Positions 1 through 64,000 of a DNA stretch of 64,000 nt are shown piece after piece. The notes under the pieces are model-generated. The model was not told the origin of the DNA and made no database searches. It was given only the letters and a program-made list of their open reading frames with translations. The stretch lies in NCBI GenBank assembly GCA_963693105.1, contig OY843752.1, positions 23,315 through 87,314 of the forward strand, in the 5' to 3' direction. The translations under genes were made by a program, and so were the position numbers. Positions within the stretch are counted from its first letter, which is position 1, and each line of letters opens with the position of its first letter. This stretch comes from an uncultured candidatus Porisulfidus sp. (GTDB taxonomy: Bacteria > Pseudomonadota > Gammaproteobacteria > Poriferisulfidales > Oxydemutatoraceae).

Positions 1-9
1 GTCCAAACA

Positions 10-1479
10 TTGCGGGAAAGATCTTACTTTGAGGACTTAAAAGAAAACCAGATTACAATCCTTATGGGTTCCAGAACATTCTTTGAGAGTTGGGATTCGA
101 ATCGTCCGAATGTAATTAATTTTATAAATATCGGCGGAGCAGACGCAAAGAAGTTTCTCATCCAGGCTATCGGGCGTGGCGTAAGGATTGAACCACTGCC
201 AGGCAAACGTCGCCGCTATGATTTTTTGCCGTCCAGCAACGAGGAAAAGATTCTCCAAGATTACCGCAATAAAGTGCATCCTCCAGAGACCCTGTTTCTC
301 TTTGCCACCAACCGCAATGCAGTTAAATTTGTCCTGGAAGGAATACAGTCTGAAAAAAGCGGTAATTTTGAAAAAATTGAAGGCTTCGAAATATCGGAAA
401 GACCAAAGATTAATGGTACAGAAATGCAATTGCTGGTGCCAAAATATAAAAATGAGGGAGACTCGACAATACGGGCAAACTTCGTGATGAGCCACGAAAC
501 TCTGAAAAGGCTCAGAACCTGGCTTGCAAAAACATCTGATTCCGTGCTCGTCGTTCGGGATAATTTGTCACCTCGGGAAATAAGCAAATTGCGTGGACTA
601 ATACAAGAAAACAGCAATATCGATATAGAACCGGGGAAAGACTACGACAACCTCGCATTTCTGCAGGATCGCCTACGATTCCACCTTTCCGAAACCAGCC
701 AGACAACTGAAGGAATGCGCGAACTAGACGATAAAGAAGACATTGTGCATTTCCGTAAAGTCCAAGTGCAACTGGATAAGCACGAAGTGAAAGATCTTGG
801 CAAGAAGATAAAGCAGGTGGCAAAAGGAAGTATTTCCAAAGAAGAAAGACGAGAGTGGGCACGCCGGTATGCAAACCAAGAAATCAACGAAGAAGAAATG
901 CTACGTCACATTGGCGGTGCCTCCGAAGATTTATTTAGACAACTGAACATCAAAAATATTTCAGAGCATTACTATGCTCCGCTCATCATCGCGAATAGAA
1001 AAGCGGATTTCATCCGGCACATTGTCCAAGAAGAAAGCGAGAGACAATTTCTCAACGACTTGGACGGCTGGTTACAAAGCAACCAACCAAAATGGGATGC
1101 GTGGATGTTCAGCAAAATTGATGAGTCTCTGGACAATATCTATATACCCTACTACGACAAGCGCGTTAACAGGTATCGAAACTTCATGCCGGATTTTATC
1201 TTCTGGATGTGTAAAGCCGATTATTACCAAATAGTTTTTGTCGATCCCAAGGGCATGGCTCACACGTCTGCCAACTACAAAATACTTGGCTACTCCAAAT
1301 TGTTTGAACACAACCAGAAATGCCGCATTTTCCGAACCAGATTCAGCCAAGCACGGAATGTAAAAGTGAAACTTGTTCTTTTCAATCAAGACGCACGACA
1401 GCAACCCGACGATCAATATCACCGCTACTGGTGCAACAGTCCAGAGGAGATATTTACAGAAAACAATCCTCGCACTTAA
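10..1479 (+). CDS. Partial (5'-truncated) SF2 helicase C-terminal region fused to a PD-(D/E)xK-like nuclease domain; Type III Res-like or other defence helicase-nuclease
   Basis: Helicase motif VI 'QAIGRGVRI' near the N-terminal end of the fragment. C-terminal 'PDFIFWM...VFVDPKG' resembles a PD...D-x-K nuclease core. Region is AT-rich (about 40% GC) in a roughly 65% GC genome. ORF runs off the window start. Confidence 0.45.
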   Translation: MRERSYFEDLKENQITILMGSRTFFESWDSNRPNVINFINIGGADAKKFLIQAIGRGVRIEPLPGKRRRYDFLPSSNEEKILQDYRNKVHPPETLFLFATNRNAVKFVLEGIQSEKSGNFEKIEGFEISERPKINGTEMQLLVPKYKNEGDSTIRANFVMSHETLKRLRTWLAKTSDSVLVVRDNLSPREISKLRGLIQENSNIDIEPGKDYDNLAFLQDRLRFHLSETSQTTEGMRELDDKEDIVHFRKVQVQLDKHEVKDLGKKIKQVAKGSISKEERREWARRYANQEINEEEMLRHIGGASEDLFRQLNIKNISEHYYAPLIIANRKADFIRHIVQEESERQFLNDLDGWLQSNQPKWDAWMFSKIDESLDNIYIPYYDKRVNRYRNFMPDFIFWMCKADYYQIVFVDPKGMAHTSANYKILGYSKLFEHNQKCRIFRTRFSQARNVKVKLVLFNQDARQQPDDQYHRYWCNSPEEIFTENNPRT

Positions 1480-1482
1480 AGC

Positions 1483-2388
1483 ATGAACCACAAAAAAAAA
1501 TTTAAGAGGGCCCATAAATCCAACGGTTGGGGTAATTTCGAACAACCGAGTGATACCCATTTTCATGAGTTAGCCAATTGCATAATGGCAATATCAACCA
1601 ATATAGCGATGCTCAATAATTCTTCTGACAGAGAACATGCTTGCCAGACCATATCTGTCCAGCTTCGCAAGTTACTTCTCGACAAAAAACCCTTAATTAA
1701 AAGGTGCTATAAAAATTCTCTTAAATTTCATCCCCTTTCTAAAGTCGCTCTAACCGATAAGCCTTTCTTTTCGGACAGTATCAAAATAAGGGATGGTGGA
1801 CACGTCGAATTACACGGAGGCCGTATTGATGGGACTTCTGCAACCCACTCACTTCTCATCAAATCATGCTCACACTCTATTGAGATTTATCCTCTACCAG
1901 GCTTGTCTTATGACGAGTACAAAAAAGAAGTTACTGTACATTCCCCTTTTAAACTTAAGAGTACCCACTTTATCGGACTAGATGAATGGCTGAACCAAAA
2001 GATCGTTTCTGTGCATGAACAGAGCATGACTTTACTCGATGCTATTAAAACAATCGCAGATAAAGAAGGGGCTCATGCAGATGAACGACCTGATATTCAC
2101 ATGGCAAGAGCCTGTATGTTTATGGGCTATAATTACTTTCACTGGATCGTAATCTTTACTGCGAGCTATCTTATAGAGAGAATATGTAGTTTTAAGTTAC
2201 ACAGCGAAACCCTTATTCGTAGCGGTCTTGATATTCATAAGATTTGTCACATTGAAAGGACTTCTTTTAGTGATAAAGCTATCAGCTACATGCCATTTGC
2301 CTTTCCTATAGGCTTCTACCTGCCAGATGGAAATCCAGCTTCACCTGATATGGATGAGTTTGATTATTCAATGAAGCCATGCCAATAG
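1483..2388 (+). CDS. Hypothetical protein (301 aa) in the AT-rich island, co-directional with the helicase-nuclease gene and only 4 nt downstream of it
   Basis: Long ORF with AT-rich codon usage distinct from the host. No motif I can assign. Gene arrangement suggests an operon with the upstream helicase-nuclease gene. Confidence 0.4.
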   Translation: MNHKKKFKRAHKSNGWGNFEQPSDTHFHELANCIMAISTNIAMLNNSSDREHACQTISVQLRKLLLDKKPLIKRCYKNSLKFHPLSKVALTDKPFFSDSIKIRDGGHVELHGGRIDGTSATHSLLIKSCSHSIEIYPLPGLSYDEYKKEVTVHSPFKLKSTHFIGLDEWLNQKIVSVHEQSMTLLDAIKTIADKEGAHADERPDIHMARACMFMGYNYFHWIVIFTASYLIERICSFKLHSETLIRSGLDIHKICHIERTSFSDKAISYMPFAFPIGFYLPDGNPASPDMDEFDYSMKPCQ

Positions 2389-2463
2389 GAAACAATCAAT
2401 CTTATTAAGACTGCTACAGGATAGTAGGCGAATGGAATCTTTGATGCATAAACAATAACAACC

Positions 2464-3381
2464 TCAAGCCCCCCCCCTCTTCTTCCGCGCCCGCGGGTGC
2501 GCTTTATCATAAACCTTCGCCAGATGCTGAAAATCCAGATGCGTATAAACCTGCGTCGTGCTGATGTCCGCATGGCCGAGCAATTCCTGCACCGCGCGCA
2601 AGTCGCCCGACGACTCCAGCAAATGACTCGCGAATGAATGGCGCAGCATGTGCGGATGCAAACGCTGCGGCAGACCGCGCCGGCGCGCGAATTGCTGCAT
2701 CCGCAGTTGCACGCCGCGCGCGCCCATGCGCCGCCCCTTGCGCGTGACAAACAACGCCGCCTCGTCGCCGGGCGCCAGTTTCGCGCGCGCTCCCAGCCAC
2801 GCGCGCACCGCATCGCAGGCATGTCTGCCGACCGGCACCTCCCTTTGCTTCAATCCCTTGCCGGTCACGCGCACAAAAGCCGCGTCCGCGTCCAGGTTGA
2901 TGTCGCCCAAATCCACCGACACCAGTTCGGACAAACGCAGCCCGGAGGAATAAGCGAGTTCAATCATCGCCAGATCGCGCACCGCCAGCGCATCACCGCC
3001 GGCGGCGGCGCCGTCGAGCAGTTGCACCATCTGATCCACGGTCAGCGTCTCGGGCAAATTCTTGTCCACGCGTGGCGGCTGAACCGTCGCCGCCGGATTG
3101 CTCGCGGCACAACCGCACTCCACGCAATAACGGAAAAACTGCCGCAACGACGACAACTCGCGCTGCAATGTCCTGCCGCGCACACCCGACAGAAAACGCC
3201 GCGACACATGGTCGCGCACATGCTCCTCGCCGACACCGCGCCATTCCACGCCCAACGTTTGCAGAAAATCAAGAAAGCGGTGGATGTCGCGCCGGTAGGC
3301 GTCTATCGTTCGCGGCGAGTAATTGCGCCCGCCGAGCAGCGTGTCGAGAAACTGCCGGCATGCCTCGCGCGGCTCCGTCAT
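2464..3381 (-). CDS. xerC: Tyrosine site-specific recombinase XerC
   Basis: Catalytic C-terminus '...[20 protein letters not shown]' with the R..HxxR..Y pattern. Conserved dapF-yigA-xerC synteny. Confidence 0.9.
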
Positions 3382-4028
3382 CCGGCGCGGTTCTCCCGGC
3401 GCGCGCCAGCCTGCAGCGCGCAGGCGATCAACTCGCCGAACTGCACCAGAAACATCGTGCCCTTGCCGGCGCTGAAACTGTCGCCGTCGGCGCTGCCCAG
3501 CGCCAGCAGCCCGAAGCGCTCGTCGTCTGCAACCAGCGGCATCACGACAGCCGACGCGGCGCGCTGCGCAAAACGGCCAAACAGCGAAAGTTTGACGGCG
3601 TTGTCGAACGGCCCGCAGTCGGGCTTGCCCGTCGCCGCCAGCGAGTGCAGCAAACTCACGGCGCCGCTGTCTTTGCCGGCGCCGTTCAGTCCTTCGTGCG
3701 GGTCGTATTTGCCAAGCAGGCGAATCACAATCTGGTTGCCGGGCAGACGCTGTCTCAATTCGGCCAGCGAGATGGCGGCCACTTCGTGCACGCTGTTCGA
3801 GGCCACCAGTCTCAGCGACAACCGGTGCAGTCCGATGCTCAGGTTCTCGTTGGTCCTGGCGATTTCAACCAGCGATTCGAGTTTATTCTGCAACGCCTCG
3901 TTTTTATTCCGCAGCAGCGCAATCTGTTTCGTGACCAGCGACGGCGGCCCCGCTTCAGACCCGCCGGAACCGCCAACCTCGCCAACCCCGCCAACCCCCG
4001 GCACGGGCTTCAACTCATCCACACTCAC
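3378..4028 (-). CDS. yigA: DUF484 (YigA-like, GAF-like) protein
   Basis: Lies between dapF and xerC as in E. coli. Overlaps xerC start by 4 nt. Coiled-coil N-terminus plus GAF-like C-terminus. Confidence 0.75.
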
Positions 4029-4870
4029 AACATCAACACTCCGTCATAAACATGCTCGCACGGGCCGCTCAGTTCAACGCCGTCGCCGCCGCGCGAGACT
4101 TCAAGCGCGCCGCCCGCAAGACGCACTTCCACCGGCATCCCGGCCAGCCCCCAGCGCTCGGCGACCACCGCCGCGGCACAAGCGCCGCTGCCGCACGCCG
4201 AGGTCTCGCCCGCGCCTCTTTCATACACCCGCAACGCCAGACGCCGCTCGTCGAGACGCTGCATAAAACCCACGTTGACACCGGCCGGAAAGCATTTGTG
4301 CGACTGCATCTGCGCGCCAATCTCGGCCACCGGACAGTCTTCCAGCCGCGCCACCTCGGTCACCGCATGAGGATTGCCGAACGACAACACGCCGAAACGC
4401 AAACGGTGGCCGCCGACATCCAGACGGCAGGCGTGAACATCGTCGTCGCAGGCGAAAGGAATTCGCGCGGCGTCGAAAACCGGCTCGCCCATGTTGACGC
4501 AAACCCGGCCGTCGCCGCACAGCCGCATCTCGACAACGCGCTCGGTCGTGCGCGCGCGCAACGTCGTCTTGTCGGTCAACCCGCGCGCGCGGACAAAATG
4601 CGCAAAGCAGCGCGCGCCGTTGCCGCACTGCGCGACCTCGCCGCCGTCGGCGTTGAAAATGCGGTAGCCGAAATCCACGTCGCCGCCCGGCGGCGCCTCG
4701 ACCAGCAGCAACTGGTCAAAACCGACGCCGGTGCGGCGGTCGGCCAGCGCCCGCACCCGCGCGGCGTCCGGTTCAAACGGATGGTCCACGGCGTTGACAA
4801 CCATAAAGTCGTTGCCAAGCCCGTGCATTTTTGCGAAATCAAGCCTCATGGAACCGTGGGGAGAACACAC
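4025..4870 (-). CDS. dapF: Diaminopimelate epimerase
   Basis: 'MRLDFAKMHGLGNDFMVV' N-terminus with the two catalytic Cys regions ('GNPH', 'SACGSGACAA'). Synteny with yigA-xerC. Confidence 0.9.
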   Translation of the reverse strand: MCSPHGSMRLDFAKMHGLGNDFMVVNAVDHPFEPDAARVRALADRRTGVGFDQLLLVEAPPGGDVDFGYRIFNADGGEVAQCGNGARCFAHFVRARGLTDKTTLRARTTERVVEMRLCGDGRVCVNMGEPVFDAARIPFACDDDVHACRLDVGGHRLRFGVLSFGNPHAVTEVARLEDCPVAEIGAQMQSHKCFPAGVNVGFMQRLDERRLALRVYERGAGETSACGSGACAAAVVAERWGLAGMPVEVRLAGGALEVSRGGDGVELSGPCEHVYDGVLML

Positions 4871-4911
4871 CGGAATTATACCCCGGCGCGAACGCCGAGC
4901 CGGCGCAAGGT

Positions 4912-5592
4912 TCAGGCGACGGCTTCGATGCCTTTGTGCGGCAGGAAGATGCCGCAGCCGAGTTTCTGCCGGTCTCCCAGACCGCGCTGCTGCAGGCGGA
5001 TGGCGTCCTCAAACGTCAGGCCGCTGACCATCAGACTGCAAACGGCGAGGTCGCGGTCGGGCGTTTGGATGACGTGGCCGCGCCCGCTCATCATTTTGGT
5101 GGCGGCGATGCCGGCGTCGGCGAGCAGCGCCGAGGCGTGTTCGAGAAAAGCGCTCTCGCCACCGTCCGCGGGCGCCGGCAGGTGGCGTGAAAACAGGGTC
5201 GTCTCGCGGCTGAGCGGGCGCACGCCGGCGTCGCCGACGCAAACCTCGTAGCCGCCGATGTCCAGCCGCGCGCCCTCCAGCGCGCGTGCATCCGCGAACC
5301 GCTCCCGCGGCAAACGCAGGCACAAGCGCGCGCGCCTCGACAGATGAATCTCGTCGCTTCCCCGCCGCGGGCGCTCCCAGCCGTTGCCCGATTCGGCGCC
5401 GTGTATCGAGTGAACCGCCGCGCGCGGCTCGTCGTCCAGCCACGGCAAAACCCCGCCGAGCGCCCGGTAAAGCGCCCAGGCGTGATCCGCCGGCAGCAGG
5501 CGGCAGGTGATGCGGAAATTCAGGTCGGCGATGTCGCCCGGCACGCGCGGCTTGCTGCCGGCGGCGCTTTGCTCTTGCCAGTGCAGGTTCAT
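4912..5592 (-). CDS. Hypothetical protein (226 aa) with a Cas6-like glycine-rich C-terminal loop (possible RAMP/Cas6f-like RNA-binding fold)
   Basis: C-terminus 'GLGDRQKLGCGIFLPHKGI' resembles the G-rich loop of Cas6 family members (Csy4 ends 'CYGLSKGGFVPWF'). No CRISPR array or other cas genes in the window. Lies 41 nt upstream of dapF. Confidence 0.35.
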   Translation of the reverse strand: MNLHWQEQSAAGSKPRVPGDIADLNFRITCRLLPADHAWALYRALGGVLPWLDDEPRAAVHSIHGAESGNGWERPRRGSDEIHLSRRARLCLRLPRERFADARALEGARLDIGGYEVCVGDAGVRPLSRETTLFSRHLPAPADGGESAFLEHASALLADAGIAATKMMSGRGHVIQTPDRDLAVCSLMVSGLTFEDAIRLQQRGLGDRQKLGCGIFLPHKGIEAVA

Positions 5593-5786
5593 CGGACGTT
5601 GTCGGCGGACGAAAAAGCGGCTTCGAGGCGCTCGGCCCAGTCCTCGGGCGTGTCTTCAAACGGCGGGCGCAAATCCAGCTCGATAAAAATCTCGCCGTGG
5701 CGCGCGCGCTGCCGGACGTATTCGACGAGTTCTCCGAAACTCGTCATGTCATGGTGGCTCATCAGCACTTCGCTGATGGTCAGCAC
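5589..5786 (-). CDS. Small hypothetical protein (65 aa), acidic, translationally coupled to its neighbours
   Basis: Start and stop overlap the flanking genes (5592/5589 and 5786/5780). GC-rich codon usage matches the host. Confidence 0.35.
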   Translation of the reverse strand: MLTISEVLMSHHDMTSFGELVEYVRQRARHGEIFIELDLRPPFEDTPEDWAERLEAAFSSADNVR

Positions 5787-6679
5787 GATCCGTTCCTCAT
5801 CAGCGATTGCCAGCCGCCGCCCTCGACGCGGTCGCGGTAGCGGGCGCGGTAGAGCAGGCGGGCGCCGGCGGCGCCGTCCTCGAAGGCGGTGCGGTTATGA
5901 AGAACGTTGTTGCAAATCACGCCCTCGGACGCGGCCAGACGACGCACGATGCGGCAGCCGCCGGCCTCTTCCAGAATTTCGCCAAGCCGCGCGGCGGCGG
6001 CGCGACATTCCTCGCGCCACTCGATATGGCGCGCGCGCGCGGAATAGCGCATCAGCAGCGCGCCGCCCTCTTCCACCGTGAACACCGGCACACTGCGCGC
6101 CGGGCGGATGGCGACGCCGTTCTCGACGTTGGCGGGCAACGTCATCGCCCGCGGGTGCATCAATGGCTTGATCAGGCGGGGGTCGTCGTCGCGCAGCAGA
6201 ATATAGATCAGTTCGGGGTCGAGGTAATGGTTCTCGCCGCCGCGCCCGGCCGGGTGCAGGCAGTGCATCGAGAAGGCGCGAACCGTGTCGTCCGGCTCAT
6301 TATAATAACCGTCGGTGTGCCAATTCAAAGCCTTGCGCGTGTACGGAATATAGCGGCTGCCGGGCACCGCCTTGATGTGGCTGATGCGCTCGTCGTCGGC
6401 GCACGGATTGCCGACCAGGGCGGCCAGCCCGAGTTGTTCGCCGAGGCGCCTGAAGGCGGCGCGGTCGCGCGGCGCGCGGCGGGCGCGGTAGAAGCACAGG
6501 TTGGAGCGGCGGCAGTTGGCGATGATCGCGTTTCGCTCGTCGTCGGTCAGCGCGAGCGGGTCGCCGATGACAACGGTCAACTCATCCGCCGAGCGCGGCC
6601 TGGCCGCCAGCTTGCGCTCGCGCCAGCGCCGGTAGGCGTCCTCGTTGCCGGGGAGAAATGGCGTATTCTCAGTCATCAC
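5780..6679 (-). CDS. Fe(II)/2-oxoglutarate-dependent dioxygenase, TauD/TfdA family
   Basis: 'NWHTDGYY' HxD iron-binding motif, a second His in 'NNVLHNRTAF', and an Arg-rich 2OG-binding tail 'RLLYRARYR'. Confidence 0.7.
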   Translation of the reverse strand: MMTENTPFLPGNEDAYRRWRERKLAARPRSADELTVVIGDPLALTDDERNAIIANCRRSNLCFYRARRAPRDRAAFRRLGEQLGLAALVGNPCADDERISHIKAVPGSRYIPYTRKALNWHTDGYYNEPDDTVRAFSMHCLHPAGRGGENHYLDPELIYILLRDDDPRLIKPLMHPRAMTLPANVENGVAIRPARSVPVFTVEEGGALLMRYSARARHIEWREECRAAAARLGEILEEAGGCRIVRRLAASEGVICNNVLHNRTAFEDGAAGARLLYRARYRDRVEGGGWQSLMRNGSC

Positions 6680-6837
6680 ACCGGATAGTGTCGGGAATTG
6701 TCCGGGCTTTTGTCAATTCCCTGGCCACAATGCCCGAGCAACAGGCTGGCGCAACATCGGAGGGGACATCCGGCAGACCGCTGTACACAAGGGTTTGCAG
6801 GGCTTATCTGTACGATGTTATATGCCAATAGGCCAGT

Positions 6838-6866
6838 TTGATAGCGCCCGGCAAGCCCGTTATAAT
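6838..6866 (+). promoter_or_regulatory. Putative sigma70 promoter of dsrA: TTGATA-N17-TATAAT
   Basis: -35 TTGATA at 6838-6843, 17-nt spacer, perfect -10 TATAAT at 6861-6866, about 75 nt upstream of the dsrA ATG. RBS GGAGGA precedes the ATG. Confidence 0.45.
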
Positions 6867-6941
6867 TTCGGGCTATCCATGCACCGACCGATTGCATCGC
6901 ATGGCGAGAAGCAATAATTGAATGATTTTACGGAGGAAGCT

Positions 6942-8204
6942 ATGACCAAGCAAACTCATCCGACGCCGATGTTGGACGAATTGGAGAAAGGCCCGTGGCC
7001 GAGTTTTGTCTCGGGAATCAAGCGCCTTCGGGACCAACATTCGGACGAGCGCGTCAGCGGCGTCGCCAACGATTTGCTGGGGCAGCTCGAACACTCGTAC
7101 GAAACGCGCAAGGGCTACTGGAAAGGCGGCACCGTCAGCGTCTTCGGTTATGGCAGCGGCATCATCCCGAGGTTTTCGGAAGTCGCCTCGGCTTTCCCGG
7201 CCTCGAAAGAATTTCACACGCTGAGAGTGCAGCCGCCGGCGGGCAACTATTACACGACCGACATGCTGCGCCAACTCGCCGAGAGCTGGGAGAAATGGGG
7301 TTCGGGCCTGGTGACCTTCCACGGTCAGACCGGCAACATCATGTTCATCGGCGCCTCCACCGAGAACACGCAGCACTTCTTCGACGACATCAACGATTAC
7401 GGCTGGGACCTCGGCGGCGCCGGCCCGTGCGTCCGCACCGGGCAGTCGTGCGTCGGCGCGGCGCGCTGCGAGCAGTCCAACATTGACGAGATGCGGATAC
7501 ACCGCACGCTGCTGAACAACTTCACCGACGACGTTCACCGTCCGTCGCTTCCCTACAAATTCAAATTCAAGGTTTCCGGCTGTCCCAACGACTGCATGAA
7601 CTCCATCGAGCGCTCCGACTTCGCCATCATCGGCACGTGGCGCGACGACATGAAAGTGGATCAGAAGGAAGTCAGGGAATACGTCAACAAGAAAGGCCGC
7701 CAGTACATCGTGGACAACGTCATCACGCGCTGCCCGACGCAGGCGCTGTCGCTGGCCGAAGACGACTCGCTGGAGGTGGACAACCGCAACTGCGTGCGCT
7801 GCATGCACTGCCTGAACGTGATGCCCAAGGCGCTGTCGCCGGGCGACGACAAGGGCGCGACGTTGCTGCTCGGCGGCAAGCGCACGTTGAAAATCGGCGA
7901 CTTGATGGGCACCGTCATCGTGCCGTTCATCAAGCTGGAGACGCCGGAAGACTTCGAGCGCCTCGTCGAAATCGCCGAGAGCACGATTGATTTCTGGGCC
8001 GAGAACGGCCTCGAGCACGAACGTTGCGGCGAGATGATCGAGCGCATCGGCCTCATCAACTTCCTCGAAGGCGTCGGCCTCGACGTGGATCCGAACATGA
8101 TCACCGACCCGCGCACCAGTTCCTATGTGCGCACCGACGACTGGGAAGACGAGGCGGCCAAGTGGTTTGAACACAAACAGACAAAGCAGGCGGCCACCGC
8201 CTGA
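6942..8204 (+). CDS. dsrA: Reverse dissimilatory sulfite reductase alpha subunit DsrA
   Basis: 'HPTPMLDELEKGPWPSFVS' matches the DsrA N-terminus. Siroheme/FeS Cys clusters present ('CVRTGQSCVGAARC', 'CPNDC'). Start chosen at the ATG with the GGAGGA RBS (the listed ORF starts 8 codons earlier). Confidence 0.9.
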   Translation: MTKQTHPTPMLDELEKGPWPSFVSGIKRLRDQHSDERVSGVANDLLGQLEHSYETRKGYWKGGTVSVFGYGSGIIPRFSEVASAFPASKEFHTLRVQPPAGNYYTTDMLRQLAESWEKWGSGLVTFHGQTGNIMFIGASTENTQHFFDDINDYGWDLGGAGPCVRTGQSCVGAARCEQSNIDEMRIHRTLLNNFTDDVHRPSLPYKFKFKVSGCPNDCMNSIERSDFAIIGTWRDDMKVDQKEVREYVNKKGRQYIVDNVITRCPTQALSLAEDDSLEVDNRNCVRCMHCLNVMPKALSPGDDKGATLLLGGKRTLKIGDLMGTVIVPFIKLETPEDFERLVEIAESTIDFWAENGLEHERCGEMIERIGLINFLEGVGLDVDPNMITDPRTSSYVRTDDWEDEAAKWFEHKQTKQAATA

Positions 8205-8224
8205 CCCAACGACGGAAGACTCCA

Positions 8225-9301
8225 ATGGCAAAACAACACGACCGCGATCCGATTGAATCGGGCTGTCCCGACGGCCTCCAGTACATGCATCCGGTGATGC
8301 GCCGCAATTACGGCAACTGGGCCTACCACGAAGACCCCCGTCCGGGCGTGCTCAAGCACGTCGCCCACGGCGGCGACGCCATCTGGACGGTGCGCGCCGG
8401 CACCCAGCGCATACTCGACGTGTTCACGCTGCGCAAACTGTGCGAAATCGGCGACCGCTTCGCCGACGGTTATGTGCGTTTCACCATCCGCAGCAACATC
8501 GAGTATATGGTCAGCGACGAGAGCAAGGTCATGCCGCTGATCAACGCGCTGGAGGACGCCGGTTTTGTCGTCGGCGGCACCAAGAACTCGGTGACGATGA
8601 TTTCCCACACCCAGGGCTGGCTGCACTGCGACATCCCCGGCACCGACGCCTCCGGCGTCGTCAAGGCGATGATGGACGAGCTGGTCGAGGAATTCAAAAA
8701 CTGGAACATGCCGAATCGCGTTCACATGACCACGTCGTGCTGCCAGATCAACTGCGGCGGACAGGGCGACATCGCCATCAACGTGCAGCACACCAAGCCG
8801 CCCAAGATCAACCACGACCTGGTGTCCAACGTGTGCGAGCGCCCGTCGGTGGTGGCGCGCTGCCCGGTGGCGGCGATTCGCCCGGCCATTGTCAACGGCA
8901 AGCCGTCGCTTGAAGTGGATGAGAAGAAATGCATCTGCTGCGGCGCCTGTTATCCGCCGTGCCCGCCGATGCAGATCAACGACCCGGAGCACACCAAACT
9001 GGCGATCTGGGTGGGCGGCAACCACTCGAACGCGCGCGGCAAACCGACCTTTCAGAAACTGGTCGCCGCCGGCATCCCGAACAACCCGCCGCGCTGGCCG
9101 GAAGCCACCGCGGTCGTCAAGAAAATCCTCCAGGCCTACAAGGAGGACGCCAAAGACTGGGAAAGAATCAACGACTGGATCGAGCGCATCGGCTGGCCGC
9201 GCTTTTTCGAGCTGACCGAGCTGCCGTTCACCAAGTACCACATTGACAACTGGCTCGGCGCCCGGCGCAGTCTCAACGCATCCACCCACGTCCGCTTCTG
9301 A
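8225..9301 (+). CDS. dsrB: Sulfite reductase beta subunit DsrB
   Basis: Follows dsrA. Ferredoxin-like Cys motifs ('CICCGACYPPCP') and expected size. Confidence 0.9.
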   Translation: MAKQHDRDPIESGCPDGLQYMHPVMRRNYGNWAYHEDPRPGVLKHVAHGGDAIWTVRAGTQRILDVFTLRKLCEIGDRFADGYVRFTIRSNIEYMVSDESKVMPLINALEDAGFVVGGTKNSVTMISHTQGWLHCDIPGTDASGVVKAMMDELVEEFKNWNMPNRVHMTTSCCQINCGGQGDIAINVQHTKPPKINHDLVSNVCERPSVVARCPVAAIRPAIVNGKPSLEVDEKKCICCGACYPPCPPMQINDPEHTKLAIWVGGNHSNARGKPTFQKLVAAGIPNNPPRWPEATAVVKKILQAYKEDAKDWERINDWIERIGWPRFFELTELPFTKYHIDNWLGARRSLNASTHVRF

Positions 9302-9318
9302 CCCGCGCCGGGACACCG

Positions 9319-9711
9319 ATGAAATTGTCCCTGCTGGTCAACGAGGGCCCCTACACGCACCAGGCGTCGGACAGCGCCTACCTTTTCGCGCGCGCGGCGC
9401 TGGACAAGGGGCACGAGATCTACCGCGTGTTTTTCTACCACGACGGCGTCAACAACGGAACCCGCCTGGCGACGCCGCCGCAGGATGACAGAAACCTGTC
9501 GCAACTGTGGTCGGAGCTGGCCGCCGAACACCAACTCGACCTGGTGCTGTGCGTCGCCGCGGCGCAACGTCGCGGCGTGCTCGACGGCGACGAAGCCAAA
9601 CGCCACGGCAAGGACGCCGACAACATCGCGTCCGGCTTTCGAATCTCCGGGCTGGGACAATTGATCGAGGCCGGCATCCAGTCCGACCGGCTGGTGACTT
9701 TCGGCGATTGA
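9319..9711 (+). CDS. dsrE: DsrE (sulfur-transfer complex DsrEFH subunit)
   Basis: 'MKLSLLVNEGPYTHQASDSAY' DsrE/TusD fold. Position after dsrB. Confidence 0.85.
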   Translation: MKLSLLVNEGPYTHQASDSAYLFARAALDKGHEIYRVFFYHDGVNNGTRLATPPQDDRNLSQLWSELAAEHQLDLVLCVAAAQRRGVLDGDEAKRHGKDADNIASGFRISGLGQLIEAGIQSDRLVTFGD

Positions 9712-9713
9712 AG

Positions 9714-10151
9714 ATGGACCAAGCGCAAGACAACGGCCAAAGCAACGGCGTCACCAAGAAGTTCATGTATATGAACCGCAAGGCGCCCTACGGCACCGTG
9801 TATGCGCTCGAATCGCTGGAGGTCGTGCTGATTGCGGCGGCCTTCGAGCAGGACGTCAGCGTGGTCTTCGCCGACGACGGCGTCTATCAGTTGATGAAGG
9901 GGCAGGACACCGAAGGCGTCGGCATGAAGAATTTCTCGCCGACCTACGCCGCGCTCGGCGACTACGACATCAACAAAATCTACATCGATCAGGAATCGCT
10001 GGAGGAAAGAGGATTGTCGCTTGACGACCTGCAACCGCTGACCTGGGAAGACGAGAACGACGACTGGCAGGAGAAAAGCTCGCTGCATCTGGTCAGCCGC
10101 GAGCAGCTGGCGGCGTTGATCGCCGAACAGGACGTGGTCCTGAGCTTTTGA
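9714..10151 (+). CDS. dsrF: DsrF
   Basis: 'KKFMYMNRKAPYGTVYALESLEVVL' DsrF/TusC-like. ATG lies just after the dsrE stop; the true start could be an internal Met a few codons downstream. Confidence 0.8.
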   Translation: MDQAQDNGQSNGVTKKFMYMNRKAPYGTVYALESLEVVLIAAAFEQDVSVVFADDGVYQLMKGQDTEGVGMKNFSPTYAALGDYDINKIYIDQESLEERGLSLDDLQPLTWEDENDDWQEKSSLHLVSREQLAALIAEQDVVLSF

Positions 10152-10170
10152 CGGGCGGCGACGAAGAGCC

Positions 10171-10476
10171 ATGCTGCACATCGTCAACAAGTCGCCGTTT
10201 GAGCGCAACACGCTGACCTCCTGCCTGCGCCTGGCCGCCGACGACAGCACGGTGCTGCTGATCGAGGACGGCGTCATCGCAGCGGCGAAGGACACGCGCT
10301 TCGGCGAAATGATTGCAGACGGCATGAAAAGAAACCTGAAATTTTTTGTGCTTCTGCACGATATCCGGGCGCGCGGGCTGGCGCAGGAACGGCTTGTGCC
10401 CGGCATAGAACCGGTGGATTACGGCGGTTTTGTGGACTTGGTCACAAGCCACGATAATGTACAATCATGGCTGTAA
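10171..10476 (+). CDS. dsrH: DsrH
   Basis: 'MLHIVNKSPFERNTLTSCL...' DsrH/TusB-like. Conserved order. Confidence 0.8.
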   Translation: MLHIVNKSPFERNTLTSCLRLAADDSTVLLIEDGVIAAAKDTRFGEMIADGMKRNLKFFVLLHDIRARGLAQERLVPGIEPVDYGGFVDLVTSHDNVQSWL

Positions 10477-10511
10477 CGCCCTGAACAAGGGGACAACGAG
10501 GAGGAAGAGCA

Positions 10512-10844
10512 ATGCCTTTGGAATTAGACGGAAAAACTTATGAAACCGACGAGGAGGGCTACCTCGCCAATCTGAGCGACTGGAAGCCCGAATTGGCGAC
10601 GGCGATGGCCACCGCCGACGGCGCCGAGCTGGACGACAATCACTGGGAAGTCATCAACTTTCTGCGTGAATATTACGAGGAATACCAGATCGCCCCGGCG
10701 GTGCGGGTGCTGACCAAAGCCATCGGCAAGAAACTCGGCAAGGACAAGGGGAACAGCAAGTACCTGTACGAACTGTTTCCCTATGGGCCGGCCAAACAGG
10801 CCTGCAAATACGCCGGATTGCCGAAACCGACCGGCTGCGTCTGA
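10512..10844 (+). CDS. dsrC: DsrC (sulfur-trafficking/TusE-like protein with C-terminal CxnC)
   Basis: Ends '...ACKYAGLPKPTGCV' with the two conserved C-terminal cysteines. Confidence 0.9.
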   Translation: MPLELDGKTYETDEEGYLANLSDWKPELATAMATADGAELDDNHWEVINFLREYYEEYQIAPAVRVLTKAIGKKLGKDKGNSKYLYELFPYGPAKQACKYAGLPKPTGCV

Positions 10845-10868
10845 GCCGACCGCAATGCGGAAACGGAA

Positions 10869-10888
10869 GCCGGCGCGCAACCGCCGGC
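10869..10888 (+). terminator. GC-rich hairpin (7-bp stem gccggcg/cgccggc) immediately after dsrC; possible attenuator or partial terminator
   Basis: Perfect inverted repeat 'gccggcgCGCAACcgccggc' 25 nt after the dsrC stop, with no U-tract. Confidence 0.3.
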
Positions 10889-10907
10889 AACCGGGACTGA
10901 TTCAATC

Positions 10908-11645
10908 ATGTCGCTGTTGACGCTGTTCTACGCGGTGCTTTTCTACCTGGCGACGGCCGTGCTGGTCGGCGGCCTGGCCTGGCACATCTGGCTGTATCAG
11001 CGCGTGCCGGCGCCGCTCAAGATTCCGACCACGCCGGCGCCGACAACCCGCGGCGGCGTCGTCTGGCGCCTGTTCAAAGAAGTGGTGTTTTTCGAGAGCC
11101 TGTTCAAGTCCAACAAATGGACCTGGCTGTTCGGATGGCTGTTCCACTTCGGCCTGCTGCTGGTCGTGCTGCGCCACCTGCGCTACTTCACGCAGCCGGT
11201 GTGGACGTGGGTCGAGTGGCTGCAACCCTTCGGCAAGTACGCGTCGCTGATGATGATTGCCGGACTCGCCGGCCTGTGGCTGCGGCGCATCGTCGTGGAC
11301 CGGGTGCGCTACATTTCATCGCCGTCGGATCACGCGATGCTGCTGCTGCTGCTGGCCATCGGCGTCACCGGCGTGCTGATGACTTTCGTCTGGCCCGTTG
11401 ACATCGTCTCGATGAAGGAGTTTTTTCTGGGGCTGATGCGGTTCGACTGGCAGCCGCTGCCGCCCGACCCGATGATGGCCGTCCATCTGGCATTGGTGGC
11501 GGCGCTGATGATTGTTTTCCCGTTCAGCAAGTTGCTGCACGTCCCCGGCGTCTTTTTCAGCCCGACGCGCAACCAGGCCGACAATCCGCGCCGCAAGAGG
11601 CACATCGCGCCGTGGGCGGCCAAACTGGAGCGCTCCGGTGGCTGA
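10908..11645 (+). CDS. dsrM: DsrM (membrane di-heme b, NarI-like subunit of the DsrMKJOP complex)
   Basis: Five hydrophobic helices with conserved His. Position before dsrK. Confidence 0.85.
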   Translation: MSLLTLFYAVLFYLATAVLVGGLAWHIWLYQRVPAPLKIPTTPAPTTRGGVVWRLFKEVVFFESLFKSNKWTWLFGWLFHFGLLLVVLRHLRYFTQPVWTWVEWLQPFGKYASLMMIAGLAGLWLRRIVVDRVRYISSPSDHAMLLLLLAIGVTGVLMTFVWPVDIVSMKEFFLGLMRFDWQPLPPDPMMAVHLALVAALMIVFPFSKLLHVPGVFFSPTRNQADNPRRKRHIAPWAAKLERSGG

Positions 11646-13179
11646 GACGGCGTTCGATATCCCGGCTTTCAGGGAATACCGCGTCATCCCGAAACTGCGG
11701 GAAGGCGCGATGGCGCACAGCCAGCCGTTTGTCGCCAAACCCGGTTTCCAGGAGTCGCTCGGCTTCCCCGGCGAACTGGTGGACGACTGGGAACAAAAAG
11801 CCGTCGAGAAAATGGGCGAGTTGAACAAAAAATACCGCTCGCTTCAGGTGTTCCTCGACTCGTGCGTCCAGTGCGGCGCGTGCACCGACAAATGCCATTA
11901 CTACCTCGGCACGACCGACCCCAACAACATGCCGGTGGCGCGCCAGAATCTGTACAGAAAGGTGTACCGGCGCTACTACACTTTCGCCGGCAAATACTTT
12001 CCGTGGCTGGTGGGCGCCACGGACATGACCAAAGACGTGCTCGACCAGTGGTACAGTTATTTTCACCAGTGCTCGCAGTGTCGCAGGTGCTCGGTGTACT
12101 GCCCTTACGGCATCGACACCGCCGAGATTTCGATGGCGGCGCGCGAAGTCATGGACCACATCGGCAAGGGCCAGAAGTACTGCAACGAGATCATCGGCAA
12201 GGTACACACCATCGGCAACAACCTCGGCCTGCCGGAACCGGCGCTGCGCGACACCCTCGACGGGCTGGAGGAAGAAGTTCTGGAGGACACCGGCGTCAAG
12301 GTGCGCTTCCCGCTCGACGAGAAAGGCGCCGATGTGCTGCTGGTGACGCCGTCGGCGGACTTTTTCGCCGAGCCGCACGTGGACGGGCTGATCGGTTACG
12401 GCAAGGTGCTGCACCGGGCCGGCATCTCGTGGACTTTCAGTTCGCACGCGAGCGAGGCCGCCAACTTCGGCATGTTCATAGGCAATTACGAGAACATGCG
12501 CAAAATGGCGCTGCGCATACGCGAGGCGGCGCTCGAACTCGGCGTCCGCCGCATCGTCTTCGGCGAGTGCGGGCACGCCTGGCGCGTCGCCTACAGTTTT
12601 CTCAACACGCTGGCCGGGCCGTTTGATTTTCTGGACCCCGCCTACCCGGTGCCGCAACACATCTGCGAAGTGACCCACGGCCTGATACGGGAGGGGCGGC
12701 TGCAACTCGACCCGTCGCAAAACGACGACAAGGTCATCACCTTCCACGATTCGTGCAACATCGCGCGCGCCTCGCGCATGGGCAGCGTGCCGGGCGGGCA
12801 ATTCACCATCCCGCGCGAGATTCTGAAGGCGTGCTGCAATCATTTTCACGACATGCCGGCGGAGACGGTGCGGGAGGGAACCTATTGCTGCGGCGGCGGC
12901 GGCGGCCTGCTGACCGACGACCTGATTGAGTTGCGCGTCAAGGGCGCGCTGCCGAGAATGGAGGCGCTGAAGGAAGTCGTCGAGGACTACGGCGTGACCC
13001 ACATGGTCGCGATTTGCGCGATTTGCAAGAGCCAGTTTTCCAAGGTGCTGCCCTATTACGGGTTCACGATGGACCAGGTCATCAGCCTGCACGAACTGGT
13101 CGGCAACGCACTGATGCCGGGAGGCGAAACCAGTGACGAAACCGACGAAGAAGAAATCCCCCGAGAGCAGGCGGCGTGA
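11638..13179 (+). CDS. dsrK: DsrK (HdrD-like catalytic FeS subunit)
   Basis: CCG-domain and ferredoxin Cys motifs ('CVQCGACTDKC', 'CSQCRRCSVYCP', 'CCGGGGG'). Start chosen at the GTG overlapping the dsrM stop; an alternative ATG lies about 24 codons downstream. The listed ORF (from 11512) over-extends. Confidence 0.8.
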   Translation: MAETAFDIPAFREYRVIPKLREGAMAHSQPFVAKPGFQESLGFPGELVDDWEQKAVEKMGELNKKYRSLQVFLDSCVQCGACTDKCHYYLGTTDPNNMPVARQNLYRKVYRRYYTFAGKYFPWLVGATDMTKDVLDQWYSYFHQCSQCRRCSVYCPYGIDTAEISMAAREVMDHIGKGQKYCNEIIGKVHTIGNNLGLPEPALRDTLDGLEEEVLEDTGVKVRFPLDEKGADVLLVTPSADFFAEPHVDGLIGYGKVLHRAGISWTFSSHASEAANFGMFIGNYENMRKMALRIREAALELGVRRIVFGECGHAWRVAYSFLNTLAGPFDFLDPAYPVPQHICEVTHGLIREGRLQLDPSQNDDKVITFHDSCNIARASRMGSVPGGQFTIPREILKACCNHFHDMPAETVREGTYCCGGGGGLLTDDLIELRVKGALPRMEALKEVVEDYGVTHMVAICAICKSQFSKVLPYYGFTMDQVISLHELVGNALMPGGETSDETDEEEIPREQAA

Positions 13180-13229
13180 CAGCGCCGTCTTGAAAAACCG
13201 ACAAGCGGAAAACCGACAGGAGTAAACCA

Positions 13230-15203
13230 ATGCCAGTTGCAAAAGAAAACACGGGCGCGCAGGATGCGCCCGAACAGAAGCTGACTTTCCGGCGATACAA
13301 GGACGGCGACCACAAGTGGTCGGACTTTTCCAGCCAGATTTTCAACGCCGACCATTCGCACAAGTGCCCGACCTACGTCCACCGGACGCCGCCGTGCCAG
13401 GGCAGCTGCCCTTCCGGCGAGGACATCCGCGGCTGGCTGTCCATCGTGCGCGGCCTTGAATTGCCGCCCGAGGGCCTGTCCATGCAGGAATATGCGTTTC
13501 AGCGCTCGACCGACGCCAACCCGTTCCCGTCCATGATGGGGCGGGTCTGCCCCGCGCCCTGCCAGGACGGCTGCAACCGCAATCATGTCGAGGACTACGT
13601 CGGCATCAACGCGGTCGAGCAATACATCGGCGACACCGCCATTGAGCAGGATTTCAAATTCGCCGACCTGCCGGAACTGGGCGACAAGAAAGTGGCGATT
13701 ATCGGCGGCGGCCCCGCCGGCCTGTCGGCGGCCTACCATCTGCGCCGCAAGGGGCACGCCAGCGTGATCTTCGACGAGCACGAGGAACTGGGCGGCATGA
13801 TGCGCTACGGCATTCCCGGCTACCGCACGCCGCGGGACATGCTCGACCATGAAATCCGGCGCATCCTCGACATGGGCGGCGTCGAGACCCGCCTGTCGGT
13901 GCGCGTCGGCAAGGATGTCACGGCCGAGGAACTGGATCGTGAATTCGACGCCGTCATCTGGTGCCTGGGGTGCCAGACCGGACGCGGCCTGCCGGTGCCG
14001 AACGGCAATGTCTCGAACTGCGTCAGCGGCGTCAAGTTTCTCGAAGTGTTCAACAAAGGGCTTTTGCAGGTGGCCTCCGACAAGATCGTGTGCGTCGGCG
14101 GCGGCGACACCTCGATTGACGTCGTGTCGGTGGCAAGGCGTCTCGGCCAGGTTCGCAAACTGTCCGAGAAGGAACATCCGGAATACGTCATCGGCGGTTA
14201 CGTCGCGCACGACGCCGCCTTCGCCGCGGCGCGCGAAGGCGCGACCGTGGTGCTGACATCGCTGTTTGACCGCGGCGAAATGACGGCCAGCGAACACGAG
14301 GTGGACGACGCCCTCAAGGAAGGCGTCCAGATCATCAACGGCGTGATGCCGGTCGAGGTCGTACTGGGGGACGACGGCCGCGCGCGCGCGCTGAAAATGG
14401 CGAAGTGCGAAATGGTGGAGAATATCCCGAAGCCGGTCGAGGGCACCGAGTTTGAGATCGAGTGCGATCTGGTCGTATCGGCCATCGGCCAGGGCGGCGA
14501 TCTCGCCGGGCTGGAAGAGTTCGACAATGGCCGCGGCCTGATGGACGTGGATTCGCTCTACGGGCTCCCCGACCGTCCCGGACATTTCGCCGCCGGCGAC
14601 ATCATCCGCCCCCATCTGCTGACCACGGCCATCGGCCAGGCCTCGGTCGCCGCCGACAGCGTGGACTACCATCTGCGGCAGGCCGAACTGGGCAAGCGCC
14701 CGAAAGTGGATGTGCACCATTTCAATCTGCTCAGCAAGCTGCGCGAGACCGGCCTTGAACCGGGGGAATTCGACGGCGACGACGGCGCGCGCGGCACCTG
14801 CGACGCGGACTTCTCGGTGCACAACTACGAAGACCGCGGCAACCAGGAGGTCATCCCGGTGGAGCGGCTGTTTCTCGGACACTTCTCTTATGTCGAAAGA
14901 CAGGTGCGCGCCGGGCGCGGGCCGTCGGCGGAGGAAGTGCTGGGGCACTTCGAGGAGCGCACCATCTGCCTCGACGAAGAACAGGCGGCCAGCGAAGCCG
15001 GGCGCTGCATGAGCTGCGGCATGTGCTTCGAGTGCGACAACTGCGTCGTATTCTGCCCGCAGGACGCGGTTTTCCGGGTGGACAAGTCAAAGAAAACGAC
15101 CGGCCGTTACGTTGACACCGACTACGACCGCTGCATCGGCTGCCATATCTGCGCGGATGTCTGCCCGACGGGCTACATTGACATGGCGCTGGGAGACCAT
15201 TGA
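13230..15203 (+). CDS. dsrL: DsrL (NAD(P)H:acceptor oxidoreductase, GltD-like FeS flavoprotein)
   Basis: FAD/NAD Rossmann motifs ('IIGGGPAGLSAA'), N-terminal FeS Cys cluster, C-terminal ferredoxin domain ('CMSCGMCFECDNC'). Confidence 0.85.
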   Translation: MPVAKENTGAQDAPEQKLTFRRYKDGDHKWSDFSSQIFNADHSHKCPTYVHRTPPCQGSCPSGEDIRGWLSIVRGLELPPEGLSMQEYAFQRSTDANPFPSMMGRVCPAPCQDGCNRNHVEDYVGINAVEQYIGDTAIEQDFKFADLPELGDKKVAIIGGGPAGLSAAYHLRRKGHASVIFDEHEELGGMMRYGIPGYRTPRDMLDHEIRRILDMGGVETRLSVRVGKDVTAEELDREFDAVIWCLGCQTGRGLPVPNGNVSNCVSGVKFLEVFNKGLLQVASDKIVCVGGGDTSIDVVSVARRLGQVRKLSEKEHPEYVIGGYVAHDAAFAAAREGATVVLTSLFDRGEMTASEHEVDDALKEGVQIINGVMPVEVVLGDDGRARALKMAKCEMVENIPKPVEGTEFEIECDLVVSAIGQGGDLAGLEEFDNGRGLMDVDSLYGLPDRPGHFAAGDIIRPHLLTTAIGQASVAADSVDYHLRQAELGKRPKVDVHHFNLLSKLRETGLEPGEFDGDDGARGTCDADFSVHNYEDRGNQEVIPVERLFLGHFSYVERQVRAGRGPSAEEVLGHFEERTICLDEEQAASEAGRCMSCGMCFECDNCVVFCPQDAVFRVDKSKKTTGRYVDTDYDRCIGCHICADVCPTGYIDMALGDH

Positions 15204-15661
15204 CGGCCCCAACCCATTGCAGCGCCCTGCTCGCGGCCATGGTGGCCATGGCCATGACGACGGCGGTTTCCACCGCCGACGACCACCGGATGCCCGATTT
15301 GCCCGCGGCCAAAGGCGAGCGTTGCGTCGAGCCGACCGAAGTCATGCGCCGGCGCCATGCGGAATTCATCCTGCACCAGCGCGACGAAACGGTTCACCGC
15401 GGAATCCGCACGCAAAAACACCGCTTTGTGAACTGCATTGATTGCCACGTGCAGCGCAACGCCGCCGGCGTCTGGCCCCGGCACACCGACGACGACCACT
15501 TCTGCTCGGTCTGCCACCTTTATACGAGCGTTGCCATTGACTGCTTCCAGTGCCACGCCGACCGACCGCACGAAGCCTACCCCGGCGGCGGCAAGTCCGC
15601 GCACCGAAGCGACCGCAGCCGTCTGGGCATGAGCGACCTGCACCTGGAGCGGCTGCGCTGA
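15200..15661 (+). CDS. dsrJ: DsrJ (periplasmic triheme cytochrome c)
   Basis: Three CxxCH motifs (CIDCH, CSVCH, CFQCH). ATGA overlap with dsrL. Confidence 0.85.
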   Translation: MTAPTHCSALLAAMVAMAMTTAVSTADDHRMPDLPAAKGERCVEPTEVMRRRHAEFILHQRDETVHRGIRTQKHRFVNCIDCHVQRNAAGVWPRHTDDDHFCSVCHLYTSVAIDCFQCHADRPHEAYPGGGKSAHRSDRSRLGMSDLHLERLR

Positions 15662-15662
15662 C

Positions 15663-16412
15663 ATGCAAAATCCGCCACAAGATAAAAAGCGCCGGCAATT
15701 TCTGCAAGCGGGCGCGCTGGCCGCGGGGCTGACCGTCGCATCCGGCGTTTTGCTCTACAGCGTGGGACGCGCCGGCGCACGCGCCGCCGACCAGCCGGTG
15801 TCGGACCGGGTTCGCTGGGGCATGCTGGTGGACGTCAACGCCTGCGCCGACGGCTGCACCGCCTGCGTCGAGGCGTGCGACGAAGAACACGGCCTGACCG
15901 GGTTCGGCCGCCCCGAGACCGACGCCCAGTGGATACGCAAACTGACCGTGCGCGACCGCGTCGGCGGCCACACCAAATCGTTTCCGGTCCTGTGCCAGCA
16001 TTGCGAAAATCCGCCGTGCGTGGACGTTTGTCCGACGGGCGCCTCGTTCAAGCGCGCCGACGGCATCGTGCTGGTGGACAAACACACCTGCATCGGCTGC
16101 CGCTACTGCATGATGGCGTGCCCCTACAAGGCGCGTTCGTTCATCCACGAGGCGCTGAGCGAGCAGCTGCCGCACGCGCCCAGGGGCAAGGGCACGGTCG
16201 AGAGCTGCACGTTTTGCGTACACAAGGTGGACCGCGGCGACGGCGCCACCGCCTGCGCCGAGGCATGCGAGCGCGAAGGACACCGCGCGCTGATTTTCGG
16301 CGACCTGAACGACCCCGACAGCGAGATTTCCAGGCGCCTCGCCCGCCACGGCGGCACGCAGATTCGCGCCGACCTCGGACTCAACACCGGCGTTCGCTAC
16401 CAGGGATTGTGA
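15663..16412 (+). CDS. dsrO: DsrO (Tat-exported 4Fe-4S ferredoxin-like subunit)
   Basis: Twin-arginine signal 'RRQFLQAGALAAG'. Multiple CxxCxxCxxxCP motifs. Confidence 0.85.
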   Translation: MQNPPQDKKRRQFLQAGALAAGLTVASGVLLYSVGRAGARAADQPVSDRVRWGMLVDVNACADGCTACVEACDEEHGLTGFGRPETDAQWIRKLTVRDRVGGHTKSFPVLCQHCENPPCVDVCPTGASFKRADGIVLVDKHTCIGCRYCMMACPYKARSFIHEALSEQLPHAPRGKGTVESCTFCVHKVDRGDGATACAEACEREGHRALIFGDLNDPDSEISRRLARHGGTQIRADLGLNTGVRYQGL

Positions 16413-16414
16413 GC

Positions 16415-17638
16415 ATGCAGCCCGTTCGCTACCGCGCCCTGGACGCCGACAGCGCCGGCTTCTTCGGCCTTCTGTTCGGCTTCGCGTTGTTCGCACTCGC
16501 CGGTGTCGGCGCCGCCTGGTACATGGAGCACCAGGGACACCACGTGACCGGCATGAGCAACCAGGTGGTCTGGGGCGTGCCGCACGTGTTCGCGATTTTC
16601 CTGATTGTCGCGGCTTCCGGCGCGCTCAACGTCGCCTCCATCGCGTCGGTGTTCGGCAAACTCGACTACAAGCCGCTGGCGCGGCTGTCCGCCATCCTCG
16701 CCATCGCGCTGCTGGTCGGCGGACTGGCCATTCTGGTGCTCGATCTGGGGCGCCCCGACCGCCTGATCGTCGCCATGACCTACTACAATTTCAAATCCAT
16801 CTTCGCGTGGAATATTTTTCTCTATGTCGGCTTCCTGTTCATCGTCGCGGCTTATCTGTGGATGATGTTTGAACGCCGGATGGCGCCGTACGCCGACACC
16901 GTCGGCCTCGCCGCTTTCCTGTGGCGCCTCGTGCTGACGACCGGAACCGGCTCCATCTTCGGCTTTCTGGTGGCGCGCCAGGCGTACGACGCCGCGCTGA
17001 TGGCGCCGATGTTCGTCATCATGTCGTTCTCCTACGGTCTCGCCGTGTTCATCCTCGTGCTGATGGCCGCCAGCAATCTCGCGCGGCGGCCTCTCGGCGA
17101 TGTCATTTTGCTGCGGCTGAAAAACCTGCTCGGCGTGTTCGTCGCCGCGGTGCTGTATTTCGTGATCGCCTTCAATCTGACCAACCTCTACGCGGCTGAA
17201 CACCACGGCATAGAGGATTTCATCTTGAGAAGCGGCGGCATTTACCCCTTCCTGTTCTGGGCGGTGCAGGTCGGCGCCGGCAGCCTGCTGCCGCTGCTGC
17301 TGTTTTACGCGCCGCCGTTGTCGCGTTCGCGCGCGGCAGCGGCGAGCGGCTGCGTGCTGGTCGTCATCGGCGCTTTCGCGCAACTCTATGTCATCATCAT
17401 CGGCGGGCAGGCTTATCCGCTGGTGATGTTTCCGGGCATGGAGGAGAGCAGCAGTTTCTTCGACGGCGTCATCGCCGAATACACCCCGAGCCTGCCGGAA
17501 CTGGCGCTGGGAGTGGGCGGCGTCGCGCTGTCGCTGGCCTTGCTGGTGTTCGCCCTCGCCGTCCTCGATTTTCTGCCCGAAGACCTGTCCGACCGCCGCT
17601 TTTCCGCCCAGTCCGCCGCCGCACCGGCGGCGGACTGA
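16415..17638 (+). CDS. dsrP: DsrP (NrfD/PsrC-like integral membrane quinone-interacting subunit)
   Basis: ATG 2 nt after the dsrO stop. About 10 TM helices. The listed ORF (from 15875) over-extends in the same frame. Confidence 0.85.
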   Translation: MQPVRYRALDADSAGFFGLLFGFALFALAGVGAAWYMEHQGHHVTGMSNQVVWGVPHVFAIFLIVAASGALNVASIASVFGKLDYKPLARLSAILAIALLVGGLAILVLDLGRPDRLIVAMTYYNFKSIFAWNIFLYVGFLFIVAAYLWMMFERRMAPYADTVGLAAFLWRLVLTTGTGSIFGFLVARQAYDAALMAPMFVIMSFSYGLAVFILVLMAASNLARRPLGDVILLRLKNLLGVFVAAVLYFVIAFNLTNLYAAEHHGIEDFILRSGGIYPFLFWAVQVGAGSLLPLLLFYAPPLSRSRAAAASGCVLVVIGAFAQLYVIIIGGQAYPLVMFPGMEESSSFFDGVIAEYTPSLPELALGVGGVALSLALLVFALAVLDFLPEDLSDRRFSAQSAAAPAAD

Positions 17639-17657
17639 ACCCCCCTGCCCGCGCCCG

Positions 17658-19037
17658 ATGCCGCAGTTGCTTGTCAGCGCAACCCATAAATCATCCGGCA
17701 AAACCGTCATCTGCACCGGCCTGTGCGCCGGCTTGAAAGCACGCGGCGTCGAAGTCCGCGCTTTCAAGAAAGGCCCCGACTACATTGACCCGCAGTGGCT
17801 GGCGTACGCTTGCGGGCATCCCTGCTACAACCTCGATTTCAACACGCAATCACCGGGCGAAATCAGCGCCATGGCCGCCGCGCGCGCGGCGCCGCCCGAC
17901 GGTTGCAGCCTGATCGAGGCCAACAAGGGGCTTTACGACGGCGTCGCCGCCGACGGCAGCGACAGCAACGCCGCGCTCGCCAGACTGCTCGGCCTGCCCG
18001 TGGTGCTGGTCGTGGATTGCGAAGGCATGACGCGCGGCATCGCCCCGCTGCTGCAGGGCTACGCGGCTTTCGACACCCAGGTCGCACTGGCCGGCGTAAT
18101 CCTGAACAAGGTCGGCGGCGAACGCCACCGCGCCAAATTGACCGCCGCGGTCGAGAACCACACCGACTTGCCGGTGCTGGGCGCGGTCATGCGCGACCCG
18201 CGCCTGGAGCTGCCGGAAAGACACATCGGCCTGGTGCCGTCCGCCGAAATGGATGGCGCCATGCGCAAAATAGACGACATGCGCGAGGCCGTCACCGCGC
18301 AGGTGGATCTGGAGCGGCTGCTGCGGGCCGTCTCCGGACCCGGACCGGCGCCGGTCGCGGCCGGCGGCGCCGGGCACTCGCCGTCCGGCGGCGGCCAACT
18401 CAGGCTGGGCGTTTTCAAGGACCGCGCTTTTACTTTTTATTATCCCGACGACCTCGAAGACCTCGAACGCTGCGGCGCCGAACTGGTGTTCGTGGACGGC
18501 CTGCATGACACGCGCCTGCCGCCGGTGGACGGTTTGTTCATCGGCGGCGGCTTTCCCGAGACCCGGGCCACGGCGCTTGAAGCCAACGCCGAACTGCGCG
18601 GCGAAGTCGCGCGCGCGATCAACGGCGGCCTGCCGGCCTACGCAGAATGCGGCGGCCTGATGTATTTGTCGCGCAGCATCACCTGGCGGGGGCGCCGCCA
18701 TGAAATGTGCGGCGTCCTCGCCGCCGACACCGAGATGTGCGACCGCCCGCAAGGCCGCGGCTACGTCGAGTTCAGCGAAACCGCGCAAATGCCGTGGCCC
18801 GCGGTGGAAGGCGAGGCGAAGACGCGCCGCGCCCACGAGTTTCACTATTCGCGCCTGGTCAACGCCGCCCCCTTCGACACCGCCTACGCGATTTCACGCG
18901 GCGACGGCCTCGGCGACGGCAGCGACGGCATCGTCCACAAAAACCTGCTGGCGAGTTATTTGCACCGGCGCGCCACCGGCAACGGCCGCTGGACGCGGCG
19001 CTTCACCGGCTTTATCCGGCGTCAACGCGGCCTTTAA
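17658..19037 (+). CDS. dsrN: DsrN (cobyrinic acid a,c-diamide synthase homologue; siroheme amidase)
   Basis: CbiA/CobB-like ATPase N-terminus 'SGKTVICTGL' plus a glutamine amidotransferase C-terminal domain. Last gene of the dsr block. Confidence 0.8.
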   Translation: MPQLLVSATHKSSGKTVICTGLCAGLKARGVEVRAFKKGPDYIDPQWLAYACGHPCYNLDFNTQSPGEISAMAAARAAPPDGCSLIEANKGLYDGVAADGSDSNAALARLLGLPVVLVVDCEGMTRGIAPLLQGYAAFDTQVALAGVILNKVGGERHRAKLTAAVENHTDLPVLGAVMRDPRLELPERHIGLVPSAEMDGAMRKIDDMREAVTAQVDLERLLRAVSGPGPAPVAAGGAGHSPSGGGQLRLGVFKDRAFTFYYPDDLEDLERCGAELVFVDGLHDTRLPPVDGLFIGGGFPETRATALEANAELRGEVARAINGGLPAYAECGGLMYLSRSITWRGRRHEMCGVLAADTEMCDRPQGRGYVEFSETAQMPWPAVEGEAKTRRAHEFHYSRLVNAAPFDTAYAISRGDGLGDGSDGIVHKNLLASYLHRRATGNGRWTRRFTGFIRRQRGL

Positions 19038-19103
19038 CCCGCACCCCGTCCGGAAAAGACGAAGCCGGAGAACGCGGGAAAATCATTGAATTCCCCGCCA
19101 TGG

Positions 19104-20078
19104 TTATTCCGGCGGTATCACGCGCAACAGGCCGGCGATGGGCGTTTTCGGAACCATCTGCACATCGTAATTGATGAAGGCGAGCATGAACTGGCTGCCC
19201 AGAATAATCGACAGGACCGACAGCATAATCGTGCCGACCGGCGTGGTCAGCATGGCCTCGGCGGACTCCATCCACTGTACGGCGCCGAAAGACAAACCGA
19301 AAATCAGCAGCGCGCTTCCAAGCACCAGTTCAATTGAGGCGAGGTTGAAGTCCCTCAAAAAGTAGTTGTAAACGATTCTCTTGAACAGGTTCCGCGTATG
19401 CTTGAGCAGGAAAAGCGGCACCTCGCGGATGGGCCGGATGCCGCTGACCTCGTCGCCGTAGTGACTTCGCATCGGCACGTCCTCGACCACGGCGCGCAGC
19501 ACGCCCAGGCGAAAAAGCATGTCGCTTTCAAAGAAATAGCCGCGGTCAATCTTGTCGTCCGGCAGCGCCCGGAAAACATCGGCGTTGACCGCGAGATAGC
19601 CGTTGTTGGGATCAAAAATATTCCAGTAACCGGTGGACAGTTTCGCGAAAAAAGAAAAGACCGCGTTTCCGAGCACCCGCGACCACGGCATACTTTTCAG
19701 ATTCTCCAGATTGTAAAAGCGGTTGCCCTTGACGTAATCGGCGCGTCCTTTCGCAATCGACTCCACAAACAAAGGCAACATCCGCGGGTCCATCTGGCCG
19801 TCGCCGTCTATCTTGACGAGGATGTCGGCGCCGTCCTCCGCGGCGCGCTTGAAACCGTGCAAGGTCGCGCCGCCGACCCCCTGATTCTCCTCGTTGAACA
19901 AAACCCGCACACGGGCGTCCTTGACCTGCGCGGCGACGTACTCTCCGGTGCGGTCGGGGCAGGCATCGTCCACAACGTAGATGCTGCCGCATGAGGAGGG
20001 AATGCGCTCAATCACGGAGAGAACACGATCCCTGACCCGGTGGCAGGGAATGACGGCGGCAACGCGCGGCTGCTCCAT
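19104..20078 (-). CDS. Family-2 glycosyltransferase with two C-terminal TM helices (GtrB/ArnC-like polyprenyl-phosphate sugar transferase)
   Basis: 'AVIPCHRV', 'VVDDACPD', 'DGDGQMDP' GT-A DxD motifs. C-terminal hydrophobic hairpin. Confidence 0.7.
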   Translation of the reverse strand: MEQPRVAAVIPCHRVRDRVLSVIERIPSSCGSIYVVDDACPDRTGEYVAAQVKDARVRVLFNEENQGVGGATLHGFKRAAEDGADILVKIDGDGQMDPRMLPLFVESIAKGRADYVKGNRFYNLENLKSMPWSRVLGNAVFSFFAKLSTGYWNIFDPNNGYLAVNADVFRALPDDKIDRGYFFESDMLFRLGVLRAVVEDVPMRSHYGDEVSGIRPIREVPLFLLKHTRNLFKRIVYNYFLRDFNLASIELVLGSALLIFGLSFGAVQWMESAEAMLTTPVGTIMLSVLSIILGSQFMLAFINYDVQMVPKTPIAGLLRVIPPE

Positions 20079-21439
20079 TATTTTCTACCCGCTGCCGGCT
20101 GGCGCGACATGATTTCCAGCAACTGTTGGGCAAAGATGCAGTAGATGGGCAGCATCATGCCGCTGATCTGGAGGAAAAACCGGCCCACGTTCGTTCCCAT
20201 CATCGTGAAGGCTACATTCCCCGTGAAATTCGAGATATAGAACACCAAAAACACTATCGCCAGCATATAAATCACCAGTGCCCTGGCACTCATATCCGTC
20301 CGGCTGACCAGGGCAAACAACGCCATCGGGACGAATATCCACCAGAACATATTGAAACTGCCATAGCTGAACAACGCGGAAAAAAAACTGGAAAATGACT
20401 CAGGATCGTACTGTACCTCAAGCAGAGCCTGCATTCTTCCGCCGACATACTGGCTGATAAAATCGCCGGTCAGCAAATAGAGCAGATAGACAACCACGGC
20501 CGCGGCCAGTTGAAACAACAGAATTTTCCTCCATGGATATTTACCCAGCGCGTACAGCCAGTAACTTGCGCCTATCACCGACAATAAAACAAACCACGCC
20601 TTGCCCTCCATCTTGGACAAGGCGCCGCACACGAGGCAGGCGCCCGCGACCAGCAACCAGCAACGTTCAACTTTTCTCCTGTCCAGGTAAAAGAAACAAA
20701 AAACACTGATGGCAGCCATGAAAAAACACGCCACCAGCAAATCATTGAAGCCGGGCCTCAGCGCATGATTCACCGCCAGCGGCACAGAACAAAACAGGTA
20801 GGCGCACGCCAGCGAGGCCGTGGTATGCCGTGTCAGCCGGTAACAGGTATAACCGGAGATGGCCGTGAATGAAAGCCAGGCAAACAGCCACGGCAACGCG
20901 ACCATGCTGTCGTACCAGCGGTCCAGCGGCATTCTCGCCCACGCCGCCAGCATGGACGGGCCAAGCGGAGACGCCGTCCACCCACCCTGAAACACCGTGC
21001 CTTCGCCGATTTTCTTGGCGAGTGAAACATAACCGTCAGGAGCCGCCGCATCCGAATCAATGACGGGATAGTTCAATGCGCCGTAAAAAACCGCTATCCA
21101 CTTGGCGGCAATCAGGAGGATAAAAATCCAGTCTCGCGGCCTGATTGCCGGCACGGTGACAGAGGGCGACGGCGGCGTCCGCAGCCAGAGCACCGCACCC
21201 GCCGCCGTCAGCAACAGCATGGTCGCGATGGCCGCGTAGTTCCAATACATGCTCCACCATCCCATCCCGACGAACAAATAGCCCACCGCGTACAACACGA
21301 CCACGCCCGTCGGCCAGGCGTACGGCAGACAGGGAAGCAGGCGCAGGCGCCGCCCGGAAGTCGCCAGTTGCATCAGGGAAAGGCCGCTCGCCGCCAGCAG
21401 CAAATGGCTCAGCAAAACGGTCAGAAAGACCGCCGTCAT
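20078..21439 (-). CDS. Polytopic membrane protein, possible GT-C fold glycosyltransferase (ArnT/PMT-like) partner of the GT2
   Basis: About 12 predicted TM segments. Start overlaps the upstream gene (ATGA) and the stop abuts the GT2 start. Confidence 0.45.
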   Translation of the reverse strand: MTAVFLTVLLSHLLLAASGLSLMQLATSGRRLRLLPCLPYAWPTGVVVLYAVGYLFVGMGWWSMYWNYAAIATMLLLTAAGAVLWLRTPPSPSVTVPAIRPRDWIFILLIAAKWIAVFYGALNYPVIDSDAAAPDGYVSLAKKIGEGTVFQGGWTASPLGPSMLAAWARMPLDRWYDSMVALPWLFAWLSFTAISGYTCYRLTRHTTASLACAYLFCSVPLAVNHALRPGFNDLLVACFFMAAISVFCFFYLDRRKVERCWLLVAGACLVCGALSKMEGKAWFVLLSVIGASYWLYALGKYPWRKILLFQLAAAVVVYLLYLLTGDFISQYVGGRMQALLEVQYDPESFSSFFSALFSYGSFNMFWWIFVPMALFALVSRTDMSARALVIYMLAIVFLVFYISNFTGNVAFTMMGTNVGRFFLQISGMMLPIYCIFAQQLLEIMSRQPAAGRK

Positions 21440-22800
21440 GGAATCATCCTCAACAAGCGAACATCGGGCGACGATTCATAAAGCGTCTCGACCCTGTATC
21501 TCTTCTCGCTCCCATCCACCAATACCGTCTCCCCGGCGGCATCAACGGTCAGACCCTCAGGATAATAATAAAACAGATATTCAATGTCATCGGCGAGCCA
21601 TTCACCGCCTGTCCTCTGATTCCACAGCGGCCCGACCGCGGCGTAGGTGTGGTTTCGGTACAAAAACTCCAGCCAATTCGCCTCGCCCGGGAAAAATCGT
21701 TTGTGCGGCCACGGAAAGGCGACTTTCGCACCGGCGGGCGCATGTTCCCGAAGGGCCTTGTCGAGTCGCGCGAATTCCTCGTCAAAGCGCGAGGCATACT
21801 CGTCGTAGCGGTCGGCGTGCCATGCCGAAACGGTGCCGGCGAGGCGCGCATGCGCGAACAGACTCCCCATAAACGGAATGTCCAGGGCAAGATACGCGGC
21901 CAGCGCGACGGAGCAGAACCAGACCGCGCTGCGCCGGGTGCGCAGGACCACCAGCGCCAGGCCGGACAACAGCACCGGCAAACCCAGTACCACCAACAGC
22001 GAAAAACCGAGAATGTGGCTGTACGCCCTGTAATTGATCGAATAGACGGTAATCGGCTCGATGGACATGTATTCACGCCACGCCACCGCGAGCAGGTCCG
22101 GCAGAGGCAAAGCCGGCTCCAGCGACACGCTGCGGAAAGTCATGCTGTCCCTCGCGAGCAGGATCAGACTGGAAATACCGGCGTTGACATTCCAGGAAAT
22201 CTTGCCCCGCCAGCGCGCCTGGCCGTGGGTGTTGATAATCACCTCGCTGCGGTGTGCCGGAATTTCGGCCCGCGCCACCTGTTGCGGCTTGATATCCCAG
22301 ATCAGCATGATGTTTCTGGCACGGGGCTGCGGTTCGACGACGATTCTGACATAGGGATAGTCGCGCCAGGTAACGGCGGCAAGATGGTTGCGCGCATCTT
22401 TGCCGGGACCCGACACGACGCCGTAAGCGCCCGCCGCTTTCTCCTTGTCAATCTCGACGGACAGACCGTCGTCGTTCCAGCCCCAGCGCACGGCTTGCGG
22501 ATGACTGGCCTGCAACTTCCAGTCGTTCGCCGCGGAACCGGAAAACGGGTAAACAACCGGAGTCTGGGCCTTCTGGAAGAGCGTGTAGAAAACGGCCAGA
22601 ACGACAATGGCCGCCGTTGCCGTCAAAGCGGCGCGGGCGGCCGTCGGCCACCGCCTGAAACCGCCCCCACTGCCCGGCGCAGCGCCGGGTGGGCGCGACG
22701 GCGCGGCCTGCCCACGCCCATGCGCTTTACGAATCTTTTTCTTTTTCTTGCCTGCCATAATCCATCTCCGGGAACCTGAGGAGGTGCACAAACCTTCCAA
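21436..22800 (-). CDS. Hypothetical membrane-anchored protein (N-terminal Lys-rich stretch plus TM, large extracytoplasmic domain, central TM pair)
   Basis: First gene of a three-gene overlapping operon. No recognisable catalytic motif. An alternative start lies at the Met 14 codons in. Confidence 0.4.
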   Translation of the reverse strand: MEGLCTSSGSRRWIMAGKKKKKIRKAHGRGQAAPSRPPGAAPGSGGGFRRWPTAARAALTATAAIVVLAVFYTLFQKAQTPVVYPFSGSAANDWKLQASHPQAVRWGWNDDGLSVEIDKEKAAGAYGVVSGPGKDARNHLAAVTWRDYPYVRIVVEPQPRARNIMLIWDIKPQQVARAEIPAHRSEVIINTHGQARWRGKISWNVNAGISSLILLARDSMTFRSVSLEPALPLPDLLAVAWREYMSIEPITVYSINYRAYSHILGFSLLVVLGLPVLLSGLALVVLRTRRSAVWFCSVALAAYLALDIPFMGSLFAHARLAGTVSAWHADRYDEYASRFDEEFARLDKALREHAPAGAKVAFPWPHKRFFPGEANWLEFLYRNHTYAAVGPLWNQRTGGEWLADDIEYLFYYYPEGLTVDAAGETVLVDGSEKRYRVETLYESSPDVRLLRMIP

Positions 22801-22858
22801 CAGATTCTATTTCCCTGCTATAATAATATACTACCAACAACCAACCGAATGATGAATC

Positions 22859-23251
22859 ATGGCAAGAGTTACTGTTGAAGATTGTCTCGACAAACTGGGC
22901 AACCACTTCAAAGTGGTGCAAGTGGCGGGACACAGGGCGCGTCAACTGGAAATAGGATCCGCCCCCAAAGTCGAGCCGGACGGCGACAAGTCCACGGTCA
23001 TTGCACTGCGCGAAATCGCCGGGGGTCTGATTACAGAAGAGGTCCTGGATGAACCCGTCATCGATTCCGCGGATCTCGACAGCGAGCTGTCGCAACTGTT
23101 CACCAAAGTGGAGCCCGGCCCGATGATGGCCATTGAGGAGCCTGCCGAGAAAATCGAAAGCGACGACCAGGGAACCGGGGGAACCAGTGACGCCGCGGAA
23201 ATCAGTGACGCCGGAGACGCCGAAAAAACCGAAGAAACACCGGAGGAGTAA
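22859..23251 (+). CDS. rpoZ: DNA-directed RNA polymerase omega subunit
   Basis: 'MARVTVEDCLDKLGNHFKVVQVAGHRARQ' aligns with E. coli RpoZ. Followed by spoT. Confidence 0.9.
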   Translation: MARVTVEDCLDKLGNHFKVVQVAGHRARQLEIGSAPKVEPDGDKSTVIALREIAGGLITEEVLDEPVIDSADLDSELSQLFTKVEPGPMMAIEEPAEKIESDDQGTGGTSDAAEISDAGDAEKTEETPEE

Positions 23252-23276
23252 AACTCGCCGGTGACGTTGGCGGCCG

Positions 23277-25499
23277 ATGAGCGTTGCGCGCAACTCCGAG
23301 GTTAAGAGCGCGCCCCCCATGTCGGCGGCGGATGCCGCCGCCGTTCCCGCCGAAGACTACTTTCTCGCCTCCGACCTGCGCGACACGCTCGGCGAATACC
23401 TGAGCGCCCCGGAAATCGCGGACATTCACAAAGCCTGCCGCTTCGGCGCACAGGCGCACACCGGCCAGACGCGCCGTTCCGGCGAGCCGTATATCCACCA
23501 CCCCATCGAAGTCGCGCGGACCATGGCCGGGCTTCGCCTCGACAAGGTCACCATCACCGCCGGCCTGCTGCACGACGTGCTCGAAGACACGCACGTGACC
23601 CGGCAGAAACTGCGCGCGGAATTCGGCGAGGAAGTCGCGCGGGTGGTCGAGGGCGTGAGCAAACTTCAAGGGCTGGATTTCGAGAGTGTCGAGCTCGAGC
23701 AGGCGGAGAATTTCCAGAAGATGATGCTGGCCGTGGCCATGGATTTGCGCGTCATCCTCGTCAAGATCGCGGACCGCCTGCACAACATGCGCACCCTGCA
23801 CCACATGCCGCCGCACCGGCAAAAAGCCATCGCCAGGGAAACACTCGAAATCTACGCGCCGCTGGCGCTGCGCCTCGGCATGGGCGAGGTGCGCCTGGAG
23901 TTCGAGGACCTGGCGTTCAAGACGCTCTACCCGCGGCGCCACCGGGCGCTCGCCAAAGGCGTCCGCGAACGCGCCGGCAACCGTCTCGAATTGATGGAAA
24001 AAACCATCGCCAGAATACGCCTCTACCTGGAAGAATCCGGCATCCCCTGCCGGGTGCAGGGGCGGCAGAAACACCTGTACAGCATTTACCGCAAGATGAA
24101 GGAAAAAAATCTTTCATTTTCCGAAGTGCTGGACATCTTCGCGGTGCGCCTGGTGGTGAACAACGTCGAGGACTGCTACCGCGCGCTCGGCCTGATGCAC
24201 AATTTCTACAAGCCGGTGCCGGGCCGCTTCAAGGATTACATCGCCATCCCCAAGGCCAACGGCTACCAGTCGCTGCACACGATACTGTTCGGCCCGCAAG
24301 GCGTGCTGATGGAAACGCAAATCCGCACCCGCGAGATGGACGAGGTGGCGCAGACCGGCATCGCCGCCTACGCACTCTACAAAATCAACGACTCCAACCG
24401 TTTCGCCGGCACCGTCAAAACGCAGGAATGGCTGCAAAACCTGTTCAGTTTTCAGCAGGGTTCGAACGATTCGCTGGAGTTCATGGAGCACCTGAAAGCC
24501 GACTTGATACCGGACGACATCTACGTGTTCACGCCGGCGGGCGAAATCATGTCGCTGCCGAGAAAAGCGACGGCGCTCGACTTTGCGTTCGCCGTACACA
24601 CCGATCTCGGCCTGTCGGCGAGCGGCGTCAGAATCAACAAGCGCCTCAGCATGTTGAGCACCCGGCTGCAAAGCGGGCAGACCGTGGATATCATCGTATC
24701 GGACAACGCGAGGCCGAATCCCGGCTGGCTCAGCTTCGCCGTCACCGCCAAGGCGCGCTCCGCAATCCGGCATTACCTGAAAAACATCCGCGACGACGAG
24801 GCCGCCAAACTCGGCAAACACCTGCTGAACGAGGCGCTGCGCAACTACCAGACCAGCCTCGGAGAAATAGAGAAAGGCTGGTTCGACAAAATTCTCGGCC
24901 TGCTCGGCATCGCCGGGCGCGACGCCTTGTTCCGCGAAATCGGGATGGGCAACCAGATTCCCCAGTTGATCGCGGCGCGCCTCGCCGACTCCGAGCGGAT
25001 GGCGGAACGACCGGTGGAAATCGCCCGCTCCACCGTGCTCAGGGGCGCCAGGGGCCTCGTCGTGGCCTACGCCAAGTGCTGCTATCCCATCCCGGAGGAC
25101 ACGGTCATCGGCATTATGAATCCGGGCAGGGGGCTGGTCGTGCACCGCGACGGCTGTCCGAACGCGACGGCGGCGCGCAAGAGAAAAGACAGCGTGATTC
25201 CGCTGCAATGGACCGGCGAGAACGCGCCGGACGACGAATACTCCGCCGCGATTCGCGCCGTCACCCGCCACCAGCGCGGCGTGCTCGCAAGCATCGCCGC
25301 CAGGGTCGCCGCGATGGGCTCGAACATCGAAAACATTTCATTCGAGGAATACGGCACCGAGACGGCGGCGATTACCTTCGTCATCAGCGTAAGCAGCAAA
25401 ACGCAACTCGAGAAAATCATGCGCAAGATCGTTCACGCGGTCAAGGGCACCAAAGTTCACAGAATCGGCTTCCGCGAGGAAACCGGCCCGACTCATTAA
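23277..25499 (+). CDS. spoT: Bifunctional (p)ppGpp synthetase/hydrolase
   Basis: HD domain 'HDVLEDT'. RelA/SpoT synthetase, TGS and ACT regions. rpoZ-spoT synteny. Confidence 0.85.
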   Translation: MSVARNSEVKSAPPMSAADAAAVPAEDYFLASDLRDTLGEYLSAPEIADIHKACRFGAQAHTGQTRRSGEPYIHHPIEVARTMAGLRLDKVTITAGLLHDVLEDTHVTRQKLRAEFGEEVARVVEGVSKLQGLDFESVELEQAENFQKMMLAVAMDLRVILVKIADRLHNMRTLHHMPPHRQKAIARETLEIYAPLALRLGMGEVRLEFEDLAFKTLYPRRHRALAKGVRERAGNRLELMEKTIARIRLYLEESGIPCRVQGRQKHLYSIYRKMKEKNLSFSEVLDIFAVRLVVNNVEDCYRALGLMHNFYKPVPGRFKDYIAIPKANGYQSLHTILFGPQGVLMETQIRTREMDEVAQTGIAAYALYKINDSNRFAGTVKTQEWLQNLFSFQQGSNDSLEFMEHLKADLIPDDIYVFTPAGEIMSLPRKATALDFAFAVHTDLGLSASGVRINKRLSMLSTRLQSGQTVDIIVSDNARPNPGWLSFAVTAKARSAIRHYLKNIRDDEAAKLGKHLLNEALRNYQTSLGEIEKGWFDKILGLLGIAGRDALFREIGMGNQIPQLIAARLADSERMAERPVEIARSTVLRGARGLVVAYAKCCYPIPEDTVIGIMNPGRGLVVHRDGCPNATAARKRKDSVIPLQWTGENAPDDEYSAAIRAVTRHQRGVLASIAARVAAMGSNIENISFEEYGTETAAITFVISVSSKTQLEKIMRKIVHAVKGTKVHRIGFREETGPTH

Positions 25500-25512
25500 C
25501 ACGGGAGGCACG

Positions 25513-25896
25513 ATGAGCAGAAAAATAATAAAGACCCGCCATGCGCCGCAGGCGATCGGCACGTATTCCCAGGCGGTTCAAGCCGGGGACACGGTGTACC
25601 TCTCCGGCCAGATTCCGCTGGATCCGAAGACGATGAAACCGGTCGGGGGAGACATCCGGATGCAGGCGCACCAGGTGTTCGTCAACTTGGCGGCGGTCGC
25701 CGACGCCGCCGGCGGCAGTCTTGCCGACATCGTCAAACTCAGCATCTATCTCGTCAACCTGAAGGATTTTCCGATCATCAACGAGGTCATGAGCGAGTAT
25801 TTCAAGGAACCTTATCCTGCAAGAGCCACGGTCGGCGTCGCCGCGCTACCCAAAGACGCCGGCGTTGAAATCGAAGCGATGATGCACCTGGGCTGA
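25513..25896 (+). CDS. ridA: RidA/YjgF-family reactive intermediate deaminase
   Basis: 127 aa. 'AVAALPKDAGVEIEAMM' C-terminal signature. Confidence 0.8.
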   Translation: MSRKIIKTRHAPQAIGTYSQAVQAGDTVYLSGQIPLDPKTMKPVGGDIRMQAHQVFVNLAAVADAAGGSLADIVKLSIYLVNLKDFPIINEVMSEYFKEPYPARATVGVAALPKDAGVEIEAMMHLG

Positions 25897-25925
25897 CCGC
25901 GCGCACCGCGCCGACCCGCCCCGCA

Positions 25926-28004
25926 ATGAAGGTTACGGAACTCAAGGGAGTCGGCCCCGGTGTCGCCGCCCGCCTCGAAAAGCTTGGCCTGCATTCCATC
26001 GAGGACCTGCTGTTTCACTTTCCGCTGCGCTACCAGGACAAGACGCGGGTCGTGCCGATCGGCGGCCTGACGCCGGGGCAGCCGGCGCTGATCGAAGGCC
26101 GCGTGGAATCGGCGCAGGTCGCCTACACCGGGCGGCGCGTGCTGGTGGTGCGGGTGTCCGACCAAAGCGGCTGGCTGCAGCTGCGGTTCTTCCATTTTTC
26201 CATGGCGCAAAAAGCCGGCTTCAAGCCGGGGCAGAAACTCTACGCCTACGGCGAAGTGCGCGCCGCGCGCGCCGCGCTCGAAATCATTCATCCCGAATAC
26301 CGCCTGATTGGCGACGCCCAGTCGGCGCTCACCGAGGCGCACTATACGCCGGTCTATCCCACGACCGAGGGACTGCATCAAAAAAGTCTGCGCCGGCTGA
26401 CGCAGGCCGCCGTCGAGTGGCTCCGCAAGCCCGGCAACGAACTGGAAGAACTGCTGCCCGACGAGTGGGCGGGCCAACTGGCCGACGGCGCCGGCGCGAT
26501 TTCCACCCAGGAGGCGATTTGCCTGTTTCACAAGCCGCCCGCCGGAACCGATCTGGCGGCGCTGACCGAGGGCCGCCACCCGGCGCGCAAACGCCTCGTG
26601 TTCGAGGAGCTGCTCGCCAACATCCTGAGTCTCAAGCGGCTGCGCGCCAAACACCGCCGCTACAAGGCCGAGGCGCTGGTCTGCGAGGGCCGCCTGTTCG
26701 AGAAACTGGTGGCGGGCCTTCCGTTCACGCTGACCGGCGCCCAGAACAAGGTCATCGGCGAGATTCTCGAAGACGTGCGCGTATCCTCGCCGATGATGCG
26801 CCTGGTGCAAGGCGATGTCGGCTCGGGCAAGACGGTGGTCGCCACCGCCGCGCTGCTGCAGGCCATCGAGAGCGGCTTTCAGGCGGCGCTGATGGCGCCG
26901 ACCGAAATCCTCGCCGAGCAGCACTTCAACAACCTGCACGAATGGCTCGAACCACTGGGCGTGCGCGTGTGCGTGGTGTCGGCGCGCCAGAAAGCGCGCG
27001 TACGGCAGGCGGCCCTGAGGCAGATACGCCAGGGCCAGGCGCAACTGGTCACGGGAACGCACGCGCTGTTCCAGGAAGCGGTTGATTTCTCGCGCCTCGC
27101 GCTGATTGTCGTGGACGAGCAGCATCGTTTCGGCGTGCACCAACGGCTGCTGCTGAAAGAAAAGGGAGCGCACGGCGACTTCCAGCCGCACCAGTTGATT
27201 ATGACGGCGACCCCCATTCCCAGAAGCCTGGCGATGACGATGTACGCCGATCTCGACTACTCCGTCATTGACGCCCTGCCGCCCGGACGCAAGCGAATCA
27301 AAACCGTCGCACTGCCGGAACAACGCCGCGACGAGGTAATCGAACGCCTGCATGAATCGTGCCGCAACGGCGTGCAGGCGTACTGGGTGTGCCCGCTGAT
27401 CGAAGAATCCGAGTCGCTGCAATGCCGCGCCGCCGAGGAAAGCCACCGCTATTTGAGCGGCGTCATGCCCGGCTTCAAACTGGGTCTGATACACGGCAAC
27501 CTCGGCGGCGACGAGAAAGAGTCGGTCATGCGCGCCTTCAAGGGCGGCGAAATCAACGTGCTGGTGGCGACCACCGTCATCGAGGTGGGCGTGGACGTGC
27601 CGAACGCGACGCTGATGATCATCGACAACGCCGAGCGCCTGGGGCTGGCGCAACTCCATCAATTGCGGGGCCGCGTCGGACGCGGCGAACGGCAGAGCAC
27701 CTGCGTCCTGATTTACTCGCCGCCGCTGTCGGAAAAGGCGGCGCGGCGCATCGGCATCATGCGCAAATCCAGCGACGGCTTCGAGATCGCCGCCGAAGAC
27801 ATGCGGCTGCGCGGCCCGGGCGAGATTCTGGGAACCCGCCAGGCCGGACAGATTCATTTCAGGGTGGCCGACCTGTCGCAGGACGCCGGGCAGATTCAGC
27901 AGGTGTTGAAAATGGCCGACGATTTCGCCGGGCAATACCCGCGCCACGCCGAAAAAATGATCGAGCGGTGGCTCGGCAGGTTTTCCAGGTACGCCGAGGT
28001 GTAA
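25926..28004 (+). CDS. recG: ATP-dependent DNA helicase RecG
   Basis: Wedge domain N-terminus. Walker A 'GDVGSGKT', DEQH box 'VVDEQHRFG', motif VI 'QLRGRVGRG'. Confidence 0.9.
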   Translation: MKVTELKGVGPGVAARLEKLGLHSIEDLLFHFPLRYQDKTRVVPIGGLTPGQPALIEGRVESAQVAYTGRRVLVVRVSDQSGWLQLRFFHFSMAQKAGFKPGQKLYAYGEVRAARAALEIIHPEYRLIGDAQSALTEAHYTPVYPTTEGLHQKSLRRLTQAAVEWLRKPGNELEELLPDEWAGQLADGAGAISTQEAICLFHKPPAGTDLAALTEGRHPARKRLVFEELLANILSLKRLRAKHRRYKAEALVCEGRLFEKLVAGLPFTLTGAQNKVIGEILEDVRVSSPMMRLVQGDVGSGKTVVATAALLQAIESGFQAALMAPTEILAEQHFNNLHEWLEPLGVRVCVVSARQKARVRQAALRQIRQGQAQLVTGTHALFQEAVDFSRLALIVVDEQHRFGVHQRLLLKEKGAHGDFQPHQLIMTATPIPRSLAMTMYADLDYSVIDALPPGRKRIKTVALPEQRRDEVIERLHESCRNGVQAYWVCPLIEESESLQCRAAEESHRYLSGVMPGFKLGLIHGNLGGDEKESVMRAFKGGEINVLVATTVIEVGVDVPNATLMIIDNAERLGLAQLHQLRGRVGRGERQSTCVLIYSPPLSEKAARRIGIMRKSSDGFEIAAEDMRLRGPGEILGTRQAGQIHFRVADLSQDAGQIQQVLKMADDFAGQYPRHAEKMIERWLGRFSRYAEV

Positions 28005-28295
28005 TCAGCCGAAAGTGCCGACGGCCATTGTCACCACAAAGACGACGAACAACAGCGCCAGCGCGGCAAACGCCGCCCTGGCCCGGCCGCAGCCGCGCGC
28101 CTCGCGCCACGTGACCGCGCCGAACGCCAGACCGGCGACGGTGGCGCCGAACGCGGCCCAGTAAAGCGCAAACACGCAGTCGCTGCGGCAGGCGCGCGCG
28201 TCGAAAGTCCCCGACAACAACTGCATCACCAGCACGACGGTCAGCAGCCAGCCGACAACGGCGCATGAAAGCAGCACTGTGTTTTTGATGTTCAC
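28005..28295 (-). CDS. Small hypothetical membrane protein (96 aa, 3 TM)
   Basis: Hydrophobic ORF immediately 3' of recG on the opposite strand. Host-like GC. Confidence 0.3.
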   Translation of the reverse strand: MNIKNTVLLSCAVVGWLLTVVLVMQLLSGTFDARACRSDCVFALYWAAFGATVAGLAFGAVTWREARGCGRARAAFAALALLFVVFVVTMAVGTFG

Positions 28296-28341
28296 CGTGC
28301 CGGGCCCGGCGAACTTTCCGCCACAGTTTCTTTTGCTATAT

Positions 28342-29049
28342 TCATTTCAATATCTCCGTCAATTGCCTTACGGCCCTTTCCAGATTCTCATACAAAAGCG
28401 GTTTATAATATTTTCCCCTGTGAATCTCCTGCTTCACTTTTCTCTCACCTTCCAATAAGGTGATAATCTCAATCTTCACATCTTCAAAAAAAGACATCAG
28501 TGTATGCGTCGAGAAACTGCCCAATGTTACCTCGCTCAACTTGGAATAATCACCACCGAGTTGGCTTTCAAGCTGCACCAGTGCAAACTTCAATGCCGGA
28601 AATTGAGTTTTCAACAACCATGCATCAAAAAGTATACGTTTGAACATTGCATTTTCGGCATAGGCTTTGCACTCTATGGATAAGAGAAATTCATCTCTTT
28701 CATAAACACTGACATCTTGACTTATTTTGTAATTAATTTCTTGAAGATGATCTTTTAAGTAGTTTCTGACTTCCTCATTGGAGAGGTTCTCTACGTATTT
28801 GCGATTGATGGGAACCATGTATTTCCCTCTCGAGAAAATCAAATCATCAGGCTCTTTGCCCAGTTTTAGCCATGCTGCCATAACAAGTTTTTGAGTAATA
28901 TCCTCGACCAGTTTCCCCTTTCCCTGCCTTAGCATCCCTCCTGGCGCTCTGGTCTTTTGTCCCTGAGATTCTTCCCACATATTCTGAACGGTCTGCTTAT
29001 ATGCCTCCACTATGCCATTCAATATCTCCCTGTAACTATGATTCACCAT
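28342..29049 (-). CDS. Putative Type II restriction endonuclease (PD-ExK)
   Basis: 'YERDEFLLSIECKAY' D...E-x-K core. AT-rich. Stop/start abuts the upstream methyltransferase on the same strand. Confidence 0.5.
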   Translation of the reverse strand: MVNHSYREILNGIVEAYKQTVQNMWEESQGQKTRAPGGMLRQGKGKLVEDITQKLVMAAWLKLGKEPDDLIFSRGKYMVPINRKYVENLSNEEVRNYLKDHLQEINYKISQDVSVYERDEFLLSIECKAYAENAMFKRILFDAWLLKTQFPALKFALVQLESQLGGDYSKLSEVTLGSFSTHTLMSFFEDVKIEIITLLEGERKVKQEIHRGKYYKPLLYENLERAVRQLTEILK

Positions 29050-29052
29050 GAC

Positions 29053-30264
29053 TCAAAGTAGAATGCCTTTCAGGCGCTCCTCGGATTTCTCGCAATACTC
29101 TCTGGATATGTCAATTCCGAGATAATGCCTTCCCGTCATCTTGGAAACGGCGCAAGTCGTTCCGACGCCCGCAAACGGATCCAGAACCACGTCTTCGCGA
29201 TAACTGAACAGTTGAAGTACGCGCCGCGCTAGCTCCTCCGGAAACATCGCGGGGTGGCCGAATTTTTTCATCCTGCGCTCCGGCGCAATCGCCCACTTGC
29301 CGTAAACCCACTTTTTGAAATCATCGCCGACGATGTCTATTTTTTCCCGATCGCCGGCCTTCTTGAGAGAACCCTTGCAGAAAACCTCGATAAATTCCCA
29401 TGAGTATTTGAGATACGGGTTGCTGGGACTCTTCCAACTGCCCCACGCCGTGTACTTGCAATTGTAATTGTTTTTCTCCCACACAATTTCGCCTTTCCAG
29501 ATCATCTTGCGATTGATAAAGTAATTGCCGATGATGTGATGGCTGGGAATATAGTCTGAATAAAGCGGCTGGATATTGACCACGATCCTGCCGCCGTATT
29601 TCAACACACGGATGCACTCATCAAATACGGCAAACAATTTGTCGAAATAACTCTGCCAATAATGGTCGTCCTGCGCCTGATCACCGTACTCCAGCCCGAA
29701 GTTGTACGGCGGGGAAGTGAACACCAAGTCCACGCAATTGTCCGGCAATTTCTTCAGCTCCTCCGCACTGTCGCCACAGAGTATTCTGTCAAGAAACCCG
29801 GGTGGCAACTCATTGTTCTCTTCACAAAATTCGTTGTTTCTTGCGTAATAATACTTGCCCCGGTTCTCTTCTTTTTTTGCCCGGTTCTTTACCTTCCGCT
29901 CTTCGTTATAGCCCACAAAACGCCGTTTGCCGGAATGAAGACCGTAACTGCCGATGGATTCGATTTCCTCACAAACCTGATGCAACAGCGAAGGAGGCTC
30001 TCCGCAGATTTCATGCACTGCGGCTCTCATCGCAACCGTGTCAATCTCCCGTAGCCGGATATGAACCGTTTTCCCTCTCGCAATAATCTGCACCTCATCA
30101 GATCGAAAGCGGCTGTTGAAATCATCAATCTTCCCGGAAACATCCGCCGTAACCGGAGATGGAACAGCGAATGAGAGTTCTTTATAGGACGGTGTTTCTT
30201 CTTGCTGCATTGAATTGAGCGGCTGGCAGGTAACTGCCGCATCCCCTCTGTGGATTCTACACAA
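29053..30264 (-). CDS. DNA methyltransferase, beta-class amino-MTase (N4-cytosine or N6-adenine)
   Basis: Motif IV 'DLVFTSPPY' precedes motif I 'VLDPFAGVGTT' (beta permutation). AT-rich island. The true start may be the internal Met about 17 codons in. Confidence 0.75.
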   Translation of the reverse strand: MCRIHRGDAAVTCQPLNSMQQEETPSYKELSFAVPSPVTADVSGKIDDFNSRFRSDEVQIIARGKTVHIRLREIDTVAMRAAVHEICGEPPSLLHQVCEEIESIGSYGLHSGKRRFVGYNEERKVKNRAKKEENRGKYYYARNNEFCEENNELPPGFLDRILCGDSAEELKKLPDNCVDLVFTSPPYNFGLEYGDQAQDDHYWQSYFDKLFAVFDECIRVLKYGGRIVVNIQPLYSDYIPSHHIIGNYFINRKMIWKGEIVWEKNNYNCKYTAWGSWKSPSNPYLKYSWEFIEVFCKGSLKKAGDREKIDIVGDDFKKWVYGKWAIAPERRMKKFGHPAMFPEELARRVLQLFSYREDVVLDPFAGVGTTCAVSKMTGRHYLGIDISREYCEKSEERLKGILL

Positions 30265-30268
30265 AAAA

Positions 30269-31927
30269 TCAGTATTGCAGTATCAGAAACACCGCCAGCG
30301 CGGCGACGATGGCCATGATAAAAACCGACAACCTCGCGGAATCGCGCCGCGCCAGCGCGGAAAGTTGCAGCCACAGCATCCGGCCGGGGTCGCATCCGCC
30401 GCGCGCCCTTCGCAGCGCCGCGGCCAGCGGCGCTGCGAGCGGGCAAAGCAGCGACGGCAGCCTGCGGTAAAACCAGTCCACATCCAGGCTGATGGTTAAC
30501 GTGCGTTTCAGCAGCGGCAGCATCAGGAAAAAGGCCAGCGCCGACAACAGCAGCAGTTCAAGTTGCGCCGCAACATGCGGGCCGGTATAAGGCGCATAAT
30601 CAACCGGGTACGGCAACAGACCGTACAACAGCGACGGAAAGACACCGATCGCCAGGCACAGCACCGCGAAGAAAATCATCGCCAACTGCATGTTGACCGG
30701 CGGATCATCCGGCTCGTCGCCGGAGGGTTTCCTGCGAAAAAAGACAAACCACGGAAACTTGATTCCGGCGTGCAGAAAAACGCCGGCGGACGCCGCCACC
30801 AGCAAAAACCACGTCCACATCATCGCGGCGCCGTGCGCGGCCTCGCCAATCAGGGCCTTCGACACAAAGCCGGAGGTCAGCGGCATCGCCGAAATCGAGA
30901 CCGCGCCGATGACGCCGCAAATCGTCGTCACCTTCATGGTCGCGTACAGCCCCCCCAGTTCGCTGCATTTTCTGCGTCCGCTCATGTAAAGAACGCTGCC
31001 AGCCGACATCAGCAGCAACGCCTTGTAGATAATGTGCGCGGAAGCGTGGGCGGCGGCGCCGTTGACGGCCAGTTCGGTGCCGATGCCCGCACCCACCACC
31101 ATGAAGCCGACCTGATTGACGATGCTGTAAGCGAGAATGCGGCGCATGTCGTTTTCAAGCAGCGCATAGACAATGCCGTAAAAAATCATGTACAACCCGA
31201 TCGGCACCAGAATATCGGTGCCCGCAAACACCACCAGCAATGCAAACACCGCCGATTTCGTCGTGAACGCGGACAAAAACACCGTGCCGCCGGGGCTGGC
31301 CTCGGGATAGGCGTCGGCCACCCACGCCGACAGCGGCGGCGCGCCGGCGTTCAGCAAAACGCCCGCCAGAATCATCCACTCGTACAACGCATCCGGCGCG
31401 ACCAGCCGCAGGGTGGCGTCGCCGCTCTCGCCGACCAGCCCGGCGATGCCGTAGAGCAAAACCACGCCGCCCAGCGCGTGCAGCAGCATGTAACGCCTGC
31501 CCGCCGCCGCCGACGCCGGCGTCGCCGCCGAAAAAATAATCAATGTCGAGGCAAGCGCCATCAATTCCCAGAAAATGAAAAACGTGATGAAGTCACCGCA
31601 CAGCGAGACCATGACCGCGCTGCCGGCACACAGCGAGGCGCCGGCGAGTTCGCTCTTCTTCGCCTGCCTCATCACAAACATCATGCCGCCGAGAGCCATC
31701 ACCGAGAACGTGACCGCGAACAACCGCCCCAGCGGCGTCACCTGCAGCGGCGTGATGTCGTAGTCCATGAAACGCAAGTGCAGCGCGGCGCCCTCCGGCA
31801 GCAGCGCCGCAAACAGCAGCGTCAGCAACGGCGGCAGCAACAGCCACCTTTTCGCGCCGCCGACAAAACACACCAGCGGCGCCGCCGCCAACATGACGAG
31901 GCCGGGAGGGAAAATCCAGTCCATCAC
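30269..31927 (-). CDS. Mrp/complex-I antiporter-like subunit (MrpD/NuoL/M/N family), third of three paralogues
   Basis: Proton-pumping antiporter signature helices ('TKSAVFALLVVFAG', broken TM helices). Terminal gene of the cluster. Confidence 0.75.
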   Translation of the reverse strand: MMDWIFPPGLVMLAAAPLVCFVGGAKRWLLLPPLLTLLFAALLPEGAALHLRFMDYDITPLQVTPLGRLFAVTFSVMALGGMMFVMRQAKKSELAGASLCAGSAVMVSLCGDFITFFIFWELMALASTLIIFSAATPASAAAGRRYMLLHALGGVVLLYGIAGLVGESGDATLRLVAPDALYEWMILAGVLLNAGAPPLSAWVADAYPEASPGGTVFLSAFTTKSAVFALLVVFAGTDILVPIGLYMIFYGIVYALLENDMRRILAYSIVNQVGFMVVGAGIGTELAVNGAAAHASAHIIYKALLLMSAGSVLYMSGRRKCSELGGLYATMKVTTICGVIGAVSISAMPLTSGFVSKALIGEAAHGAAMMWTWFLLVAASAGVFLHAGIKFPWFVFFRRKPSGDEPDDPPVNMQLAMIFFAVLCLAIGVFPSLLYGLLPYPVDYAPYTGPHVAAQLELLLLSALAFFLMLPLLKRTLTISLDVDWFYRRLPSLLCPLAAPLAAALRRARGGCDPGRMLWLQLSALARRDSARLSVFIMAIVAALAVFLILQY

Positions 31928-31933
31928 CGCCGC

Positions 31934-32212
31934 TTACCCGTCGCCGCGCCCGTCATAATAGTCGTCCTTTCTCTTGAGGAACCAGCCCAGCGCCAGTGCC
32001 ACGACGATCAGCACGACACAGCTGGCGAAACCGAACCAGGCATAAAAGCCGAAACCAAAATCGGAGAAGCCGCCGACCAGAAACTCCAGCAGAACAATCA
32101 GGACGACACCTGCTCCAATCGCAGGCAGCGGAGGCTTTAATCCCACGATGTATCTCCCACCCCAATCGCGGGCAGCGGAGGTTTTAATCCCACGATGTAT
32201 CTCCCACCCCAA
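31934..32212 (-). pseudogene. Small membrane-protein gene between two MrpD-like genes, apparently frame-disrupted by the 47-bp tandem repeat
   Basis: The listed 92-aa ORF (TTG start inside the repeat) has a hydrophobic C-terminal two-thirds. A short ATG-initiated ORF 'MNWKPPLPAIGVGDTSWD*' overlaps the upstream gene stop (ATGA) and shares 'KPPLPAIG' with it in another frame. Confidence 0.3.
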
Positions 32213-32231
32213 TCGCGGGCAGCGGAGGTTT
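32124..32231. repeat. Tandem direct repeat, 47-bp unit x 2.3 copies (1 mismatch)
   Basis: Copy 1 at 32124-32170 and copy 2 at 32171-32217, 'ggcagcggagg(c/t)tttaatcccacgatgtatctcccaccccaatcgcg'. Partial third copy at 32218-32231. Confidence 0.85.
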
Positions 32232-32236
32232 CCAGT

Positions 32237-33724
32237 TCATGGCGCGTCTCCGGCGTTGCCGGCGGCGAAACCCGGAGCCCCGGCGATGAACCCGGCAATG
32301 CTGTCCACCGCGAAAAACAGCACGGCGCACATCAGCGCCGGCAACAGCATCGCAATCAGCATCGCCGCCGGCGCCTCGTTGCGCGCCACGGGAGCCGGCG
32401 CGGCCTGCGTGAAGAAAGCGCGGTAAATCACCGGCACGAGGTAGGCCGCGCTCAATACGCTGCCCGCGACCAGCACCGCCGCGGGAAGATACCCGCCGAC
32501 CGCGACCGAACCTTCGAGCAGAAACCACTTGCTGCTGAAACCGGCCAGCGGCGGCAAACCGATGATTACAAGCGAGCCGACGGTGAACAATCCCATCGTC
32601 CACGGCATGGTGCGGCCGATTCCGCCCAGTTCATCCAGCCGGGTTTTGCCGCTCGCCGTCTGAATAGCGCCCGCCGCGAAAAACAGCGTGATCTTGCCGA
32701 AGCCGTGCGCCAGCAGATGCAGCACCGCGCCCAGCAGCGCCGCCGGTTTCAGCAGCGCGGCGCCGAGAAGAATATAAGAAAGCTGGCTGACGGTCGAATA
32801 GGCGAGCAGTTTCTTCAGACTGCTCTGCCGCAGCGCGATGATCGAGGCGGCGATGATGGTAAAAGAGGCGATGTACACAAGCCATTCACCGGCGCCGGCG
32901 CCGGCCAGCAGATCAACGCCGAAAATATAGAGGATGACCTTGACTATCGTGAAGACACCGGCCTTGACCACGGCAACCGCGTGCAGCAGCGCGCTGACCG
33001 GCACCGGCGCGACCATCGCCCGCGGCAGCCAGCAGTGCAGCGGCATCACCGCGGCTTTCGAGGCGCCGAAGACGACCAGCAGCAGCAGCCATTTGACCTG
33101 CGCGTCCTCAAGGTGTCCGTCCAGTATGCCGCCGGACACGAAATCCAACGTCCCCGCGGCGTGATAAATCCACACCAGCGCGGCCAGCAGCAACACCGTC
33201 GAGGAACCGACCAGAATGCCCAGATAAATCCTGCCCGCCGACAGCGCCTCGCGGCTCTTGCCGTGCGTCACCAGCGGATACGTGCAAAGCGTCAGCACCT
33301 CGTAGAATATGAACAGCGTCAGCAGGTTGCCGGCGAACGCGACCGCCAGGGCGCAGCCGATGGCCAGGTTGTAATACACCAGAAACGACGTCATCCCGGG
33401 CACGCGGTTCTGGTAGAGATACGCCAGCGAATACAGCATGCTGACCGGCCACAGCAAACACACCAGGCCGGCGAAAATCAGGCCCACCGGCTCCGGCTCG
33501 AATGCGATGCCGGCGCCGGGCACGATTTCCGTCAGTTGCAGCGTCACCGGCGCGTCCGCCAGCATCACCAGCGCCGCCAGTGAAACAAAAGGCGCCAGCA
33601 GGTTCAGCGTGTCCCTCACCACGGGCATGCCGTGGAACAGCACCGTCAGCGCGGCCAGCACGAAAGGACTCGCCATGCACGCAATCAGCAGGGTCTCGTT
33701 CGTCATTGTGATCATCATCGTCAT
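32237..33724 (-). CDS. Mrp antiporter-like subunit D/NuoN family, paralogue 2
   Basis: Polytopic, conserved 'LAYS(T/S)V(S/A)Q' region. The overlapping plus/minus Arg-rich ORFs are rejected. Confidence 0.75.
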   Translation of the reverse strand: MTMMITMTNETLLIACMASPFVLAALTVLFHGMPVVRDTLNLLAPFVSLAALVMLADAPVTLQLTEIVPGAGIAFEPEPVGLIFAGLVCLLWPVSMLYSLAYLYQNRVPGMTSFLVYYNLAIGCALAVAFAGNLLTLFIFYEVLTLCTYPLVTHGKSREALSAGRIYLGILVGSSTVLLLAALVWIYHAAGTLDFVSGGILDGHLEDAQVKWLLLLVVFGASKAAVMPLHCWLPRAMVAPVPVSALLHAVAVVKAGVFTIVKVILYIFGVDLLAGAGAGEWLVYIASFTIIAASIIALRQSSLKKLLAYSTVSQLSYILLGAALLKPAALLGAVLHLLAHGFGKITLFFAAGAIQTASGKTRLDELGGIGRTMPWTMGLFTVGSLVIIGLPPLAGFSSKWFLLEGSVAVGGYLPAAVLVAGSVLSAAYLVPVIYRAFFTQAAPAPVARNEAPAAMLIAMLLPALMCAVLFFAVDSIAGFIAGAPGFAAGNAGDAP

Positions 33725-33727
33725 CGG

Positions 33728-35197
33728 TCAGCGCAGCAGCGTCTCGGCGATGTCGAGACAGGCTCGCGTCAACCACGACGGATTGACGCCGACAAAAAAA
33801 TTCACGGCGATGAGCGCCCAGGTCGTCAACAGCATCGCCGGCGGCGCTTCGCCGGCCTCGCCGGCCTCGCTCTGCCGGAAATAAGCGGCCTCCACCAGCC
33901 GCCAGCCGTAAGCCACACTCAACAGCGAACCGGCGAGGATGACAAACGCCAGCAGCCACAGGTTCATCTCCAGCACGGCGCTGACCAGATACCACTTGCT
34001 GACAAAACCCGAGGTCAGCGGTATGCCGACCAGGCTGACGACGCCGGCGACGATGGCCGCCGCCGTCCACGGCATGCGCTTCGACAGCCCGGCAAGGTCG
34101 GAAAGGCTGCAACCGCCCGCGCGGTAAGCGATGCAGCCGAGCGCCATGAACAACGAGACCTTGATGATCGCGTGGTTGAAAACGTGTATCAGGCCGGCGG
34201 CGACGCCGGCCTGCGTGGCCAGGCCGATGCCGAGCGCGATGTAGCCGATTTGCGCGACGCTGGAATAAGCCATCATGCGCTTGACCTGGTGCTGGAAGAA
34301 GGCGAGGCCGGAGCCGGCCACAATGGCGGCGGGCGCCAGCACCAGCATGATGTCCGGCAGCGCCGCCGGGAACGAGGCGGCGTCGAAGACCTCGAACAAA
34401 AGGCGAATCAATACGTAGAGCGCGACTTTCGTGCTGGTGCCGGAAAGAACCGCGGCGATGGCCGACGGCGCGTGGGCGTAGGCGTTCGGCAGCCACAGGT
34501 GCAGCGGGAAAAGCGCGGCCTTCAGCAACAGCCCGACGCCGATGAAACCGAGCGCGGCGAGAACGGCGGGGGAGCCCAGCAGCGGTTGCAGCCGCGGCGC
34601 CATGTCCGACAGGTTCAACGTGCCGGTCACCAGATAGAGATAACCGATGCCGAGAAGAAACAGCGCCGCGCCGGTGGTCCCCATCAACAGGTAGCGGTAG
34701 GCCGCGGTCAGCGCGCGCGGCGCGCGCGCCGACGCCACCAGCGCGTAGCCCGCGATCGAGGCCATTTCCAGGAACACGAAGATATTGAACAAGTCGTCGG
34801 TCATGGCGACGCCGAAAAAACCGGACTGGCAAATCAGCAGCGCGCTGTAAACCGGGCCAAGGCGGCGCCCGCAAAGCTCCTTGTCGAAACTGCGCCGGGC
34901 GTAAACAACGCCGCCCAGAAAGACCGTGCTCAACATCAGCACCATCAACGCATTGATCTGCGCCACCTTGTAGGCAATCCCCCACGGCGGCGCCCAGCCG
35001 CCGATGGCGTACTCCAGCACCAGGCCCTCGCCGGTGCGCACAAACAGCGCGACACTGAACACAAACGCGGCGACGCTGACAACCAGCACCATCCGCCACA
35101 CCAGGCGGTCGTCTCGCACCAGCAGGCCAAGCGCCGCGCCGAGCAACGGCAGCACCACCAGCAGAACCGGCAATTGGAGAAGCAGCGCGTCGTTCAT
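33728..35197 (-). CDS. Mrp antiporter-like subunit D/NuoM family, paralogue 1
   Basis: 'MMAYSSVAQIGYIALG', 'HLWLPNAY' motifs typical of MrpD/NuoM. Confidence 0.75.
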   Translation of the reverse strand: MNDALLLQLPVLLVVLPLLGAALGLLVRDDRLVWRMVLVVSVAAFVFSVALFVRTGEGLVLEYAIGGWAPPWGIAYKVAQINALMVLMLSTVFLGGVVYARRSFDKELCGRRLGPVYSALLICQSGFFGVAMTDDLFNIFVFLEMASIAGYALVASARAPRALTAAYRYLLMGTTGAALFLLGIGYLYLVTGTLNLSDMAPRLQPLLGSPAVLAALGFIGVGLLLKAALFPLHLWLPNAYAHAPSAIAAVLSGTSTKVALYVLIRLLFEVFDAASFPAALPDIMLVLAPAAIVAGSGLAFFQHQVKRMMAYSSVAQIGYIALGIGLATQAGVAAGLIHVFNHAIIKVSLFMALGCIAYRAGGCSLSDLAGLSKRMPWTAAAIVAGVVSLVGIPLTSGFVSKWYLVSAVLEMNLWLLAFVILAGSLLSVAYGWRLVEAAYFRQSEAGEAGEAPPAMLLTTWALIAVNFFVGVNPSWLTRACLDIAETLLR

Positions 35198-35209
35198 CGG
35201 CCCGGCCGT

Positions 35210-35572
35210 TCAGTCGTCCTCGTATTCGAGGTCGCCGATCAGGCGCTCGTCGAGACTGCCGTAAACCCGGCTGATGCGGATGGCAAGCGCCAGTCCCAGC
35301 GCGGTGGAGGCGACGGCGACGACTATCGCCGTCAGAATCAGCACGTGCGGCAGCGGGTTGGAATACACCGTGACTTCGGGCGTCAGAATCGGCGCGCTGC
35401 CGCCGCCGACCTTGCCCATCAATATAAAGAAGATGAAAATCGAAACCTGGAACAGGTTCAGCCCGATCAGTTTCTTCACCAGATTGTCGTAAGCGATCAT
35501 GATGTAGATGCCCGTCATCATCAGGAAGACGACGGCGAGATGGTGGTAGCCCTGCAGCAGATTCTCGATCAT
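35210..35572 (-). CDS. mrpC: Mrp subunit C (NuoK-like)
   Basis: 120 aa, 3 TM, 'LTAIVVAVASTALGLALAIRI' NuoK/MnhC-like. Confidence 0.75.
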   Translation of the reverse strand: MIENLLQGYHHLAVVFLMMTGIYIMIAYDNLVKKLIGLNLFQVSIFIFFILMGKVGGGSAPILTPEVTVYSNPLPHVLILTAIVVAVASTALGLALAIRISRVYGSLDERLIGDLEYEDD

Positions 35573-36039
35573 GCCGAGTCGCTCGCGTCCATCAACAGGT
35601 AAAAAATCAGCATGACGACGCCGACGATGGTGACGCCGATGCCGAGTTCGATGGCGAAGATGCCGATGTGCTGCCCCGACAGGGGCTGCTGCGCGAGCGC
35701 CGCATAGTCGAGGAAAGCACCGCCCCTCAGCAGGGCGGCGACGCCGGTCAGCGCGTAGAGCAAGACGCCAAGCGCGGACAGCACCTCGGCCGTGCGCCGC
35801 GACAAAACCGCCGACGCCTTCTCGACGCCGTAGATCAGCGCGTACAGAACCAGGCCGACGGAGAAAATGACGCCGGCCTGAAAACCGCCGCCCGGACCGA
35901 AATCGCCGTGGAACTGCACATACAGCGCGTAGAGCAACGTCGTCGGCACCAGCGTGTGGGCGGTTTCGCGCAGAATCGGGTTTTGGGTGATGAAGGCCAG
36001 GTCACTCCTCCCCGCGCTGTTCAAACAAGCCCAGCACAA
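35569..36039 (-). CDS. mrpB: Mrp subunit B (MnhB domain)
   Basis: 'HGDFGPGGGFQAGVIFS' MnhB signature. The true start may lie downstream of the listed one. Confidence 0.7.
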   Translation of the reverse strand: MCWACLNSAGRSDLAFITQNPILRETAHTLVPTTLLYALYVQFHGDFGPGGGFQAGVIFSVGLVLYALIYGVEKASAVLSRRTAEVLSALGVLLYALTGVAALLRGGAFLDYAALAQQPLSGQHIGIFAIELGIGVTIVGVVMLIFYLLMDASDSA

Positions 36040-36541
36040 TCAGGACGCCGACGCCGGCGGTGAAAATCACGCAGACCTCCCCCAGCGTGTCGAGACCCCG
36101 GTAACTCGCCAGCACCGACGTGACCACGTTGGGCGGCCCGACTTCGGCGGCCGAATGTTCAAGGTAGTGGCGCGCGACATGATCGTGCAGCGCCAGCGAC
36201 GCGTCGCCCAGCCAGGGGAAATCCAGCATCGAGTAGAACAGCAGCCAGCCGGTGGCCGCCGCCAACGTCAGCCCCAGCACCTTGCGCGACGCCGCGTAGG
36301 CGTACTGTTTGCCGGTGGCGGCGATGGTCGTCAGAAAGAAAATCGTGCTGATGCCGGCGCCGACGGCGGCCTCAGTGAAGGCGACATCGGGCGCGTCCAG
36401 CGACAGGAACAGCGCCGCCGTCAGCAGGCTCGACATGCCCGCCAGAAAAGCCGCGGAAAACAGGTTGTCGGTTCTGGCAATGATGACCGCCGCGACGGCC
36501 GACAGCGACAACAACGCGCATCCAAGCAGTTGGCCGCTCAT
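36002..36541 (-). CDS. MrpB-like N-terminal module (DUF4040/MbhD-E-like small membrane subunit)
   Basis: Hydrophobic 4-TM protein. Start chosen at the Met forming an ATGA overlap with the mrpG stop; the listed ORF extends to 36652. Confidence 0.5.
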   Translation of the reverse strand: MSGQLLGCALLSLSAVAAVIIARTDNLFSAAFLAGMSSLLTAALFLSLDAPDVAFTEAAVGAGISTIFFLTTIAATGKQYAYAASRKVLGLTLAAATGWLLFYSMLDFPWLGDASLALHDHVARHYLEHSAAEVGPPNVVTSVLASYRGLDTLGEVCVIFTAGVGVLIVLGLFEQRGEE

Positions 36542-36828
36542 GGTTCCGGGTAACTTTGCAGATAGGTTTTGAAAATCGCATGGATCGCCGCCGGCGCGGT
36601 AATCAGCAAAAACACGATGATCAGCGTAATCTTCAGCGCGACCATTCCCCACCCCGATTGCAGCGCCAGCGCGATGAGGATTTGCAGCGTGCCGAACACA
36701 TCAATCAGCCCGGCGGCGTGCGCGCGCGTCGTGAAATCCGGCATCCGCAGCATGCCGACGGCGCCGATCAGGATAAAGGCGCAGCCTGAAACCGCCAGCA
36801 CCCAGGCGGCGGCGTCAACCAGGTTCAT
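36538..36828 (-). CDS. mrpG: Mrp subunit G
   Basis: 96 aa, 3 TM, 'LRMPDFTTRAHAAG' PhaG/MnhG-like. Confidence 0.65.
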   Translation of the reverse strand: MNLVDAAAWVLAVSGCAFILIGAVGMLRMPDFTTRAHAAGLIDVFGTLQILIALALQSGWGMVALKITLIIVFLLITAPAAIHAIFKTYLQSYPEP

Positions 36829-37150
36829 CGCCGCCCTCCCGCAGGGCCGGCCACCTCAGCCGGCGCTTGCTGAACAATCTCAAAATGGCGATGGTCGCGA
36901 CAAAATTCACCAGCGCGTAGAGCAGCGCGATGTCCACGAAAACATCGCGCCGCGACAGCAGCCCGATGCCGGCAATCAGCGCAATCGAGAGCGTTCCGAA
37001 AACGTTGATTGCAAGCACCTGGTCAAACAGGCGCCGCGCGCGCGCGGTGTGTATCAACACCAGCAACATCGCCAGCAGCAGCACGCCCAGTACCATGCCC
37101 AGTATCATGTCCAATGTCATGTCCAACATCCCGTCCGCGCCATCCGTCAC
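36815..37150 (-). CDS. mrpF: Mrp subunit F
   Basis: About 110 aa, 3 TM small subunit in the expected position. Confidence 0.6.
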   Translation of the reverse strand: MTDGADGMLDMTLDMILGMVLGVLLLAMLLVLIHTARARRLFDQVLAINVFGTLSIALIAGIGLLSRRDVFVDIALLYALVNFVATIAILRLFSKRRLRWPALREGGDEPG

Positions 37151-37632
37151 CCCAGCCGCGAGACCTGCTTTGCGAATTCGCCCTTGCGCGCTCTCTCCGC
37201 CGCCTCTTCCGTCAGCGCGTGCACCCGGATTGTGTCGCCCCGGAAATCGGCGCTGATGGTGCCGGGCGTCAGCGTGATCGAGTTGGCCTGGACGACGCGC
37301 AACAGACCGTCGTCGCGCACCGCCTCGATGTCAATAAAACGCGGGCTGATGGGCAGTTTCGGGTTCAGAATTCTGCGCGCCACGTCGCAGTTGGCGGCGA
37401 CAATCCGCCACAACAGCCAGACCGCGTAAAACGGCAGCCTCAGATAAAAGCCGGGGCGGTGCTGGCCGGCGCCGATGACCCCCATGCGCGACGACAGCGC
37501 CGTCACCAGCGCCGCGCTGGCCGCCCCCAGCGAGACCATCAGCGCAGCGTAATGGCCGGAGATGGCGAGCCAGAAGCCCAGCAACAGCAGGAAAACAAAA
37601 AAGCGTCTGGGATGGTTTGCGGATGCGTTCAT
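37147..37632 (-). CDS. mrpE: Mrp subunit E
   Basis: 161 aa MnhE-like. Start forms an ATGA overlap with the hemY stop. Confidence 0.65.
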   Translation of the reverse strand: MNASANHPRRFFVFLLLLGFWLAISGHYAALMVSLGAASAALVTALSSRMGVIGAGQHRPGFYLRLPFYAVWLLWRIVAANCDVARRILNPKLPISPRFIDIEAVRDDGLLRVVQANSITLTPGTISADFRGDTIRVHALTEEAAERARKGEFAKQVSRLG

Positions 37633-38783
37633 TTTATTTGTGAGGGCTCATCATACAGGTTCTCTACAAGCCACGCGTCGTAACCGGGCTTGACCGCAAG
37701 ACTCTTCTTCAAAAAGCCGCGGCCACGATCCGGCTCGCCCGACTGCTTGTACAGCCGCGCCATGCACAACAGCAAGGCGGCATCGTCAGGCCGCCGCGCC
37801 AGCCACCGCTGCACATTCGGGATTCTGCGCGACAAATCACCGCCGCGCAATATACCGTACTGGCGGATTGCATCCTCGCCCCAGCCGTCCTCGATGATTT
37901 TTTCCAGATGCCGGGCGGCATCACCGGCGGCGCCCGCCCGCTCCAGCAGGCCCGCGTATTCAAGCAAAAGCGCCCGTCCGGGCACAAAACCCGGGCGCCG
38001 CAGGGCGTCTTCCCACGTCCGCCGCAGTTGCGCCGCATCACCGGCGGCGGCGGCACGCGCGAGCAGCGACGCGGTCGCGCGCGTCTCAATGCGGCGGCAA
38101 AATGCCGGCCTGTGCGACAGTGCGCGGCGCGATGGCGGCTGCAACAAGGTCCCGGCGGCCTGCTCCATGCAGTGCTCATCGCGCTCGCACAACCCGGCCA
38201 GCAATTCAACGGCGCGCACATTGCCGGGCTGTTTGCCGAGCAGTTCGATCAACTGGCGCACGGCCTGCGTGGGCAGTTCGCCGCGCGCCGCCAGTTCGGC
38301 CCCGACCATCGCCTCCGCATGGCCGGCGGGACGCCACTGTGCGGCCAGTTCCAACACCTTGCGCGCGCCGTCGTTGTCGCCGACACGCAGCGCGCAGCGC
38401 GCCGCCAGCAGGCAGGCGGCGCGCTGCGCCGACGTGCCGGGCGTTTTCGCAATCTCGAGCAACGGCTTGTACGCTTCGGCGTAATCGCCTGCGACATACG
38501 CCAACAGCGCGTCGGTCAGGCGCCGCGAGGTCCGCCTTTTGTAATAACTCTGGTGCCCGGCGAACAGGCGTCCGGGCAGCCGCCACAACGAAACCAGCAG
38601 CCGCAACAGCAGCCCCAGCGCCAGCCACGCGGCGACCAGCGCCGTCACCACGACCCACAAACCGGCCTCAACGCGCCATTCGCCGACCGTGACGGCGACA
38701 TCGCCCGGATACTGCAACGACAGCAGCACAATCGCGGTAACACCCGCGAAAACCAACGTCAACGCCAACAGGATTCGCTTCAT
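37629..38783 (-). CDS. hemY: HemY-like protoheme IX biogenesis protein (N-terminal TM pair plus TPR)
   Basis: Last gene of hemCDXY. TPR-like repeats. Confidence 0.75.
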   Translation of the reverse strand: MKRILLALTLVFAGVTAIVLLSLQYPGDVAVTVGEWRVEAGLWVVVTALVAAWLALGLLLRLLVSLWRLPGRLFAGHQSYYKRRTSRRLTDALLAYVAGDYAEAYKPLLEIAKTPGTSAQRAACLLAARCALRVGDNDGARKVLELAAQWRPAGHAEAMVGAELAARGELPTQAVRQLIELLGKQPGNVRAVELLAGLCERDEHCMEQAAGTLLQPPSRRALSHRPAFCRRIETRATASLLARAAAAGDAAQLRRTWEDALRRPGFVPGRALLLEYAGLLERAGAAGDAARHLEKIIEDGWGEDAIRQYGILRGGDLSRRIPNVQRWLARRPDDAALLLCMARLYKQSGEPDRGRGFLKKSLAVKPGYDAWLVENLYDEPSQIK

Positions 38784-39643
38784 TCAGCCCCCGTTTGCGA
38801 TGGCGCGAACGCGGCGCCGAGCGATGGAGGATGCCATTGCATATCCAGCGAGCGCAGACGCGCCAGCGCCTCGTGCAACTCCGCATCTTCGCCGCTTCTT
38901 TCCCCGGCCAGACGCATGATGTCAGCGGTCAACACGTCAAATGCCTGCGCGTCGTTTTCCAAAACGGCAAGCCGCGCGCGCAGCAGCATGTGGCGCAGCA
39001 GCCTCGTGTCGTCTTGCGTCAGTGTCTTGTGCCGCTCAACGCGGACAGCGGCTTTCAACTGATCCGGCAGGCGCGCGAGCCAGCTCCGCCAGTAACCCGT
39101 ATCCGGGCCCGCCCCGTCCGCCGATGCCCGCGACGGCGCGGACTCCAGCATCGCCAGCAGTTCACCGAGGACGGGCATCGCCCGGCGCGGCGACCTGGCC
39201 ATGTATTTGGACAGCCTCGCAATGTCGTCGTTCAACGCCTGCCTCTCCGTCTCCATATCCGGCGCCCCCTCTATCAGGCGCAGAGTCTGTTGCAGCAGTT
39301 CGAGCGCCTCGTGCGGTGCGTGCGCGATTTCAAGCAAACGGCGCGCCGCCGACACGCGGTAATTCAGGTCGTCTGAGGTGAGGGTTTCATGCAGGCGCGC
39401 GGCGCGCTCTTCGGAAACCGTCAGGCGGCGCTCCAGTTCCTCGATGGCCTGCTGCGCCTCCCGGCGGCGCAATTCAGCCCGCTCATCGGCCGGCCCGCCG
39501 GCGGCGTTTTGCGCGGGCGGCGGCGCGGCGACGGGCGCTTCGGCGACCATCGCGGGCCACGGCGCATACCGCATCCACAGCAACGCCAGCACTGACGCCG
39601 CGACCACCGCCAAAGCCGGCACGATGAGTTTCCGTGAAATCAT
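38780..39643 (-). CDS. hemX: HemX-like membrane-anchored coiled-coil protein
   Basis: N-terminal TM, Ala/Glu-rich coiled coil. Position between hemD and hemY. Confidence 0.7.
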   Translation of the reverse strand: MISRKLIVPALAVVAASVLALLWMRYAPWPAMVAEAPVAAPPPAQNAAGGPADERAELRRREAQQAIEELERRLTVSEERAARLHETLTSDDLNYRVSAARRLLEIAHAPHEALELLQQTLRLIEGAPDMETERQALNDDIARLSKYMARSPRRAMPVLGELLAMLESAPSRASADGAGPDTGYWRSWLARLPDQLKAAVRVERHKTLTQDDTRLLRHMLLRARLAVLENDAQAFDVLTADIMRLAGERSGEDAELHEALARLRSLDMQWHPPSLGAAFAPSQTGAE

Positions 39644-39683
39644 ACGGCTTCATTATAAGAGTTGGCCGCTCCATCCGGCGGAA

Positions 39684-40460
39684 TCAGGGATTCCGCCTCC
39701 ATTGCACGACGGCAGCGACCACATCCTCGTCCACCGGGCTGCGCGCAACAATGGGCGGCGCGCTGAAACCGAGGCGCCCGTGCAACCCGGCCATGGCGGC
39801 GCTGCCGAGCGCCACCGTGATTCTGAAAAGCGCGTCGTGCGAGCCGGGCGCGGTCAAATCCAGCAGGTTTTGCAGGCTGTCGGCGCTCGCCGACAAGATG
39901 ACGTCGGGATCGCCGGGCGCGCCAAACGACAAGCGCACGCCGGGCGGCTTGCGCCGCCGGTACACCTCGACATAATCCACCTCCACGCCGCGCGCGCGCA
40001 AAGTCCGCGCCAACAGCTCGTTGCCGCCTTCGCCGCGAAACACCAGCACCCTGCCGCGGTCCAGGCTTTTCATCAGGCCGGTTTCCAGCAGCGCCTCGCT
40101 GCCGGTGGCCTGCGCCGGATTGACGATGCTGTCCACTCCCTCGCGCGCGAGACGCTCGCCGGTCTTGACGCCGACCGCGGCGACCGGCACGTCCGGCGGC
40201 AGGCCGACACCCGCGCCACGCAGCAGATTAAATCCCGCCTCCACCGCATTGCGGCTGATAAAGACGAACAACCGGTAACGCCGCAGATCGCGCACCATCC
40301 CGAGATTTTCGGGCGCCGCACTCAAGTCCACGATCTCCATGCACGGGCGGCGTATCACTTCGGCGCCCGCCCTTTCGAGCAGCGCGGACAAATGCCCGGC
40401 GAGATGCGCCGGGCGGGTGACCATCACGCGCAGATTTTCAAGCGGCGGACGCTGCGCCAT
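39684..40460 (-). CDS. hemD: Uroporphyrinogen-III synthase
   Basis: About 258 aa HemD fold. Follows hemC. Confidence 0.8.
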   Translation of the reverse strand: MAQRPPLENLRVMVTRPAHLAGHLSALLERAGAEVIRRPCMEIVDLSAAPENLGMVRDLRRYRLFVFISRNAVEAGFNLLRGAGVGLPPDVPVAAVGVKTGERLAREGVDSIVNPAQATGSEALLETGLMKSLDRGRVLVFRGEGGNELLARTLRARGVEVDYVEVYRRRKPPGVRLSFGAPGDPDVILSASADSLQNLLDLTAPGSHDALFRITVALGSAAMAGLHGRLGFSAPPIVARSPVDEDVVAAVVQWRRNP

Positions 40461-40463
40461 GAT

Positions 40464-41390
40464 TCAGACGGCGAACTGCGCGAGCAACTCGCCCGCCCCC
40501 TGCGACAGCAACGCTTCGGCGGCGGCGGCGGCGAGTTCCGCGCCCCGCTCCGCCGCGCCGCTGCGGTCGTCGTGCAGGATGCGCCGCCCCTCGGCGTCGC
40601 CGACCAGCGCGCGCAAACGCAAAACGCCGTCGTGCAGCGAAGCGTGAGCGGCCAGCGGCCAGCGGCAGTCGGCGCCGAGACGGCGCGCCAGCGCGCGCTC
40701 GGTCTCGACACAAACGCGCGTGTGCGCATCGTCCAGCGCATGGATGAACGGCACAACCCCGTCGTCACCGTCGCGGCACTCGATGCCGATGGCGCCCTGG
40801 CCGGCGGCGGGCAGGCTGATGTCGTGCGGCAATGTGCGGCGAATGCGCGCGGCGAGGCCGAGTCGTTTGAGACCGGCGCCGGCGAGAATCAGGCCGTCGT
40901 ATTCACCGGCGTCGAGCTTTTCCAGGCGGGTGCCGACATTGCCGTGCAGTTCCACGACCGAAAGACGCGGATAACGGCGCCGGATTTGACACCGCCGGCG
41001 CAGGCTGGCGGTGCCGATGACCGCGTTGTCCGGCATTTGTTCCGGGCTTTCGTGGGCATTGCAAACAAAGACATCCGACGCATCCTCGCGCGCCATCATC
41101 GCCGCGATGACCAGGCCGCCGGGCAATTGCGCGGGCAGGTCCTTCATCGAATGAACCGCGATATCGGCGCGCCCGTCGAACAGGCCGCGCTCCAGTTCCC
41201 GCACAAACAACCCCTTGCCGCCGCCGTCCGTCGTGCGTACGCGCGCGCCCGCCGTGTCGCCGCGCGTCGTCATCGGCACGGTTTCGACCCGCAACTCAGG
41301 AAACCGCGCCCGCAACGCCGCCGCCACCAGCCCGGCCTGACACAACGCCAGCGGACTTTTGCGCGTGGCAATACGAATTCTCGTGTGCAT
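40464..41390 (-). CDS. hemC: Hydroxymethylbilane synthase (porphobilinogen deaminase)
   Basis: 'IRIATRKSPLALCQ' N-terminus. Cofactor-binding Cys region. Confidence 0.9.
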   Translation of the reverse strand: MHTRIRIATRKSPLALCQAGLVAAALRARFPELRVETVPMTTRGDTAGARVRTTDGGGKGLFVRELERGLFDGRADIAVHSMKDLPAQLPGGLVIAAMMAREDASDVFVCNAHESPEQMPDNAVIGTASLRRRCQIRRRYPRLSVVELHGNVGTRLEKLDAGEYDGLILAGAGLKRLGLAARIRRTLPHDISLPAAGQGAIGIECRDGDDGVVPFIHALDDAHTRVCVETERALARRLGADCRWPLAAHASLHDGVLRLRALVGDAEGRRILHDDRSGAAERGAELAAAAAEALLSQGAGELLAQFAV

Positions 41391-41478
41391 TGGCCAAGTA
41401 TAAAACCCTATCCGTCAATCGTACAAAAAGAAAGGCCGCCCGGAGGCGGCCTTTCATGGCGCGGGCACAGCCGCGGAT

Positions 41479-42252
41479 TCAGTCGAGATGCGACCTGTCG
41501 TCGCCTCTCGCGCTGAGAAACACCTCGAACTGCTTCATAAACTCGCGCAGTCCCGCGATGTGACGCCGGCTCACCGGGAGTTTCTTCCTGAAACCCTTGA
41601 GCGCGACCGAAACGCGCCCCCTGGAGTCCTTTTCAAACGACTCGATGAAGGCCTTGTTGACCAGCGCGTTGCGGTGGATGCGGATGATCCGGTCACCGAA
41701 CTCCTGTTCAAGATGTTTCAACGGGTCGTCAATCAGGTTGCGCCCGCCGGTGTGATAGACCACCGTGTACTTGTGATCGGCCTTGAACATGATGATGTTC
41801 TTGATGGCGATCAACTCCAGCGTATTGCCGACGCGGCAGTACAAATGACTGCGAGTCCTGCCGAACGGGGACGGTTCCCTGATTTCCAGCGGCCTCGAGT
41901 ATTGCAACCGCTCCAGTTTGTCGCTGAGTTGCTCGCGCATCACCGGCTTCAGCAGATAACCGGCGGCGTCCAGGCCGAACGCCGCGAAGGCATGCTGGAC
42001 GTAGGCGGTCGTGAAGATAATCTGCGGCGGCCGGTCGCTGCCGCAGATGTGGTACGCCGCTTCGAGGCCGTCCATGCCGGGCATGTGAATGTCCATCAGC
42101 ACGACGTCCACGTCCAGTTCATCGACCTTGCGCACAGCGTCAAGGCCGTTGCCGGCGTGGCCCGCCACATAACAGCCCGGCACGTCGCCGACCATTCTGC
42201 TGAGCCGCTCGCAAGCGAATTTTTCGTCATCGACGATTAAGATGCTTATCAT
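41479..42252 (-). CDS. algR: LytTR-family response regulator (AlgR-like)
   Basis: Receiver domain 'ILIVDDE...DIHMPGMDGLE' plus a C-terminal LytTR DNA-binding domain. Adjacent to hemC as in Pseudomonas. Confidence 0.8.
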   Translation of the reverse strand: MISILIVDDEKFACERLSRMVGDVPGCYVAGHAGNGLDAVRKVDELDVDVVLMDIHMPGMDGLEAAYHICGSDRPPQIIFTTAYVQHAFAAFGLDAAGYLLKPVMREQLSDKLERLQYSRPLEIREPSPFGRTRSHLYCRVGNTLELIAIKNIIMFKADHKYTVVYHTGGRNLIDDPLKHLEQEFGDRIIRIHRNALVNKAFIESFEKDSRGRVSVALKGFRKKLPVSRRHIAGLREFMKQFEVFLSARGDDRSHLD

Positions 42253-43129
42253 TGTCTTTCTCCATGGGAATATTGATTTTCACGCGGTACTCCTGCGCCT
42301 GTTGCTCGTCGTCAAAAACAAAATCGTCGCCGTAGGCCTGCACCAGGCGCCGGTGGATGTTTTTCCGCGCGACGCGGTTGCCGCGCCGACGGCGGTGCGC
42401 GATGCTGTTGACGGGATTGCGAATGTCGAACACCAGGCGGCGGCCCGGGCTGGTGACGGCGATCTTGACGGTGCCGCCGGCCAGCCGGGTTTCGATGCCG
42501 TGATAAATCGCATTCTCAATCAGCGGTTGTAAAATGATGGACGGGACCCGTATCTTCGCGGTCTCGTCGCAATCCAGCCGCCATTCAACCCGCAGCCTTT
42601 GCCCCAGCCGCAGGCGCTCCATCTCCACATAGCATTGCGCCATCCGAATTTCCTCGGCCAACGTGGTTTGTTTCTCCTGGAACAACATCATCCTGAAAAT
42701 TTCCGATAGATGCCCAAGATGAGTCTCCGCAATGTCGGGATGCGGCTTAATCAGACAAACGGTAGCATTCAGGGTGTTGAACAGAAAATGGTAGCGAATC
42801 CGGTGCAGCAGAACGTCCTCGCCGGCATCCTCCCGGGGCCGGTTCCGGCCGGAGGCGGCGGCACCGCCCACGCGGCCCTGAAAGCCCGTGCGGCACAACA
42901 GCCGCAGGCCGGCGGCGGCCACGACACAGGCCGCCAGTTGCAGAAGGACAATGAGACCGAGCCATTGCACGACGTCCGCCCGTGGGGTGGCGCCGGCGTA
43001 AATCGCAAGCAAAGCAGCGACCACGACAAACGAAATCCCGCAGAGCAGATACAGGCTCCCTTTGAGGAGAATCCGCTCCAACGGTGTCCGCCACGCAATG
43101 CCCTCATCATGCCATGATGGGAACCGCAT
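42227..43129 (-). CDS. algZ: Sensor histidine kinase partner of the LytTR regulator (AlgZ/FimS-like)
   Basis: TM N-terminus, 'HFLFNTLN' H-box, 'ENAIYHG' N-box. Overlaps the regulator gene. Confidence 0.7.
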   Translation of the reverse strand: MRFPSWHDEGIAWRTPLERILLKGSLYLLCGISFVVVAALLAIYAGATPRADVVQWLGLIVLLQLAACVVAAAGLRLLCRTGFQGRVGGAAASGRNRPREDAGEDVLLHRIRYHFLFNTLNATVCLIKPHPDIAETHLGHLSEIFRMMLFQEKQTTLAEEIRMAQCYVEMERLRLGQRLRVEWRLDCDETAKIRVPSIILQPLIENAIYHGIETRLAGGTVKIAVTSPGRRLVFDIRNPVNSIAHRRRRGNRVARKNIHRRLVQAYGDDFVFDDEQQAQEYRVKINIPMEKDNDKHLNRR

Positions 43130-43234
43130 TTTTTTTGTTTCCTGTTATTGGTATTATTCTTGCCAGGAAGAGCGTTTCAATTCACGCCCGGAATATGGCA
43201 ATATAGATGATTCCGCTGGAATATTAACCAGCCC

Positions 43235-44641
43235 ATGCATAAAAAAAAGACCCAATCCAACGCGTTGCGTAGCCGCTTCGGCGAGGCCGCCGACCGCCGC
43301 GTCGAGCGCTTCACCGCATCGGTGCATTTTGACAGGCGGCTGTACGCCGAGGACATTGAAGGCTCCATCGCGCACGCGACCATTCTTGAACGAATCGGCG
43401 TGCTGACCGCCGCCGAGATGCAGGCCATCGTGCGCGGACTCGAGGCGATTCGCAGCGAGATCGAAGACGGCCTCTTTGAATGGAAGGAGTCGCTTGAGGA
43501 TGTGCACATGAACATCGAGGCGCGCCTGATCGAGACCATCGGCGAGGTCGGCAAGAAACTGCACACCGGGCGTTCGCGCAACGACCAGACGGCGACCGAT
43601 CTGCGGCTTTACCTGAACCGCCAGGTCGCCGTCATGCGCGCCGAAATACGCCGGCTGCAGACCGAAATCGTCACCGTCGCCGAACGCGAGGTCAACAGCG
43701 TCATGCCCGCGTTCACGCACCTGCAGGTGGCGCAGCCGGTCAGCTTCGGCCACCACATGATGGCCTGGTTCGAGATGCTCAAGCGCGACGACGCGAGGTT
43801 TTGCGAGATGCGCGCGCGCATCAGCGTGCTGCCGCTGGGCAGCGCCGCCTGCGCTGGCGCCAATTACCCGATTGACCGCGAATACGTCGCCGTGCTGCTC
43901 GGCTTCAGCGCGGTTTCCGACAATTCTCTGGACGCGGTTTCCGACCGCGACTTCGTGATTGAATTCTGCTCGGCCTGCGCGCTGCTGATGATGCACCTGT
44001 CGCGTTTTTGCGAGGAACTGGTGCTGTGGACTTCGCAGCAATTCGGCTTCATCACGATGCCCGACCGCTTCTGCACCGGTTCCTCCATCATGCCGCAGAA
44101 AAAAAACCCGGACGTGGCCGAACTGGTGCGCGGCAAAAGCGCGCGGGTTTACGGCGCGCAGATGGCGCTGCTGACGCTGATGAAAGCGCAGCCCCTCGCC
44201 TACAACCGCGACAACCAGGAAGACAAGGAAATCCTGTTCGACGCGCTGGACACGACACTCGCCTGCGTCGGCATCATGGCCGACATGATTGCGGCCATCG
44301 AGGTCAACCGCGAGCGCCTGCGGCAGGCGGCGCAAGGCGGTTTCTCCACCGCTACCGACCTCGCCGATTACCTGGTGTCGCTGCAGGTGCCTTTCCGCGA
44401 CGCCCACCGGGCCGTCGCCAGGGCGGTCAAACTGGCCGCCGACAGCGGGCGCACGCTCGAGCAGCTGACGGCGGAGGAATTCGCGCAACTGTGCCCGCAG
44501 GTCAAGACCGAAGTCCTGCATGTCGTGCAGCCCGAAGATTCACTGCACGCAAAGCAAACCCACGGCGGCCCGGCCCCGGAGTCGGTCAAAAAACGGATTA
44601 TCAGCGCCCGCGAATACCTGGCCGAACCGGTGGCGCCGTAA
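43235..44641 (+). CDS. argH: Argininosuccinate lyase
   Basis: Fumarate-lyase signature 'GSSIMPQKKNPD'. Divergent from algZ as in Pseudomonas. Confidence 0.9.
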   Translation: MHKKKTQSNALRSRFGEAADRRVERFTASVHFDRRLYAEDIEGSIAHATILERIGVLTAAEMQAIVRGLEAIRSEIEDGLFEWKESLEDVHMNIEARLIETIGEVGKKLHTGRSRNDQTATDLRLYLNRQVAVMRAEIRRLQTEIVTVAEREVNSVMPAFTHLQVAQPVSFGHHMMAWFEMLKRDDARFCEMRARISVLPLGSAACAGANYPIDREYVAVLLGFSAVSDNSLDAVSDRDFVIEFCSACALLMMHLSRFCEELVLWTSQQFGFITMPDRFCTGSSIMPQKKNPDVAELVRGKSARVYGAQMALLTLMKAQPLAYNRDNQEDKEILFDALDTTLACVGIMADMIAAIEVNRERLRQAAQGGFSTATDLADYLVSLQVPFRDAHRAVARAVKLAADSGRTLEQLTAEEFAQLCPQVKTEVLHVVQPEDSLHAKQTHGGPAPESVKKRIISAREYLAEPVAP

Positions 44642-44722
44642 CCGCTTTTATATCGAATTCAATCCTGCTGTTCCCACATCTTTACGATAGACCGACCAAA
44701 CCGCCCTGCAACGGCGGCGGCG

Positions 44723-45385
44723 TCACCCGGCGCAAAAGATTTCTTCCAGCCATTTCGACAGATCGACCAGCACCTTTTCATCTATCGAATGGCCAAGGCG
44801 GGCGTGTTCACGCCACTCGATGTGAAAGCCCGCCGCCTCCAGCCGCTGCCGCGACAAGCGGGCGTAATGAACCGGCAACGTCATGTCGAGCTTGCCGTGG
44901 ACCAGCAGCACCGGCACGCGCGACGACAGCGGCAGCTTCTCGCCGCGCGGCAGGTAGCCCGACAGCACAAATACGCCGCGCAGCGAATCCGGGTTGCGGC
45001 ACAGATAATGCAACGCCGCGGCGCCGCCCTGCGAGAAGCCGCCCAGAACAACGCGCTCCGGCGGAAATCCGCGCCGCGCAAGCGCCTCCAGCAATGCGTC
45101 AATGGAGTCGCACGTCTCGGCCAGCCCCTGCCAGTCCTCCTCGCCGTTGTCGCCGAAAGTGTGGATGTCGAACCACGCGGGCATCGAAAGCTTCGCGGCA
45201 ATGGTGACGCGGCGCAACGGCGCGCGCGGCAGCACAAAAGTCAGATGGTCGCGGCACTCGCGCGAGACGCCGCGGGCGACCGGGACAAGGCCCTCGTGGT
45301 TCGCGCCCAGGCCGTGCAGCAGGATGACCGCGCCGCGCGCGCTTCGGGCGTTCAGCCACAGCGCTTGTGGTTCAGCGCCGGACAA
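44723..45385 (-). CDS. Alpha/beta-hydrolase carboxylesterase/phospholipase family protein
   Basis: Nucleophile elbow 'GFSQGG'. 'LLHGLG' oxyanion region. Confidence 0.7.
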   Translation of the reverse strand: MSGAEPQALWLNARSARGAVILLHGLGANHEGLVPVARGVSRECRDHLTFVLPRAPLRRVTIAAKLSMPAWFDIHTFGDNGEEDWQGLAETCDSIDALLEALARRGFPPERVVLGGFSQGGAAALHYLCRNPDSLRGVFVLSGYLPRGEKLPLSSRVPVLLVHGKLDMTLPVHYARLSRQRLEAAGFHIEWREHARLGHSIDEKVLVDLSKWLEEIFCAG

Positions 45386-45425
45386 AGGTCGCGGAAACGC
45401 TCAAGGCGGGACGGCGGGCGGGGGG

Positions 45426-45740
45426 TTACTGGATGGTTTCCTCGAGGCTGTCCGACTGCCCGAGGTTATCCACCCAGCTCAACTTGATCTTCTCGCCTTT
45501 CTCGCCGCCGTCGAAGCGAAAGGCCATGTACGGGTTTTTCGACACGCCCGTTCCCCAGTACGCCTCGAACACCTTCTCGCCCTTGTACTCGCCGACGACT
45601 TTCTGGATGAAATGCGCCGGCACCGTCTCGCCGCTTTCACGGTCCTGACGCCGCCCGGTTTCCATCGGGTGGGTGATCAACACCTTGACAACGACGGCGC
45701 CGTTCTTGCGGCGCGCGCGCATTTTGATGCTTTTCGCCAT
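45426..45740 (-). CDS. soxZ: Thiosulfate/sulfur carrier protein SoxZ
   Basis: 104 aa. 'VKVLITHPMETG' and 'NPYMAFRF' SoxZ-like. Confidence 0.75.
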   Translation of the reverse strand: MAKSIKMRARRKNGAVVVKVLITHPMETGRRQDRESGETVPAHFIQKVVGEYKGEKVFEAYWGTGVSKNPYMAFRFDGGEKGEKIKLSWVDNLGQSDSLEETIQ

Positions 45741-45752
45741 CGCTGCGCGGCC

Positions 45753-46193
45753 TCAGGAACAGCCGCCGGCGGTCACGCGCACCGTCCGGCGGTGACTGTA
45801 ATAGCGCCCGTCGGCCTTGACCAGCGCGATGACGTCGGAGGTTTCCCGAACCTTGATGTTGGTCGCGATATACGGGTGGCTCTGCCCGTGCAGCACGAAT
45901 TGCGAGGTCAGCGGCACCGGATTCTTCTCCACCAGCAGGCTGATGGATTCGACGTTGTCGAGCGTGGTCTCGACCTCGACGCGCACCGCGCCGCCGTCTT
46001 CGGCAATGCCCGGCACCTTCAACGTGACGGCGCCCTCCTCGACATCGCCGCCGGCGATCATGTCGAGGGCTTTTTGCAACTCGGTCGTCTCAAAAGCCTC
46101 TTTCGGCCAGTTGGCCGACAACGCGGCGGGCGCCAGCGCCGCCGCCAGCGCGGCAAGGCTCCGGTGTAGAAATTCTCTGCGGTTTTTGTTCAT
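45753..46193 (-). CDS. soxY: Sulfur carrier protein SoxY (Tat signal)
   Basis: 'RREFLHRSLAALAA' Tat signal. C-terminal '...VTAGGCS' carrier cysteine (variant of the usual GGCGG-COOH). Confidence 0.75.
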   Translation of the reverse strand: MNKNRREFLHRSLAALAAALAPAALSANWPKEAFETTELQKALDMIAGGDVEEGAVTLKVPGIAEDGGAVRVEVETTLDNVESISLLVEKNPVPLTSQFVLHGQSHPYIATNIKVRETSDVIALVKADGRYYSHRRTVRVTAGGCS

Positions 46194-46226
46194 TTTCCGG
46201 TCCTGATGTTAAACTGGAATGTAAGG

Positions 46227-46349
46227 ATGATTATAACACGGTTACTCGCGGCACTCGCCGTCCTGCTCATTCTTTCGGCTTTGTCCTCGTGCGGGCAGAC
46301 GGGCGATCTCTACCTGCCGGACGAAGACGAACTCTCCCGCAAACAATGA
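46227..46349 (+). CDS. lptM: Small lipoprotein LptM/YifL-like (40 aa)
   Basis: 'MIITRLLAALAVLLILSALSSCGQTGDLYLP' lipobox LSSC. ATGA overlap with lysA. Not in the ORF track (<60 aa). Confidence 0.5.
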   Translation: MIITRLLAALAVLLILSALSSCGQTGDLYLPDEDELSRKQ

Positions 46350-47611
46350 ACGAAGAGTTCAACGCGTGCCCTCGCCTGCGGCGCGAGGGTGGCCGCCTGC
46401 GTTTCGACGGCGTCGGCCTGGACGACATCGCGCGGCAGTTCGGTACGCCGGTCTATGTCTATTCGCGCGCCGGCATCGAGGAAAACTGGCGGCGCATTGA
46501 CGCGGCGTTCGGCGCGCGCCGGCATCTCGTATGTTACGCCGTCAAAGCGTGTTCCAACATCGCCGTCCTTAACATGCTGGCGCGTCTCGGCAGCGGCTTT
46601 GACATCGTCTCCGGCGGCGAACTCGAGCGCGTGCTGAAAGCCGGCGGCGACCCCGCAAAAGTCGTTTTTTCCGGCGTCGGCAAGCAGATGTGGGAAATCG
46701 AGCAGGCGCTGCGCGCCGGCATCGGCTGTTTCAACGTCGAATCCGGCGAAGAGCTCGAGCGCATCGAGCAGGCCGCCGGCGAACTGAACCGTGCCGCACC
46801 CGTCGCCGTGCGCGTCAACCCGGACGTGAACGCCAACACCCACCCGTATATCGCCACCGGGCTGCGTCACAGCAAATTCGGCGTCGGCCTTGAGGAAGCG
46901 GAAAAACTCTACGACGAGATACGGCGCAGTCCGCTGCTCGAGGCGCGCGGCGTGGACTGCCACATCGGCTCGCAGGTGACAGAAACCGCGCCCTACCGGC
47001 AGGCGCTGGAATCCACCGTCGCACTCGCCGACCGCCTGGCGCAGCGCGGCATCGGCATCGAGCATCTCGATGTCGGCGGCGGTTTCGGCATCGCCTACCC
47101 GGACGTCAGCCCGCCGCCCGTCGAGGAATACATCGGCGCCATCTGCGACGCCGTCGGCAAGCGGCCGTACCGCATCATCACCGAGCCGGGGCGCGCCGTG
47201 ACCGGCGACGCCGGCGTGCTGCTGACCGCCGTGCTGCGCCGCAAGCACAACGGCGGCAGGGACTTTGCGGTGGTGGACGCGGCCATGAACGATTTGCTGA
47301 GGCCCGCGCTCTACCGGGCGCGCCACGACATCGTCGCAGTGTGCGGGCGCAAAGGCGAGGCGCAGCCGTTTGACGTGGTCGGGCCGGTGTGCGAGACCGG
47401 CGACACACTGGGGCAGACGCACCTGCCGGACGCGCGCCGCGGCGATTTGCTGGCGGTGTTGTCGGCGGGGGCCTACGGCTTTTCGATGGCGGGCAACTAC
47501 AACTCCAGAACACGCCCGGCCGAGGTCGTCGTGGACCGCGGCGAAGCGCACCTCGTGCGCCTGCGCGAAAGCATCCGGGACTTGCTCGAGGGCGAGTGCC
47601 TGCTACCCTGA
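46346..47611 (+). CDS. lysA: Diaminopimelate decarboxylase
   Basis: PLP-binding 'YAVKACSN'. Fold-III decarboxylase motifs ('GGGFGIAY', 'EPGR', 'CETGD'). Confidence 0.9.
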   Translation: MNEEFNACPRLRREGGRLRFDGVGLDDIARQFGTPVYVYSRAGIEENWRRIDAAFGARRHLVCYAVKACSNIAVLNMLARLGSGFDIVSGGELERVLKAGGDPAKVVFSGVGKQMWEIEQALRAGIGCFNVESGEELERIEQAAGELNRAAPVAVRVNPDVNANTHPYIATGLRHSKFGVGLEEAEKLYDEIRRSPLLEARGVDCHIGSQVTETAPYRQALESTVALADRLAQRGIGIEHLDVGGGFGIAYPDVSPPPVEEYIGAICDAVGKRPYRIITEPGRAVTGDAGVLLTAVLRRKHNGGRDFAVVDAAMNDLLRPALYRARHDIVAVCGRKGEAQPFDVVGPVCETGDTLGQTHLPDARRGDLLAVLSAGAYGFSMAGNYNSRTRPAEVVVDRGEAHLVRLRESIRDLLEGECLLP

Positions 47612-47642
47612 CGCCGTGGACAGAATCACCGAACCGGAACTG

Positions 47643-48311
47643 ATGGACGACGCCGAGCAGGCGCGCGCCTACGCCACCGCCGACTTTGAGCAGGCGCACT
47701 CGGAGATTATGCGGTGCTTCGCGCAGTGTCTGGCGGGGCGGCTGTCCGCCGTGGACGGCGCGCCCGACGCCGCGTTTGACGCCGTGGACCTCGGCTGCGG
47801 CGACGCCGACATCGCGGTGCGGCTGGCGAAACTCCACCGGCGCGCGCGGGTGGTCGCGGTGGACGGCTCGCGCGAAATGCTGCGCCACGCGCAAGAGCGA
47901 ATCAGGAAAGAGCGACTCGGCGAACGCGTGCGCGTGGTCGAGGCGGTGCTGCCGCAAACGCCGCTGCCCGAAGGCGCGTACGACGTCATTGTCTCCAACA
48001 GCCTGCTGCACCACCTGCACGACCCGCAGGTGTTATGGCGCGTGGCGCGGCGCCTCGGCAAACCCGCGGCCTGTATTTTCGTCGCCGACTTGTCGCGCCC
48101 CGCCGACCTCGCACAGGTCGAGGCGCTGGTCGAACGCCACGCCGCCAACGAAGCCCCGGTTCTGCAACGCGACTTCCACAACTCGCTGCTGGCGGCCTTC
48201 ACGCCGGGCGAGATTGAAAACCAGTTGCAAGAAGCGGGACTCGCCCACCTCTCGGTAAAAACAATAGACGACCACCACCTGACCGTGTGCGGCGCCCTGA
48301 ACGCCGGATGA
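47643..48311 (+). CDS. Class I SAM-dependent methyltransferase
   Basis: Motif I 'VDLGCGDAD'. An alternative GTG start is at 47616. The listed ORF (from 47370) overlaps lysA in another frame and over-extends. Confidence 0.6.
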   Translation: MDDAEQARAYATADFEQAHSEIMRCFAQCLAGRLSAVDGAPDAAFDAVDLGCGDADIAVRLAKLHRRARVVAVDGSREMLRHAQERIRKERLGERVRVVEAVLPQTPLPEGAYDVIVSNSLLHHLHDPQVLWRVARRLGKPAACIFVADLSRPADLAQVEALVERHAANEAPVLQRDFHNSLLAAFTPGEIENQLQEAGLAHLSVKTIDDHHLTVCGALNAG

Positions 48312-48427
48312 ACCGGCAAACCGGCGACGGCGCGGCATCTTTCAGCGCGGCGCATTCGGTATAATCGGCAGCCGTCGGCAATCCGCGAACATCCGCGGGG
48401 CTGCAAACTACAGGAGACACCCTATCC

Positions 48428-49426
48428 ATGAGCACACTACTCATCACCGGCGGCGCAGGCTTCGTCGGCCACGCCGTTGTCGAGCACTTTCTGCACACCA
48501 CCGACTGGGACATTGTCTCGCTGGACCGCCTGGACTTCTCCGGCAACCTGAACAGGCTGGCCGAAGTGACCGGGGACAACCGCGACTTTCAACAGCGCCT
48601 GCGGATTGTCTGGCACGACCTCAAGGCCGAAATCAACCCGCAGGTGGCGGCGCAAATCGGCGAGGTGGACTACATCTTTCATCTCGCCGCCGCCTCTCAT
48701 GTTGACCGCAGCATCGAGTTTCCGATGGAGTTCGCCATGGACAACGTCGTCGGCACCGTGAATCTGCTGAACTTCGCCCGCGAGTATCAGACCGACACGT
48801 TGAAACTGCTGATTTACTTCAGCACCGACGAGGTGTTCGGGCCGGCCCCGCCGGGCGTGCATTACGGGGAGGACGACCGCTATGACTGCGGCAACCCCTA
48901 TTCGGCCTCGAAGGCGGGCGCCGAGCAGTTCGCCCTCGCGTACGAGAACACCTACAAGATGCCGATCGTCGTGACGCACACGATGAACGTGTTCGGCATT
49001 CGGCAGCACCCGGAGAAATATATCCCCAAGATCATCCGCTATGTGCTGGACGGCAAGACCCTGTCCATCCACGCCGATTCCACCCGCACCATTCCGGGGT
49101 CGCGCCATTACATAGACAACGGGGACGTTGCCAGCGCCCTGCGCTTTCTGGTGGACCACGCCGTCATCCGCGAGAAATACAACATCGTCGGCAAGGAGGA
49201 ATGCGACAACCTGCAACTGGCGCAGACCATCGCCGGCATCCTCGGCAAACCCCTGAACTACGAACTGGTGGACTTCCATTCGGCGCGCCCGGGCCATGAT
49301 TTGCGCTACGCCCTGAGCGGCCGCAAGATGGAGCGTCTCGGATGGGTGCCCGGGGACATCAGGCAGAGGCTGCAAAAAACCGTCGAGTGGTATCTCGCGC
49401 ACCAGGAGCGGTGGCTGCCGCGATGA
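48428..49426 (+). CDS. NAD-dependent epimerase/dehydratase (extended SDR; dTDP-glucose 4,6-dehydratase/UDP-sugar epimerase-like)
   Basis: 'LITGGAGFVGHA' Rossmann motif. 'YSASKAGAE' YxxxK. Confidence 0.8.
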   Translation: MSTLLITGGAGFVGHAVVEHFLHTTDWDIVSLDRLDFSGNLNRLAEVTGDNRDFQQRLRIVWHDLKAEINPQVAAQIGEVDYIFHLAAASHVDRSIEFPMEFAMDNVVGTVNLLNFAREYQTDTLKLLIYFSTDEVFGPAPPGVHYGEDDRYDCGNPYSASKAGAEQFALAYENTYKMPIVVTHTMNVFGIRQHPEKYIPKIIRYVLDGKTLSIHADSTRTIPGSRHYIDNGDVASALRFLVDHAVIREKYNIVGKEECDNLQLAQTIAGILGKPLNYELVDFHSARPGHDLRYALSGRKMERLGWVPGDIRQRLQKTVEWYLAHQERWLPR

Positions 49427-50676
49427 TGAAGTGTCTATGTCCAACCCGTTACACAAAGTCCGTGCTGGTTCTGTGCAAAATGCCCATGCTGTTTCTGCGC
49501 AAAATGCTGTCGATTCCACCCTATGTGGGTCCAATCCATTACACAAAGTCCGTGCTGTTTATGCTGCGGATACGGCTGCATACCAGCGTCCAATGGCATC
49601 CCGCCCTCCAGCGCCTCGTGGAGAAATGCTTTCCTCCGCTACCGAGGCTTTATTGCGGCGACCTCCCCCGCAAAAAACGCATAGGAGAAGTGGTCGTTTG
49701 CAGCCGCAGCGACGCGTATGTTGCAATCCGTCATCCCGTCGAAGAAGACGGATACGGAAATACTCTTGAGTGCAGACATTTCTTCTCCGCTTATCATGAT
49801 CCGGAGCGCGCAGGAGCCATCACCCGCAGCAGGCTCATGTCCTACCTTCCATTCGATGACTATTTCAGGACGTCCGGCATCATCCGTCAGACGATACTCT
49901 ACGATTACGAGACGCCGTTGCGGCGCAACTACCCATTCGACGCCTCCGCTCCCGTAATCTACATCTTTCATGCCTATCTTCCTGAGTTCATCCGCAAGAT
50001 GGCCCGCCGCAACGACAATCTCCGCAGGCGTATCTACGTGCTCAACACGGAGCAGCTGAGCGTGGATTACTACAGGACACGCTTGCTGGCGGTCCAGCGA
50101 CAAAACGTCGGAATACTGGATTACAGCCCCGCAAACATAAAATGTTTTCCGCACCCGTCAATCTATCTTCCCTACCGGCGCGGCAGACTGGAAACAAAGC
50201 GCCTGAAACGCTTTTCGGCAGGCCGGGCCGAGTACGATGTAGCCGTCATCGGAGCAAAATATGCACGCAGGACACACATCGTCAACCAACTGAAGCAACG
50301 CGGCATTACAGTCGCCTATCTGACCGACTCCTGGGGGGAGCAGCGTGACACAGCGGCCGGCAAAGCCAGAATCCTGCTGAATATACATGGCTATCCCGGC
50401 TGGACAATCTATGAACACATCCGCTGTGATCGCTGGATATTCGCCGGCAAACTGATTGTATCGGAGCAATGCAGCAATCAGGAGAGTCTGGACGTTGCCG
50501 ACAATGTCGTCTTCGCACCCTACGATGAACTGGTGCGGAAGGTCGAGGAAGCACTGGCCGGTTTCGATGACTTCCGGCGCGAATTCACCAACAACAATCT
50601 GGAACCAATCGCCATGGCGCGCGACGCGCACTGGCAGCGGTTCGCCGAGGCCTGCGCCCGGGATCTGGCGACATAG
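49426..50676 (+). CDS. Hypothetical protein with a glycosyltransferase-like C-terminal domain; start uncertain
   Basis: C-terminus 'ILLNIHGYPGWTIYEHIRCDRWIFAGKLIVSE' resembles GT-B (Glyco_trans_1-like) C-termini. The 5' 140 nt contain direct repeats. Alternative starts include 49561. Confidence 0.45.
   Translation: MKCLCPTRYTKSVLVLCKMPMLFLRKMLSIPPYVGPIHYTKSVLFMLRIRLHTSVQWHPALQRLVEKCFPPLPRLYCGDLPRKKRIGEVVVCSRSDAYVAIRHPVEEDGYGNTLECRHFFSAYHDPERAGAITRSRLMSYLPFDDYFRTSGIIRQTILYDYETPLRRNYPFDASAPVIYIFHAYLPEFIRKMARRNDNLRRRIYVLNTEQLSVDYYRTRLLAVQRQNVGILDYSPANIKCFPHPSIYLPYRRGRLETKRLKRFSAGRAEYDVAVIGAKYARRTHIVNQLKQRGITVAYLTDSWGEQRDTAAGKARILLNIHGYPGWTIYEHIRCDRWIFAGKLIVSEQCSNQESLDVADNVVFAPYDELVRKVEEALAGFDDFRREFTNNNLEPIAMARDAHWQRFAEACARDLAT
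49441..49557 (+). repeat. Two 27-bp direct repeats ('ccaa(c/t)cc(g/a)ttacacaaagtccgtgctg'), 90 bp apart, at the 5' end or leader of the downstream gene
   Basis: Copies at 49441-49467 and 49531-49557 with 2 mismatches. Also a 'tg(c/g)gcaaaatgc' sub-repeat between them. Confidence 0.6.
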
Positions 50677-50682
50677 CGCAAC

Positions 50683-50759
50683 TGGTAGGCGCGGCTGGAC
50701 TCGAACCAGCGACCCCCACCATGTGAAGATGGTGCTCTAACCAACTGAGCTACGCGCCC
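50683..50759 (-). tRNA. tRNA-Val (anticodon CAC)
   Basis: Reverse complement gives 'GGGCGCGTAGCTCAGTTGGTTAGAGCACCATCTTCACATGGTGGGGGTCGCTGGTTCGAGTCCAGCCGCGCCTACCA'. Cloverleaf with anticodon loop TTCACAT, close to E. coli tRNA-Val(GAC). Encoded CCA present. Confidence 0.85.
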
Positions 50760-50823
50760 GCAATCCGCGACATTTTCCGGCGCAACGGGGCCGGAAGTCA
50801 AGGCGCGTGCTATACTTCCCGCC

Positions 50824-51024
50824 ATGACCAAGCAGGAAAAAATCCAGAAAATGCTGGACATGCAAAAGCGGTTCAGGGAAAAAGAGCAAAGCGACGGCGT
50901 CTCGATGGAGGAATACCTGTCGCCGTCCGAAGGCTCGCCCCTGAACAACTACCGCCAGGAGTATATGAAACTCGCGATGGAAATCGTGGACGAAGCCCAC
51001 GAGGAAGTGGGCTCGAAGCGCTGA
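50824..51024 (+). CDS. Small hypothetical protein (66 aa, Lys/Glu-rich helical)
   Basis: ORF directly downstream of the tRNA. Plausible codon usage. No assignable family. Confidence 0.35.
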   Translation: MTKQEKIQKMLDMQKRFREKEQSDGVSMEEYLSPSEGSPLNNYRQEYMKLAMEIVDEAHEEVGSKR

Positions 51025-51042
51025 TCCATTCCACGCGCGGCA

Positions 51043-51384
51043 ATGCGGCTGAAAGTAACGGCGGGCGACCTCACCCGCGAGATGGAGCTGCCCGACGAAC
51101 TGCTGACCGGAGCCGAGGATTTCTTCACCCGCCTCGACGCCGACATGGACCGCGGCTGGCAGATGAGCCGGCGCTGGGTTGACAAGCCGGACACGATGCA
51201 ACGCTGCCAGATACTGGCCGACCGCATTCTGACCGCCTGGCACAACAAAAATCCGCAAATGGCCGGCCTCGCCGCCGCCTACATCGTAAAACGCCTGCCC
51301 AACGTCCGCCACATCACAATCGACGTGGACGGCGACATGACCCAAACCCGCTTCGAACCCGCCGCCACCGACGATGGGGGTTAA
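51043..51384 (+). CDS. Hypothetical protein (113 aa)
   Basis: Tandem with the 66-aa ORF. No assignable motif. Confidence 0.4.
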   Translation: MRLKVTAGDLTREMELPDELLTGAEDFFTRLDADMDRGWQMSRRWVDKPDTMQRCQILADRILTAWHNKNPQMAGLAAAYIVKRLPNVRHITIDVDGDMTQTRFEPAATDDGG

Positions 51385-51443
51385 CGGGCCCGTCCAATCA
51401 GACACATTGCCTTGTTTTTAATGGCATCCTGTCCAGGCAGTTC

Positions 51444-52460
51444 TCAGTGCGCCAGCAGGCGGGATTGCAGTTCGTTCCAGACGGTTGCGAGCGGCGGACG
51501 CTGCGTCGGGCGGCGGCGCACCACCGCTACCGGCAACAGGCCGCCGCCGTCGCCGCGCGCGGCGACGCGAAAGCGAAAGGCATAAAAGCCGCCCGTGCCC
51601 ATGCGCAAATCAATCCAGTCCACGCCGTCGTCGCGCTCCTCGTAAAAATAATAGCCGTGTGAAAAATAAATCAGCCGCGCCAGTTCGGGGCTGTCGGCGG
51701 CCAGCGCGTCCAGCGCCGCGCGGTCGGGATGCGCCGGCGTTTTCTCGAACACCGGCGGGCGATGCGGCGCCAGCACCGAATACCAGCCCTGCCAATGGCC
51801 GTCGGCGGTGACGGCCAGCGCCCGCCACAACACGACATTGAACGGCGTGTTCATGGTCTTGACGCCGCGATGCTCGACGCCGCGCGCGTCCAGCGCCTCG
51901 GCAAACGCCTGCCCGGCGTGAACCTTGAGCAGCAGCCCCGCGACCAGATAGGCGGTGCTGAGCGCAAGCGCCGCGGCCGTCGCGCGGCGGCGCAAACCGG
52001 GCGCGCGGCGCACCGCCAGCAGCCAGACGATGGCGGCCAGCAGCGGCGCCGTGTAAAACGGATCAATGATGAACAGGCTCGACAACGCAAACGGATAGTC
52101 GCTCAGCGGATACAGAATCTGCGTGCCGTACACCGTGCACAAATCAATCACGATGTGCGTCACAAAACACCACAGCAGCAGATGCAGCCACTGTCCGCGC
52201 GCCAGACCCGCGCGCGGAAAAACCCGCGCGCACAGCACCGACAGTCCCCACGCCGCGAACGGCGCGACGACAAACGAATGCGTCAGACCGCGGTGGCCGG
52301 TAAAACGCGCCACATCGCTGACAAAAAACGACGCCAGCAGGTCGAGGTCGGGCAAAGTGCCGGCGATGGCGCCCAGCAGCAGCGCCCGGTTGCCGATGCG
52401 CCGCCCGGCGACCGCCTCGCCGACCACCGCGCCCAGCGCCGCCTGCGTGATGGAATCCAT
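51444..52460 (-). CDS. Membrane-bound metal-dependent hydrolase (DUF457/YdjM-YbcI family) with C-terminal extension
   Basis: 'MDSITQAALGAVVGEA...HRGLTHS' N-terminus typical of the family. Multiple TM segments. Confidence 0.6.
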   Translation of the reverse strand: MDSITQAALGAVVGEAVAGRRIGNRALLLGAIAGTLPDLDLLASFFVSDVARFTGHRGLTHSFVVAPFAAWGLSVLCARVFPRAGLARGQWLHLLLWCFVTHIVIDLCTVYGTQILYPLSDYPFALSSLFIIDPFYTAPLLAAIVWLLAVRRAPGLRRRATAAALALSTAYLVAGLLLKVHAGQAFAEALDARGVEHRGVKTMNTPFNVVLWRALAVTADGHWQGWYSVLAPHRPPVFEKTPAHPDRAALDALAADSPELARLIYFSHGYYFYEERDDGVDWIDLRMGTGGFYAFRFRVAARGDGGGLLPVAVVRRRPTQRPPLATVWNELQSRLLAH

Positions 52461-52469
52461 GTCAGGCGC

Positions 52470-53123
52470 TCACCGCGCGGACGGCCCCGGATACACCACC
52501 GGCTTCGGGTCAATGCTGCGCCACAAATACCAGGTGGCGACGGTGCGCCACGGCGCCCAGCGCGCGGCAATCGCCGCCACACGCTTGTCGCCGAGCTTGC
52601 GCCCGCCGTTGTACTGCCGCTCCATCGCATTGACCAGGCCGAGGTCGCCCAGCGGCACAACATCCGGGTGCTTGAGGTAGAAAATCGCGAACATCTCGAA
52701 CGTCCAGCGGCCGACGCCCGTGATTGCCAGCAGCGCTTCGCGCACCTCGTCCAGCGGCCGCTGGCGCCAGTAGCGCGGCGTGATGCGTCCGTCAACGAAA
52801 AACCGCGCGATGTTTTTCAGATATTGCGCCTTGCGCTGCGACAGGCCGCAGCGGCGCAGCGTCTCGAAATGGCAGCGGTGCAGTTTGCGCGGCGCCAGCG
52901 CGCCGAAATGCGCCAGCAGTTTGCGCCACACGCTGTCCGCCGCTTGCAGCGAAATCTGCTGCCCGACCACCGCGCGGCACAACGTCGCGAACGCATCGCC
53001 GCCGCCGCGCAGACAACTGCCGCTGAAATCACTGACCAGGCGCGCCATCACCGGGTCGCGCCGCGACAACTCGGCGCAGGCGCGCGGCCAGTAAGCCGGG
53101 CATCGTCCGCGCCGTTCAGGCAT
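52470..53123 (-). CDS. alkA: DNA-3-methyladenine glycosylase II family (HhH-GPD, AlkA-like)
   Basis: HhH-GPD 'LLAITGVGRWTFEMF...PLGDLGL' with the catalytic Asp. Start chosen at the internal Met; the listed ORF over-extends into the ABC transporter gene. Confidence 0.7.
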   Translation of the reverse strand: MPERRGRCPAYWPRACAELSRRDPVMARLVSDFSGSCLRGGGDAFATLCRAVVGQQISLQAADSVWRKLLAHFGALAPRKLHRCHFETLRRCGLSQRKAQYLKNIARFFVDGRITPRYWRQRPLDEVREALLAITGVGRWTFEMFAIFYLKHPDVVPLGDLGLVNAMERQYNGGRKLGDKRVAAIAARWAPWRTVATWYLWRSIDPKPVVYPGPSAR

Positions 53124-54963
53124 GGGCGGCTTCGGCGGCGCGCGAGCGGCGCGATTGCAGATCCCAGAACGTGCGGTAGAGGCCGCCTTTGGCGAGCAGT
53201 TGCGCGTGCGTGCCCTGCTCGATGATGCGCCCGTTCTCCATGACCAGGATGTGCCCGATGTGAACAATGGTGGACAAGCGGTGCGCGATGACCAACGTGG
53301 TGATGTCCGCCGACGCGCGCTCCAGCGCTTCGAGTATCGCCTTCTCCGAGCGCGAGTCGAGGCTGGAAGTGGCCTCGTCGAACACCAGGATGGACGGCTT
53401 TTTCAGCACCGCGCGCGCAATCGAGACTTTCTGCTTCTCGCCGCCGGAAAGTTTCAGCCCGCGTTCGCCGACCAGGGTGTCATAACCGTCGGGCAGGCGC
53501 GTGATGAAGTCGTCGAGATCAGCGACCTTCGCCGCCGCCAGCACTTCCTCGCGCGACGCGCCGGGCGATCCGTAGAGAATGTTGTCGTATATCGTGCGAT
53601 TGAACAGCACCGTGTCCTGCGGCACGATGCCGATGCACCGGCGCAGGCTGGCCTGGGTGACCTCGCGCACATCGCGCCCGCCGACCCGGATGGCGCCGTG
53701 CTGCACATCGTAAAAGCGAAACAAAAGCCGCGCCAGCGTTGATTTACCGGAACCGGACGGGCCGACGATGGCGACCTTGCCGCCGGCGGGCACCGCAAAA
53801 CCGGCCTGCTCGATAATCTCGCGCCCCGGCCGGTAATGAAAACCGACGTTGTCGAAGACGACATCGCAAACACCGGCGCGCAACTCGGCGGCGTCGTCGC
53901 GGTCGCGCACCTCCTGCGGCTGGTCGAGCAGGCGGAAAATCAGGTCCATGTCGGCCAGCGCGTAGCGCACCGCGCGATAGACGACGCCGAGCATGCCGAG
54001 CGGCAGGAACAATTGCAGCATCATCGTGTTGACCAGAATCAGATCGCCCAGGGTCATGCTGCCGGCGGCGACGCCGGTGGCCGCGAAGAATATCACCGCC
54101 GTGAGGCCGGCGGCGATGATCAGACCCTGGCCGAAGTTCAGCGCCGACATCGTCGTCTGGCTCATCACCGCGACCTGCTCCCATTCCTTCAGCAAAGCGC
54201 CGTAGCGGCGGCATTCCATCTCCTCGCCGTTGAAGTACTTGACGGTCTCGTAGTTGATGACGCTGTCCACCGCCAGTTGGTTGGCCTGCGAGTCGAGTTC
54301 GTTCATGCGGTAGCGAAAGCGCACGCGCCAGTTCGTGAACAGCACGGTGAAGGCGACATAAACGGCGACCGTCGAGAAAACCACGGCGCCGAAGTGCGCC
54401 GGATAAAGGCCGAACAGATAGAGCGCGACCAGCGCGAATTCCGCCGCCACCGGCAGGATGTGAAAGGCGAGGTAATTGAGGAGGGTCGAAACGCTCTGCG
54501 TGCCGCGCTCCAGGTCTCTGAACACGGCGCCGGTTTCCCTCTCCAGATGAAACCGCAGCGACAACCGGTGCAGGTGCGAGAGCACCCGCAGCGACAGCCG
54601 GCGCATCGCGCGGTAGCGCACCCGCGCGAAAACAGCGTCGCGCAATTCGTTGAACAGCGCGCTCACCAGGCGCAGGCCGCCGTAGGCGAGAAGAAACACC
54701 ACCGGCAGCGCCAGCGCCCGCCCGCGCGCGGTGTCCAGCGCGTCCACGATTTCCTTGAGCACCAGCGGCACACCGATGACCGCAAGTTTGGCAATGACCA
54801 GGCAGACGAGCGCGAACACCACGCGCCCGCGGTACTCCCACAGGTACGGCAGAATCCGCCGCAGGTTGTACCAGTCGGCACGCTCGCCGTGCGGCCCGTC
54901 CGTGCGCCGCACCAGCGCCGACATCACGCGCGCCGAGTTCGCCATGCTGCGGATGCCGTCCAT
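53116..54963 (-). CDS. ABC transporter permease/ATPase fusion, ATM1/HMT1-type exporter
   Basis: TMD with 'YNLRRILPYLWEYRG'. Walker A 'GPSGSGKST', signature 'LSGGEKQK', Walker B 'ILVFDEATSSLD'. Start set at the Met 'MDGIRS'; the upstream 200 Arg-rich codons overlap ispB and are discarded. Confidence 0.8.
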   Translation of the reverse strand: MDGIRSMANSARVMSALVRRTDGPHGERADWYNLRRILPYLWEYRGRVVFALVCLVIAKLAVIGVPLVLKEIVDALDTARGRALALPVVFLLAYGGLRLVSALFNELRDAVFARVRYRAMRRLSLRVLSHLHRLSLRFHLERETGAVFRDLERGTQSVSTLLNYLAFHILPVAAEFALVALYLFGLYPAHFGAVVFSTVAVYVAFTVLFTNWRVRFRYRMNELDSQANQLAVDSVINYETVKYFNGEEMECRRYGALLKEWEQVAVMSQTTMSALNFGQGLIIAAGLTAVIFFAATGVAAGSMTLGDLILVNTMMLQLFLPLGMLGVVYRAVRYALADMDLIFRLLDQPQEVRDRDDAAELRAGVCDVVFDNVGFHYRPGREIIEQAGFAVPAGGKVAIVGPSGSGKSTLARLLFRFYDVQHGAIRVGGRDVREVTQASLRRCIGIVPQDTVLFNRTIYDNILYGSPGASREEVLAAAKVADLDDFITRLPDGYDTLVGERGLKLSGGEKQKVSIARAVLKKPSILVFDEATSSLDSRSEKAILEALERASADITTLVIAHRLSTIVHIGHILVMENGRIIEQGTHAQLLAKGGLYRTFWDLQSRRSRAAEAAHA

Positions 54964-54971
54964 CACCGGCC

Positions 54972-55943
54972 TCAGCGGTCGCGCTCCACCGCGAAATCGG
55001 CCAGTGCCTCGAGCGCCGCCTTGCCTGAAGAAGTCGCCAGCGGCGCCAGACACTCGCATGCGCGGCTCGCGTAATGGCGCGCCCTGGCGCGCACGTAATC
55101 GAGCGAGCCGGCGGACTCGAAAACCGCCAGCGCCGTGTCGAGGCCGTCGTCGCTGCCGAGGGCGCCGTGCAACGCCGCCGCTTCGTCGCGCGCGCAATGC
55201 GCCAGCGCGTGGATGAAAGGCAGCGTCGGCTTGCCTTCGCGCAAATCCTGGCCGCGGGTTTTGCCGGTGCCTGCGCCGCTGTAATCGAGCAGGTCGTCCA
55301 CCAGTTGAAACGCAAGCCCGATGTTGAGACCGAAGCGCGCCACCGACTCCTGCAAGGCGCCGCCGGCGCCGGCGACCATCGCTCCGGCGCGGCAGGCGAC
55401 CTCGAACAGCACCGCGGTCTTGCACTCGATGACCCGGATGTATTCGTCCTCGCCGGTGTCGGCGCGGCGGATGTTGACCAGTTGCCGGACCTCGCCCTCG
55501 GCAATCACGTTGGTCGCCCGCGACAACACCGCGGGCAGGCCGGCATGGCCGATTTCGCACACCATCTGAAACGCCCTTGAGTAGAGAAAATCACCGACCA
55601 GCACACTGGCGGCGTTGCCCCAGATGTTTCTGGCCGTTTGCCTGCCGCGGCGCAGCGCCGAATCGTCCACGACATCGTCGTGCAGCAAAGTCGCGGTGTG
55701 GATGAACTCGATGCCCACTGCAAGATCCAGATGGCTGCGGCGCACGCCGCCGCCGACCAGCGCCGACAACAGCACCAGCGCCGGGCGCAAGCGCTTGCCG
55801 CCGCCGATGACATGGCCGCCCAGGCGGTCTATCAGATCGAGGCCGGAATGCAGATGGCGCTCAATCAGCGCATCCACCTGCTCCAGTTCAGCGCTGATTT
55901 GTGGTATTATCTCAAAGGTTTGCACTTTTCCTGATTTTAGCAC
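54972..55943 (-). CDS. ispB: Octaprenyl-diphosphate synthase
   Basis: Aligns throughout with E. coli IspB ('IEFIHTATLLHDDVVD', 'FQLVDDLLDY', 'GKPTLP'). Divergent from rplU as in E. coli. Confidence 0.9.
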   Translation of the reverse strand: MLKSGKVQTFEIIPQISAELEQVDALIERHLHSGLDLIDRLGGHVIGGGKRLRPALVLLSALVGGGVRRSHLDLAVGIEFIHTATLLHDDVVDDSALRRGRQTARNIWGNAASVLVGDFLYSRAFQMVCEIGHAGLPAVLSRATNVIAEGEVRQLVNIRRADTGEDEYIRVIECKTAVLFEVACRAGAMVAGAGGALQESVARFGLNIGLAFQLVDDLLDYSGAGTGKTRGQDLREGKPTLPFIHALAHCARDEAAALHGALGSDDGLDTALAVFESAGSLDYVRARARHYASRACECLAPLATSSGKAALEALADFAVERDR

Positions 55944-55949
55944 CGGGGC

Positions 55950-55977
55950 TTGAATCCTCCACCCGAATGGATATAAT
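55950..55977 (+). promoter_or_regulatory. Putative sigma70 promoter TTGAAT-N16-TATAAT for the rplU operon and the small upstream ORF
   Basis: -35 at 55950-55955, -10 at 55972-55977, about 45 nt upstream of the 56025 ORF, which has a strong AAAGGAGGG RBS. Confidence 0.4.
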
Positions 55978-56024
55978 CACTGGTTCATCAACCAACCTCA
56001 ATAATAACAAAGGAGGGCCAGCTC

Positions 56025-56345
56025 ATGGCAGAACAACAACAAAATCCAGAACAGCAGCAACAAGCGGAATTTCCAAAGATTGATTTTGATCAGTTGCCGG
56101 ACATGCGCGAGACCATCTCGGGTATTATCGGGTTACTGTGCTATTCAGACACCGACCTTCGCGCCATGTTGCTTGAAGACGGACTGAACAGCAAAAATCT
56201 GACCGCTGTTGTTGACAAAATCCGGGCGTTTTACACCCAGATTGGCAAAGAAGCCCCCGACCTGTCGTGGATGGAAAAGACAAAATTCAACATCCACAAA
56301 AACGACGACAACACCTACGTCATCCCCCTGCCGCACACAGAGTGA
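56025..56345 (+). CDS. Hypothetical small protein (106 aa) at the head of the rplU-rpmA-obgE operon
   Basis: Strong RBS 'aaaggaggg'. Gln-rich N-terminus. Lower GC than its neighbours. No equivalent gene at this position in E. coli. Confidence 0.4.
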   Translation: MAEQQQNPEQQQQAEFPKIDFDQLPDMRETISGIIGLLCYSDTDLRAMLLEDGLNSKNLTAVVDKIRAFYTQIGKEAPDLSWMEKTKFNIHKNDDNTYVIPLPHTE

Positions 56346-56364
56346 ACCTTCGGGAGCAACCCCG

Positions 56365-56679
56365 ATGATTTATGCGGTAATCGCCACCGGCGGGAAACAA
56401 TACAAAGTCTCGCCGGGGGACGTCATCCAGGTCGAGAAACTCGACATGGAGGCAGGCAAGGCGATTGTTTTCGACAAGGTGTTGCTGGTGAACAACGACG
56501 GCAATCTCGACATCGGCGCACCCTATCTTGGGAACAGCGCCGTTGCCGGGAAGATCGTGCATCATGACCGTGACAAAAAAATCCGGATTATCCGCTTCAA
56601 GCGGCGCAAACGTCATTTGCGCCGCCTGGGTCATCGCCAGCCGTTCACCACCGTTGAAATTACCGGCATCCAGCCGTAA
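56365..56679 (+). CDS. rplU: 50S ribosomal protein L21
   Basis: '[27 protein letters not shown]'. The listed ORF over-extends upstream in the same frame. Confidence 0.9.
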
Positions 56680-56705
56680 CCAACCCGGCCCGGGGAGAAA
56701 ACGAT

Positions 56706-56963
56706 ATGGCGCATAAAAAAGCGGGTGGCAGCACACGCAATGGAAGAGATTCCGAGTCGAAACGCCTCGGTGTCAAGAAATTCGGCGGCGAAACGGTGAA
56801 AGCCGGCAATATTCTCGTGCGCCAGCGCGGCACCCACTTCCACGCCGGCGCCAACGTCGGTTGCGGCAGGGATCATACTCTGTTCGCAACGGCGGCAGGC
56901 GCGGTCGTGTTCGCCTGCAAAGGCCCCCGGCACAGACGCTACGTCAGCGTCGTTCCCGCCTGA
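56706..56963 (+). CDS. rpmA: 50S ribosomal protein L27
   Basis: '[28 protein letters not shown]'. Confidence 0.9.
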
Positions 56964-57020
56964 CGAAACCATGCCCTGCCGGGGTTCCCGGCCTGTTGAT
57001 TTGCCGAAACCGGGCGAACG

Positions 57021-58049
57021 ATGAAATTTGTTGATGAGACTGAAATCACCATCATGGCCGGCGACGGCGGCAACGGTTGCGTCAGTTTCCACCGCGCACG
57101 CTGCCTGCCGTCCGGCGGGCCCGATGGCGGCGACGGCGGCGACGGCGGTTGCGCCTATCTAATCGGAGACGACAACCTCAACACCCTGGTGGACTTCCGC
57201 AATCGCCGCCTGTTCCGCGCCGGCAACGGCTGCCCGGGACGCGGCGCCAACTGCACCGGCGCCGGCGGCAGTGATTTGCTGTTGCGCGTTCCGGTCGGCA
57301 CCATGGTCTATAACGGCGAAACCGCCGAGTTAATCGGCGACATCACGCAATCCGGCCAGCGGCTGCTGGTCGCAAAAGGCGGCGGCCACGGCCTCGGCAA
57401 CACCCGTTTCAAGTCCTCCACCAACCAGTCGCCGCGCCGTTCGACGCCGGGCGGCAAAGGCGAATGTCGCGCACTGACGCTGGAATTGAAACTGCTTGCC
57501 GATGTCGGCCTGGTCGGACCGCCCAACGTCGGCAAGTCCACGCTGGTGTCGGCGGTCAGCGCGGCGCATCCAAAAATCGCCGACTACCCCTTCACGACGC
57601 TTTACCCGGTGCTCGGCGTCGTCAAAACCGGTGGATACGGGAGTTTTGTCATCGCCGACATTCCCGGATTGATTGAGGGCGCCGCCGACGGCGTCGGCCT
57701 CGGCACGCAGTTTCTGAAGCACCTGCAAAGAACGCGCCTGCTGCTGCATCTGGTGGACATCGGCGCCGATGCGCCGGCAACCGGCAACCGGCGGCTGGTG
57801 TCCACACTGGAAAAAGAGATGGAGCAATTCGACACCGCTTTGACCGGCAAGGAGCGCTGGCTGGTCTGCACCAAAGCCGACACAGCAACGGCGCGCGAAA
57901 CCGACGACCGTTGCCGGCGGCTGGTCAGCGAACTGCAATGGCAACGTCCGTGGTTCAAGATATCGGCGGTTTCAGGCGAGGGGCTGGGCGATCTCACGCG
58001 CGCCGTCACGCAGTACCTGCAAAGTGAAACCGCGGCGGCCACGGCCTGA
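57021..58049 (+). CDS. obgE: GTPase Obg/CgtA
   Basis: Obg fold 'GGPDGGDGGDGG'. G1 'GPPNVGKST', G3 'DIPGLIEGA'. Confidence 0.9.
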   Translation: MKFVDETEITIMAGDGGNGCVSFHRARCLPSGGPDGGDGGDGGCAYLIGDDNLNTLVDFRNRRLFRAGNGCPGRGANCTGAGGSDLLLRVPVGTMVYNGETAELIGDITQSGQRLLVAKGGGHGLGNTRFKSSTNQSPRRSTPGGKGECRALTLELKLLADVGLVGPPNVGKSTLVSAVSAAHPKIADYPFTTLYPVLGVVKTGGYGSFVIADIPGLIEGAADGVGLGTQFLKHLQRTRLLLHLVDIGADAPATGNRRLVSTLEKEMEQFDTALTGKERWLVCTKADTATARETDDRCRRLVSELQWQRPWFKISAVSGEGLGDLTRAVTQYLQSETAAATA

Positions 58050-58054
58050 AGACC

Positions 58055-58408
58055 ATGGACACCATTCTTTTGAGAGGCCTCGAAGTCCGCGCCACAGTCG
58101 GGGTTTTCGAGTGGGAGAAGCAAATCGAGCAGACGCTGCGCATCGACCTTGAGATGGCCACCGACGCCGCCAACGCCGCCGCTTCCGACCGCCTCGAGGA
58201 CACGCTCGATTACAAGGCGGTGGCGAAGTACGTGCAGGACTTCATCGCCGGCAGCCGTTGCGCGCTGGTTGAAACGCTGGCGCATCGGCTCGCCGGGGAA
58301 TTGATGCGCGAATTCGGCATACGCTGGTTGCGGCTGAGCCTGCGCAAACCGGGCGCGGTGCGCGGTTCGAGAAGCGTCGGCGTCGTCATCGAGCGCGGAG
58401 AACGTTGA
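58055..58408 (+). CDS. folB: Dihydroneopterin aldolase
   Basis: 117 aa. 'ILLRGLEVRATVGVFEWEK' FolB signature. Confidence 0.8.
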   Translation: MDTILLRGLEVRATVGVFEWEKQIEQTLRIDLEMATDAANAAASDRLEDTLDYKAVAKYVQDFIAGSRCALVETLAHRLAGELMREFGIRWLRLSLRKPGAVRGSRSVGVVIERGER

Positions 58409-58929
58409 TGAACCGCGTGTTTGTCAGTATCGGCAGCAACATCGACAAGGAAAAAAACATCCCCTCGTGCGTCACCGCGCTGAGGAAAATATTCAGTCCG
58501 CTGACGCTGTCGTCGGTTTACCGGTCCAGGGCGTTCGGTTTCGACGGCGACGACTTCTACAACATGGCGGCTTCATTCGAAACCGCGATGCCGCCGCTGG
58601 CGGTGGATGAAATCCTGCGGCAAATCGAGAAAGACCACGGCAGGGTGCGCGGCGCCGAACGTTTCGAGTCGCGGCAACTCGACCTCGACCAGATTCTGCA
58701 CGGCGACCTGGTCGTCAGCCGCGGCGACCTGCAGCTGCCGCGCGCCGAGATTGCCGAGTACGCCTTTGTGCTGGGGCCGCTCGCCGAAATCGGCGGCAGC
58801 GTGGTGCATCCGGTGCTGAAGAAGACCTGCGCCGAATTGTGGGAGCGCTTCGACAAGACGCGGCACGAATTAACGCGCGTGCCGGTGCAATTGCCGGCAA
58901 AAGAACAGGAATTTCAACCGGTTCAATAA
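58405..58929 (+). CDS. folK: 2-amino-4-hydroxy-6-hydroxymethyldihydropteridine pyrophosphokinase
   Basis: 'VFVSIGSNI' N-terminus and 'RQLDLD' loop. folB-folK adjacency. Confidence 0.8.
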   Translation: MMNRVFVSIGSNIDKEKNIPSCVTALRKIFSPLTLSSVYRSRAFGFDGDDFYNMAASFETAMPPLAVDEILRQIEKDHGRVRGAERFESRQLDLDQILHGDLVVSRGDLQLPRAEIAEYAFVLGPLAEIGGSVVHPVLKKTCAELWERFDKTRHELTRVPVQLPAKEQEFQPVQ

Positions 58930-59001
58930 CCTTTGTCAGTGGTCTCCCGCTGCGGCGAAGTTGTTATAATCGCCGCATCCACATTGAGCAGGAGAAACTG
59001 G

Positions 59002-59385
59002 ATGAAAATACAAGCAACAACCGAATTACCGGCCACCAACGAGATTGTCTCGGCCCTGTTGGCGGGAAAATACGCCGGCGACAAAAGCCTGCTGAAAACC
59101 GTAAAGGCGAATCCGCAGAAAGCGCTGAACGGCCACGGCATGCCGATAACAGTGCGCGCCGTGCAAAACACCGAAGACACGCTCCATATCTGTGTTCCGG
59201 CTTACCATGCTCTGGACGACATGAAGATCGATGACGAGCAACTGGCGCAGGTGGCGGGTGGCGAGATTATTCTCGCCGTCATCATCGGCGCCGTCGCCTT
59301 TACGGGAATCACCTGCGCCGCCGTCGGCTTGGGCGTCACGCTGAGTGACCGCGACAAGAGAGCGCAGGAAGCCGCGGCGTCGTAA
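59002..59385 (+). CDS. NHLP (nitrile-hydratase-leader-peptide) family RiPP/bacteriocin precursor with a double-glycine leader and a hydrophobic Gly-rich core
   Basis: Leader 'NPQKALNGHGMPITVRAVQNTEDTLHICVPAYHAL..DDEQLAQVAGG' fits the NHLP pattern (...DP.A...G..LPEG.E..VVE.T..T.YLVLP....LSDEELE.VAGG). Core 'EIILAVIIGAVAFTGITCAAVGLGVTLSDRDKRAQEAAAS'. GGAGA RBS 7 nt upstream. The listed ORF starts 23 codons earlier inside folK. Confidence 0.55.
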   Translation: MKIQATTELPATNEIVSALLAGKYAGDKSLLKTVKANPQKALNGHGMPITVRAVQNTEDTLHICVPAYHALDDMKIDDEQLAQVAGGEIILAVIIGAVAFTGITCAAVGLGVTLSDRDKRAQEAAAS

Positions 59386-59406
59386 TCATGCACCGGCGCC
59401 GCAGTG

Positions 59407-60156
59407 TCAATCGCCCGGAGTCCGCCCGCCGTCCACGGCAATGGTCTGACCGGTGATATAACCGGCGGCCGTCACCAGAAACAGCACCGTCCGCGCCACG
59501 TCCGCGGGTTCGCCCGCGCGCCCAAGCGCGGTGCGCCGCATGATCTCGCGGCGGCGCGGTTCGTCGTCCCCTTCCGGCCACAGTATCGCGCCGGGAGCAA
59601 CCGCGTTGCAGCGCACTTCCGGCGCCAGTTCACGCGCAAGCGAGCGCGTCAGCATCGCCAGCCCGGCTTTCGTCGCGCAATAGGCTGCGTGGTTTTTCAA
59701 CGGATGCGCGGCGTAGAAGTCGGTCAGGTTGACGATGCAGCCTTTGCGGCGCCTTAATTCCGCCGCCAATTGGCCCGCCAGAAAAAAAGGCGCTTTCAGA
59801 TGAACGCCGATGAGTTCATCCAGCTGCGCTTCGTCCGGGTCGCCTAGCGCGGTTTCGCGGAACACCGAGGCGTTGTTGATGAGCGCGTCGAGACGCCGCC
59901 AGCGCGCCAGCGCCGCGCGCGCCAGTTCGCGCACCTCCTCCGGACGGCACAGGTCGGCGGACAACACGCAGGCCGAATCGCGCCGCGCGCCGTTCAGATC
60001 CTCCGCCAACACACGCGCCTCGGACTGCGACCGGCGGCAGTGCAACACCACGTTGATGCCGGCCTCGTGCAGCGTCTTTGCGATGCACGCACCGATGCGC
60101 CGCCCGGCGCCGGTAACCAGCGCCACTTTGTGGTCGTCCCTTGTCAAACTGTTCAC
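59407..60156 (-). CDS. SDR-family oxidoreductase, probable pteridine/dihydromonapterin reductase (FolM-like)
   Basis: 'VALVTGAGRRIG' Rossmann motif. 'YCATKAG' YxxxK. Adjacent to folBK. Confidence 0.65.
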   Translation of the reverse strand: MNSLTRDDHKVALVTGAGRRIGACIAKTLHEAGINVVLHCRRSQSEARVLAEDLNGARRDSACVLSADLCRPEEVRELARAALARWRRLDALINNASVFRETALGDPDEAQLDELIGVHLKAPFFLAGQLAAELRRRKGCIVNLTDFYAAHPLKNHAAYCATKAGLAMLTRSLARELAPEVRCNAVAPGAILWPEGDDEPRRREIMRRTALGRAGEPADVARTVLFLVTAAGYITGQTIAVDGGRTPGD

Positions 60157-60219
60157 CGCAAACGAATTCAGGCCGGGCTGTTATACTCGGCGCCCAATAC
60201 TACCCTGTATTGCCCCCCG

Positions 60220-61014
60220 ATGGAGACTTTTCAAAGCGTTGTTCTGGCCCTGCTGCAGGGCGTCACCGAGTTTCTGCCGGTGTCGAGTTCGGCGCATCTG
60301 GTGCTGGCGCGCGACTGGCTGGGCTGGGAGGGGGAACGGCTCGTCTTTGACGTCACGGTTCACGCCGGCACGTTGTGCGCGGTGATTTTCCATTATCGGA
60401 AGCAACTGGCGGCCCTGTTGCGCGCCTGCCTGCCGCACACGCCGCACGACGACGAAAATTTCCGGCTGCTCACCGCCATCGCCGTCGCCTCGCTGCCGGT
60501 GCTGGTCGCGGGCTTCTGGTTCGAGCCGTTGATCAAGGCGCATTTGCGCACGGTGCCGGTCATCGCCGCGGCCACCATCGTCTTCGCGCTGGCACTGTGG
60601 CTGGCCGATGTGCGGCGCGCGGGCGATGCAAACGCGGTGACGCTGCGCGGCGCGGTGTGGATCGGGCTGGCGCAGATGCTGGCGCTGGTTCCGGGCACTT
60701 CGCGCGCCGGCGTCGTCATCACCGCCGGCCTGCTGCTCGGGTTGTCGCGCCGGCAATCCGCGCATTTTTCGTTTCTGCTGGCGATTCCGGTCATTCTCGC
60801 CGCCACCGCGCTGGAGGCGGTTCAACTGGCGCGCGGGATGAGCGTCGAGGCGGCGGCGCTGCCGTCGCTGGTCATCGGCTTTGCCGTGTCCGCGGTGTTC
60901 GCGCTGGCGACCATCCGGCTGTTCATCCGTTTTGTCGAAAAAATCGGCCTGCTGCCTTTCGTTCTCTACCGCCTGTTGCTCGGCGCGGTTCTGCTCGGCC
61001 TCATATCTCTCTGA
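60220..61014 (+). CDS. uppP: Undecaprenyl-diphosphatase (BacA/UppP)
   Basis: 'GVTEFLPVSSSAHL' and 'PGTSRAG' conserved BacA motifs. Listed ORF trimmed to the ATG. Confidence 0.85.
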   Translation: METFQSVVLALLQGVTEFLPVSSSAHLVLARDWLGWEGERLVFDVTVHAGTLCAVIFHYRKQLAALLRACLPHTPHDDENFRLLTAIAVASLPVLVAGFWFEPLIKAHLRTVPVIAAATIVFALALWLADVRRAGDANAVTLRGAVWIGLAQMLALVPGTSRAGVVITAGLLLGLSRRQSAHFSFLLAIPVILAATALEAVQLARGMSVEAAALPSLVIGFAVSAVFALATIRLFIRFVEKIGLLPFVLYRLLLGAVLLGLISL

Positions 61015-62107
61015 GCGCGTCGAGTTTCAATTCGCGCACGCGCCGCTTGATGTCGCCCGCGCGCCCATCGCAAGCCGCGAGCGCCGTCTCGAAATCAATG
61101 CCGCCGAGCGCACGCAACGCCTGGCGTATGCGCGCCGCACCGCGCGGCGGCGGCGCGGCGCGGCAAAGCGAGCAAACCGTCAGCAGCGATTCAAAGCGCT
61201 TGCCCTTGCGAAGGGCGTCGGCGCCTTCCAGCAGGTCGAGCAGTTCCTCGCGCGACAACACGTCCGCCCGGCAAAGCGGTTCAAGAAAACGTCCGGTGGC
61301 CGACACCAGCCAGCGGCAGCGGTTCGGAAGTTTCAGCCGCTCGCACAGCGATGTCAGCAATGGCGCGGAGCCGGCAAAACAGGCCAGCAGCGCCAGCAGA
61401 ATCTCCGGCGGCTGGCGCGCCGCGGCGGCTTCGTCCAGCACGCGCATCGCGCGCGCGCCGCCGCCGGGCAGCGCATGGATTTCCGGCAACACGCGCGCCA
61501 GCGCACCGGCCTGATTCAGCACGTCGAAAAAGACCGACGGGTGCGTGGTCGCAAACGCTTTTTCCATCTCCTGCCAGACGCGCTCGGCGACGAGACAATC
61601 GGCCTCGCCCGATTCCACCATGGCGCGCATCAGCGTCATGGTGCCGGCGGCGATTGTAAAACCGGCGCCGCGCAGTTTCGCGGCAAAACGCGCGGCGCGC
61701 AATATTCGCACCGGATCCTCGGCAAAGGCCGGCGAAATATGCCGCAACGTGCGCGACTCGACATCCGCGCGTCCGCCGCAGGGATCCACCAGCCGTTCGT
61801 CGGCGGTGCGCGCCATGGCGTTGACGGTCAGATCGCGGCGCGCCAGATCCTGTTCCAACGTCACACCCGGCTCGGCGTAAAACGAAAAACCGTGATAACC
61901 GGGCGCGGTCTTGCGCTCGGTACGCGCGAGCGCATATTCCTCGCCGCTTTCGGGATGAATGAACACCGGAAAATGCCTGCCGACCGGCTTGAACCCCCGC
62001 GCCAGCATGTCCTCGCGCGTGGCGCCGACGACCACCCAGTCCTTTTCAGTGACGGGCAGGCCGAGCAATTCGTCGCGGACGCTGCCGCCAACCCGGTAAA
62101 TCTCCAT
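61001..62107 (-). CDS. cca: CCA-adding tRNA nucleotidyltransferase (class II head domain; no obvious HD domain)
   Basis: 'MEIYRVGGSVRDELLG...DLTVNA' polymerase-beta-like nucleotidyltransferase head. Confidence 0.8.
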   Translation of the reverse strand: MEIYRVGGSVRDELLGLPVTEKDWVVVGATREDMLARGFKPVGRHFPVFIHPESGEEYALARTERKTAPGYHGFSFYAEPGVTLEQDLARRDLTVNAMARTADERLVDPCGGRADVESRTLRHISPAFAEDPVRILRAARFAAKLRGAGFTIAAGTMTLMRAMVESGEADCLVAERVWQEMEKAFATTHPSVFFDVLNQAGALARVLPEIHALPGGGARAMRVLDEAAAARQPPEILLALLACFAGSAPLLTSLCERLKLPNRCRWLVSATGRFLEPLCRADVLSREELLDLLEGADALRKGKRFESLLTVCSLCRAAPPPRGAARIRQALRALGGIDFETALAACDGRAGDIKRRVRELKLDALREI

Positions 62108-62247
62108 GTCAGCGCGCTACGCGCATCTCCGTGAACCGTTGCAAGGTGGATACATCGGCGAATCTCCTCAAGCCAGAGCCGAACATTAGCACAGTTGCGC
62201 CAGTGTATGGTATGGTAGGCGACTGCAAAAGACTGGATAAGCCCGGT

Positions 62248-63141
62248 ATGTTTCGCTTGATTAAAAATCGTCGGTGGCTGCCGGCACTGGCCTGCTGGCT
62301 GGCGCTGACCGCGGCCGCCGCCAATGTAACCGAGAACCCGCTTTACCGGCAGGCGCTGGAACAATTCGATGCCGGCGACCTCGAAGGCTCCCACCGCCTG
62401 TTCAAACAACTCGAAGAAGACCACCCGGACAACCCCGGCATCCTGAACAATCTCGGAATCATCGCCGCCCGTCTCGGCCAGTTTGATCTGGCGTCGCGCC
62501 TGCTGGAAAAAGCCATCGCCACCAACCCGGCCATCGCCACCAGCCACAGAAACCTGCGCGCGCTCTACGCGCATCAGGCGTCGCAGGCGTACAAACGCGC
62601 GCTGGCGCTCGACTCGGTGGAAGTCGCCGCGCCGCAATACGAGGCAGTCGGCATCGTGGCGGGCGCGCCGCCGGCGCAACATTCAACCCCGTCCGATGTC
62701 CTGTCCGATGTCGTATTGTCCGCCAGGGAAATCGAAAAGCCGCTGATTGAGGAGCCGGAAGAACCGCCGCCGCCGGAAACCGCCGACGCCGACGACGACG
62801 CGCTCATCACCGCAAGCATCGAGCGCTGGGCGCAAGCCTGGGCCGGCAGGGATCTCGACGGTTACTTCGCCAGTTACGCACAGGACTACCGGCCACGTTC
62901 CGGCGCCGACCACGAGGGCTGGAGACAACAGCGCCGCGAACGCATCCTCGGGCCGCGCCGCATCAGCGTAAAAATCTCCAATCTTTCGGTCCAGAGCAAT
63001 GACGGCCGTTCGGCCAGCGTTGTCTTCGACCAGGCCTACCGCTCCAACCTGCTCGACAGCACCGTGGTCAAGCGGATGTCGCTGCAAAACACCGGTGACG
63101 GCTGGAAAATCACGCGCGAGCGGATTCTCCGGCGGCTATGA
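62248..63141 (+). CDS. Secreted TPR-repeat protein with a C-terminal SnoaL/NTF2-like domain
   Basis: Signal-like 'MFRLIKNRRWLPALACWLALTAAAA'. TPR helices. C-terminal 'IERWAQAWAGRDLDGYFASYAQDY' NTF2-like. The listed ORF begins 39 codons earlier. Confidence 0.5.
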   Translation: MFRLIKNRRWLPALACWLALTAAAANVTENPLYRQALEQFDAGDLEGSHRLFKQLEEDHPDNPGILNNLGIIAARLGQFDLASRLLEKAIATNPAIATSHRNLRALYAHQASQAYKRALALDSVEVAAPQYEAVGIVAGAPPAQHSTPSDVLSDVVLSAREIEKPLIEEPEEPPPPETADADDDALITASIERWAQAWAGRDLDGYFASYAQDYRPRSGADHEGWRQQRRERILGPRRISVKISNLSVQSNDGRSASVVFDQAYRSNLLDSTVVKRMSLQNTGDGWKITRERILRRL

Positions 63142-64000
63142 AGATGAACGGGAAAGCGGCGGCGTTCATCGCCGGCGCCTTGCTGGCGACGGCTGGCGCG
63201 GCGCCGGCAGTGGAAAGGGAGCAGGCCGAGACCGAGCTGAACCGGGCGCTTGAAGCCCTCGTCTCAGGGCGGCAGCAGGACGCGCTGACGACCCTGTCCG
63301 AATTGCTGCAACGTTATCCGAACTTCCAGATCGCAGCCATGGCCTACGCCGACCTGCTGGCGGCGCAGGCCCAGCAACCGGCGTTGCTGCCGCTGGCCGA
63401 CGCCGACGCCAAACGCCGCCTCTCCGACCTGCTTGAAGAGACGAAGGCGCGAGTGCGCCACCGCCCCGCCGATGCCGGTCAATTGCCCGCCAACATCGTC
63501 CGGCTGTCGGGCCGTCACCGTCACGCGCTGGTCTTCGACGCCGCGCGGTCGCGGCTTTATCTGTTTGAGAACCATCGCAACACGCCGCTGCTGGTCGCCG
63601 ATTACTACGCCTCCTACGGCAAGGGCGGCATGGACAAACACAGCGAAGGCGACAACCGGACGCCCACCGGCGTTTACCGGATTACCCACAGCCTTGCCGA
63701 CGACAATCTGGCGGAACTCTACGGCGTCGGCGCCTACCCGCTCGACTACCCCAACGCATGGGACCGCGCCCGCCGCCGCAGCGGCCACGGCATCTGGCTG
63801 CACGGCGTGCCGCGCATCACCTACAGCCGCCCGCCGAAGGCGAGCCGCGGCTGCATCGTCACCAGCAACGAAGTGATACACCAACTCAGGCGGCGCATGA
63901 AACCCGAGTCCGTGCCGGTGATTCTGGCGGGCGACGTCGCCTGGCTGGACCACGAACAGTGGCAAGACAGGCGCGAAGCCCTGCTGGAGGTCATCGGACA
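63138..64000 (+). CDS. L,D-transpeptidase (YkuD domain), 3'-truncated by the window end
   Basis: Signal peptide. 'HGIWLHG...SRGCIV' catalytic His/Cys. ATGA overlap with the upstream gene. Absent from the ORF track because no stop lies within the window. Confidence 0.7.
   Translation, partial: MKMNGKAAAFIAGALLATAGAAPAVEREQAETELNRALEALVSGRQQDALTTLSELLQRYPNFQIAAMAYADLLAAQAQQPALLPLADADAKRRLSDLLEETKARVRHRPADAGQLPANIVRLSGRHRHALVFDAARSRLYLFENHRNTPLLVADYYASYGKGGMDKHSEGDNRTPTGVYRITHSLADDNLAELYGVGAYPLDYPNAWDRARRRSGHGIWLHGVPRITYSRPPKASRGCIVTSNEVIHQLRRRMKPESVPVILAGDVAWLDHEQWQDRREALLEVIG

What the first reader, a model, noticed from the sequence alone, without database searches (positions are those of the whole stretch)
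1..2463. AT-rich island abutting xerC encodes a helicase-nuclease fusion plus a 301-aa unknown protein: candidate novel defence module
Bases 1-2440 are far more AT-rich than the rest of the window. The composition changes abruptly at the poly-C tract next to the xerC stop. The partial ORF carries SF2 helicase motif VI (QAIGRGVRI) followed by a long C-terminal region. That region ends in a PD...(D)xK-like motif (PDFIFWM...VFVDPKG). This architecture is typical of Type III Res and several helicase-nuclease immunity proteins. No Mod-like methyltransferase follows. The co-oriented gene 4 nt downstream (1483-2388) has no recognisable family. The pair may be an uncharacterised two-gene anti-phage system acquired horizontally.
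Basis: partly seen in the sequence, partly recalled or inferred. Interest (0 to 1): 0.6.

Follow-up and report, generated by a model that had tools for sequence, protein, structure and literature searches.

The report
Type III restriction subunit plus orphan gene
The AT-rich block is the visible edge of a horizontally acquired defence island next to xerC: it holds the tail of a divergent but ordinary Type III restriction-enzyme gene, whose methylase partner very probably lies just off the window, plus an unrelated 301-aa gene of an uncharacterised family, so it is not a new two-gene system.

Summary
Bases 1-2463 have 41.6% GC against 63.1% for the rest of the window. The switch falls within about 10 nt of the xerC stop. 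The helicase motif VI and the PD...DxK motif are present.

The partial ORF (1-1479) is the C-terminal 492 codons of a roughly 850-990 aa ResIII helicase with a "YagJ" PD-(D/E)xK nuclease. All six homologous loci with upstream sequence carry a co-oriented Type III Mod methyltransferase upstream (PADLOC MTase_III, E down to 1e-195). In Type III operons mod precedes res, so the missing Mod should lie left of base 1, which I could not retrieve.

The 301-aa gene (1483-2388) is real and conserved. It belongs to a family of 309 representative clusters with no Pfam, PADLOC, NCBIfam or PDB match. None of the relatives I examined sits beside such a helicase. Its neighbours are not conserved, but its closest relatives lie in defence islands. 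It is best read as an independent passenger gene.

Relatives carry Cas9-Cas1-Cas2, or Nif11-hslVU, at the same xerC flank, so this flank is a variable defence hot spot.

Verdict: new member of a known kind, with modest interest.

The parts
1..1479 (+). 3' part (492 codons plus stop) of a Type III-like res gene. It covers the end of the SF2 helicase domain, a helical middle region and the C-terminal 'YagJ' PD-(D/E)xK nuclease. The 5' part runs off the left edge of the window.
   Evidence: The frame is open from base 1. There are 594 homologues, the best at 52% identity; full-length or near-full-length ones are about 850-990 aa and carry ResIII/DEAD + PF27151 YagJ. PADLOC REase_III scores 4.9e-9 on residues 7-81. 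The AF2 model has pLDDT above 90 for residues 120-489.
163..189 (+). Helicase motif VI (QAIGRGVRI, residues 55-63).
   Evidence: Q55, G58, R59, G60 and R62 are 95-96% conserved in 121 aligned sequences.
1039..1251 (+). PD-(D/E)xK nuclease core: E347 (1039-1041), P397-D398 (1189-1194) and D415-P416-K417 (1243-1251).
   Evidence: E347, D398, D415, P416 and K417 are invariant in 77 aligned sequences, and P397 is nearly invariant. The predicted secondary structure fits the restriction-endonuclease core: helix 345-360 (E347), strands 367-372, 382-386, 391-395, 399-405 (after PD) and 408-415 (ending at DPK), helix 424-435, strand 453-461. E. coli YagJ matches only this core.
1483..2388 (+). 301-aa gene of an uncharacterised family ('p301'), 3 nt after the res stop. 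It is probably a passenger gene co-transcribed with res.
   Evidence: Four full-length relatives show 42-47% identity. A profile search finds 309 representative clusters, 79 of them at E<=1e-10. H198 is invariant in the motif [IV]A[ND]KEGAHxD, and R62, F156, W169 and Y229 are nearly invariant. There is no Pfam, PADLOC, NCBIfam or PDB match. Eleven of 90 members match PHROG 7805, whose function is unknown.
2389..2463 (.). 75-nt junction (GC 0.35) between the converging p301 and xerC genes. This is the right-hand boundary of the island.
   Evidence: Homology with relatives' xerC ends at window 2473 (86% identity, L053-55) and 2482 (75%, L056). The downstream sequences are unrelated.
2464..3381 (-). 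xerC, a native flank and not part of the island. It is the last gene of the conserved dapF-DUF484-xerC block.
   Evidence: Phage_integrase scores 7e-48. Synteny with L056 is conserved.

Best explanation
Bases 1-2463 are the right-hand end of a horizontally acquired, low-GC defence island. It is inserted in the variable xerC 3' flank of a 63%-GC genome that, from syntenic dsr genes in relative L056, looks like a sulfur-oxidising proteobacterium.

The partial ORF is the Res subunit of a Type III restriction-modification system of a divergent subfamily. This subfamily has a ResIII SF2 ATPase followed by a 'YagJ'-type PD-(D/E)xK nuclease.

Inferred from the EcoP15I paradigm (PMC4490356, PMC4005696, PMC11142916, PMC3874151): a Mod dimer encoded upstream, off the window, recognises a short asymmetric site and methylates it. 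Res binds the Mod dimer and uses ATP to switch into sliding along DNA. Its C-terminal nuclease (E347/D398/D415/K417) cuts unmodified DNA when two complexes at inverted sites meet.

The 301-aa gene is not a partner of this enzyme. It is a stand-alone passenger gene of an uncharacterised family, placed 3 nt after res and probably co-transcribed with it. Other passenger cassettes ride inside or beside sister operons in the same way. My committed guess is a self-contained enzyme-type immunity or toxin effector that uses the invariant His198 together with Arg62/Lys63/Glu195. This step is inferred, not shown.
For: - Island: GC 0.416 against 0.631. The homology breakpoint lies at the xerC stop. The same flank holds Cas9-Cas1-Cas2 in L053-55 and Nif11-hslVU in L056.
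- Res identity: 594 homologues, and full-length ones carry ResIII/DEAD plus PF27151. PADLOC REase_III scores 1.3e-20 on a full-length homologue. Motif VI and the nuclease triad are intact and invariant. The predicted secondary structure fits the PD-(D/E)xK core.
- Mod upstream in 6 of 6 loci: L001, L002, L007, L058 (metagenomic or MAG), the Rhodothermus marinus plasmid NC_015970 and the Athalassotoga plasmid AP019553. PADLOC MTase_III PDLC03638 scores 1.6e-150 and 3.9e-195 (L002 and L001). Pfam N6_N4_Mtase or the record's own annotation supports the others.
- Passenger habit of the subfamily: 2x AAA_15 pairs (L001), SMODS+Cap15 CBASS (L009) and MNT+HEPN (L058) between mod and res, and AbiEi/Eii after res (L002).
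- p301 independence: the four closest relatives lie after an AAA_15 ATPase (L003), after type I HsdS + Abi_C and before HicB (L006), or between a PpkA-like kinase and an AAA/nSTAND3 ATPase (L005). None lies by a YagJ helicase. Neighbours in the 27 loci analysed share no family.
Against: - The window's own upstream DNA was not retrievable, so neither Mod nor the Res N-terminus is seen for this locus.
- No sequence similarity to solved Type III Res (EcoP15I) was detectable. Foldseek against the PDB found no nuclease match. PADLOC REase_III covers only the helicase motifs.
- The same 1.83-Mb contig holds a paralogue (P0008) that lacks the helicase core, so decayed copies exist in this genome.
- The 3-nt spacing and similar low GC of res and p301 leave room for a lineage-specific functional link.
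- The p301 structure model is poor (pLDDT 57.7), so its mechanism is a guess.
Confidence: 0.72

Rival explanations
1. One reading: the helicase-nuclease and the 301-aa protein form a new Mod-less two-gene anti-phage system.
For: The genes are co-oriented with a 3-nt gap, and both are low-GC. p301 has no known family. PADLOC does not recognise the C-terminal two thirds of the helicase protein.
Against: The pair is not seen in any other locus. Six of 6 helicase homologues with upstream sequence pair with a Type III Mod, and their downstream genes all differ. None of the four closest p301 relatives is next to such a helicase, and the neighbours of the 27 relatives' loci analysed share no family.
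Confidence: 0.07
2. The res gene is an orphan or decaying remnant: its Mod is lost or its 5' part is disrupted. The visible ORF would then no longer be part of a working R-M system.
For: A paralogue on the same contig (P0008) has lost the helicase core. Res genes of this family are often split in other genomes: L007, L010 by IS256, and L058 by a 486-aa ORF.
Against: The frame is open for 492 codons. All 19 invariant residues of the 77-sequence alignment are present. At positions conserved at 85% or more, the only departures from the majority residue are three conservative ones (V254, V342, D355), which argues for purifying selection. An active Res without Mod would be lethal, so an intact nuclease argues for an intact Mod.
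Confidence: 0.13
3. p301 is a lineage-specific accessory of R-M systems, for example a regulator or a back-up effector that senses anti-restriction, rather than an autonomous gene.
For: Here it directly follows res. In L006 its relative lies in a type I R-M neighbourhood, after HsdS and Abi_C. This is analogous to PrrC inside the EcoprrI hsd locus (established knowledge).
Against: The other close relatives (L003, L005) and most of the 27 relatives' loci analysed show no adjacent R-M gene. Neighbours include housekeeping genes.
Confidence: 0.08

Closest known systems
Type III restriction-modification systems (EcoP15I/EcoP1I paradigm; PMC4490356, PMC3874151)
   Same: The gene order is mod then res in all six homologous loci. 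Mod is an N6_N4 methyltransferase recognised by PADLOC MTase_III. Res has an N-terminal ResIII SF2 ATPase with motif VI and a C-terminal PD-(D/E)xK nuclease.
   Different: There is no detectable sequence similarity to solved Res chains. The nuclease is of the 'YagJ' (PF27151) type. Mod is long (825-899 aa in the two plasmid loci and L058). Passenger cassettes often sit between mod and res. For the window itself, Mod and the Res N-terminus are unseen.
E. coli K-12 YagJ (b0276, CP4-6 prophage), namesake of Pfam PF27151
   Same: It shares the nuclease core: RPDFLFF...VDLVDPH aligns with MPDFIFW...VFVDPK (BLASTP E 8e-4).
   Different: YagJ is a 243-aa stand-alone protein beside IS1C with no helicase. 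It has His in place of the catalytic Lys. Its function is unknown.
Passenger defence genes embedded in R-M loci (e.g. PrrC in the type Ic EcoprrI locus; established knowledge)
   Same: An unrelated small gene rides in or next to an R-M operon, as p301 does here. Sister loci carry CBASS, MNT/HEPN, AAA_15 pairs and AbiE in the same way.
   Different: No functional link between p301 and the R-M has been shown. p301 has no similarity to PrrC, HEPN or Abi_C.
PHROG 7805 (phage protein family, function unknown)
   Same: Eleven of 90 members of the p301 family match it, with best E 3.3e-17.
   Different: The window protein itself does not reach the threshold. No relative was found in the GenBank phage collection (three family members queried) or in a pattern scan of IMG/VR contigs.

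Membership tests
Type III R-M, Res subunit | SF2 helicase-like ATPase (ResIII, motifs I-VI) | tested here: met
   Motif VI QxxGRGxR lies at residues 55-62, and PADLOC REase_III scores 4.9e-9 on residues 7-81. The full-length homologue in L002 scores Pfam ResIII 1.2e-13 and REase_III 1.3e-20. Motifs I-V of the window's own copy lie off the left edge.
Type III R-M, Res subunit | C-terminal PD-(D/E)xK endonuclease | tested here: met
   E347, D398 and D415-P416-K417 are invariant in 77 aligned sequences, and P397 is nearly invariant. The predicted alpha-beta-beta-beta-alpha-beta layout fits. Fold-level confirmation failed, as Foldseek against the PDB found no significant hit.
Type III R-M, Res subunit | Partner mod gene (N6_N4 methyltransferase) immediately upstream in the same operon | not testable with these tools
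   The window starts inside res, and the source contig could not be fetched. By proxy, 6 of 6 homologous loci have it.
Type III R-M, Res subunit | Sequence similarity to biochemically characterised Res (EcoP15I, in the PDB) | tested here: not met
   phmmer with a 981-aa homologue and hmmsearch with the 77-sequence profile found no PDB relative at E<=1. This is therefore a divergent subfamily.
Pfam PF27151 (YagJ domain) | Match to the family model | tested here: met
   This is indirect. The local Pfam copy lacks the model. Homologues aligning over 98-99% of the fragment at E down to 1e-156 carry precomputed PF27151. There is a weak direct match to E. coli YagJ.
Proposed helicase + 301-aa two-gene module | Conserved co-occurrence of the two genes | tested here: not met
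   None of 8 helicase loci has a p301 relative. tblastn with p301 found none in L001 or L002; the others were judged from gene tables. Four of 4 close p301 loci lack the helicase. Flanking genes in the 27 p301-family loci analysed share no family.
Known defence proteins (PADLOC-DB 2.0) for p301 | HMM match | tested here: not met
   There are no hits for the window protein. Among 90 family members there is one marginal CARF hit, at E 0.0098.
HEPN / Abi_C RNases for p301 | Rx4-6H motif and profile similarity | tested here: not met
   The conserved motif is A[ND]KEGAH, with Ala where Arg would be, and the conserved Arg62 lies 136 residues away. hhalign against an Abi_C protein gives probability 0.04. 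No Pfam HEPN family is hit.

The most novel reading that the evidence does not exclude
The 301-aa protein may represent a new stand-alone anti-phage or abortive-infection family. The family has 309 representative clusters and a roughly 180-aa core with an LRKLL helix and an invariant [IV]A[ND]KEGAHxD loop. It has no Pfam, PADLOC, NCBIfam or PDB relative. It travels as a passenger in defence islands and R-M operons.

Separately, the YagJ-type Type III R-M subfamily may act as a preferred 'carrier' operon that hosts other defence cassettes between mod and res.
Probability: 0.3. Interest if true: 0.45.

Novelty: new member of a known kind. Interest (0 to 1): 0.25.

Why it matters
The main value is corrective. 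An apparently Mod-less helicase-nuclease at a window edge is the 3' half of a Type III R-M operon, so it should not be counted as a new system.

Three smaller points may be useful:
- (1) The xerC 3' flank is a defence hot spot in this lineage, holding Type III R-M here and Cas9 in a close relative.
- (2) This Res subfamily is poorly covered by current defence HMMs. It often carries passenger cassettes (CBASS, MNT/HEPN, AAA_15 pairs, AbiE), which can confuse automated system calling.
- (3) The p301 family is a cheap, testable candidate for a single-gene defence or toxin function.

Tried and rejected
- Retrieving the upstream DNA of the source contig (1,833,960 bp, NCBI+ENA) failed by four routes. 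Exact-protein look-ups of p301, of the paralogue P0008 and of XerC were not on record. The scan of GTDB representative genomes found only a 49%-identity Arenicellales locus. An exact 36-mer scan of the JGI metagenomes found nothing.
- The HEPN/Abi idea for p301 was rejected.
- A phage origin for p301 found no support. There was no tblastn hit in GenBank phages with three family members, and no IMG/VR locus. Only the PHROG 7805 match remains.
- No plasmid relative of p301 was found.
- A conserved partner for p301 was sought and not found. All-against-all BLAST of neighbours in 27 loci linked only a few pairs of loci, apart from the near-duplicate contigs L048 and L049.
- A literature search for YagJ returned nothing functional.
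- Promoter and terminator scans of 1-3600 did not exceed the shuffled expectation. No tRNA or att-like feature lies at the junction.
Full report
**1. The observation**

The first 2463 bases have 41.6% GC against 63.1% for the remaining 61.5 kb. No other 2.4-kb window falls below 49%. Third-position GC is 0.47 and 0.37 in the two island genes against 0.77 in xerC.

The change falls at the xerC stop codon (2464-2466, minus strand). The C9 run at 2471-2479 lies inside xerC and encodes its C-terminal ...RGGA.

Frame 1 is open from base 1 to the TAA at 1477-1479, giving 492 codons. The 301-codon ORF starts at 1483, 3 nt later.

QAIGRGVRI is residues 55-63 and PDFIFWM...VFVDPKG is residues 397-418. 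Both are highly conserved: E347, D398, D415, P416 and K417 are invariant in 77 aligned sequences and P397 is nearly invariant, and the motif VI residues are 95-96% conserved in 121.

**2. What the partial ORF is**

The local Pfam copy gives no hit. PADLOC matches residues 7-81 to REase_III at 4.9e-9.

In the 5.8-billion-protein collection there are 594 homologues, the best at 52% identity. Full-length or near-full-length ones are about 850-990 aa. They carry ResIII/DEAD at the N-terminus and the newer Pfam family PF27151 'YagJ' over the part seen in the window.

The AlphaFold model built from 77 sequences is confident (pLDDT above 90) from residue 120 to 489. Around the invariant residues it shows helix 345-360 (E347), a strand beginning after P397-D398, a hairpin strand ending at D415-P416-K417, helix 424-435 and strand 453-461. 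This is the canonical alpha-beta-beta-beta-alpha-beta core of PD-(D/E)xK nucleases.

E. coli K-12 YagJ gave the Pfam family its name. It is a 243-aa stand-alone protein beside IS1C, and it aligns only with this core.

Foldseek against the PDB and sequence or profile searches of the PDB found nothing significant. The nuclease assignment therefore rests on motif invariance and predicted topology. The subfamily is remote from EcoP15I Res.

**3. Is there a Mod?**

The window begins inside the gene. I could not obtain the source contig, a 1,833,960-bp NCBI/ENA record.

I therefore examined every homologous locus for which upstream DNA was available. All six have a co-oriented N6_N4 methyltransferase upstream:

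| Locus | Arrangement |
|---|---|
| L001 | Mod split 203+633 aa (PADLOC MTase_III 3.9e-195), then two AAA_15 pairs, then Res |
| L002 (Arenicellales MAG) | Mod split 462+348 aa (MTase_III 1.6e-150) directly before a 981-aa Res |
| L007 | Mod 482 aa, then Res split in two |
| L058 | Mod 897 aa, MNT+HEPN pair, then Res split by a 486-aa ORF |
| Rhodothermus marinus plasmid NC_015970 | Mod 899 aa, SMODS + Cap15 (a minimal CBASS), then Res 989 aa |
| Athalassotoga plasmid AP019553 | Mod 825 aa, then Res interrupted by IS256 |

In Type III operons mod precedes res (PMC3874151).

It remains untested for this genome only because of the window edge.

The window copy keeps every invariant residue. At positions conserved at 85% or more, it departs from the majority residue at only three, all conservatively. 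An intact nuclease without its methylase would be self-destructive. This argues that Mod is present.

**4. The 301-aa gene**

It is a real, conserved gene. Four full-length relatives share 42-47% identity.

A profile of these against 1.84 billion cluster representatives finds 309 proteins at E<=1e-3 and 79 at E<=1e-10. Many are 180-200 aa proteins that match as two separate stretches, skipping roughly residues 80-125 of p301, and they end soon after residue 235.

The core has the following conserved features:
- a helix with (S/A)VxLRKLL, where R62 is present in 88 of 90 members
- HPL, LPG, F156, and W169-L-x-Q
- an invariant His198 in [IV]A[ND]KEGAHxD
- Y229

No member matches Pfam, NCBIfam or PADLOC meaningfully, and there is no PDB relative. 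Eleven of 90 members match PHROG 7805, of unknown function.

The structure model is poor: pLDDT 57.7 from only six sequences. It gave no fold match. The motif is not an Rx4-6H HEPN motif, and hhalign against an Abi_C protein is null.

**5. Is p301 a partner of the helicase?**

No.

The gene after res differs in every homologous locus:
- CN_hydrolase on the other strand in L001
- AbiEi/AbiEii in L002
- EF-P in L007
- Pup ligase in L008
- GIY-YIG in L009
- a transposase in L010
- an oxidoreductase in L058

The four closest p301 relatives sit in these contexts, and none is near a YagJ helicase:
- after an AAA_15 ATPase, in a contig that also carries a Schlafen/AlbA_2 protein (L003/L004)
- between a PpkA-like kinase and an AAA/nSTAND3 ATPase (L005)
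- after type I HsdS + Abi_C and before HicB (L006)

Forty-two further loci of remote relatives were found. In the 27 loci I analysed (these close relatives plus the longer remote ones), flanking genes share no family by BLAST.

Pfam and PADLOC scans of 80 neighbour proteins give a mixture:
- housekeeping genes: RNase E/G, carbamoyl-phosphate synthase, Hsp70
- integrases
- defence proteins: IetA, PDC-S13, PDC-S18, type I S, AAA_15, Abi_C, HepT, mad3, PD-T4-6

The family therefore behaves as an autonomous gene that is often, but not always, found in variable or defence regions. Here it most likely rides as a passenger at the 3' end of the res transcript. Sister operons carry CBASS, MNT/HEPN, AAA_15 pairs and AbiE in the same way. 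Its biochemical role is not established. An enzyme-type effector using His198, Arg62, Lys63 and Glu195 is my best guess.

**6. The insertion site**

The block TauD-like / Cas6 / dapF / DUF484 / xerC (window 6679 down to 2464, minus strand) is syntenic with L056, at 75-88% nucleotide identity. In L056, xerC is followed by Nif11, hslV and hslU.

In the closest relatives (L053-55, 86% identity over xerC), xerC is followed by Cas9-Cas1-Cas2 at 52-59% GC.

Homology with the window ends at 2473-2482, a few bases from the xerC stop, and the downstream sequences are unrelated.

The xerC 3' flank is thus a variable defence hot spot, and the low-GC block is an acquisition. No integrase, tRNA or repeat marks the visible boundary. 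The left boundary is off the window.

**7. Verdict**

The helicase-nuclease is a new member of a known kind: the Res subunit of a Type III R-M of the YagJ-nuclease subfamily. My confidence in this reading is about 0.7. The main residual doubt is that this particular copy could be an orphan or decaying remnant, because a paralogue lacking the helicase core exists on the same contig.

The novel two-gene module is not supported.

The only open novelty is the p301 family itself, an uncharacterised, moderately widespread protein with defence-island associations. Overall interest is modest.

Noticed in passing
window 28342-30264 (minus strand): A second low-GC patch (0.38-0.49 against 0.63) next to recG (25926-28004). 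It holds a 403-aa N6_N4 DNA methyltransferase (29053-30264, Pfam 2.5e-40) followed by a 235-aa ORF with no Pfam hit (28342-29049). This is probably a small type II R-M insertion.
   Followed up: partly
window 4912-5592 (minus strand): A solitary Cas6 gene (Pfam Cas6 5.2e-56) lies between a TauD-like gene and dapF. The same arrangement is conserved in relative L056. No CRISPR-like repeat array occurs anywhere in the 64 kb.
   Followed up: partly
L001 5135-9879; L009 4078-5531; L058 4376-5103: In sister Type III loci, unrelated defence or TA cassettes sit between mod and res. L001 has two AAA_15 ATPase + small-protein pairs, the Rhodothermus plasmid has SMODS + Cap15 (a minimal CBASS), and L058 has an MNT + HEPN pair. 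L002 has AbiEi/AbiEii just after res.
   Followed up: partly
P0008 (same 1,833,960-bp contig as the window, outside the window): A 500-aa paralogue shares 56% identity with the window fragment. It joins a short N-terminal segment (YDYQTDALQ...) directly to the post-helicase region, so it lacks the helicase core. It looks like a decayed second copy of the same Res family.
   Followed up: partly
L053-L055 (xerC flank of the closest relatives), L056: The same xerC 3' flank carries Cas9-Cas1-Cas2, plus DUF4325/PIN further on, in relatives with 86%-identical xerC. In a more distant relative it carries Nif11-hslVU. In L053-55, xerC is 356 aa with an internal insertion, and the upstream ORF hits the 'Proteasome' (HslV-type) Pfam family, which suggests a rearrangement.
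   Followed up: partly
L007 7211-10220; L010 4231-8515; L058 5103-10079: Res genes of this subfamily are frequently split. L007 has a frameshift or overlap, L010 has an IS256 insertion, and L058 has an inserted 486-aa ORF with no Pfam hit.
   Followed up: no
window 32115-32255: Three tandem copies of a 47-nt unit, with identities to the first copy of 100%, 96% and 68%. The nature of this repeat was not examined.
   Followed up: no
L057 5501-6232 (E. coli K-12 yagJ, CP4-6 prophage): YagJ lies directly beside IS1C. It matches only the nuclease core of the Res family, with His in place of the catalytic Lys (PDF...VDPH). It may be a degenerate or stand-alone relative of this nuclease domain.
   Followed up: partly

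What the first reader, a model, noticed from the sequence alone, without database searches (positions are those of the whole stretch)
30269..37632. Mbh-ordered Mrp-like module (E-F-G-B'-B-C-D-D-D) fused translationally to hemY, with three D-type subunits and no redox module
The gene order mrpE, mrpF, mrpG, DUF4040-like B', mrpB, mrpC followed by three paralogous MrpD/NuoLMN-type antiporter subunits is the order found in archaeal membrane-bound hydrogenase (mbhA-H) and Mbx operons, not the classical mrpABCDEFG order. Yet no hydrogenase or Nuo catalytic genes are adjacent. The first gene overlaps the hemY stop (ATGA), which places the whole module in the hemCDXY transcript. A triple-antiporter (L/M/N-like) proton-translocating arm without an attached Q/N-module next to heme biosynthesis genes is unusual. 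It could be a standalone cation/proton antiporter, or the membrane arm of a complex whose peripheral subunits are encoded elsewhere.
Basis: partly seen in the sequence, partly recalled or inferred. Interest (0 to 1): 0.55.

Follow-up and report, generated by a model that had tools for sequence, protein, structure and literature searches.

The report
Stand-alone group-3 Mrp antiporter operon
This is a real but fairly ordinary ten-gene operon for a multi-subunit sodium(cation)/proton antiporter of the "group 3" Mrp type, found in hundreds of bacterial species; it has three proton-channel subunits and an unannotated small subunit, and it works without any attached redox enzyme.

Summary
The genes are there, at the stated coordinates. 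On the minus strand they run mrpE-F-G-B'(MbhD+MbhE)-B-C, then three Proton_antipo_M proteins.

The mrpE start overlaps the hemY stop (ATGA). No hydrogenase or Nuo module lies in the window.

The arrangement is not rare:
- E-F-G-B'-B-C-D1-D2-sm-D3 has the same order in about 59 of 80 sampled loci, drawn from at least 585 species of Alpha-, Beta- and Gammaproteobacteria and Gemmatimonadota.
- The flanking genes differ from locus to locus.
- Hem genes are adjacent only in this organism's close relatives.

This is the published "group 3" Mrp class, whose archaeal example is Pyrococcus furiosus mrpEFGBB'CD. Genome papers have already noted the multi-D bacterial form.

D1 resembles MrpD/MbsH. D2 has a NuoL/MrpA-like core. 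D3 models as an MrpA N-domain with a lateral helix.

The best reading is a PMF-driven cation/H+ antiporter with three proton channels. Four features are worth a specialist's look:
- MrpF Asp is replaced by Asn.
- The MrpC acidic/His position is Gln.
- D3 has Asn in place of the TM7 Lys.
- The sm subunit matches no described family.

Verdict: a new member of a known kind, of low to moderate interest.

The parts
37629..38783 (-). hemY (TPR membrane protein of the hemCDXY operon). It is context only; its stop codon overlaps the mrpE start.
   Evidence: PF07219 HemY_N at 3e-17 and TIGR00540 at 157 bits against a cut-off of 142. The ATGA overlap is read.
37147..37632 (-). MrpE (161 aa)
   Evidence: PF01899 at 1e-28. 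The ITLTPGT proline is conserved in 59/59 loci.
36815..37150 (-). MrpF (111 aa). Asn49 sits where other Mrp, Mbh and Mbs F subunits have Asp.
   Evidence: PF04066 at 2e-13. In the alignments to 6cfw_B, 6u8y_B, 6z16_F and 7qru_F, Asp pairs with Asn49. Asn is present in 59/59 loci.
36538..36828 (-). MrpG (96 aa)
   Evidence: PF03334 at 1e-21; TIGR01300 at 63.7 bits against a cut-off of 63.1. The conserved Pro79 is present in 57/57 loci.
36002..36541 (-). MrpB' (179 aa). This is the free-standing equivalent of the MrpA C-terminal domain, i.e. MbhD+MbhE. Its start overlaps the mrpG stop.
   Evidence: PF13244 plus PF20501; NF009159 at 165 bits against a cut-off of 141. It aligns to MbsD/E, MbhD/E and MrpA residues about 610-800. 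The TEAAVGAG and DTLGE carboxylates are conserved.
35569..36039 (-). MrpB (151-156 aa). The start is uncertain: 36024 as called on the sister contig, or 36039.
   Evidence: PF04039 at 5e-26; NF009162 at 158 bits against a cut-off of 120. Gene call.
35210..35572 (-). MrpC (NuoK-like, 120 aa). Gln42 sits where MbsG has Glu and MbhG has Asp.
   Evidence: PF00420 at 1e-20; NF005621 at 131 bits against a cut-off of 126. Alignments. Gln is present in 66/66 loci.
33728..35197 (-). D1 (489 aa), an antiporter-like subunit of the MrpD/MbsH/MbhH type with the full set of channel residues.
   Evidence: PF00361 at 4e-59. Best solved relatives are 6u8y_H (232 bits), 6cfw_H and the MrpD chains. E144, K226, K257, K346 and K401 are conserved.
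32237..33724 (-). D2 (495 aa), an antiporter-like subunit with a NuoL/ND5/MrpA-like 14-TM core and no lateral helix.
   Evidence: PF00361 at 8e-56. Best solved relatives are MbhH, NuoL 8e9g_L, NdhF and MrpA. E142, K223, K254, K344 and K399 are conserved.
32115..32231 (.). A 47-nt tandem repeat (2.5 copies) between the D2 stop and the sm start. Copy number varies between strains.
   Evidence: TRF score 220 with 97% matches. The 99%-identical strain L081 has 1.5 copies and the 80% relative L082 has none.
31934..32146 (-). sm (70 aa), a conserved small two-TM protein and candidate tenth subunit. It has no family annotation.
   Evidence: It lies immediately upstream of D3 in 79/80 loci and is called as a gene on the sister contigs. 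It has at least 3790 homologue clusters, all named 'hypothetical' and none with a Pfam domain. It has no Pfam, NCBIfam or PDB match. The AF2 model is a two-helix hairpin.
30269..31927 (-). D3 (551-552 aa), an MrpA-N/NuoL-like antiporter-like subunit with TM15, a lateral helix and TM16. An invariant Asn193 replaces the TM7 Lys.
   Evidence: NF009310 at 587 bits against a cut-off of 564. The AF2 model has pLDDT 82, with helices at 449-472, 490-508, 514-527 and 532-551. The best Foldseek hit is MrpA 7qru_A with TMq 0.80. N193, E121, K224, K302 and K357 are each present in 80/80 loci.

Best explanation
The region encodes a self-contained, ten-subunit Mrp-type (CPA3) cation/proton antiporter of the 'group 3' (Mbh-ordered, split-MrpA) class.

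By homology to the solved Mrp, MBH and MBS structures, the parts would be arranged as follows:
- MrpE, G, F, B and B' (the MrpA C-domain) together with MrpC form the cation-conducting end.
- D1 (MrpD-like), D2 (NuoL-core-like) and D3 (MrpA-N-like) line up next to MrpC as three consecutive proton channels.
- D3 has its own TM15, lateral helix and TM16, which clamp back over its neighbour.
- The small two-TM protein encoded between D2 and D3 is probably an extra structural subunit at that interface.

Protons flowing inward through the three channels down the proton-motive force would drive a cation, most likely Na+, outward at the E/F/G/B end. With three proton channels instead of the two in classical Mrp, a higher H+ per cation ratio is expected.

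What is shown: gene content, gene order, conservation, channel residues, and the absence of a redox partner.

What is inferred: assembly order, ion identity, direction, stoichiometry, and co-transcription with hemCDXY.
For: - Every Mrp subunit family is present, at E-values from 1e-13 to 1e-59, and four products pass NCBIfam equivalog cut-offs.
- The order E-F-G-B'-B-C-D matches P. furiosus stand-alone mrpEFGBB'CD. That complex has no redox module, and deleting it affects Na+-coupled pH homeostasis (PMC8415708).
- The ten-gene order is conserved in about 59 of 80 loci from four major lineages.
- Clustering all flanking ORFs found no neighbour family in more than 11 of 80 loci, and none was redox-related.
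- D1 and D2 keep Glu-TM5, Lys-TM7, Lys-TM8, the TM11 His/His/Lys and Lys-TM12. D3 keeps all of these except Lys-TM7.
- The D3 model fits MrpA best, including the lateral helix.
- B' keeps the Asp/Glu pair (DTLGE) and the Mbh-type TEAA glutamate. MrpG Pro and MrpE Pro are invariant.
- Genes overlap or lie within 12 nt of each other from hemX to D3, apart from the repeat-containing D2-sm spacer.
Against: - I found no biochemical data for any member of this three-D family in the searchable literature.
- The MrpF aspartate is Asn in all 59 loci. That aspartate is called invariant, and a D35L mutant is inactive in A. flavithermus Mrp (PMC7419157).
- The acidic residue of MbsG/MbhG at the NuoK Glu position is Gln in all 66 loci. 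The cation path therefore differs from every solved relative, and the ion or its route could differ too.
- D3 lacks the TM7 lysine in 80/80 loci.
- Six informative loci, with a seventh cut at a contig edge, carry only C-D1-D2-sm-D3, with no E/F/G/B'/B within the 3.6-10 kb held on either side. This shows that the proton-channel half can exist genetically apart from the 'sodium' half.
Confidence: 0.72

Rival explanations
1. The cluster is the membrane arm of a redox-driven, complex-I-like, MBH- or MBX-like pump. Its peripheral catalytic subunits would be encoded elsewhere in the genome.
For: There are three antiporter-like subunits plus NuoK- and NuoJ-like subunits, as in the complex I P-module. 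The best sequence relatives of D1, B', C and F are MBS/MBH chains.
Against: - No NuoH/MbhM-type connecting subunit and no MbhJKLN/NuoBCDI homologue is present in the operon, in the window, or as a conserved neighbour in 80 loci. In every known member of that superfamily the linker subunit is encoded with the arm.
- A stand-alone precedent exists in P. furiosus (PMC8415708).
- The only redox cluster in the window is rDsr, about 11 kb away and unrelated.
Confidence: 0.07
2. The complex is an Mrp-like transporter with altered chemistry. It could move a different ion (K+, Ca2+, NH4+), use a different H+/ion ratio, or act as a gated proton conduit rather than a classical Na+/H+ exchanger.
For: - Key carboxylates are neutralised throughout the family: MrpF Asp to Asn in 59/59 loci and the MrpC position to Gln in 66/66.
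- D3 has Asn in place of Lys-TM7 in 80/80 loci.
- Short forms lacking E/F/G/B'/B exist, some of them next to a CitMHS/NhaD-like transporter.
- Mrp members with K+ or Ca2+ specificity are documented (PMC5703873).
Against: - Asn and Gln can still line a Na+ path.
- The other cation-path residues are strictly conserved: the B' Glu57, Asp151 and Glu155, the MrpG Pro and the MrpE Pro.
- No accessory enzyme such as a carbonic-anhydrase-like partner is linked.
Confidence: 0.17
3. The link to heme genes is functional: the antiporter serves heme or cytochrome biogenesis, having been recruited into the hemCDXY operon.
For: The hemY stop and mrpE start overlap as ATGA. Hem adjacency is kept in L081 (99% identity), L082 (80%, after hemD) and L054 (Ca. 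Oxydemutatoraceae).
Against: None of the other roughly 55 complete loci has hem genes upstream. In L082, hemX and hemY are absent between hemD and mrpE. In L054 a 30-nt gap replaces the overlap. The pattern looks like lineage-specific synteny.
Confidence: 0.04

Closest known systems
Pyrococcus furiosus stand-alone group 3 Mrp (mrpEFGBB'CD, PF1147-53; PMC8415708)
   Same: It has the same gene order E-F-G-B-B'-C-D. The MrpA C-domain is encoded as a separate small protein. No redox module is present. The small subunits have Mbh/Mbs-like sequences.
   Different: The archaeal operon has one antiporter-like subunit and is described as lacking the MrpA-N 'energy-input' module. This operon has three such subunits, one of them MrpA-N-like with a lateral helix, plus the conserved small sm protein. 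Here the MrpF Asp is Asn and the MrpC acidic position is Gln.
Classical group 1/2 Mrp antiporters (B. pseudofirmus 7qru, A. flavithermus 6z16, Dietzia 7d3u)
   Same: All seven subunit families are shared. The channel residues of the large subunits are shared. The D...E pair of the MrpA C-domain and the MrpG and MrpE prolines are present. The D3 model superposes best on MrpA (TMq 0.80).
   Different: The order is EFGB'BCDD-sm-D rather than ABCDEFG. MrpA is split into D3 and B'. There is one extra antiporter-like subunit. The MrpA E687-type glutamate is shifted four residues, as in Mbh/Mbs. The MrpC His-x-x-His is absent. MrpF Asp is Asn.
Membrane arms of MBH (6cfw) and MBS (6u8y)
   Same: These give the highest-scoring solved relatives of D1 (MbsH), B' (MbsD/E, MbhD/E), C (MbsG) and F (MbhB/MbsB). 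The gene order mbhA-H is the same. Like D3, MbsH' carries TM15-16.
   Different: There are no MbhI/M or J/K/L/N homologues. There are three large subunits rather than one or two. MbhB/MbsB keep Asp and MbhG/MbsG keep Asp/Glu, where this family has Asn and Gln.
Complex I P-module (NuoL/M/N/K/J)
   Same: Both have three antiporter-like subunits in a row, with a NuoK-like and a NuoJ-like subunit. The distal subunit carries a lateral helix and a C-terminal anchor helix.
   Different: There are no NuoH or NuoA homologues and no Q or N modules. The cluster has additional MrpB/E/F/G subunits. The lateral helix is only about 38 residues long, enough to span roughly one neighbouring subunit.
Bacterial multi-D group 3 clusters noted in genome papers: Solemya velum symbiont 'MrpEFGBBCDD' (PMC4287430), Ca. 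Nitrospira alkalitolerans (PMC7784846) and Verruconatronum 'MrpEFGBCD1D2D3' (PMC13274419)
   Same: They are described with the same or nearly the same gene string. Like this window, which carries rDsr genes, the S. velum symbiont is a sulfur-oxidising gammaproteobacterium.
   Different: Those reports are annotations only. None mentions the small sm gene or the residue substitutions. I did not compare their sequences directly.

Membership tests
Mrp / CPA3 multisubunit cation:proton antiporter | One operon encodes homologues of all Mrp modules: MrpA-N, MrpA-C, B, C, D, E, F and G. | tested here: met
   Pfam and NCBIfam hits cover every module. D3 is assigned as MrpA-N-like by structure, and B' as MrpA-C by alignment.
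Mrp / CPA3 multisubunit cation:proton antiporter | The antiporter-like subunits have conserved proton-channel residues: Glu-TM5, Lys-TM7, Lys/His-TM8 and Lys-TM12. | tested here: met
   D1 and D2 have all of them. D3 has all except Lys-TM7, which is an invariant Asn193.
Mrp / CPA3 multisubunit cation:proton antiporter | MrpF carries a conserved aspartate (Af D35 / Bp D38) on the proposed Na+ path. | tested here: not met
   Asn49 aligns with the Asp of 6cfw_B, 6u8y_B, 6z16_F and 7qru_F. Asn is present in 59/59 family loci.
Mrp / CPA3 multisubunit cation:proton antiporter | The MrpA C-domain carries essential carboxylates (Af E706, D792, E796). | tested here: met
   The DTLGE pair is present in 59/59 loci. 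The third glutamate is present at the Mbh/Mbs-type position (TEAAVGAG) in 58 of 59 loci.
Mrp / CPA3 multisubunit cation:proton antiporter | Measured cation/H+ antiport activity. | not testable with these tools
   This needs vesicle assays or complementation of E. coli KNabc.
Group 3 Mrp (irregular order, no fused mrpA, one or more mrpD; PMC5703873, PMC8415708) | There is no full-length mrpA, MrpA-C is a separate gene, and the order is E-F-G-B-B'-C-D(n). | tested here: met
   Coordinates and family hits. The definition is quoted.
Group 1 / group 2 Mrp | The gene order is mrpA(B)CDEFG, with an MrpA of about 800-950 aa. | tested here: not met
   The largest product is 552 aa and the order is EFGB'BCDD-sm-D.
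MBH / MBS / MBX respiratory complexes | MbhM (NuoH-like) and MbhJ/K/L/N (NuoB/C/D/I-like) are encoded with the Mrp-like genes. | tested here: not met
   None lies within +/-10 kb. None appeared among the sampled ORFs in the rest of the window. None is a conserved neighbour in 80 loci.
Respiratory complex I (Nuo) | nuoA-N are present, including nuoH and the peripheral-arm genes. | tested here: not met
   Only L/M/N-, K- and J-like products are present. In some short-form loci a separate nuoLMN lies upstream, but other genes on the opposite strand separate it from the cluster.

The most novel reading that the evidence does not exclude
The three-D, ten-gene form is a functionally distinct and so far uncharacterised Mrp subclass: a free-standing complex-I-like L/M/N/K/J proton arm fused to a modified cation module. 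The modified module has MrpF Asp replaced by Asn and the MrpC acidic position replaced by Gln, and it includes a previously unrecognised small subunit. Its H+/ion stoichiometry or its ion specificity would differ from classical Mrp. The C-D1-D2-sm-D3 half could also operate as an independent module, as the short-form loci suggest.
Probability: 0.3. Interest if true: 0.55.

Novelty: new member of a known kind. Interest (0 to 1): 0.3.

Why it matters
As it stands, this finding mainly corrects an over-reading. The cluster is a widespread stand-alone antiporter that is already annotated. It is not an orphaned respiratory arm, and it is not a heme-linked oddity.

It has some residual value for bioenergetics. 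The family offers a natural complex with three antiporter-like subunits and no redox module. That could serve as a simple system for testing how proton channels are coupled over long range in complex I relatives.

The invariant Asn and Gln substitutions and the unannotated small subunit are concrete, testable differences from every solved Mrp, MBH or MBS structure.

Tried and rejected
- **Search for a conserved partner.** I ran all-against-all clustering of 2242 flanking ORFs from 80 loci. No family occurred in more than 11 loci and none was redox-related, so I dropped the hidden-partner idea.
- **Homology of the small sm protein to a known subunit (MbhI, NuoL TM15-16, others).**
  - Pfam and NCBIfam at E up to 10 gave only noise.
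  - A profile search of PDB sequences gave only chance hits, to TM6SF1 and ChRmine.
  - Foldseek with the two-helix model gave nothing below E = 5.
- **Identifying the organism.** Exact look-up of two other window proteins found nothing on record. Cluster member names were empty.
- **Literature search for mrpD3/mnhD3.** This returned only unrelated grant-number strings.
- **L006.** It looked like an sm-D3-only locus, but it contains 100-N runs roughly every 3.2 kb, so I set it aside as unreliable.
- **Terminator and promoter scans.** These gave no usable internal promoter or terminator between hemC and D3. The only convincing terminator lies between the algR-like gene and hemC. This is consensus matching only.
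- **Recent horizontal acquisition of the mrp genes.** I considered and rejected this. Their G+C (61-64%) matches the flanks, unlike the 49% G+C restriction-modification island just downstream.

Full report
**1. What is in the sequence**

Between 30269 and 37632, every real gene is on the minus strand. In order of transcription they are as follows.

| Gene | Coordinates | Length | Family evidence |
|---|---|---|---|
| MrpE | 37147-37632 | 161 aa | PF01899, 1e-28 |
| MrpF | 36815-37150 | 111 aa | PF04066, 2e-13 |
| MrpG | 36538-36828 | 96 aa | PF03334, 1e-21 |
| B' | 36002-36541 | 179 aa | PF13244 MbhD + PF20501 MbhE (the former DUF4040); NF009159 above cut-off |
| MrpB | 35569 to about 36024 | 151-156 aa | PF04039, 5e-26; NF009162 above cut-off |
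| MrpC | 35210-35572 | 120 aa | PF00420, 1e-20; NF005621 above cut-off |
| D1 | 33728-35197 | 489 aa | PF00361, 4e-59 |
| D2 | 32237-33724 | 495 aa | PF00361, 8e-56 |
| D3 | 30269-31927 | 552 aa | PF00361, 9e-40; NF009310, 587 bits against a cut-off of 564 |

The mrpE ATG overlaps the hemY TGA as ATGA. Most neighbouring genes overlap by 4-23 nt or are at most 12 nt apart.

**2.

The 310-nt space between D2 and D3 holds a 70-aa ORF at 31934-32146(-). It encodes two hydrophobic helices followed by a KRKDDYYD tail.

- It is called as a gene on two sister contigs.
- tblastn finds it directly upstream of D3 in 79 of 80 related loci.
- Full-length orthologues are about 80 aa. They share the motif HWLxRPxTIRxLW...HPHFxIDG.FGFxAWYGFxxC...LKRxDTYYD.
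- A profile search of the large protein collection found at least 3790 clusters. Every one that has a name is 'hypothetical protein', and none has a Pfam domain.
- Pfam, NCBIfam, PDB-sequence and Foldseek searches gave nothing meaningful.
- The AlphaFold model is a simple helical hairpin with pLDDT 73.

Its strict linkage and its stop-start abutment with D3 make it a probable additional subunit. That is an inference.

**3. How common the arrangement is**

Of these, 585 were confirmed, and 80 loci were fetched with 10-kb flanks.

I mapped all window proteins onto them by tblastn.

- E, F, B' and B were each detected in 59 loci, and G in 57, always in the order E-F-G-B'-B-C-D1-D2-sm-D3.
- These loci come from Alpha-, Beta- and Gammaproteobacteria and Gemmatimonadota. 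They include cultured Hydrogenophaga, Thalassotalea and Magnetospirillum.
- Most of the remaining loci are cut by contig ends.
- Clustering 2242 flanking ORFs found no family in more than 11 loci and nothing redox-related.

The cluster is therefore a self-contained, mobile-in-evolution operon.

**4. The heme neighbourhood**

Hem genes lie upstream only in three related loci:

- L081, the 99%-identical strain, with hemCDXY-mrp;
- L082, an 80% relative, with hemC-hemD-mrp and no hemX or hemY in between;
- L054, Ca. Oxydemutatoraceae (Chromatiales), with hemD...hemY, a 30-nt gap, then mrpE.

A strong terminator-like hairpin sits between the algR-like regulator and hemC, at 41455-41430. Nothing convincing lies between hemC and D3. 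One transcript from hemC to D3 is therefore plausible here, but this is inferred. Because the adjacency is absent from the other roughly 55 complete loci, it is lineage-specific synteny and not a clue to function.

**5. No redox module**

The gene list of the sister contig covers +/-10 kb. On one side it shows histidine kinase/LytTR regulator, hemCDXY and the mrp genes. On the other it shows a methyltransferase, a 96-aa ORF, recG, a RidA-like gene, spoT and rpoZ.

Pfam scans of further long ORFs across the window found argH, lysA-like, epimerase, ABC exporter, obg and pcnB genes, plus a reverse-Dsr cluster:

- dsrA at 6918-8204 and dsrB at 8225-9301;
- dsrK-, dsrL-, dsrP- and dsrN-like genes between 11.5 and 19 kb.

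There are no Nuo or [NiFe]-hydrogenase peripheral subunits and no NuoH/MbhM homologue. The Dsr genes mark the organism as a sulfur-oxidising gammaproteobacterium.

**6. What the three large subunits are**

They are 27-32% identical to each other, so they are ancient paralogues.

- **D1.** Against PDB sequences, D1 matches MbsH best (6u8y_H, 232 bits), then MbhH and the MrpD chains.
- **D2.** D2 matches MbhH, mycobacterial NuoL, NdhF and MrpA. It has a NuoL/MrpA-type core but ends after TM14.
- **D3.** D3 matches MbhH and MbsH'. Its AlphaFold model (pLDDT 82, pTM 0.85) adds TM15 at 449-472, two amphipathic helices at 490-508 and 514-527, and a terminal TM at 532-551. Its best Foldseek hit is MrpA of B. 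pseudofirmus (TMq 0.80 over 617 columns), followed by the 9a6h_A MrpA model, an alphaproteobacterial NuoL (9g9y_L), other MrpA chains and further NuoL chains.

The operon therefore does contain an MrpA-N-like 'energy-input' subunit (D3) and an MrpA-C equivalent (B'), encoded apart. It also has MrpD (D1) and one extra channel subunit (D2).

**7. Residue-level checks**

An alignment of D1, D2 and D3, together with column counts over the related loci, shows the following.

- D1 keeps E144, K226, K257, K346 and K401. D2 keeps E142, K223, K254, K344 and K399. These are the canonical Glu-TM5, Lys-TM7, Lys-TM8, TM11 Lys and Lys-TM12.
- D3 keeps E121, K224, K302 and K357 in 80/80 loci. At the Lys-TM7 position it has Asn193, also in 80/80 loci.
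- In the small subunits, the B' Asp151/Glu155 pair (DTLGE), the B' Glu57 (TEAAVGAG, as in MbhD/MbsD), the MrpG Pro79 and the MrpE Pro123 are essentially invariant.

Two positions differ from every solved relative.

- The MrpF aspartate is Asn49 here and in 59/59 loci. In A. flavithermus this residue (D35) is described as invariably conserved and is inactivating when mutated. It corresponds to D38 in B. pseudofirmus (PMC7419157, PMC9568556).
- At one MrpC position, MbsG has Glu and MbhG has Asp. There classical MrpC has Ser, and it has His at the next position and three residues further on. This family has Gln42 at that position in 66/66 loci.

**8. Mechanism**

By homology, the most likely function is PMF-driven extrusion of a monovalent cation by a stand-alone Mrp complex. 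Three serial proton channels (D1-D2-D3) would be braced by the D3 lateral helix and perhaps by sm. They would couple through MrpC/B' to the E/F/G/B cation module.

A third channel suggests a higher H+ per cation ratio than the roughly 2 assumed for classical Mrp (PMC7419157). That would help Na+ export against steep gradients in a marine sulfur oxidiser.

The ion, the stoichiometry and the assembly order are all inferences. The Asn and Gln substitutions and the D3 Asn193 are genuine reasons for caution. I give the altered-chemistry rival 0.17.

**9. Comparison with what is known**

- Reviews define 'group 3' Mrp as clusters with irregular order and no mrpA, sometimes with several mrpD genes. 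They cite P. furiosus stand-alone mrpEFGBB'CD as an example (PMC5703873, PMC8415708).
- The multi-D bacterial form has been written down as 'MrpEFGBBCDD' in the Solemya velum symbiont (PMC4287430).
- In Ca. Nitrospira alkalitolerans it is described as a group 3 Mrp followed by two NuoM/NuoL-like genes (PMC7784846).
- In Verruconatronum it appears as 'Mnh/MrpEFGBCD1D2D3' (PMC13274419).
- NCBIfam has dedicated models for several of the subunits.

I found no biochemical or structural study of this subclass in the searchable library. I found no mention of the sm gene or of the substitutions described above.

The window's cluster is therefore a new member of a known kind.

**10. Verdict**

- The 'unusual, possibly orphaned respiratory arm next to heme genes' framing is not supported.
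- Interest is low to moderate (0.3). The cluster is ordinary as a genomic feature, but the family is an uncharacterised natural complex of three antiporter-like subunits with specific, testable peculiarities.

Noticed in passing
window 32115-32231: A 47-nt tandem repeat (2.5 copies, 97% matches) lies between the D2 stop and the sm start. The 99%-identical strain (L081) has 1.5 copies. An 80% relative (L082) has none, and there the sm GTG start overlaps the D2 stop. The insertion leaves an 18-codon leftover ORF (MNWKPPLPAIGVGDTSWD*) coupled to D2. It also supplies a new GGGAGA-spaced GTG start at 32146. Copy number therefore varies between strains at a translation-initiation site.
   Followed up: partly
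window 28342-30264: A low-G+C island (49%, against about 63% in the flanks) sits directly after D3. It carries an N6/N4 DNA methyltransferase (29053-30264) and a 235-aa ORF with no family match (28342-29049), probably its restriction endonuclease. In the 99%-identical strain L081 a 672-bp deletion removes the second ORF and leaves an orphan methyltransferase.
   Followed up: partly
L009, L012, L013, L016, L065, L067 (and L021, at a contig edge): A short form of the cluster, C-D1-D2-sm-D3, has no E/F/G/B'/B within the 3.6-10 kb held on either side at tblastn E up to 1e-3. It occurs in one group of marine gammaproteobacterial or 'Legionellales'-labelled MAGs. In the two loci examined in detail (L012 and L016) the upstream genes are psd, PCuAC and Sco1. 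L016 also has three NuoL/M/N-like ORFs further upstream, and L012 has a CitMHS/NhaD-like transporter just upstream of C (a similar ORF lies upstream in L009). Whether the missing genes are elsewhere in those genomes is unknown.
   Followed up: partly
window about 6900-19100: There is a reverse dissimilatory sulfite reductase cluster. It comprises dsrA (6918-8204), dsrB (8225-9301), a 4Fe-4S dsrK-like gene (11512-13179), a dsrL-like gene (13230-15203), NrfD/dsrP-like (15875-17638) and dsrN-like (17658-19037). This indicates a sulfur-oxidising gammaproteobacterium.
   Followed up: no
window 36815-37150 (MrpF Asn49), 35210-35572 (MrpC Gln42), 30269-31927 (D3 Asn193): Three substitutions are invariant across the family at positions that are Asp, Asp/Glu (or Ser) and Lys in the solved Mrp, MBH and MBS structures: 59/59, 66/66 and 80/80 loci respectively. 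They may mark a functionally distinct subclass.
   Followed up: yes
window 1-2000: The first 2 kb of the window has a much lower G+C (42%) than the rest (about 60-68%). Its two long ORFs were not identified: 10-1479 gave no Pfam match, and 1483-2388 was not scanned.
   Followed up: no
L006: This MAG 'chromosome' locus carries 100-N runs roughly every 3.2 kb. It shows sm and D3 without the upstream genes, which is probably an assembly or masking artefact and not a true variant.
   Followed up: partly

What the first reader, a model, noticed from the sequence alone, without database searches (positions are those of the whole stretch)
32124..32236. 47-bp tandem repeat (2.3 copies) that frame-shifts a small membrane-protein gene overlapping the mrpD-paralogue stop: possible copy-number phase switch
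Two perfect-but-one copies of a 47-bp unit plus a 14-bp partial copy lie immediately 3' of the 32237 gene stop. In the minus orientation an ATG overlapping that stop (ATGA) opens 'MNWKPPLPAIG...', which then hits a TAA inside the repeat. The same residues KPPLPAIG reappear, continuing into a hydrophobic 70-aa membrane peptide, in a different frame after the repeat. Because 47 is not divisible by 3, gaining or losing one unit changes the reading frame by 1 (+47 shifts by 2, -47 by 1). Only certain copy numbers give a contiguous ORF; the repeat may additionally supply an in-repeat stop or TTG start. Each unit is flanked by a 14-bp duplicate ('aaacctccgctgcc'), consistent with slipped-strand or recombinational amplification. 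This looks like either a recent disruptive insertion or a contingency locus controlling a small subunit of the Mrp-like complex.
Basis: seen in the sequence. Interest (0 to 1): 0.6.

Follow-up and report, generated by a model that had tools for sequence, protein, structure and literature searches.

The report
Variable repeat of a gene's start region
A 47-base tandem repeat between two genes of an ion-pump (Mrp-type) operon is a duplicated copy of the next gene's own ribosome-binding site, start codon and first codons; its copy number differs between strains, but the small membrane-protein gene stays intact, so it is not an on/off frameshift switch.

Summary
The repeat is real. There are two identical 47-nt units (32138-32231, minus strand) plus a 23-nt partial copy (32115-32137), and nothing comparable elsewhere in the window.

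Each unit carries a Shine-Dalgarno GGGAG, a 7-nt spacer, a GTG and about nine codons of the small gene. The last GTG (32146) opens an intact 70-aa two-helix membrane protein. This protein is conserved and under purifying selection (dN/dS 0.04-0.18). It sits between the same two MrpD paralogues in 86 of 102 distant loci.

The extra units form two 18-codon mini-ORFs. The first starts in the ATGA overlap with the mrpD stop, and each ends in a TAA 4 nt after the next GTG (GTGGGATTAA).

A strain 99.3-99.8% identical in the flanks has exactly one unit fewer. Relatives carry 0 to 3 extra units (period 45, last unit 47), and the gene is intact in all of them.

So the copy-number variation is confirmed and the frameshift phase switch is not supported. 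The best reading is a tolerated, locally derived VNTR that may keep translational coupling through a stop-over-start relay. It works like mycobacterial MIRU repeats but is not a member of that family. Interest is modest.

The parts
32237..33724 (-). mrpD-like gene (paralogue D2, 495 aa). Its stop TGA (32239-32237) overlaps the ATG of mini-ORF 1 as ATGA.
   Evidence: Pfam Proton_antipo_M 7.8e-56; NCBIfam matches to 'cation/H+ antiporter subunit D' models, below their cut-offs; coordinates checked.
32248..32251 (-). Shine-Dalgarno GGAG, 7 nt upstream of the junction ATG and inside the last codons of mrpD-like D2.
   Evidence: Sequence read directly. The same GGAG(A/G) plus 7 nt plus xTG geometry is present in relatives without a repeat (L112, L113).
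32184..32240 (-). Mini-ORF 1: ATG, 18 codons in all (MNWKPPLPAIGVGDTSWD), TAA. The start overlaps the mrpD stop (spacing -4). The stop lies 4 nt after GTG 32193 (GTGGGATTAA, spacing -10).
32185..32231 (-). Repeat unit 1 (47 nt): AAACCTCCGCTGCCCGCGATTGGGGTGGGAGATACATCGTGGGATTA. It contains SD GGGAG 32205-32201, spacer 32200-32194 and GTG 32193-32191.
32137..32193 (-). Mini-ORF 2: GTG, 18 codons in all (MGLKPPLPAIGVGDTSWD), TAA. The stop lies 4 nt after the real start GTG 32146.
32138..32184 (-). Repeat unit 2 (47 nt), identical to unit 1. It contains SD GGGAG 32158-32154, spacer 32153-32147 and the real start GTG 32146-32144. A unit's length (47 nt, either copy) is absent from the 99%-identical strain L115.
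32115..32137 (-). Partial third copy (23 nt, 2 mismatches), equal to codons 4-11 of the small gene. This is the source sequence of the repeat.
31934..32146 (-). Small membrane-protein gene (GTG start, 70 aa, stop TAA 31936-31934): MGLKPPLPAIGAGVVLIVLLEFLVGGFSDFGFGFYAWFGFASCVVLIVVALALGWFLKRKDDYYDGRGDG. It has two hydrophobic stretches and matches no Pfam, NCBIfam or PDB family.
   Evidence: Exact product P0001 is in public collections. Homologues start M[D/N/E/G]LKPPLPAI. dN/dS is 0.04-0.18. No family found.
30269..31927 (-). mrpD-like gene (paralogue D3, 552 aa), the downstream neighbour.
   Evidence: Pfam Proton_antipo_M; NCBIfam NF009310 at 586.7 bits against a cut-off of 564.
33728..37632 (-). 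Upstream part of the same operon: mnhE 37147-37632, mrpF 36815-37150, mnhG 36538-36828, mbhD/mbhE-like 36002-36652, mnhB 35569-36039, mnhC/nuoK-like 35210-35572, mrpD-like D1 33728-35197.
   Evidence: Pfam hits.

Best explanation
This is a locus-specific variable-number tandem repeat. It arose by tandem duplication of the small gene's own translation-initiation region: the Shine-Dalgarno site, the start codon and the first codons. It sits where that gene originally overlapped the stop of the upstream mrpD-like gene.

The original duplication covered 45 nt, the first 15 codons. A 2-nt gain then made the 47-nt unit. In a 47-nt unit, an ORF that begins at one start codon runs out of frame and stops 4 nt past the next start codon.

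In this window two identical 47-nt units give a chain along the mRNA:
- the mrpD stop overlaps the ATG of mini-ORF 1 (ATGA);
- the TAA of mini-ORF 1 lies just after the GTG of mini-ORF 2;
- the TAA of mini-ORF 2 lies just after the GTG of the intact 70-aa gene.

Each start also has its own GGGAG 7 nt upstream.

Units are gained and lost by slippage or unequal recombination between copies. This never breaks the gene, because the last unit always supplies a complete start in frame. The array is therefore tolerated and drifts in copy number.

What is shown: the anatomy, the intact gene, the copy-number differences between strains and species, the local origin of the repeat, and the lack of constraint on the mini-ORF peptides.

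What is inferred: that ribosomes pass from mrpD through the mini-ORFs to the small gene by termination-reinitiation or by unmasking the SD, and that the array is close to neutral.
For: Anatomy:
- Each unit has SD, 7-nt spacer and GTG. Each mini-ORF stops at position +7 of the next start.

The gene is intact and real:
- The exact product P0001 is on record and homologues start M[D/N/E/G]LKPPLPAI.
- dN/dS of the gene core is 0.04-0.18.
- The D2-small-D3 gene order holds in 86/102 distant loci.

The ancestral junction was an overlap:
- 48 of 77 distant loci have an in-frame start in a 4-nt xTGA-type overlap.
- None of them has a tandem repeat at the junction.

Copy-number variation:
- L115 is 99.3-99.8% identical in the flanks and differs by exactly one 47-nt unit.
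- In relatives the distance from the junction start to the real start is 0 (L112/113), 86 (L114), 128 (L001), 131 (L110/111) and 176 (L002-4, L006). The gene is intact in all.

Shared origin of the repeat:
- In relatives the spacing between successive start positions is 45, 45, 47, with the last unit always 47 as in the window.
- The window's 17-nt tail matches the relatives' tail at 11/17 positions but its own gene at only 6/17.

Loss as well as gain:
- In a neighbour-joining tree of the flanks, the repeat-free alleles nest inside repeat-bearing ones. This implies a clean collapse back to a GTGA overlap.

Bridging ORFs:
- In every repeat-bearing relative one ORF runs from the GTGA at the mrpD stop to a TGA at +7 of the real start.
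- Its peptide is not conserved (dN/dS 0.39-1.83).

Known biology:
- NTGA overlaps, short 'delivery' ORFs and MIRU repeats are described as translational-coupling architectures in PMC12548453.
Against: - The open bridging frame is weak evidence on its own. The DNA is GC-rich and a second frame is also free of stops in most relatives.
- The stop at +7 follows automatically from the Leu-Lys codons (YTG AAA or TTA AAR) of the gene.
- A -10 stop/start overlap is less favourable for coupling than -4 according to the review. Because each start has its own SD, initiation may simply be independent of the mini-ORFs.
- Nothing here measures translation.
- Long persistence of at least one extra unit across lineages, and independent expansions of 45-nt and 47-nt units, could also mean the array is useful rather than neutral.
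- The second identical unit in the window rests on one assembly; the reads were not available.
Confidence: 0.7

Rival explanations
1. Copy-number rheostat. The array is kept by selection because each added unit inserts another termination-reinitiation step, or another SD-bearing entry point. This would set how much small subunit is made per MrpD. Strain-level copy-number differences would then tune complex stoichiometry.
For: - At least one extra unit has persisted since the split of lineages 83-89% identical in the flanking genes, and the 47-nt last unit is shared.
- Expansions were independent: 45-nt units in relatives and 47-nt units here.
- Strains differ by one unit.
- Coupling efficiency is known to depend on stop/start spacing (PMC12548453).
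Against: - No expression data exist.
- A clean collapse to zero units is tolerated in L112/L113.
- In the L001 lineage the array has the same length in 8 assemblies.
- Older copies decay: their GTG becomes GCG and their peptides drift. This looks like relaxed constraint.
Confidence: 0.14
2. One reading: a contingency locus in which gain or loss of a 47-nt unit shifts the reading frame and switches the small membrane protein on and off.
For: - The unit length is not a multiple of 3.
- The two units are identical and so prone to slippage.
- Copy number differs between near-identical strains.
Against: - Every unit carries its own SD and GTG in frame with whatever follows it, so the last unit always opens the full ORF.
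- Alleles with 0, 1, 2 and 3 extra units all encode an intact protein.
- Relatives use 45-nt units, which are divisible by 3.
- The array is invariant in length across 8 assemblies of one lineage.
Confidence: 0.04
3. The repeat is a structured RNA or a repeated binding site for a regulator or sRNA in the mRNA between the two genes, and the ORF geometry is incidental.
For: - Within a unit, CUCC of the Pro-Pro codons can pair with the GGAG of the SD (fold).
- The L001 region folds slightly better than shuffled sequences (z = -1.99).
Against: - The window and L115 fold no better than shuffles (z = +0.24 and -0.20).
- The consensus fold of the last unit is weak (-8.5 kcal/mol, covariation term -0.66).
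- There is no Rfam match in the repeat and no promoter-like site.
- The SD-pairing partners are not in the same alignment columns in the two lineages.
Confidence: 0.05
4. The second identical unit in the window is an assembly artefact, or the mini-ORFs encode functional micropeptides.
For: - Identical tandem copies are a classic source of assembly error.
- The mini-ORFs have good SDs.
Against: - Arrays of 1 to 3 extra units occur in independent assemblies from NCBI, ENA, JGI and Logan.
- The window allele and the L115 allele each lie on a contig longer than 1.4 Mb.
- Bridging-peptide sequences drift at dN/dS 0.39-1.83, and their internal starts are lost in older copies.
Confidence: 0.04

Closest known systems
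MIRU-VNTR loci of mycobacteria (Supply et al. 1997, as summarised in PMC12548453)
   Same: - Tandem repeats of about 40-100 bp lying between co-oriented genes of an operon.
- They contain a short ORF whose start and stop overlap the stop and start of the flanking genes, so insertion has little effect on expression.
- Copy number differs between strains.
   Different: - MIRUs are a dispersed, apparently mobile family found at many loci. This repeat is made from the downstream gene's own start region.
- It occurs at one locus only (one site in the 64-kb window), and only in one clade.
- The downstream overlap is -10 (GTGNNNNTRA), not -4.
- There is no sequence relationship to MIRUs.
Leader-cistron translational coupling, natural (NTGA overlaps, 'delivery' uORFs) and engineered (bicistronic design), as reviewed in PMC12548453
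   Same: A short ORF that carries the SD of the next gene inside its own coding sequence and terminates at or next to that gene's start codon.
   Different: - Here the leader cistron is a duplicated copy of the gene's own 5' end.
- There can be several in series.
- Coupling itself has not been demonstrated.
Repeat-mediated phase variation (contingency loci) in pathogens
   Same: Identical tandem units whose number changes by slippage, with a unit length not divisible by three.
   Different: Copy-number change does not alter the frame of the expressed gene, because each unit brings its own start. All observed alleles are 'on'.
Mrp/Mnh multisubunit cation:proton antiporter operons, MBH-like gene order (the comparison of gene order is from my own knowledge)
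   Same: The operon encodes MnhE, MrpF, MnhG, MbhD/E-like, MnhB, MnhC and three MrpD-like subunits.
   Different: The small 70-aa protein between D2 and D3 belongs to no described subunit family.

Membership tests
Phase-variable contingency locus (frameshift type) | A change in repeat copy number moves the expressed ORF in and out of frame with its start codon. | tested here: not met
   Each unit has its own SD and GTG. The ORF is intact at start-to-start distances of 0, 47, 86, 94, 128, 131 and 176 nt.
Phase-variable contingency locus (frameshift type) | Copy-number heterogeneity within a population or clone. | not testable with these tools
   No reads were available. Only assemblies could be compared: two strains differ by one unit, and 8 assemblies of another lineage have the same array length.
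MIRU-type intra-operonic VNTR | A tandem repeat of tens of bp between co-oriented operon genes. | tested here: met
   A 47-nt unit lies between mrpD-like D2 and the small gene.
MIRU-type intra-operonic VNTR | An ORF inside the repeat whose start and stop overlap the flanking stop and start. | tested here: met
   ATGA at the upstream side and GTGGGATTAA at each downstream start. Relatives have GTGA and GTGGAYYTGA.
MIRU-type intra-operonic VNTR | Copy-number polymorphism between strains. | tested here: met
   The window has two units and L115 has one, at 99.3-99.8% flank identity.
MIRU-type intra-operonic VNTR | An interspersed family with related units at many loci of the genome. | tested here: not met
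   The unit occurs only at 32138-32231 in the 64-kb window, and it is derived from the adjacent gene's first codons. The rest of the genome was not available.
Translational coupling by termination-reinitiation | The stop of the upstream ORF overlaps or abuts the start of the downstream ORF. | tested here: met
   Spacing is -4, -10 and -10 along the chain. Spacing classes are as defined in PMC12548453.
Translational coupling by termination-reinitiation | Downstream translation depends on upstream translation. | not testable with these tools
   This needs reporter or ribosome-profiling experiments.
Mrp/Mnh-type antiporter operon | Co-oriented genes for MnhE, F, G, B, C and MrpD/A-like subunits. 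| tested here: met
   Pfam MNHE, MrpF_PhaF, PhaG_MnhG_YufB, MbhD+MbhE, MnhB, Oxidored_q2 and three Proton_antipo_M hits. NF009310 is above its cut-off for D3.
Structured RNA family (Rfam) | A match to a curated covariance model, or a fold better than shuffled sequence with covariation. | tested here: not met
   No Rfam hit in the repeat. z = +0.24 and -0.20. The covariation term is -0.66.

The most novel reading that the evidence does not exclude
The array is a selected 'translational relay'. It would be a series of self-copying start cassettes that passes ribosomes from MrpD to the small subunit. The number of cassettes would set subunit stoichiometry and would be adjusted between strains of this (apparently sponge-associated) symbiont by slippage. 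That would make it an analogue dial rather than an on/off switch.
Probability: 0.12. Interest if true: 0.55.

Novelty: new variant of a known kind. Interest (0 to 1): 0.3.

Why it matters
- **A natural series.** Alleles with 0, 1, 2 and 3 extra units show how a tandem duplication that hits a gene's start can be harmless. The duplicated piece carries a complete ribosome-binding site and start, and it leaves a stop right after the next start.
- **Convergence with MIRUs.** Mycobacterial MIRU repeats reach the same solution as mobile elements. Here it arises from the gene's own sequence, which suggests the architecture is an easy evolutionary outcome at overlapping gene junctions.
- **Annotation.** This kind of repeat can be mistaken for a frameshifted or disrupted gene. 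The 70-aa protein is a conserved, unnamed partner of a widespread Mrp-like operon.
- **Typing.** The locus would also serve as a strain-typing marker for this symbiont clade.

Tried and rejected
- **Structured RNA.** Folding of the window, L115 and L001 regions gave z = +0.24, -0.20 and -1.99. Local folds per locus differ. The consensus fold of the last unit is weak with almost no covariation. Rejected as the main explanation.
- **Known RNA family or promoter.** There is no Rfam hit in the repeat, only a sub-threshold CcsR1 match inside mrpD, and no sigma-70-like site.
- **Functional micropeptide.** The bridging peptides drift (dN/dS 0.39-1.83) and older copies lose their start codons.
- **The open bridging frame as proof of selection.** Rejected as inconclusive. 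A second frame is also open in most loci, and the stop at +7 is a by-product of the Leu-Lys codons.
- **Naming the small protein.** Pfam, NCBIfam and a PDB profile search found nothing significant.
- **Exact look-ups.** Searches for the window's own MrpD and for P0001 found no contig on record.
- **Metagenome scan.** It returned only distant relatives without repeats.
- **Provenance of L006.** I looked for it in the sponge-microbiome paper PMC6742649, but the bin name is not in the main text. The sponge association of the clade is therefore only my reading of the record title.
- **Literature.** A search for 'tandem duplication of a translation initiation region' gave only unrelated mitochondrial-genome papers.

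Full report
**1.

Tandem Repeats Finder reports one array at 32115-32231: period 47, 2.5 copies, 97% matches, score 220. This is by far the strongest array in the 64-kb window.

Read on the minus strand, which is the coding strand here, there are two units, 32231-32185 and 32184-32138. They are identical at 47 of 47 positions. A partial third copy follows at 32137-32115, 23 nt long with 2 mismatches.

The lag-47 self-match spans 70 positions with two mismatches. The longest exact run for any lag from 20 to 100 elsewhere in the window is 19. The unit is not expected by chance: there were 0 matches in 100 shuffles.

ATG 32240 overlaps the stop of the upstream gene as ATGA. It opens MNWKPPLPAIGVGDTSWD and ends at a TAA inside the repeat. 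KPPLPAIG recurs in the frame of the hydrophobic ORF. The partial copy is 23 nt rather than 14.

**2. Context**

All the relevant genes lie on the minus strand and form an Mrp/Mnh-type operon (Pfam and NCBIfam):

| Gene | Coordinates |
|---|---|
| mnhE | 37147-37632 |
| mrpF | 36815-37150 |
| mnhG | 36538-36828 |
| mbhD/mbhE-like fusion | 36002-36652 |
| mnhB | 35569-36039 |
| mnhC/nuoK-like | 35210-35572 |
| mrpD-like D1 | 33728-35197 |
| mrpD-like D2 | 32237-33724 |
| the repeat | 32115-32231 |
| small ORF | 31934-32146 |
| mrpD-like D3 | 30269-31927 |

**3. What a unit contains**

Each 47-nt unit reads AAACCTCCGCTGCCCGCGATTGG-GGTGGGAG-ATACATC-GTG-GGATTA. That is codons 4-11 of the small gene, then a Shine-Dalgarno GGGAG, a 7-nt spacer, a GTG, and codons 2-3. 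The junction ATG has the same arrangement: GGAG, then 7 nt, then ATG.

Three start sites therefore follow one another at 47-nt intervals: ATG 32240, GTG 32193 and GTG 32146.
- The first opens an 18-codon ORF, 32240-32184.
- The second opens another 18-codon ORF, 32193-32137.
- Each of these ends in a TAA at positions 8-10 counted from the next GTG (GTGGGATTAA).
- The third GTG opens an uninterrupted 70-codon ORF ending at TAA 31936-31934.

They change the interpretation.

**4. The small gene is real and starts at the last GTG**

A search of 5.8 billion proteins found 25 relatives.
- The best, P0001, is exactly the GTG-32146 product. It is recorded from a 1.83-Mb contig in NCBI and ENA.
- Close relatives begin MDLKPPLPAI, MNLKPPFPAI or MELKPPLPAI. 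More distant ones share invariant FGF.AWFGF..C...LKR.DDYY.
- dN/dS of codons 3-64 is 0.04-0.18.
- In 86 of 102 distant loci the gene lies between two MrpD-like genes. These loci include Thiothrix, Leucothrix, Cocleimonas, Anderseniella and others. The upstream neighbour is best matched by D2 and the downstream one by D3.
- The protein matches no Pfam, NCBIfam or PDB family.

It is therefore a conserved but unnamed small membrane protein of this operon type.

**5. Relatives show what the repeat is**

In 48 of 77 distant loci the small gene has an in-frame start in a 4-nt overlap with the stop of the upstream long ORF. None of them has a tandem repeat at the junction. The overlap is thus the ancestral arrangement.

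Within the close clade the junction varies. All of these are uncultured Gammaproteobacteria. One record is titled 'isolate PNGst_S_binSS2', which I read as a sponge MAG, but I could not verify that. The table gives the distance from the start codon overlapping the D2 stop to the real start.

| Locus | Distance (nt) |
|---|---|
| L112, L113 (GTGA overlap, MNLKPPFPAII) | 0 |
| L115 | 47 |
| L114 | 86 |
| the window | 94 |
| L001 | 128 |
| L110, L111 | 131 |
| L002, L003, L004, L006 | 176 |

In the relatives the period is 45 and the copies have diverged (81-94% matches). Spacings between successive start-equivalent positions are 45, 45, 47. The last unit is always 47 nt, as in the window.

The 45-nt unit corresponds to the first 15 codons of the gene, M-N/D-L-K-P-P-L-P-A-I-I-A-G-V-V. 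The GGGAGG that now serves as SD corresponds to the former A-G-V codons.

The window's 17-nt tail (GGGGTGGGAGATACATC) matches the relatives' tail at 11 of 17 positions, but its own gene at only 6 of 17. Together with the shared 47-nt length, this indicates that at least one extra unit predates the split of lineages. Those lineages are now only 83-89% identical in the flanking genes.

The repeat is therefore old and locally derived. It is not a recent insertion.

**6. Copy number does change, in both directions**

- L115 (ENA ERZ22155170, a 1.48-Mb contig) is 99.3%, 99.4% and 99.8% identical to the window in the three flanking segments compared. In the array it differs by exactly one 47-nt unit plus two substitutions.
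- In a neighbour-joining tree of the flanks, the repeat-free alleles L112 and L113 are sister to L110/L111 (131 nt). They sit inside a group with L114 (86 nt). The zero-copy state there is most simply a secondary collapse that restored a GTGA overlap.
- Against rapid switching, eight assemblies of the L001 lineage all have the same array length, 128 nt. These are L001 and L116-L122, and they come from seven further samples. The seven new ones are identical in sequence.

**7. Why this is not a frameshift switch**

In every allele seen, with 0, 1, 2 or 3 extra units, the last unit supplies an SD and a start in frame with an intact gene. A 47-nt step changes the frame only relative to the upstream starts, and these are not needed.

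In the relatives the internal units are multiples of three. The claim that only certain copy numbers give a contiguous ORF is true only for an ORF counted from the ATGA.

**8. How it most likely works**

What is shown is the chain of stop/start overlaps. In the window it is ATGA (spacing -4), then GTGGGATTAA twice (spacing -10). In each repeat-bearing relative a single ORF runs from the GTGA at the D2 stop through all copies to a TGA at +7 of the real start.

A recent review (PMC12548453) gives the relevant background.
- NTGA is the commonest coupling architecture.
- Coupling weakens as the overlap grows.
- Short ORFs can 'deliver' ribosomes to a downstream gene.
- Mycobacterial MIRU repeats insert at start codons so that an ORF within them stays coupled to the gene (Supply et al. 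1997).

By inference, the extra units here are translated as short bridging ORFs. These would keep the small gene coupled to mrpD, and each start can also recruit ribosomes through its own SD.

The bridging peptides are not conserved (dN/dS 0.39-1.83 against 0.04-0.18 for the gene). Older copies lose their GTG. If anything is selected, it is the act of translation and not the product.

The caveats are these.
- The DNA is GC-rich and a second frame is also stop-free in most relatives.
- The stop at +7 is an automatic consequence of the Leu-Lys codons.
- No expression data exist.

My estimate is that the array is tolerated and close to neutral. A dosage-tuning role cannot be excluded (probability about 0.12-0.14).

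**9. Rivals tested**

- Structured RNA: folds are no better than shuffles in the window and in L115 (z = +0.24 and -0.20). The consensus fold is weak and has almost no covariation.
- There is no Rfam family and no promoter-like site in the repeat.
- Assembly artefact: this is unlikely for the phenomenon as a whole, because arrays occur in independent NCBI, ENA, JGI and Logan assemblies. The window's second identical unit, however, has not been checked against reads.

**10. Comparison and novelty**

The locus works like a MIRU-type intra-operonic VNTR and like a natural bicistronic 'leader cistron' design. It is not a MIRU. It is not interspersed, it is derived from the adjacent gene, and it has a -10 rather than a -4 downstream overlap.

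I rate it a new variant of a known kind, of modest interest (0.3). It is a tidy natural example of why duplications of a complete start region are harmless. It also warns against annotating such junctions as frameshifted genes.

Noticed in passing
L001 3214-3247; L002 3195-3269 (relatives of window 31934-31960): In relatives the small protein has a C-terminal tail of Gly/Asp/Arg-rich repeats encoded by a 12/24-nt in-frame tandem repeat. Its length varies from 85 to 112 aa, even among proteins clustered at 90% identity. The window and L115 lack the tail. They also lack the ATGA-type overlap that relatives have between the small gene and D3; here there is a short gap instead (GGGTAAGCGGCGGTGATG).
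   Followed up: partly
L002 2784-2825 (equivalent to the 3' end of window gene 32237-33724): In some relatives the last codons of mrpD-like D2, just upstream of the junction, carry another in-frame 12-nt tandem repeat (GATGCCGGGGGC, 3.1 copies). L004 differs from L002 and L003 by 24 nt of gaps in the 700 nt upstream of the junction. The whole junction region seems repeat-prone in this clade.
   Followed up: no
window 28342-30264: A low-GC island (0.42-0.50 against about 0.63 around it) carries an N6/N4 DNA methyltransferase (29053-30264, Pfam N6_N4_Mtase) and an unassigned 235-aa ORF (28342-29049). It lies between mrpD-like D3 and recG. The methyltransferase is also present at that position in L115. 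In L002 and L003 a 107-aa ORF and recG follow D3 instead. This looks like an acquired restriction-modification module.
   Followed up: partly
window 31934-32146 and loci L007-L108: The 70-90-aa two-helix protein with the motif FGF.AWFGF..C...LKR.DDYY is conserved between the second and third MrpD paralogues of this operon type. It occurs in many Gamma- and Alphaproteobacteria (86/102 loci) but has no Pfam, NCBIfam or PDB family. It is a candidate unnamed subunit.
   Followed up: partly
window 32330-32415 (-): A sub-threshold Rfam match to CcsR1 (19.6 bits against a gathering score of 65.3, E = 0.031) lies inside the coding sequence of mrpD-like D2. It is most likely chance.
   Followed up: no
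window 33835-33878 and 35039-35079: Two further short tandem repeats (period 23 with 1.9 copies, and period 21 with 2.0 copies) lie inside mrpD-like D1. They were not examined.
   Followed up: no
window 37629-41390 (-): Upstream of the Mrp-like operon on the same strand are haem-biosynthesis genes: a HemY_N/TPR protein 37629-38783, an unassigned 287-aa ORF 38780-39643, hemD-like 39684-40460 and hemC-like 40464-41390.
   Followed up: no
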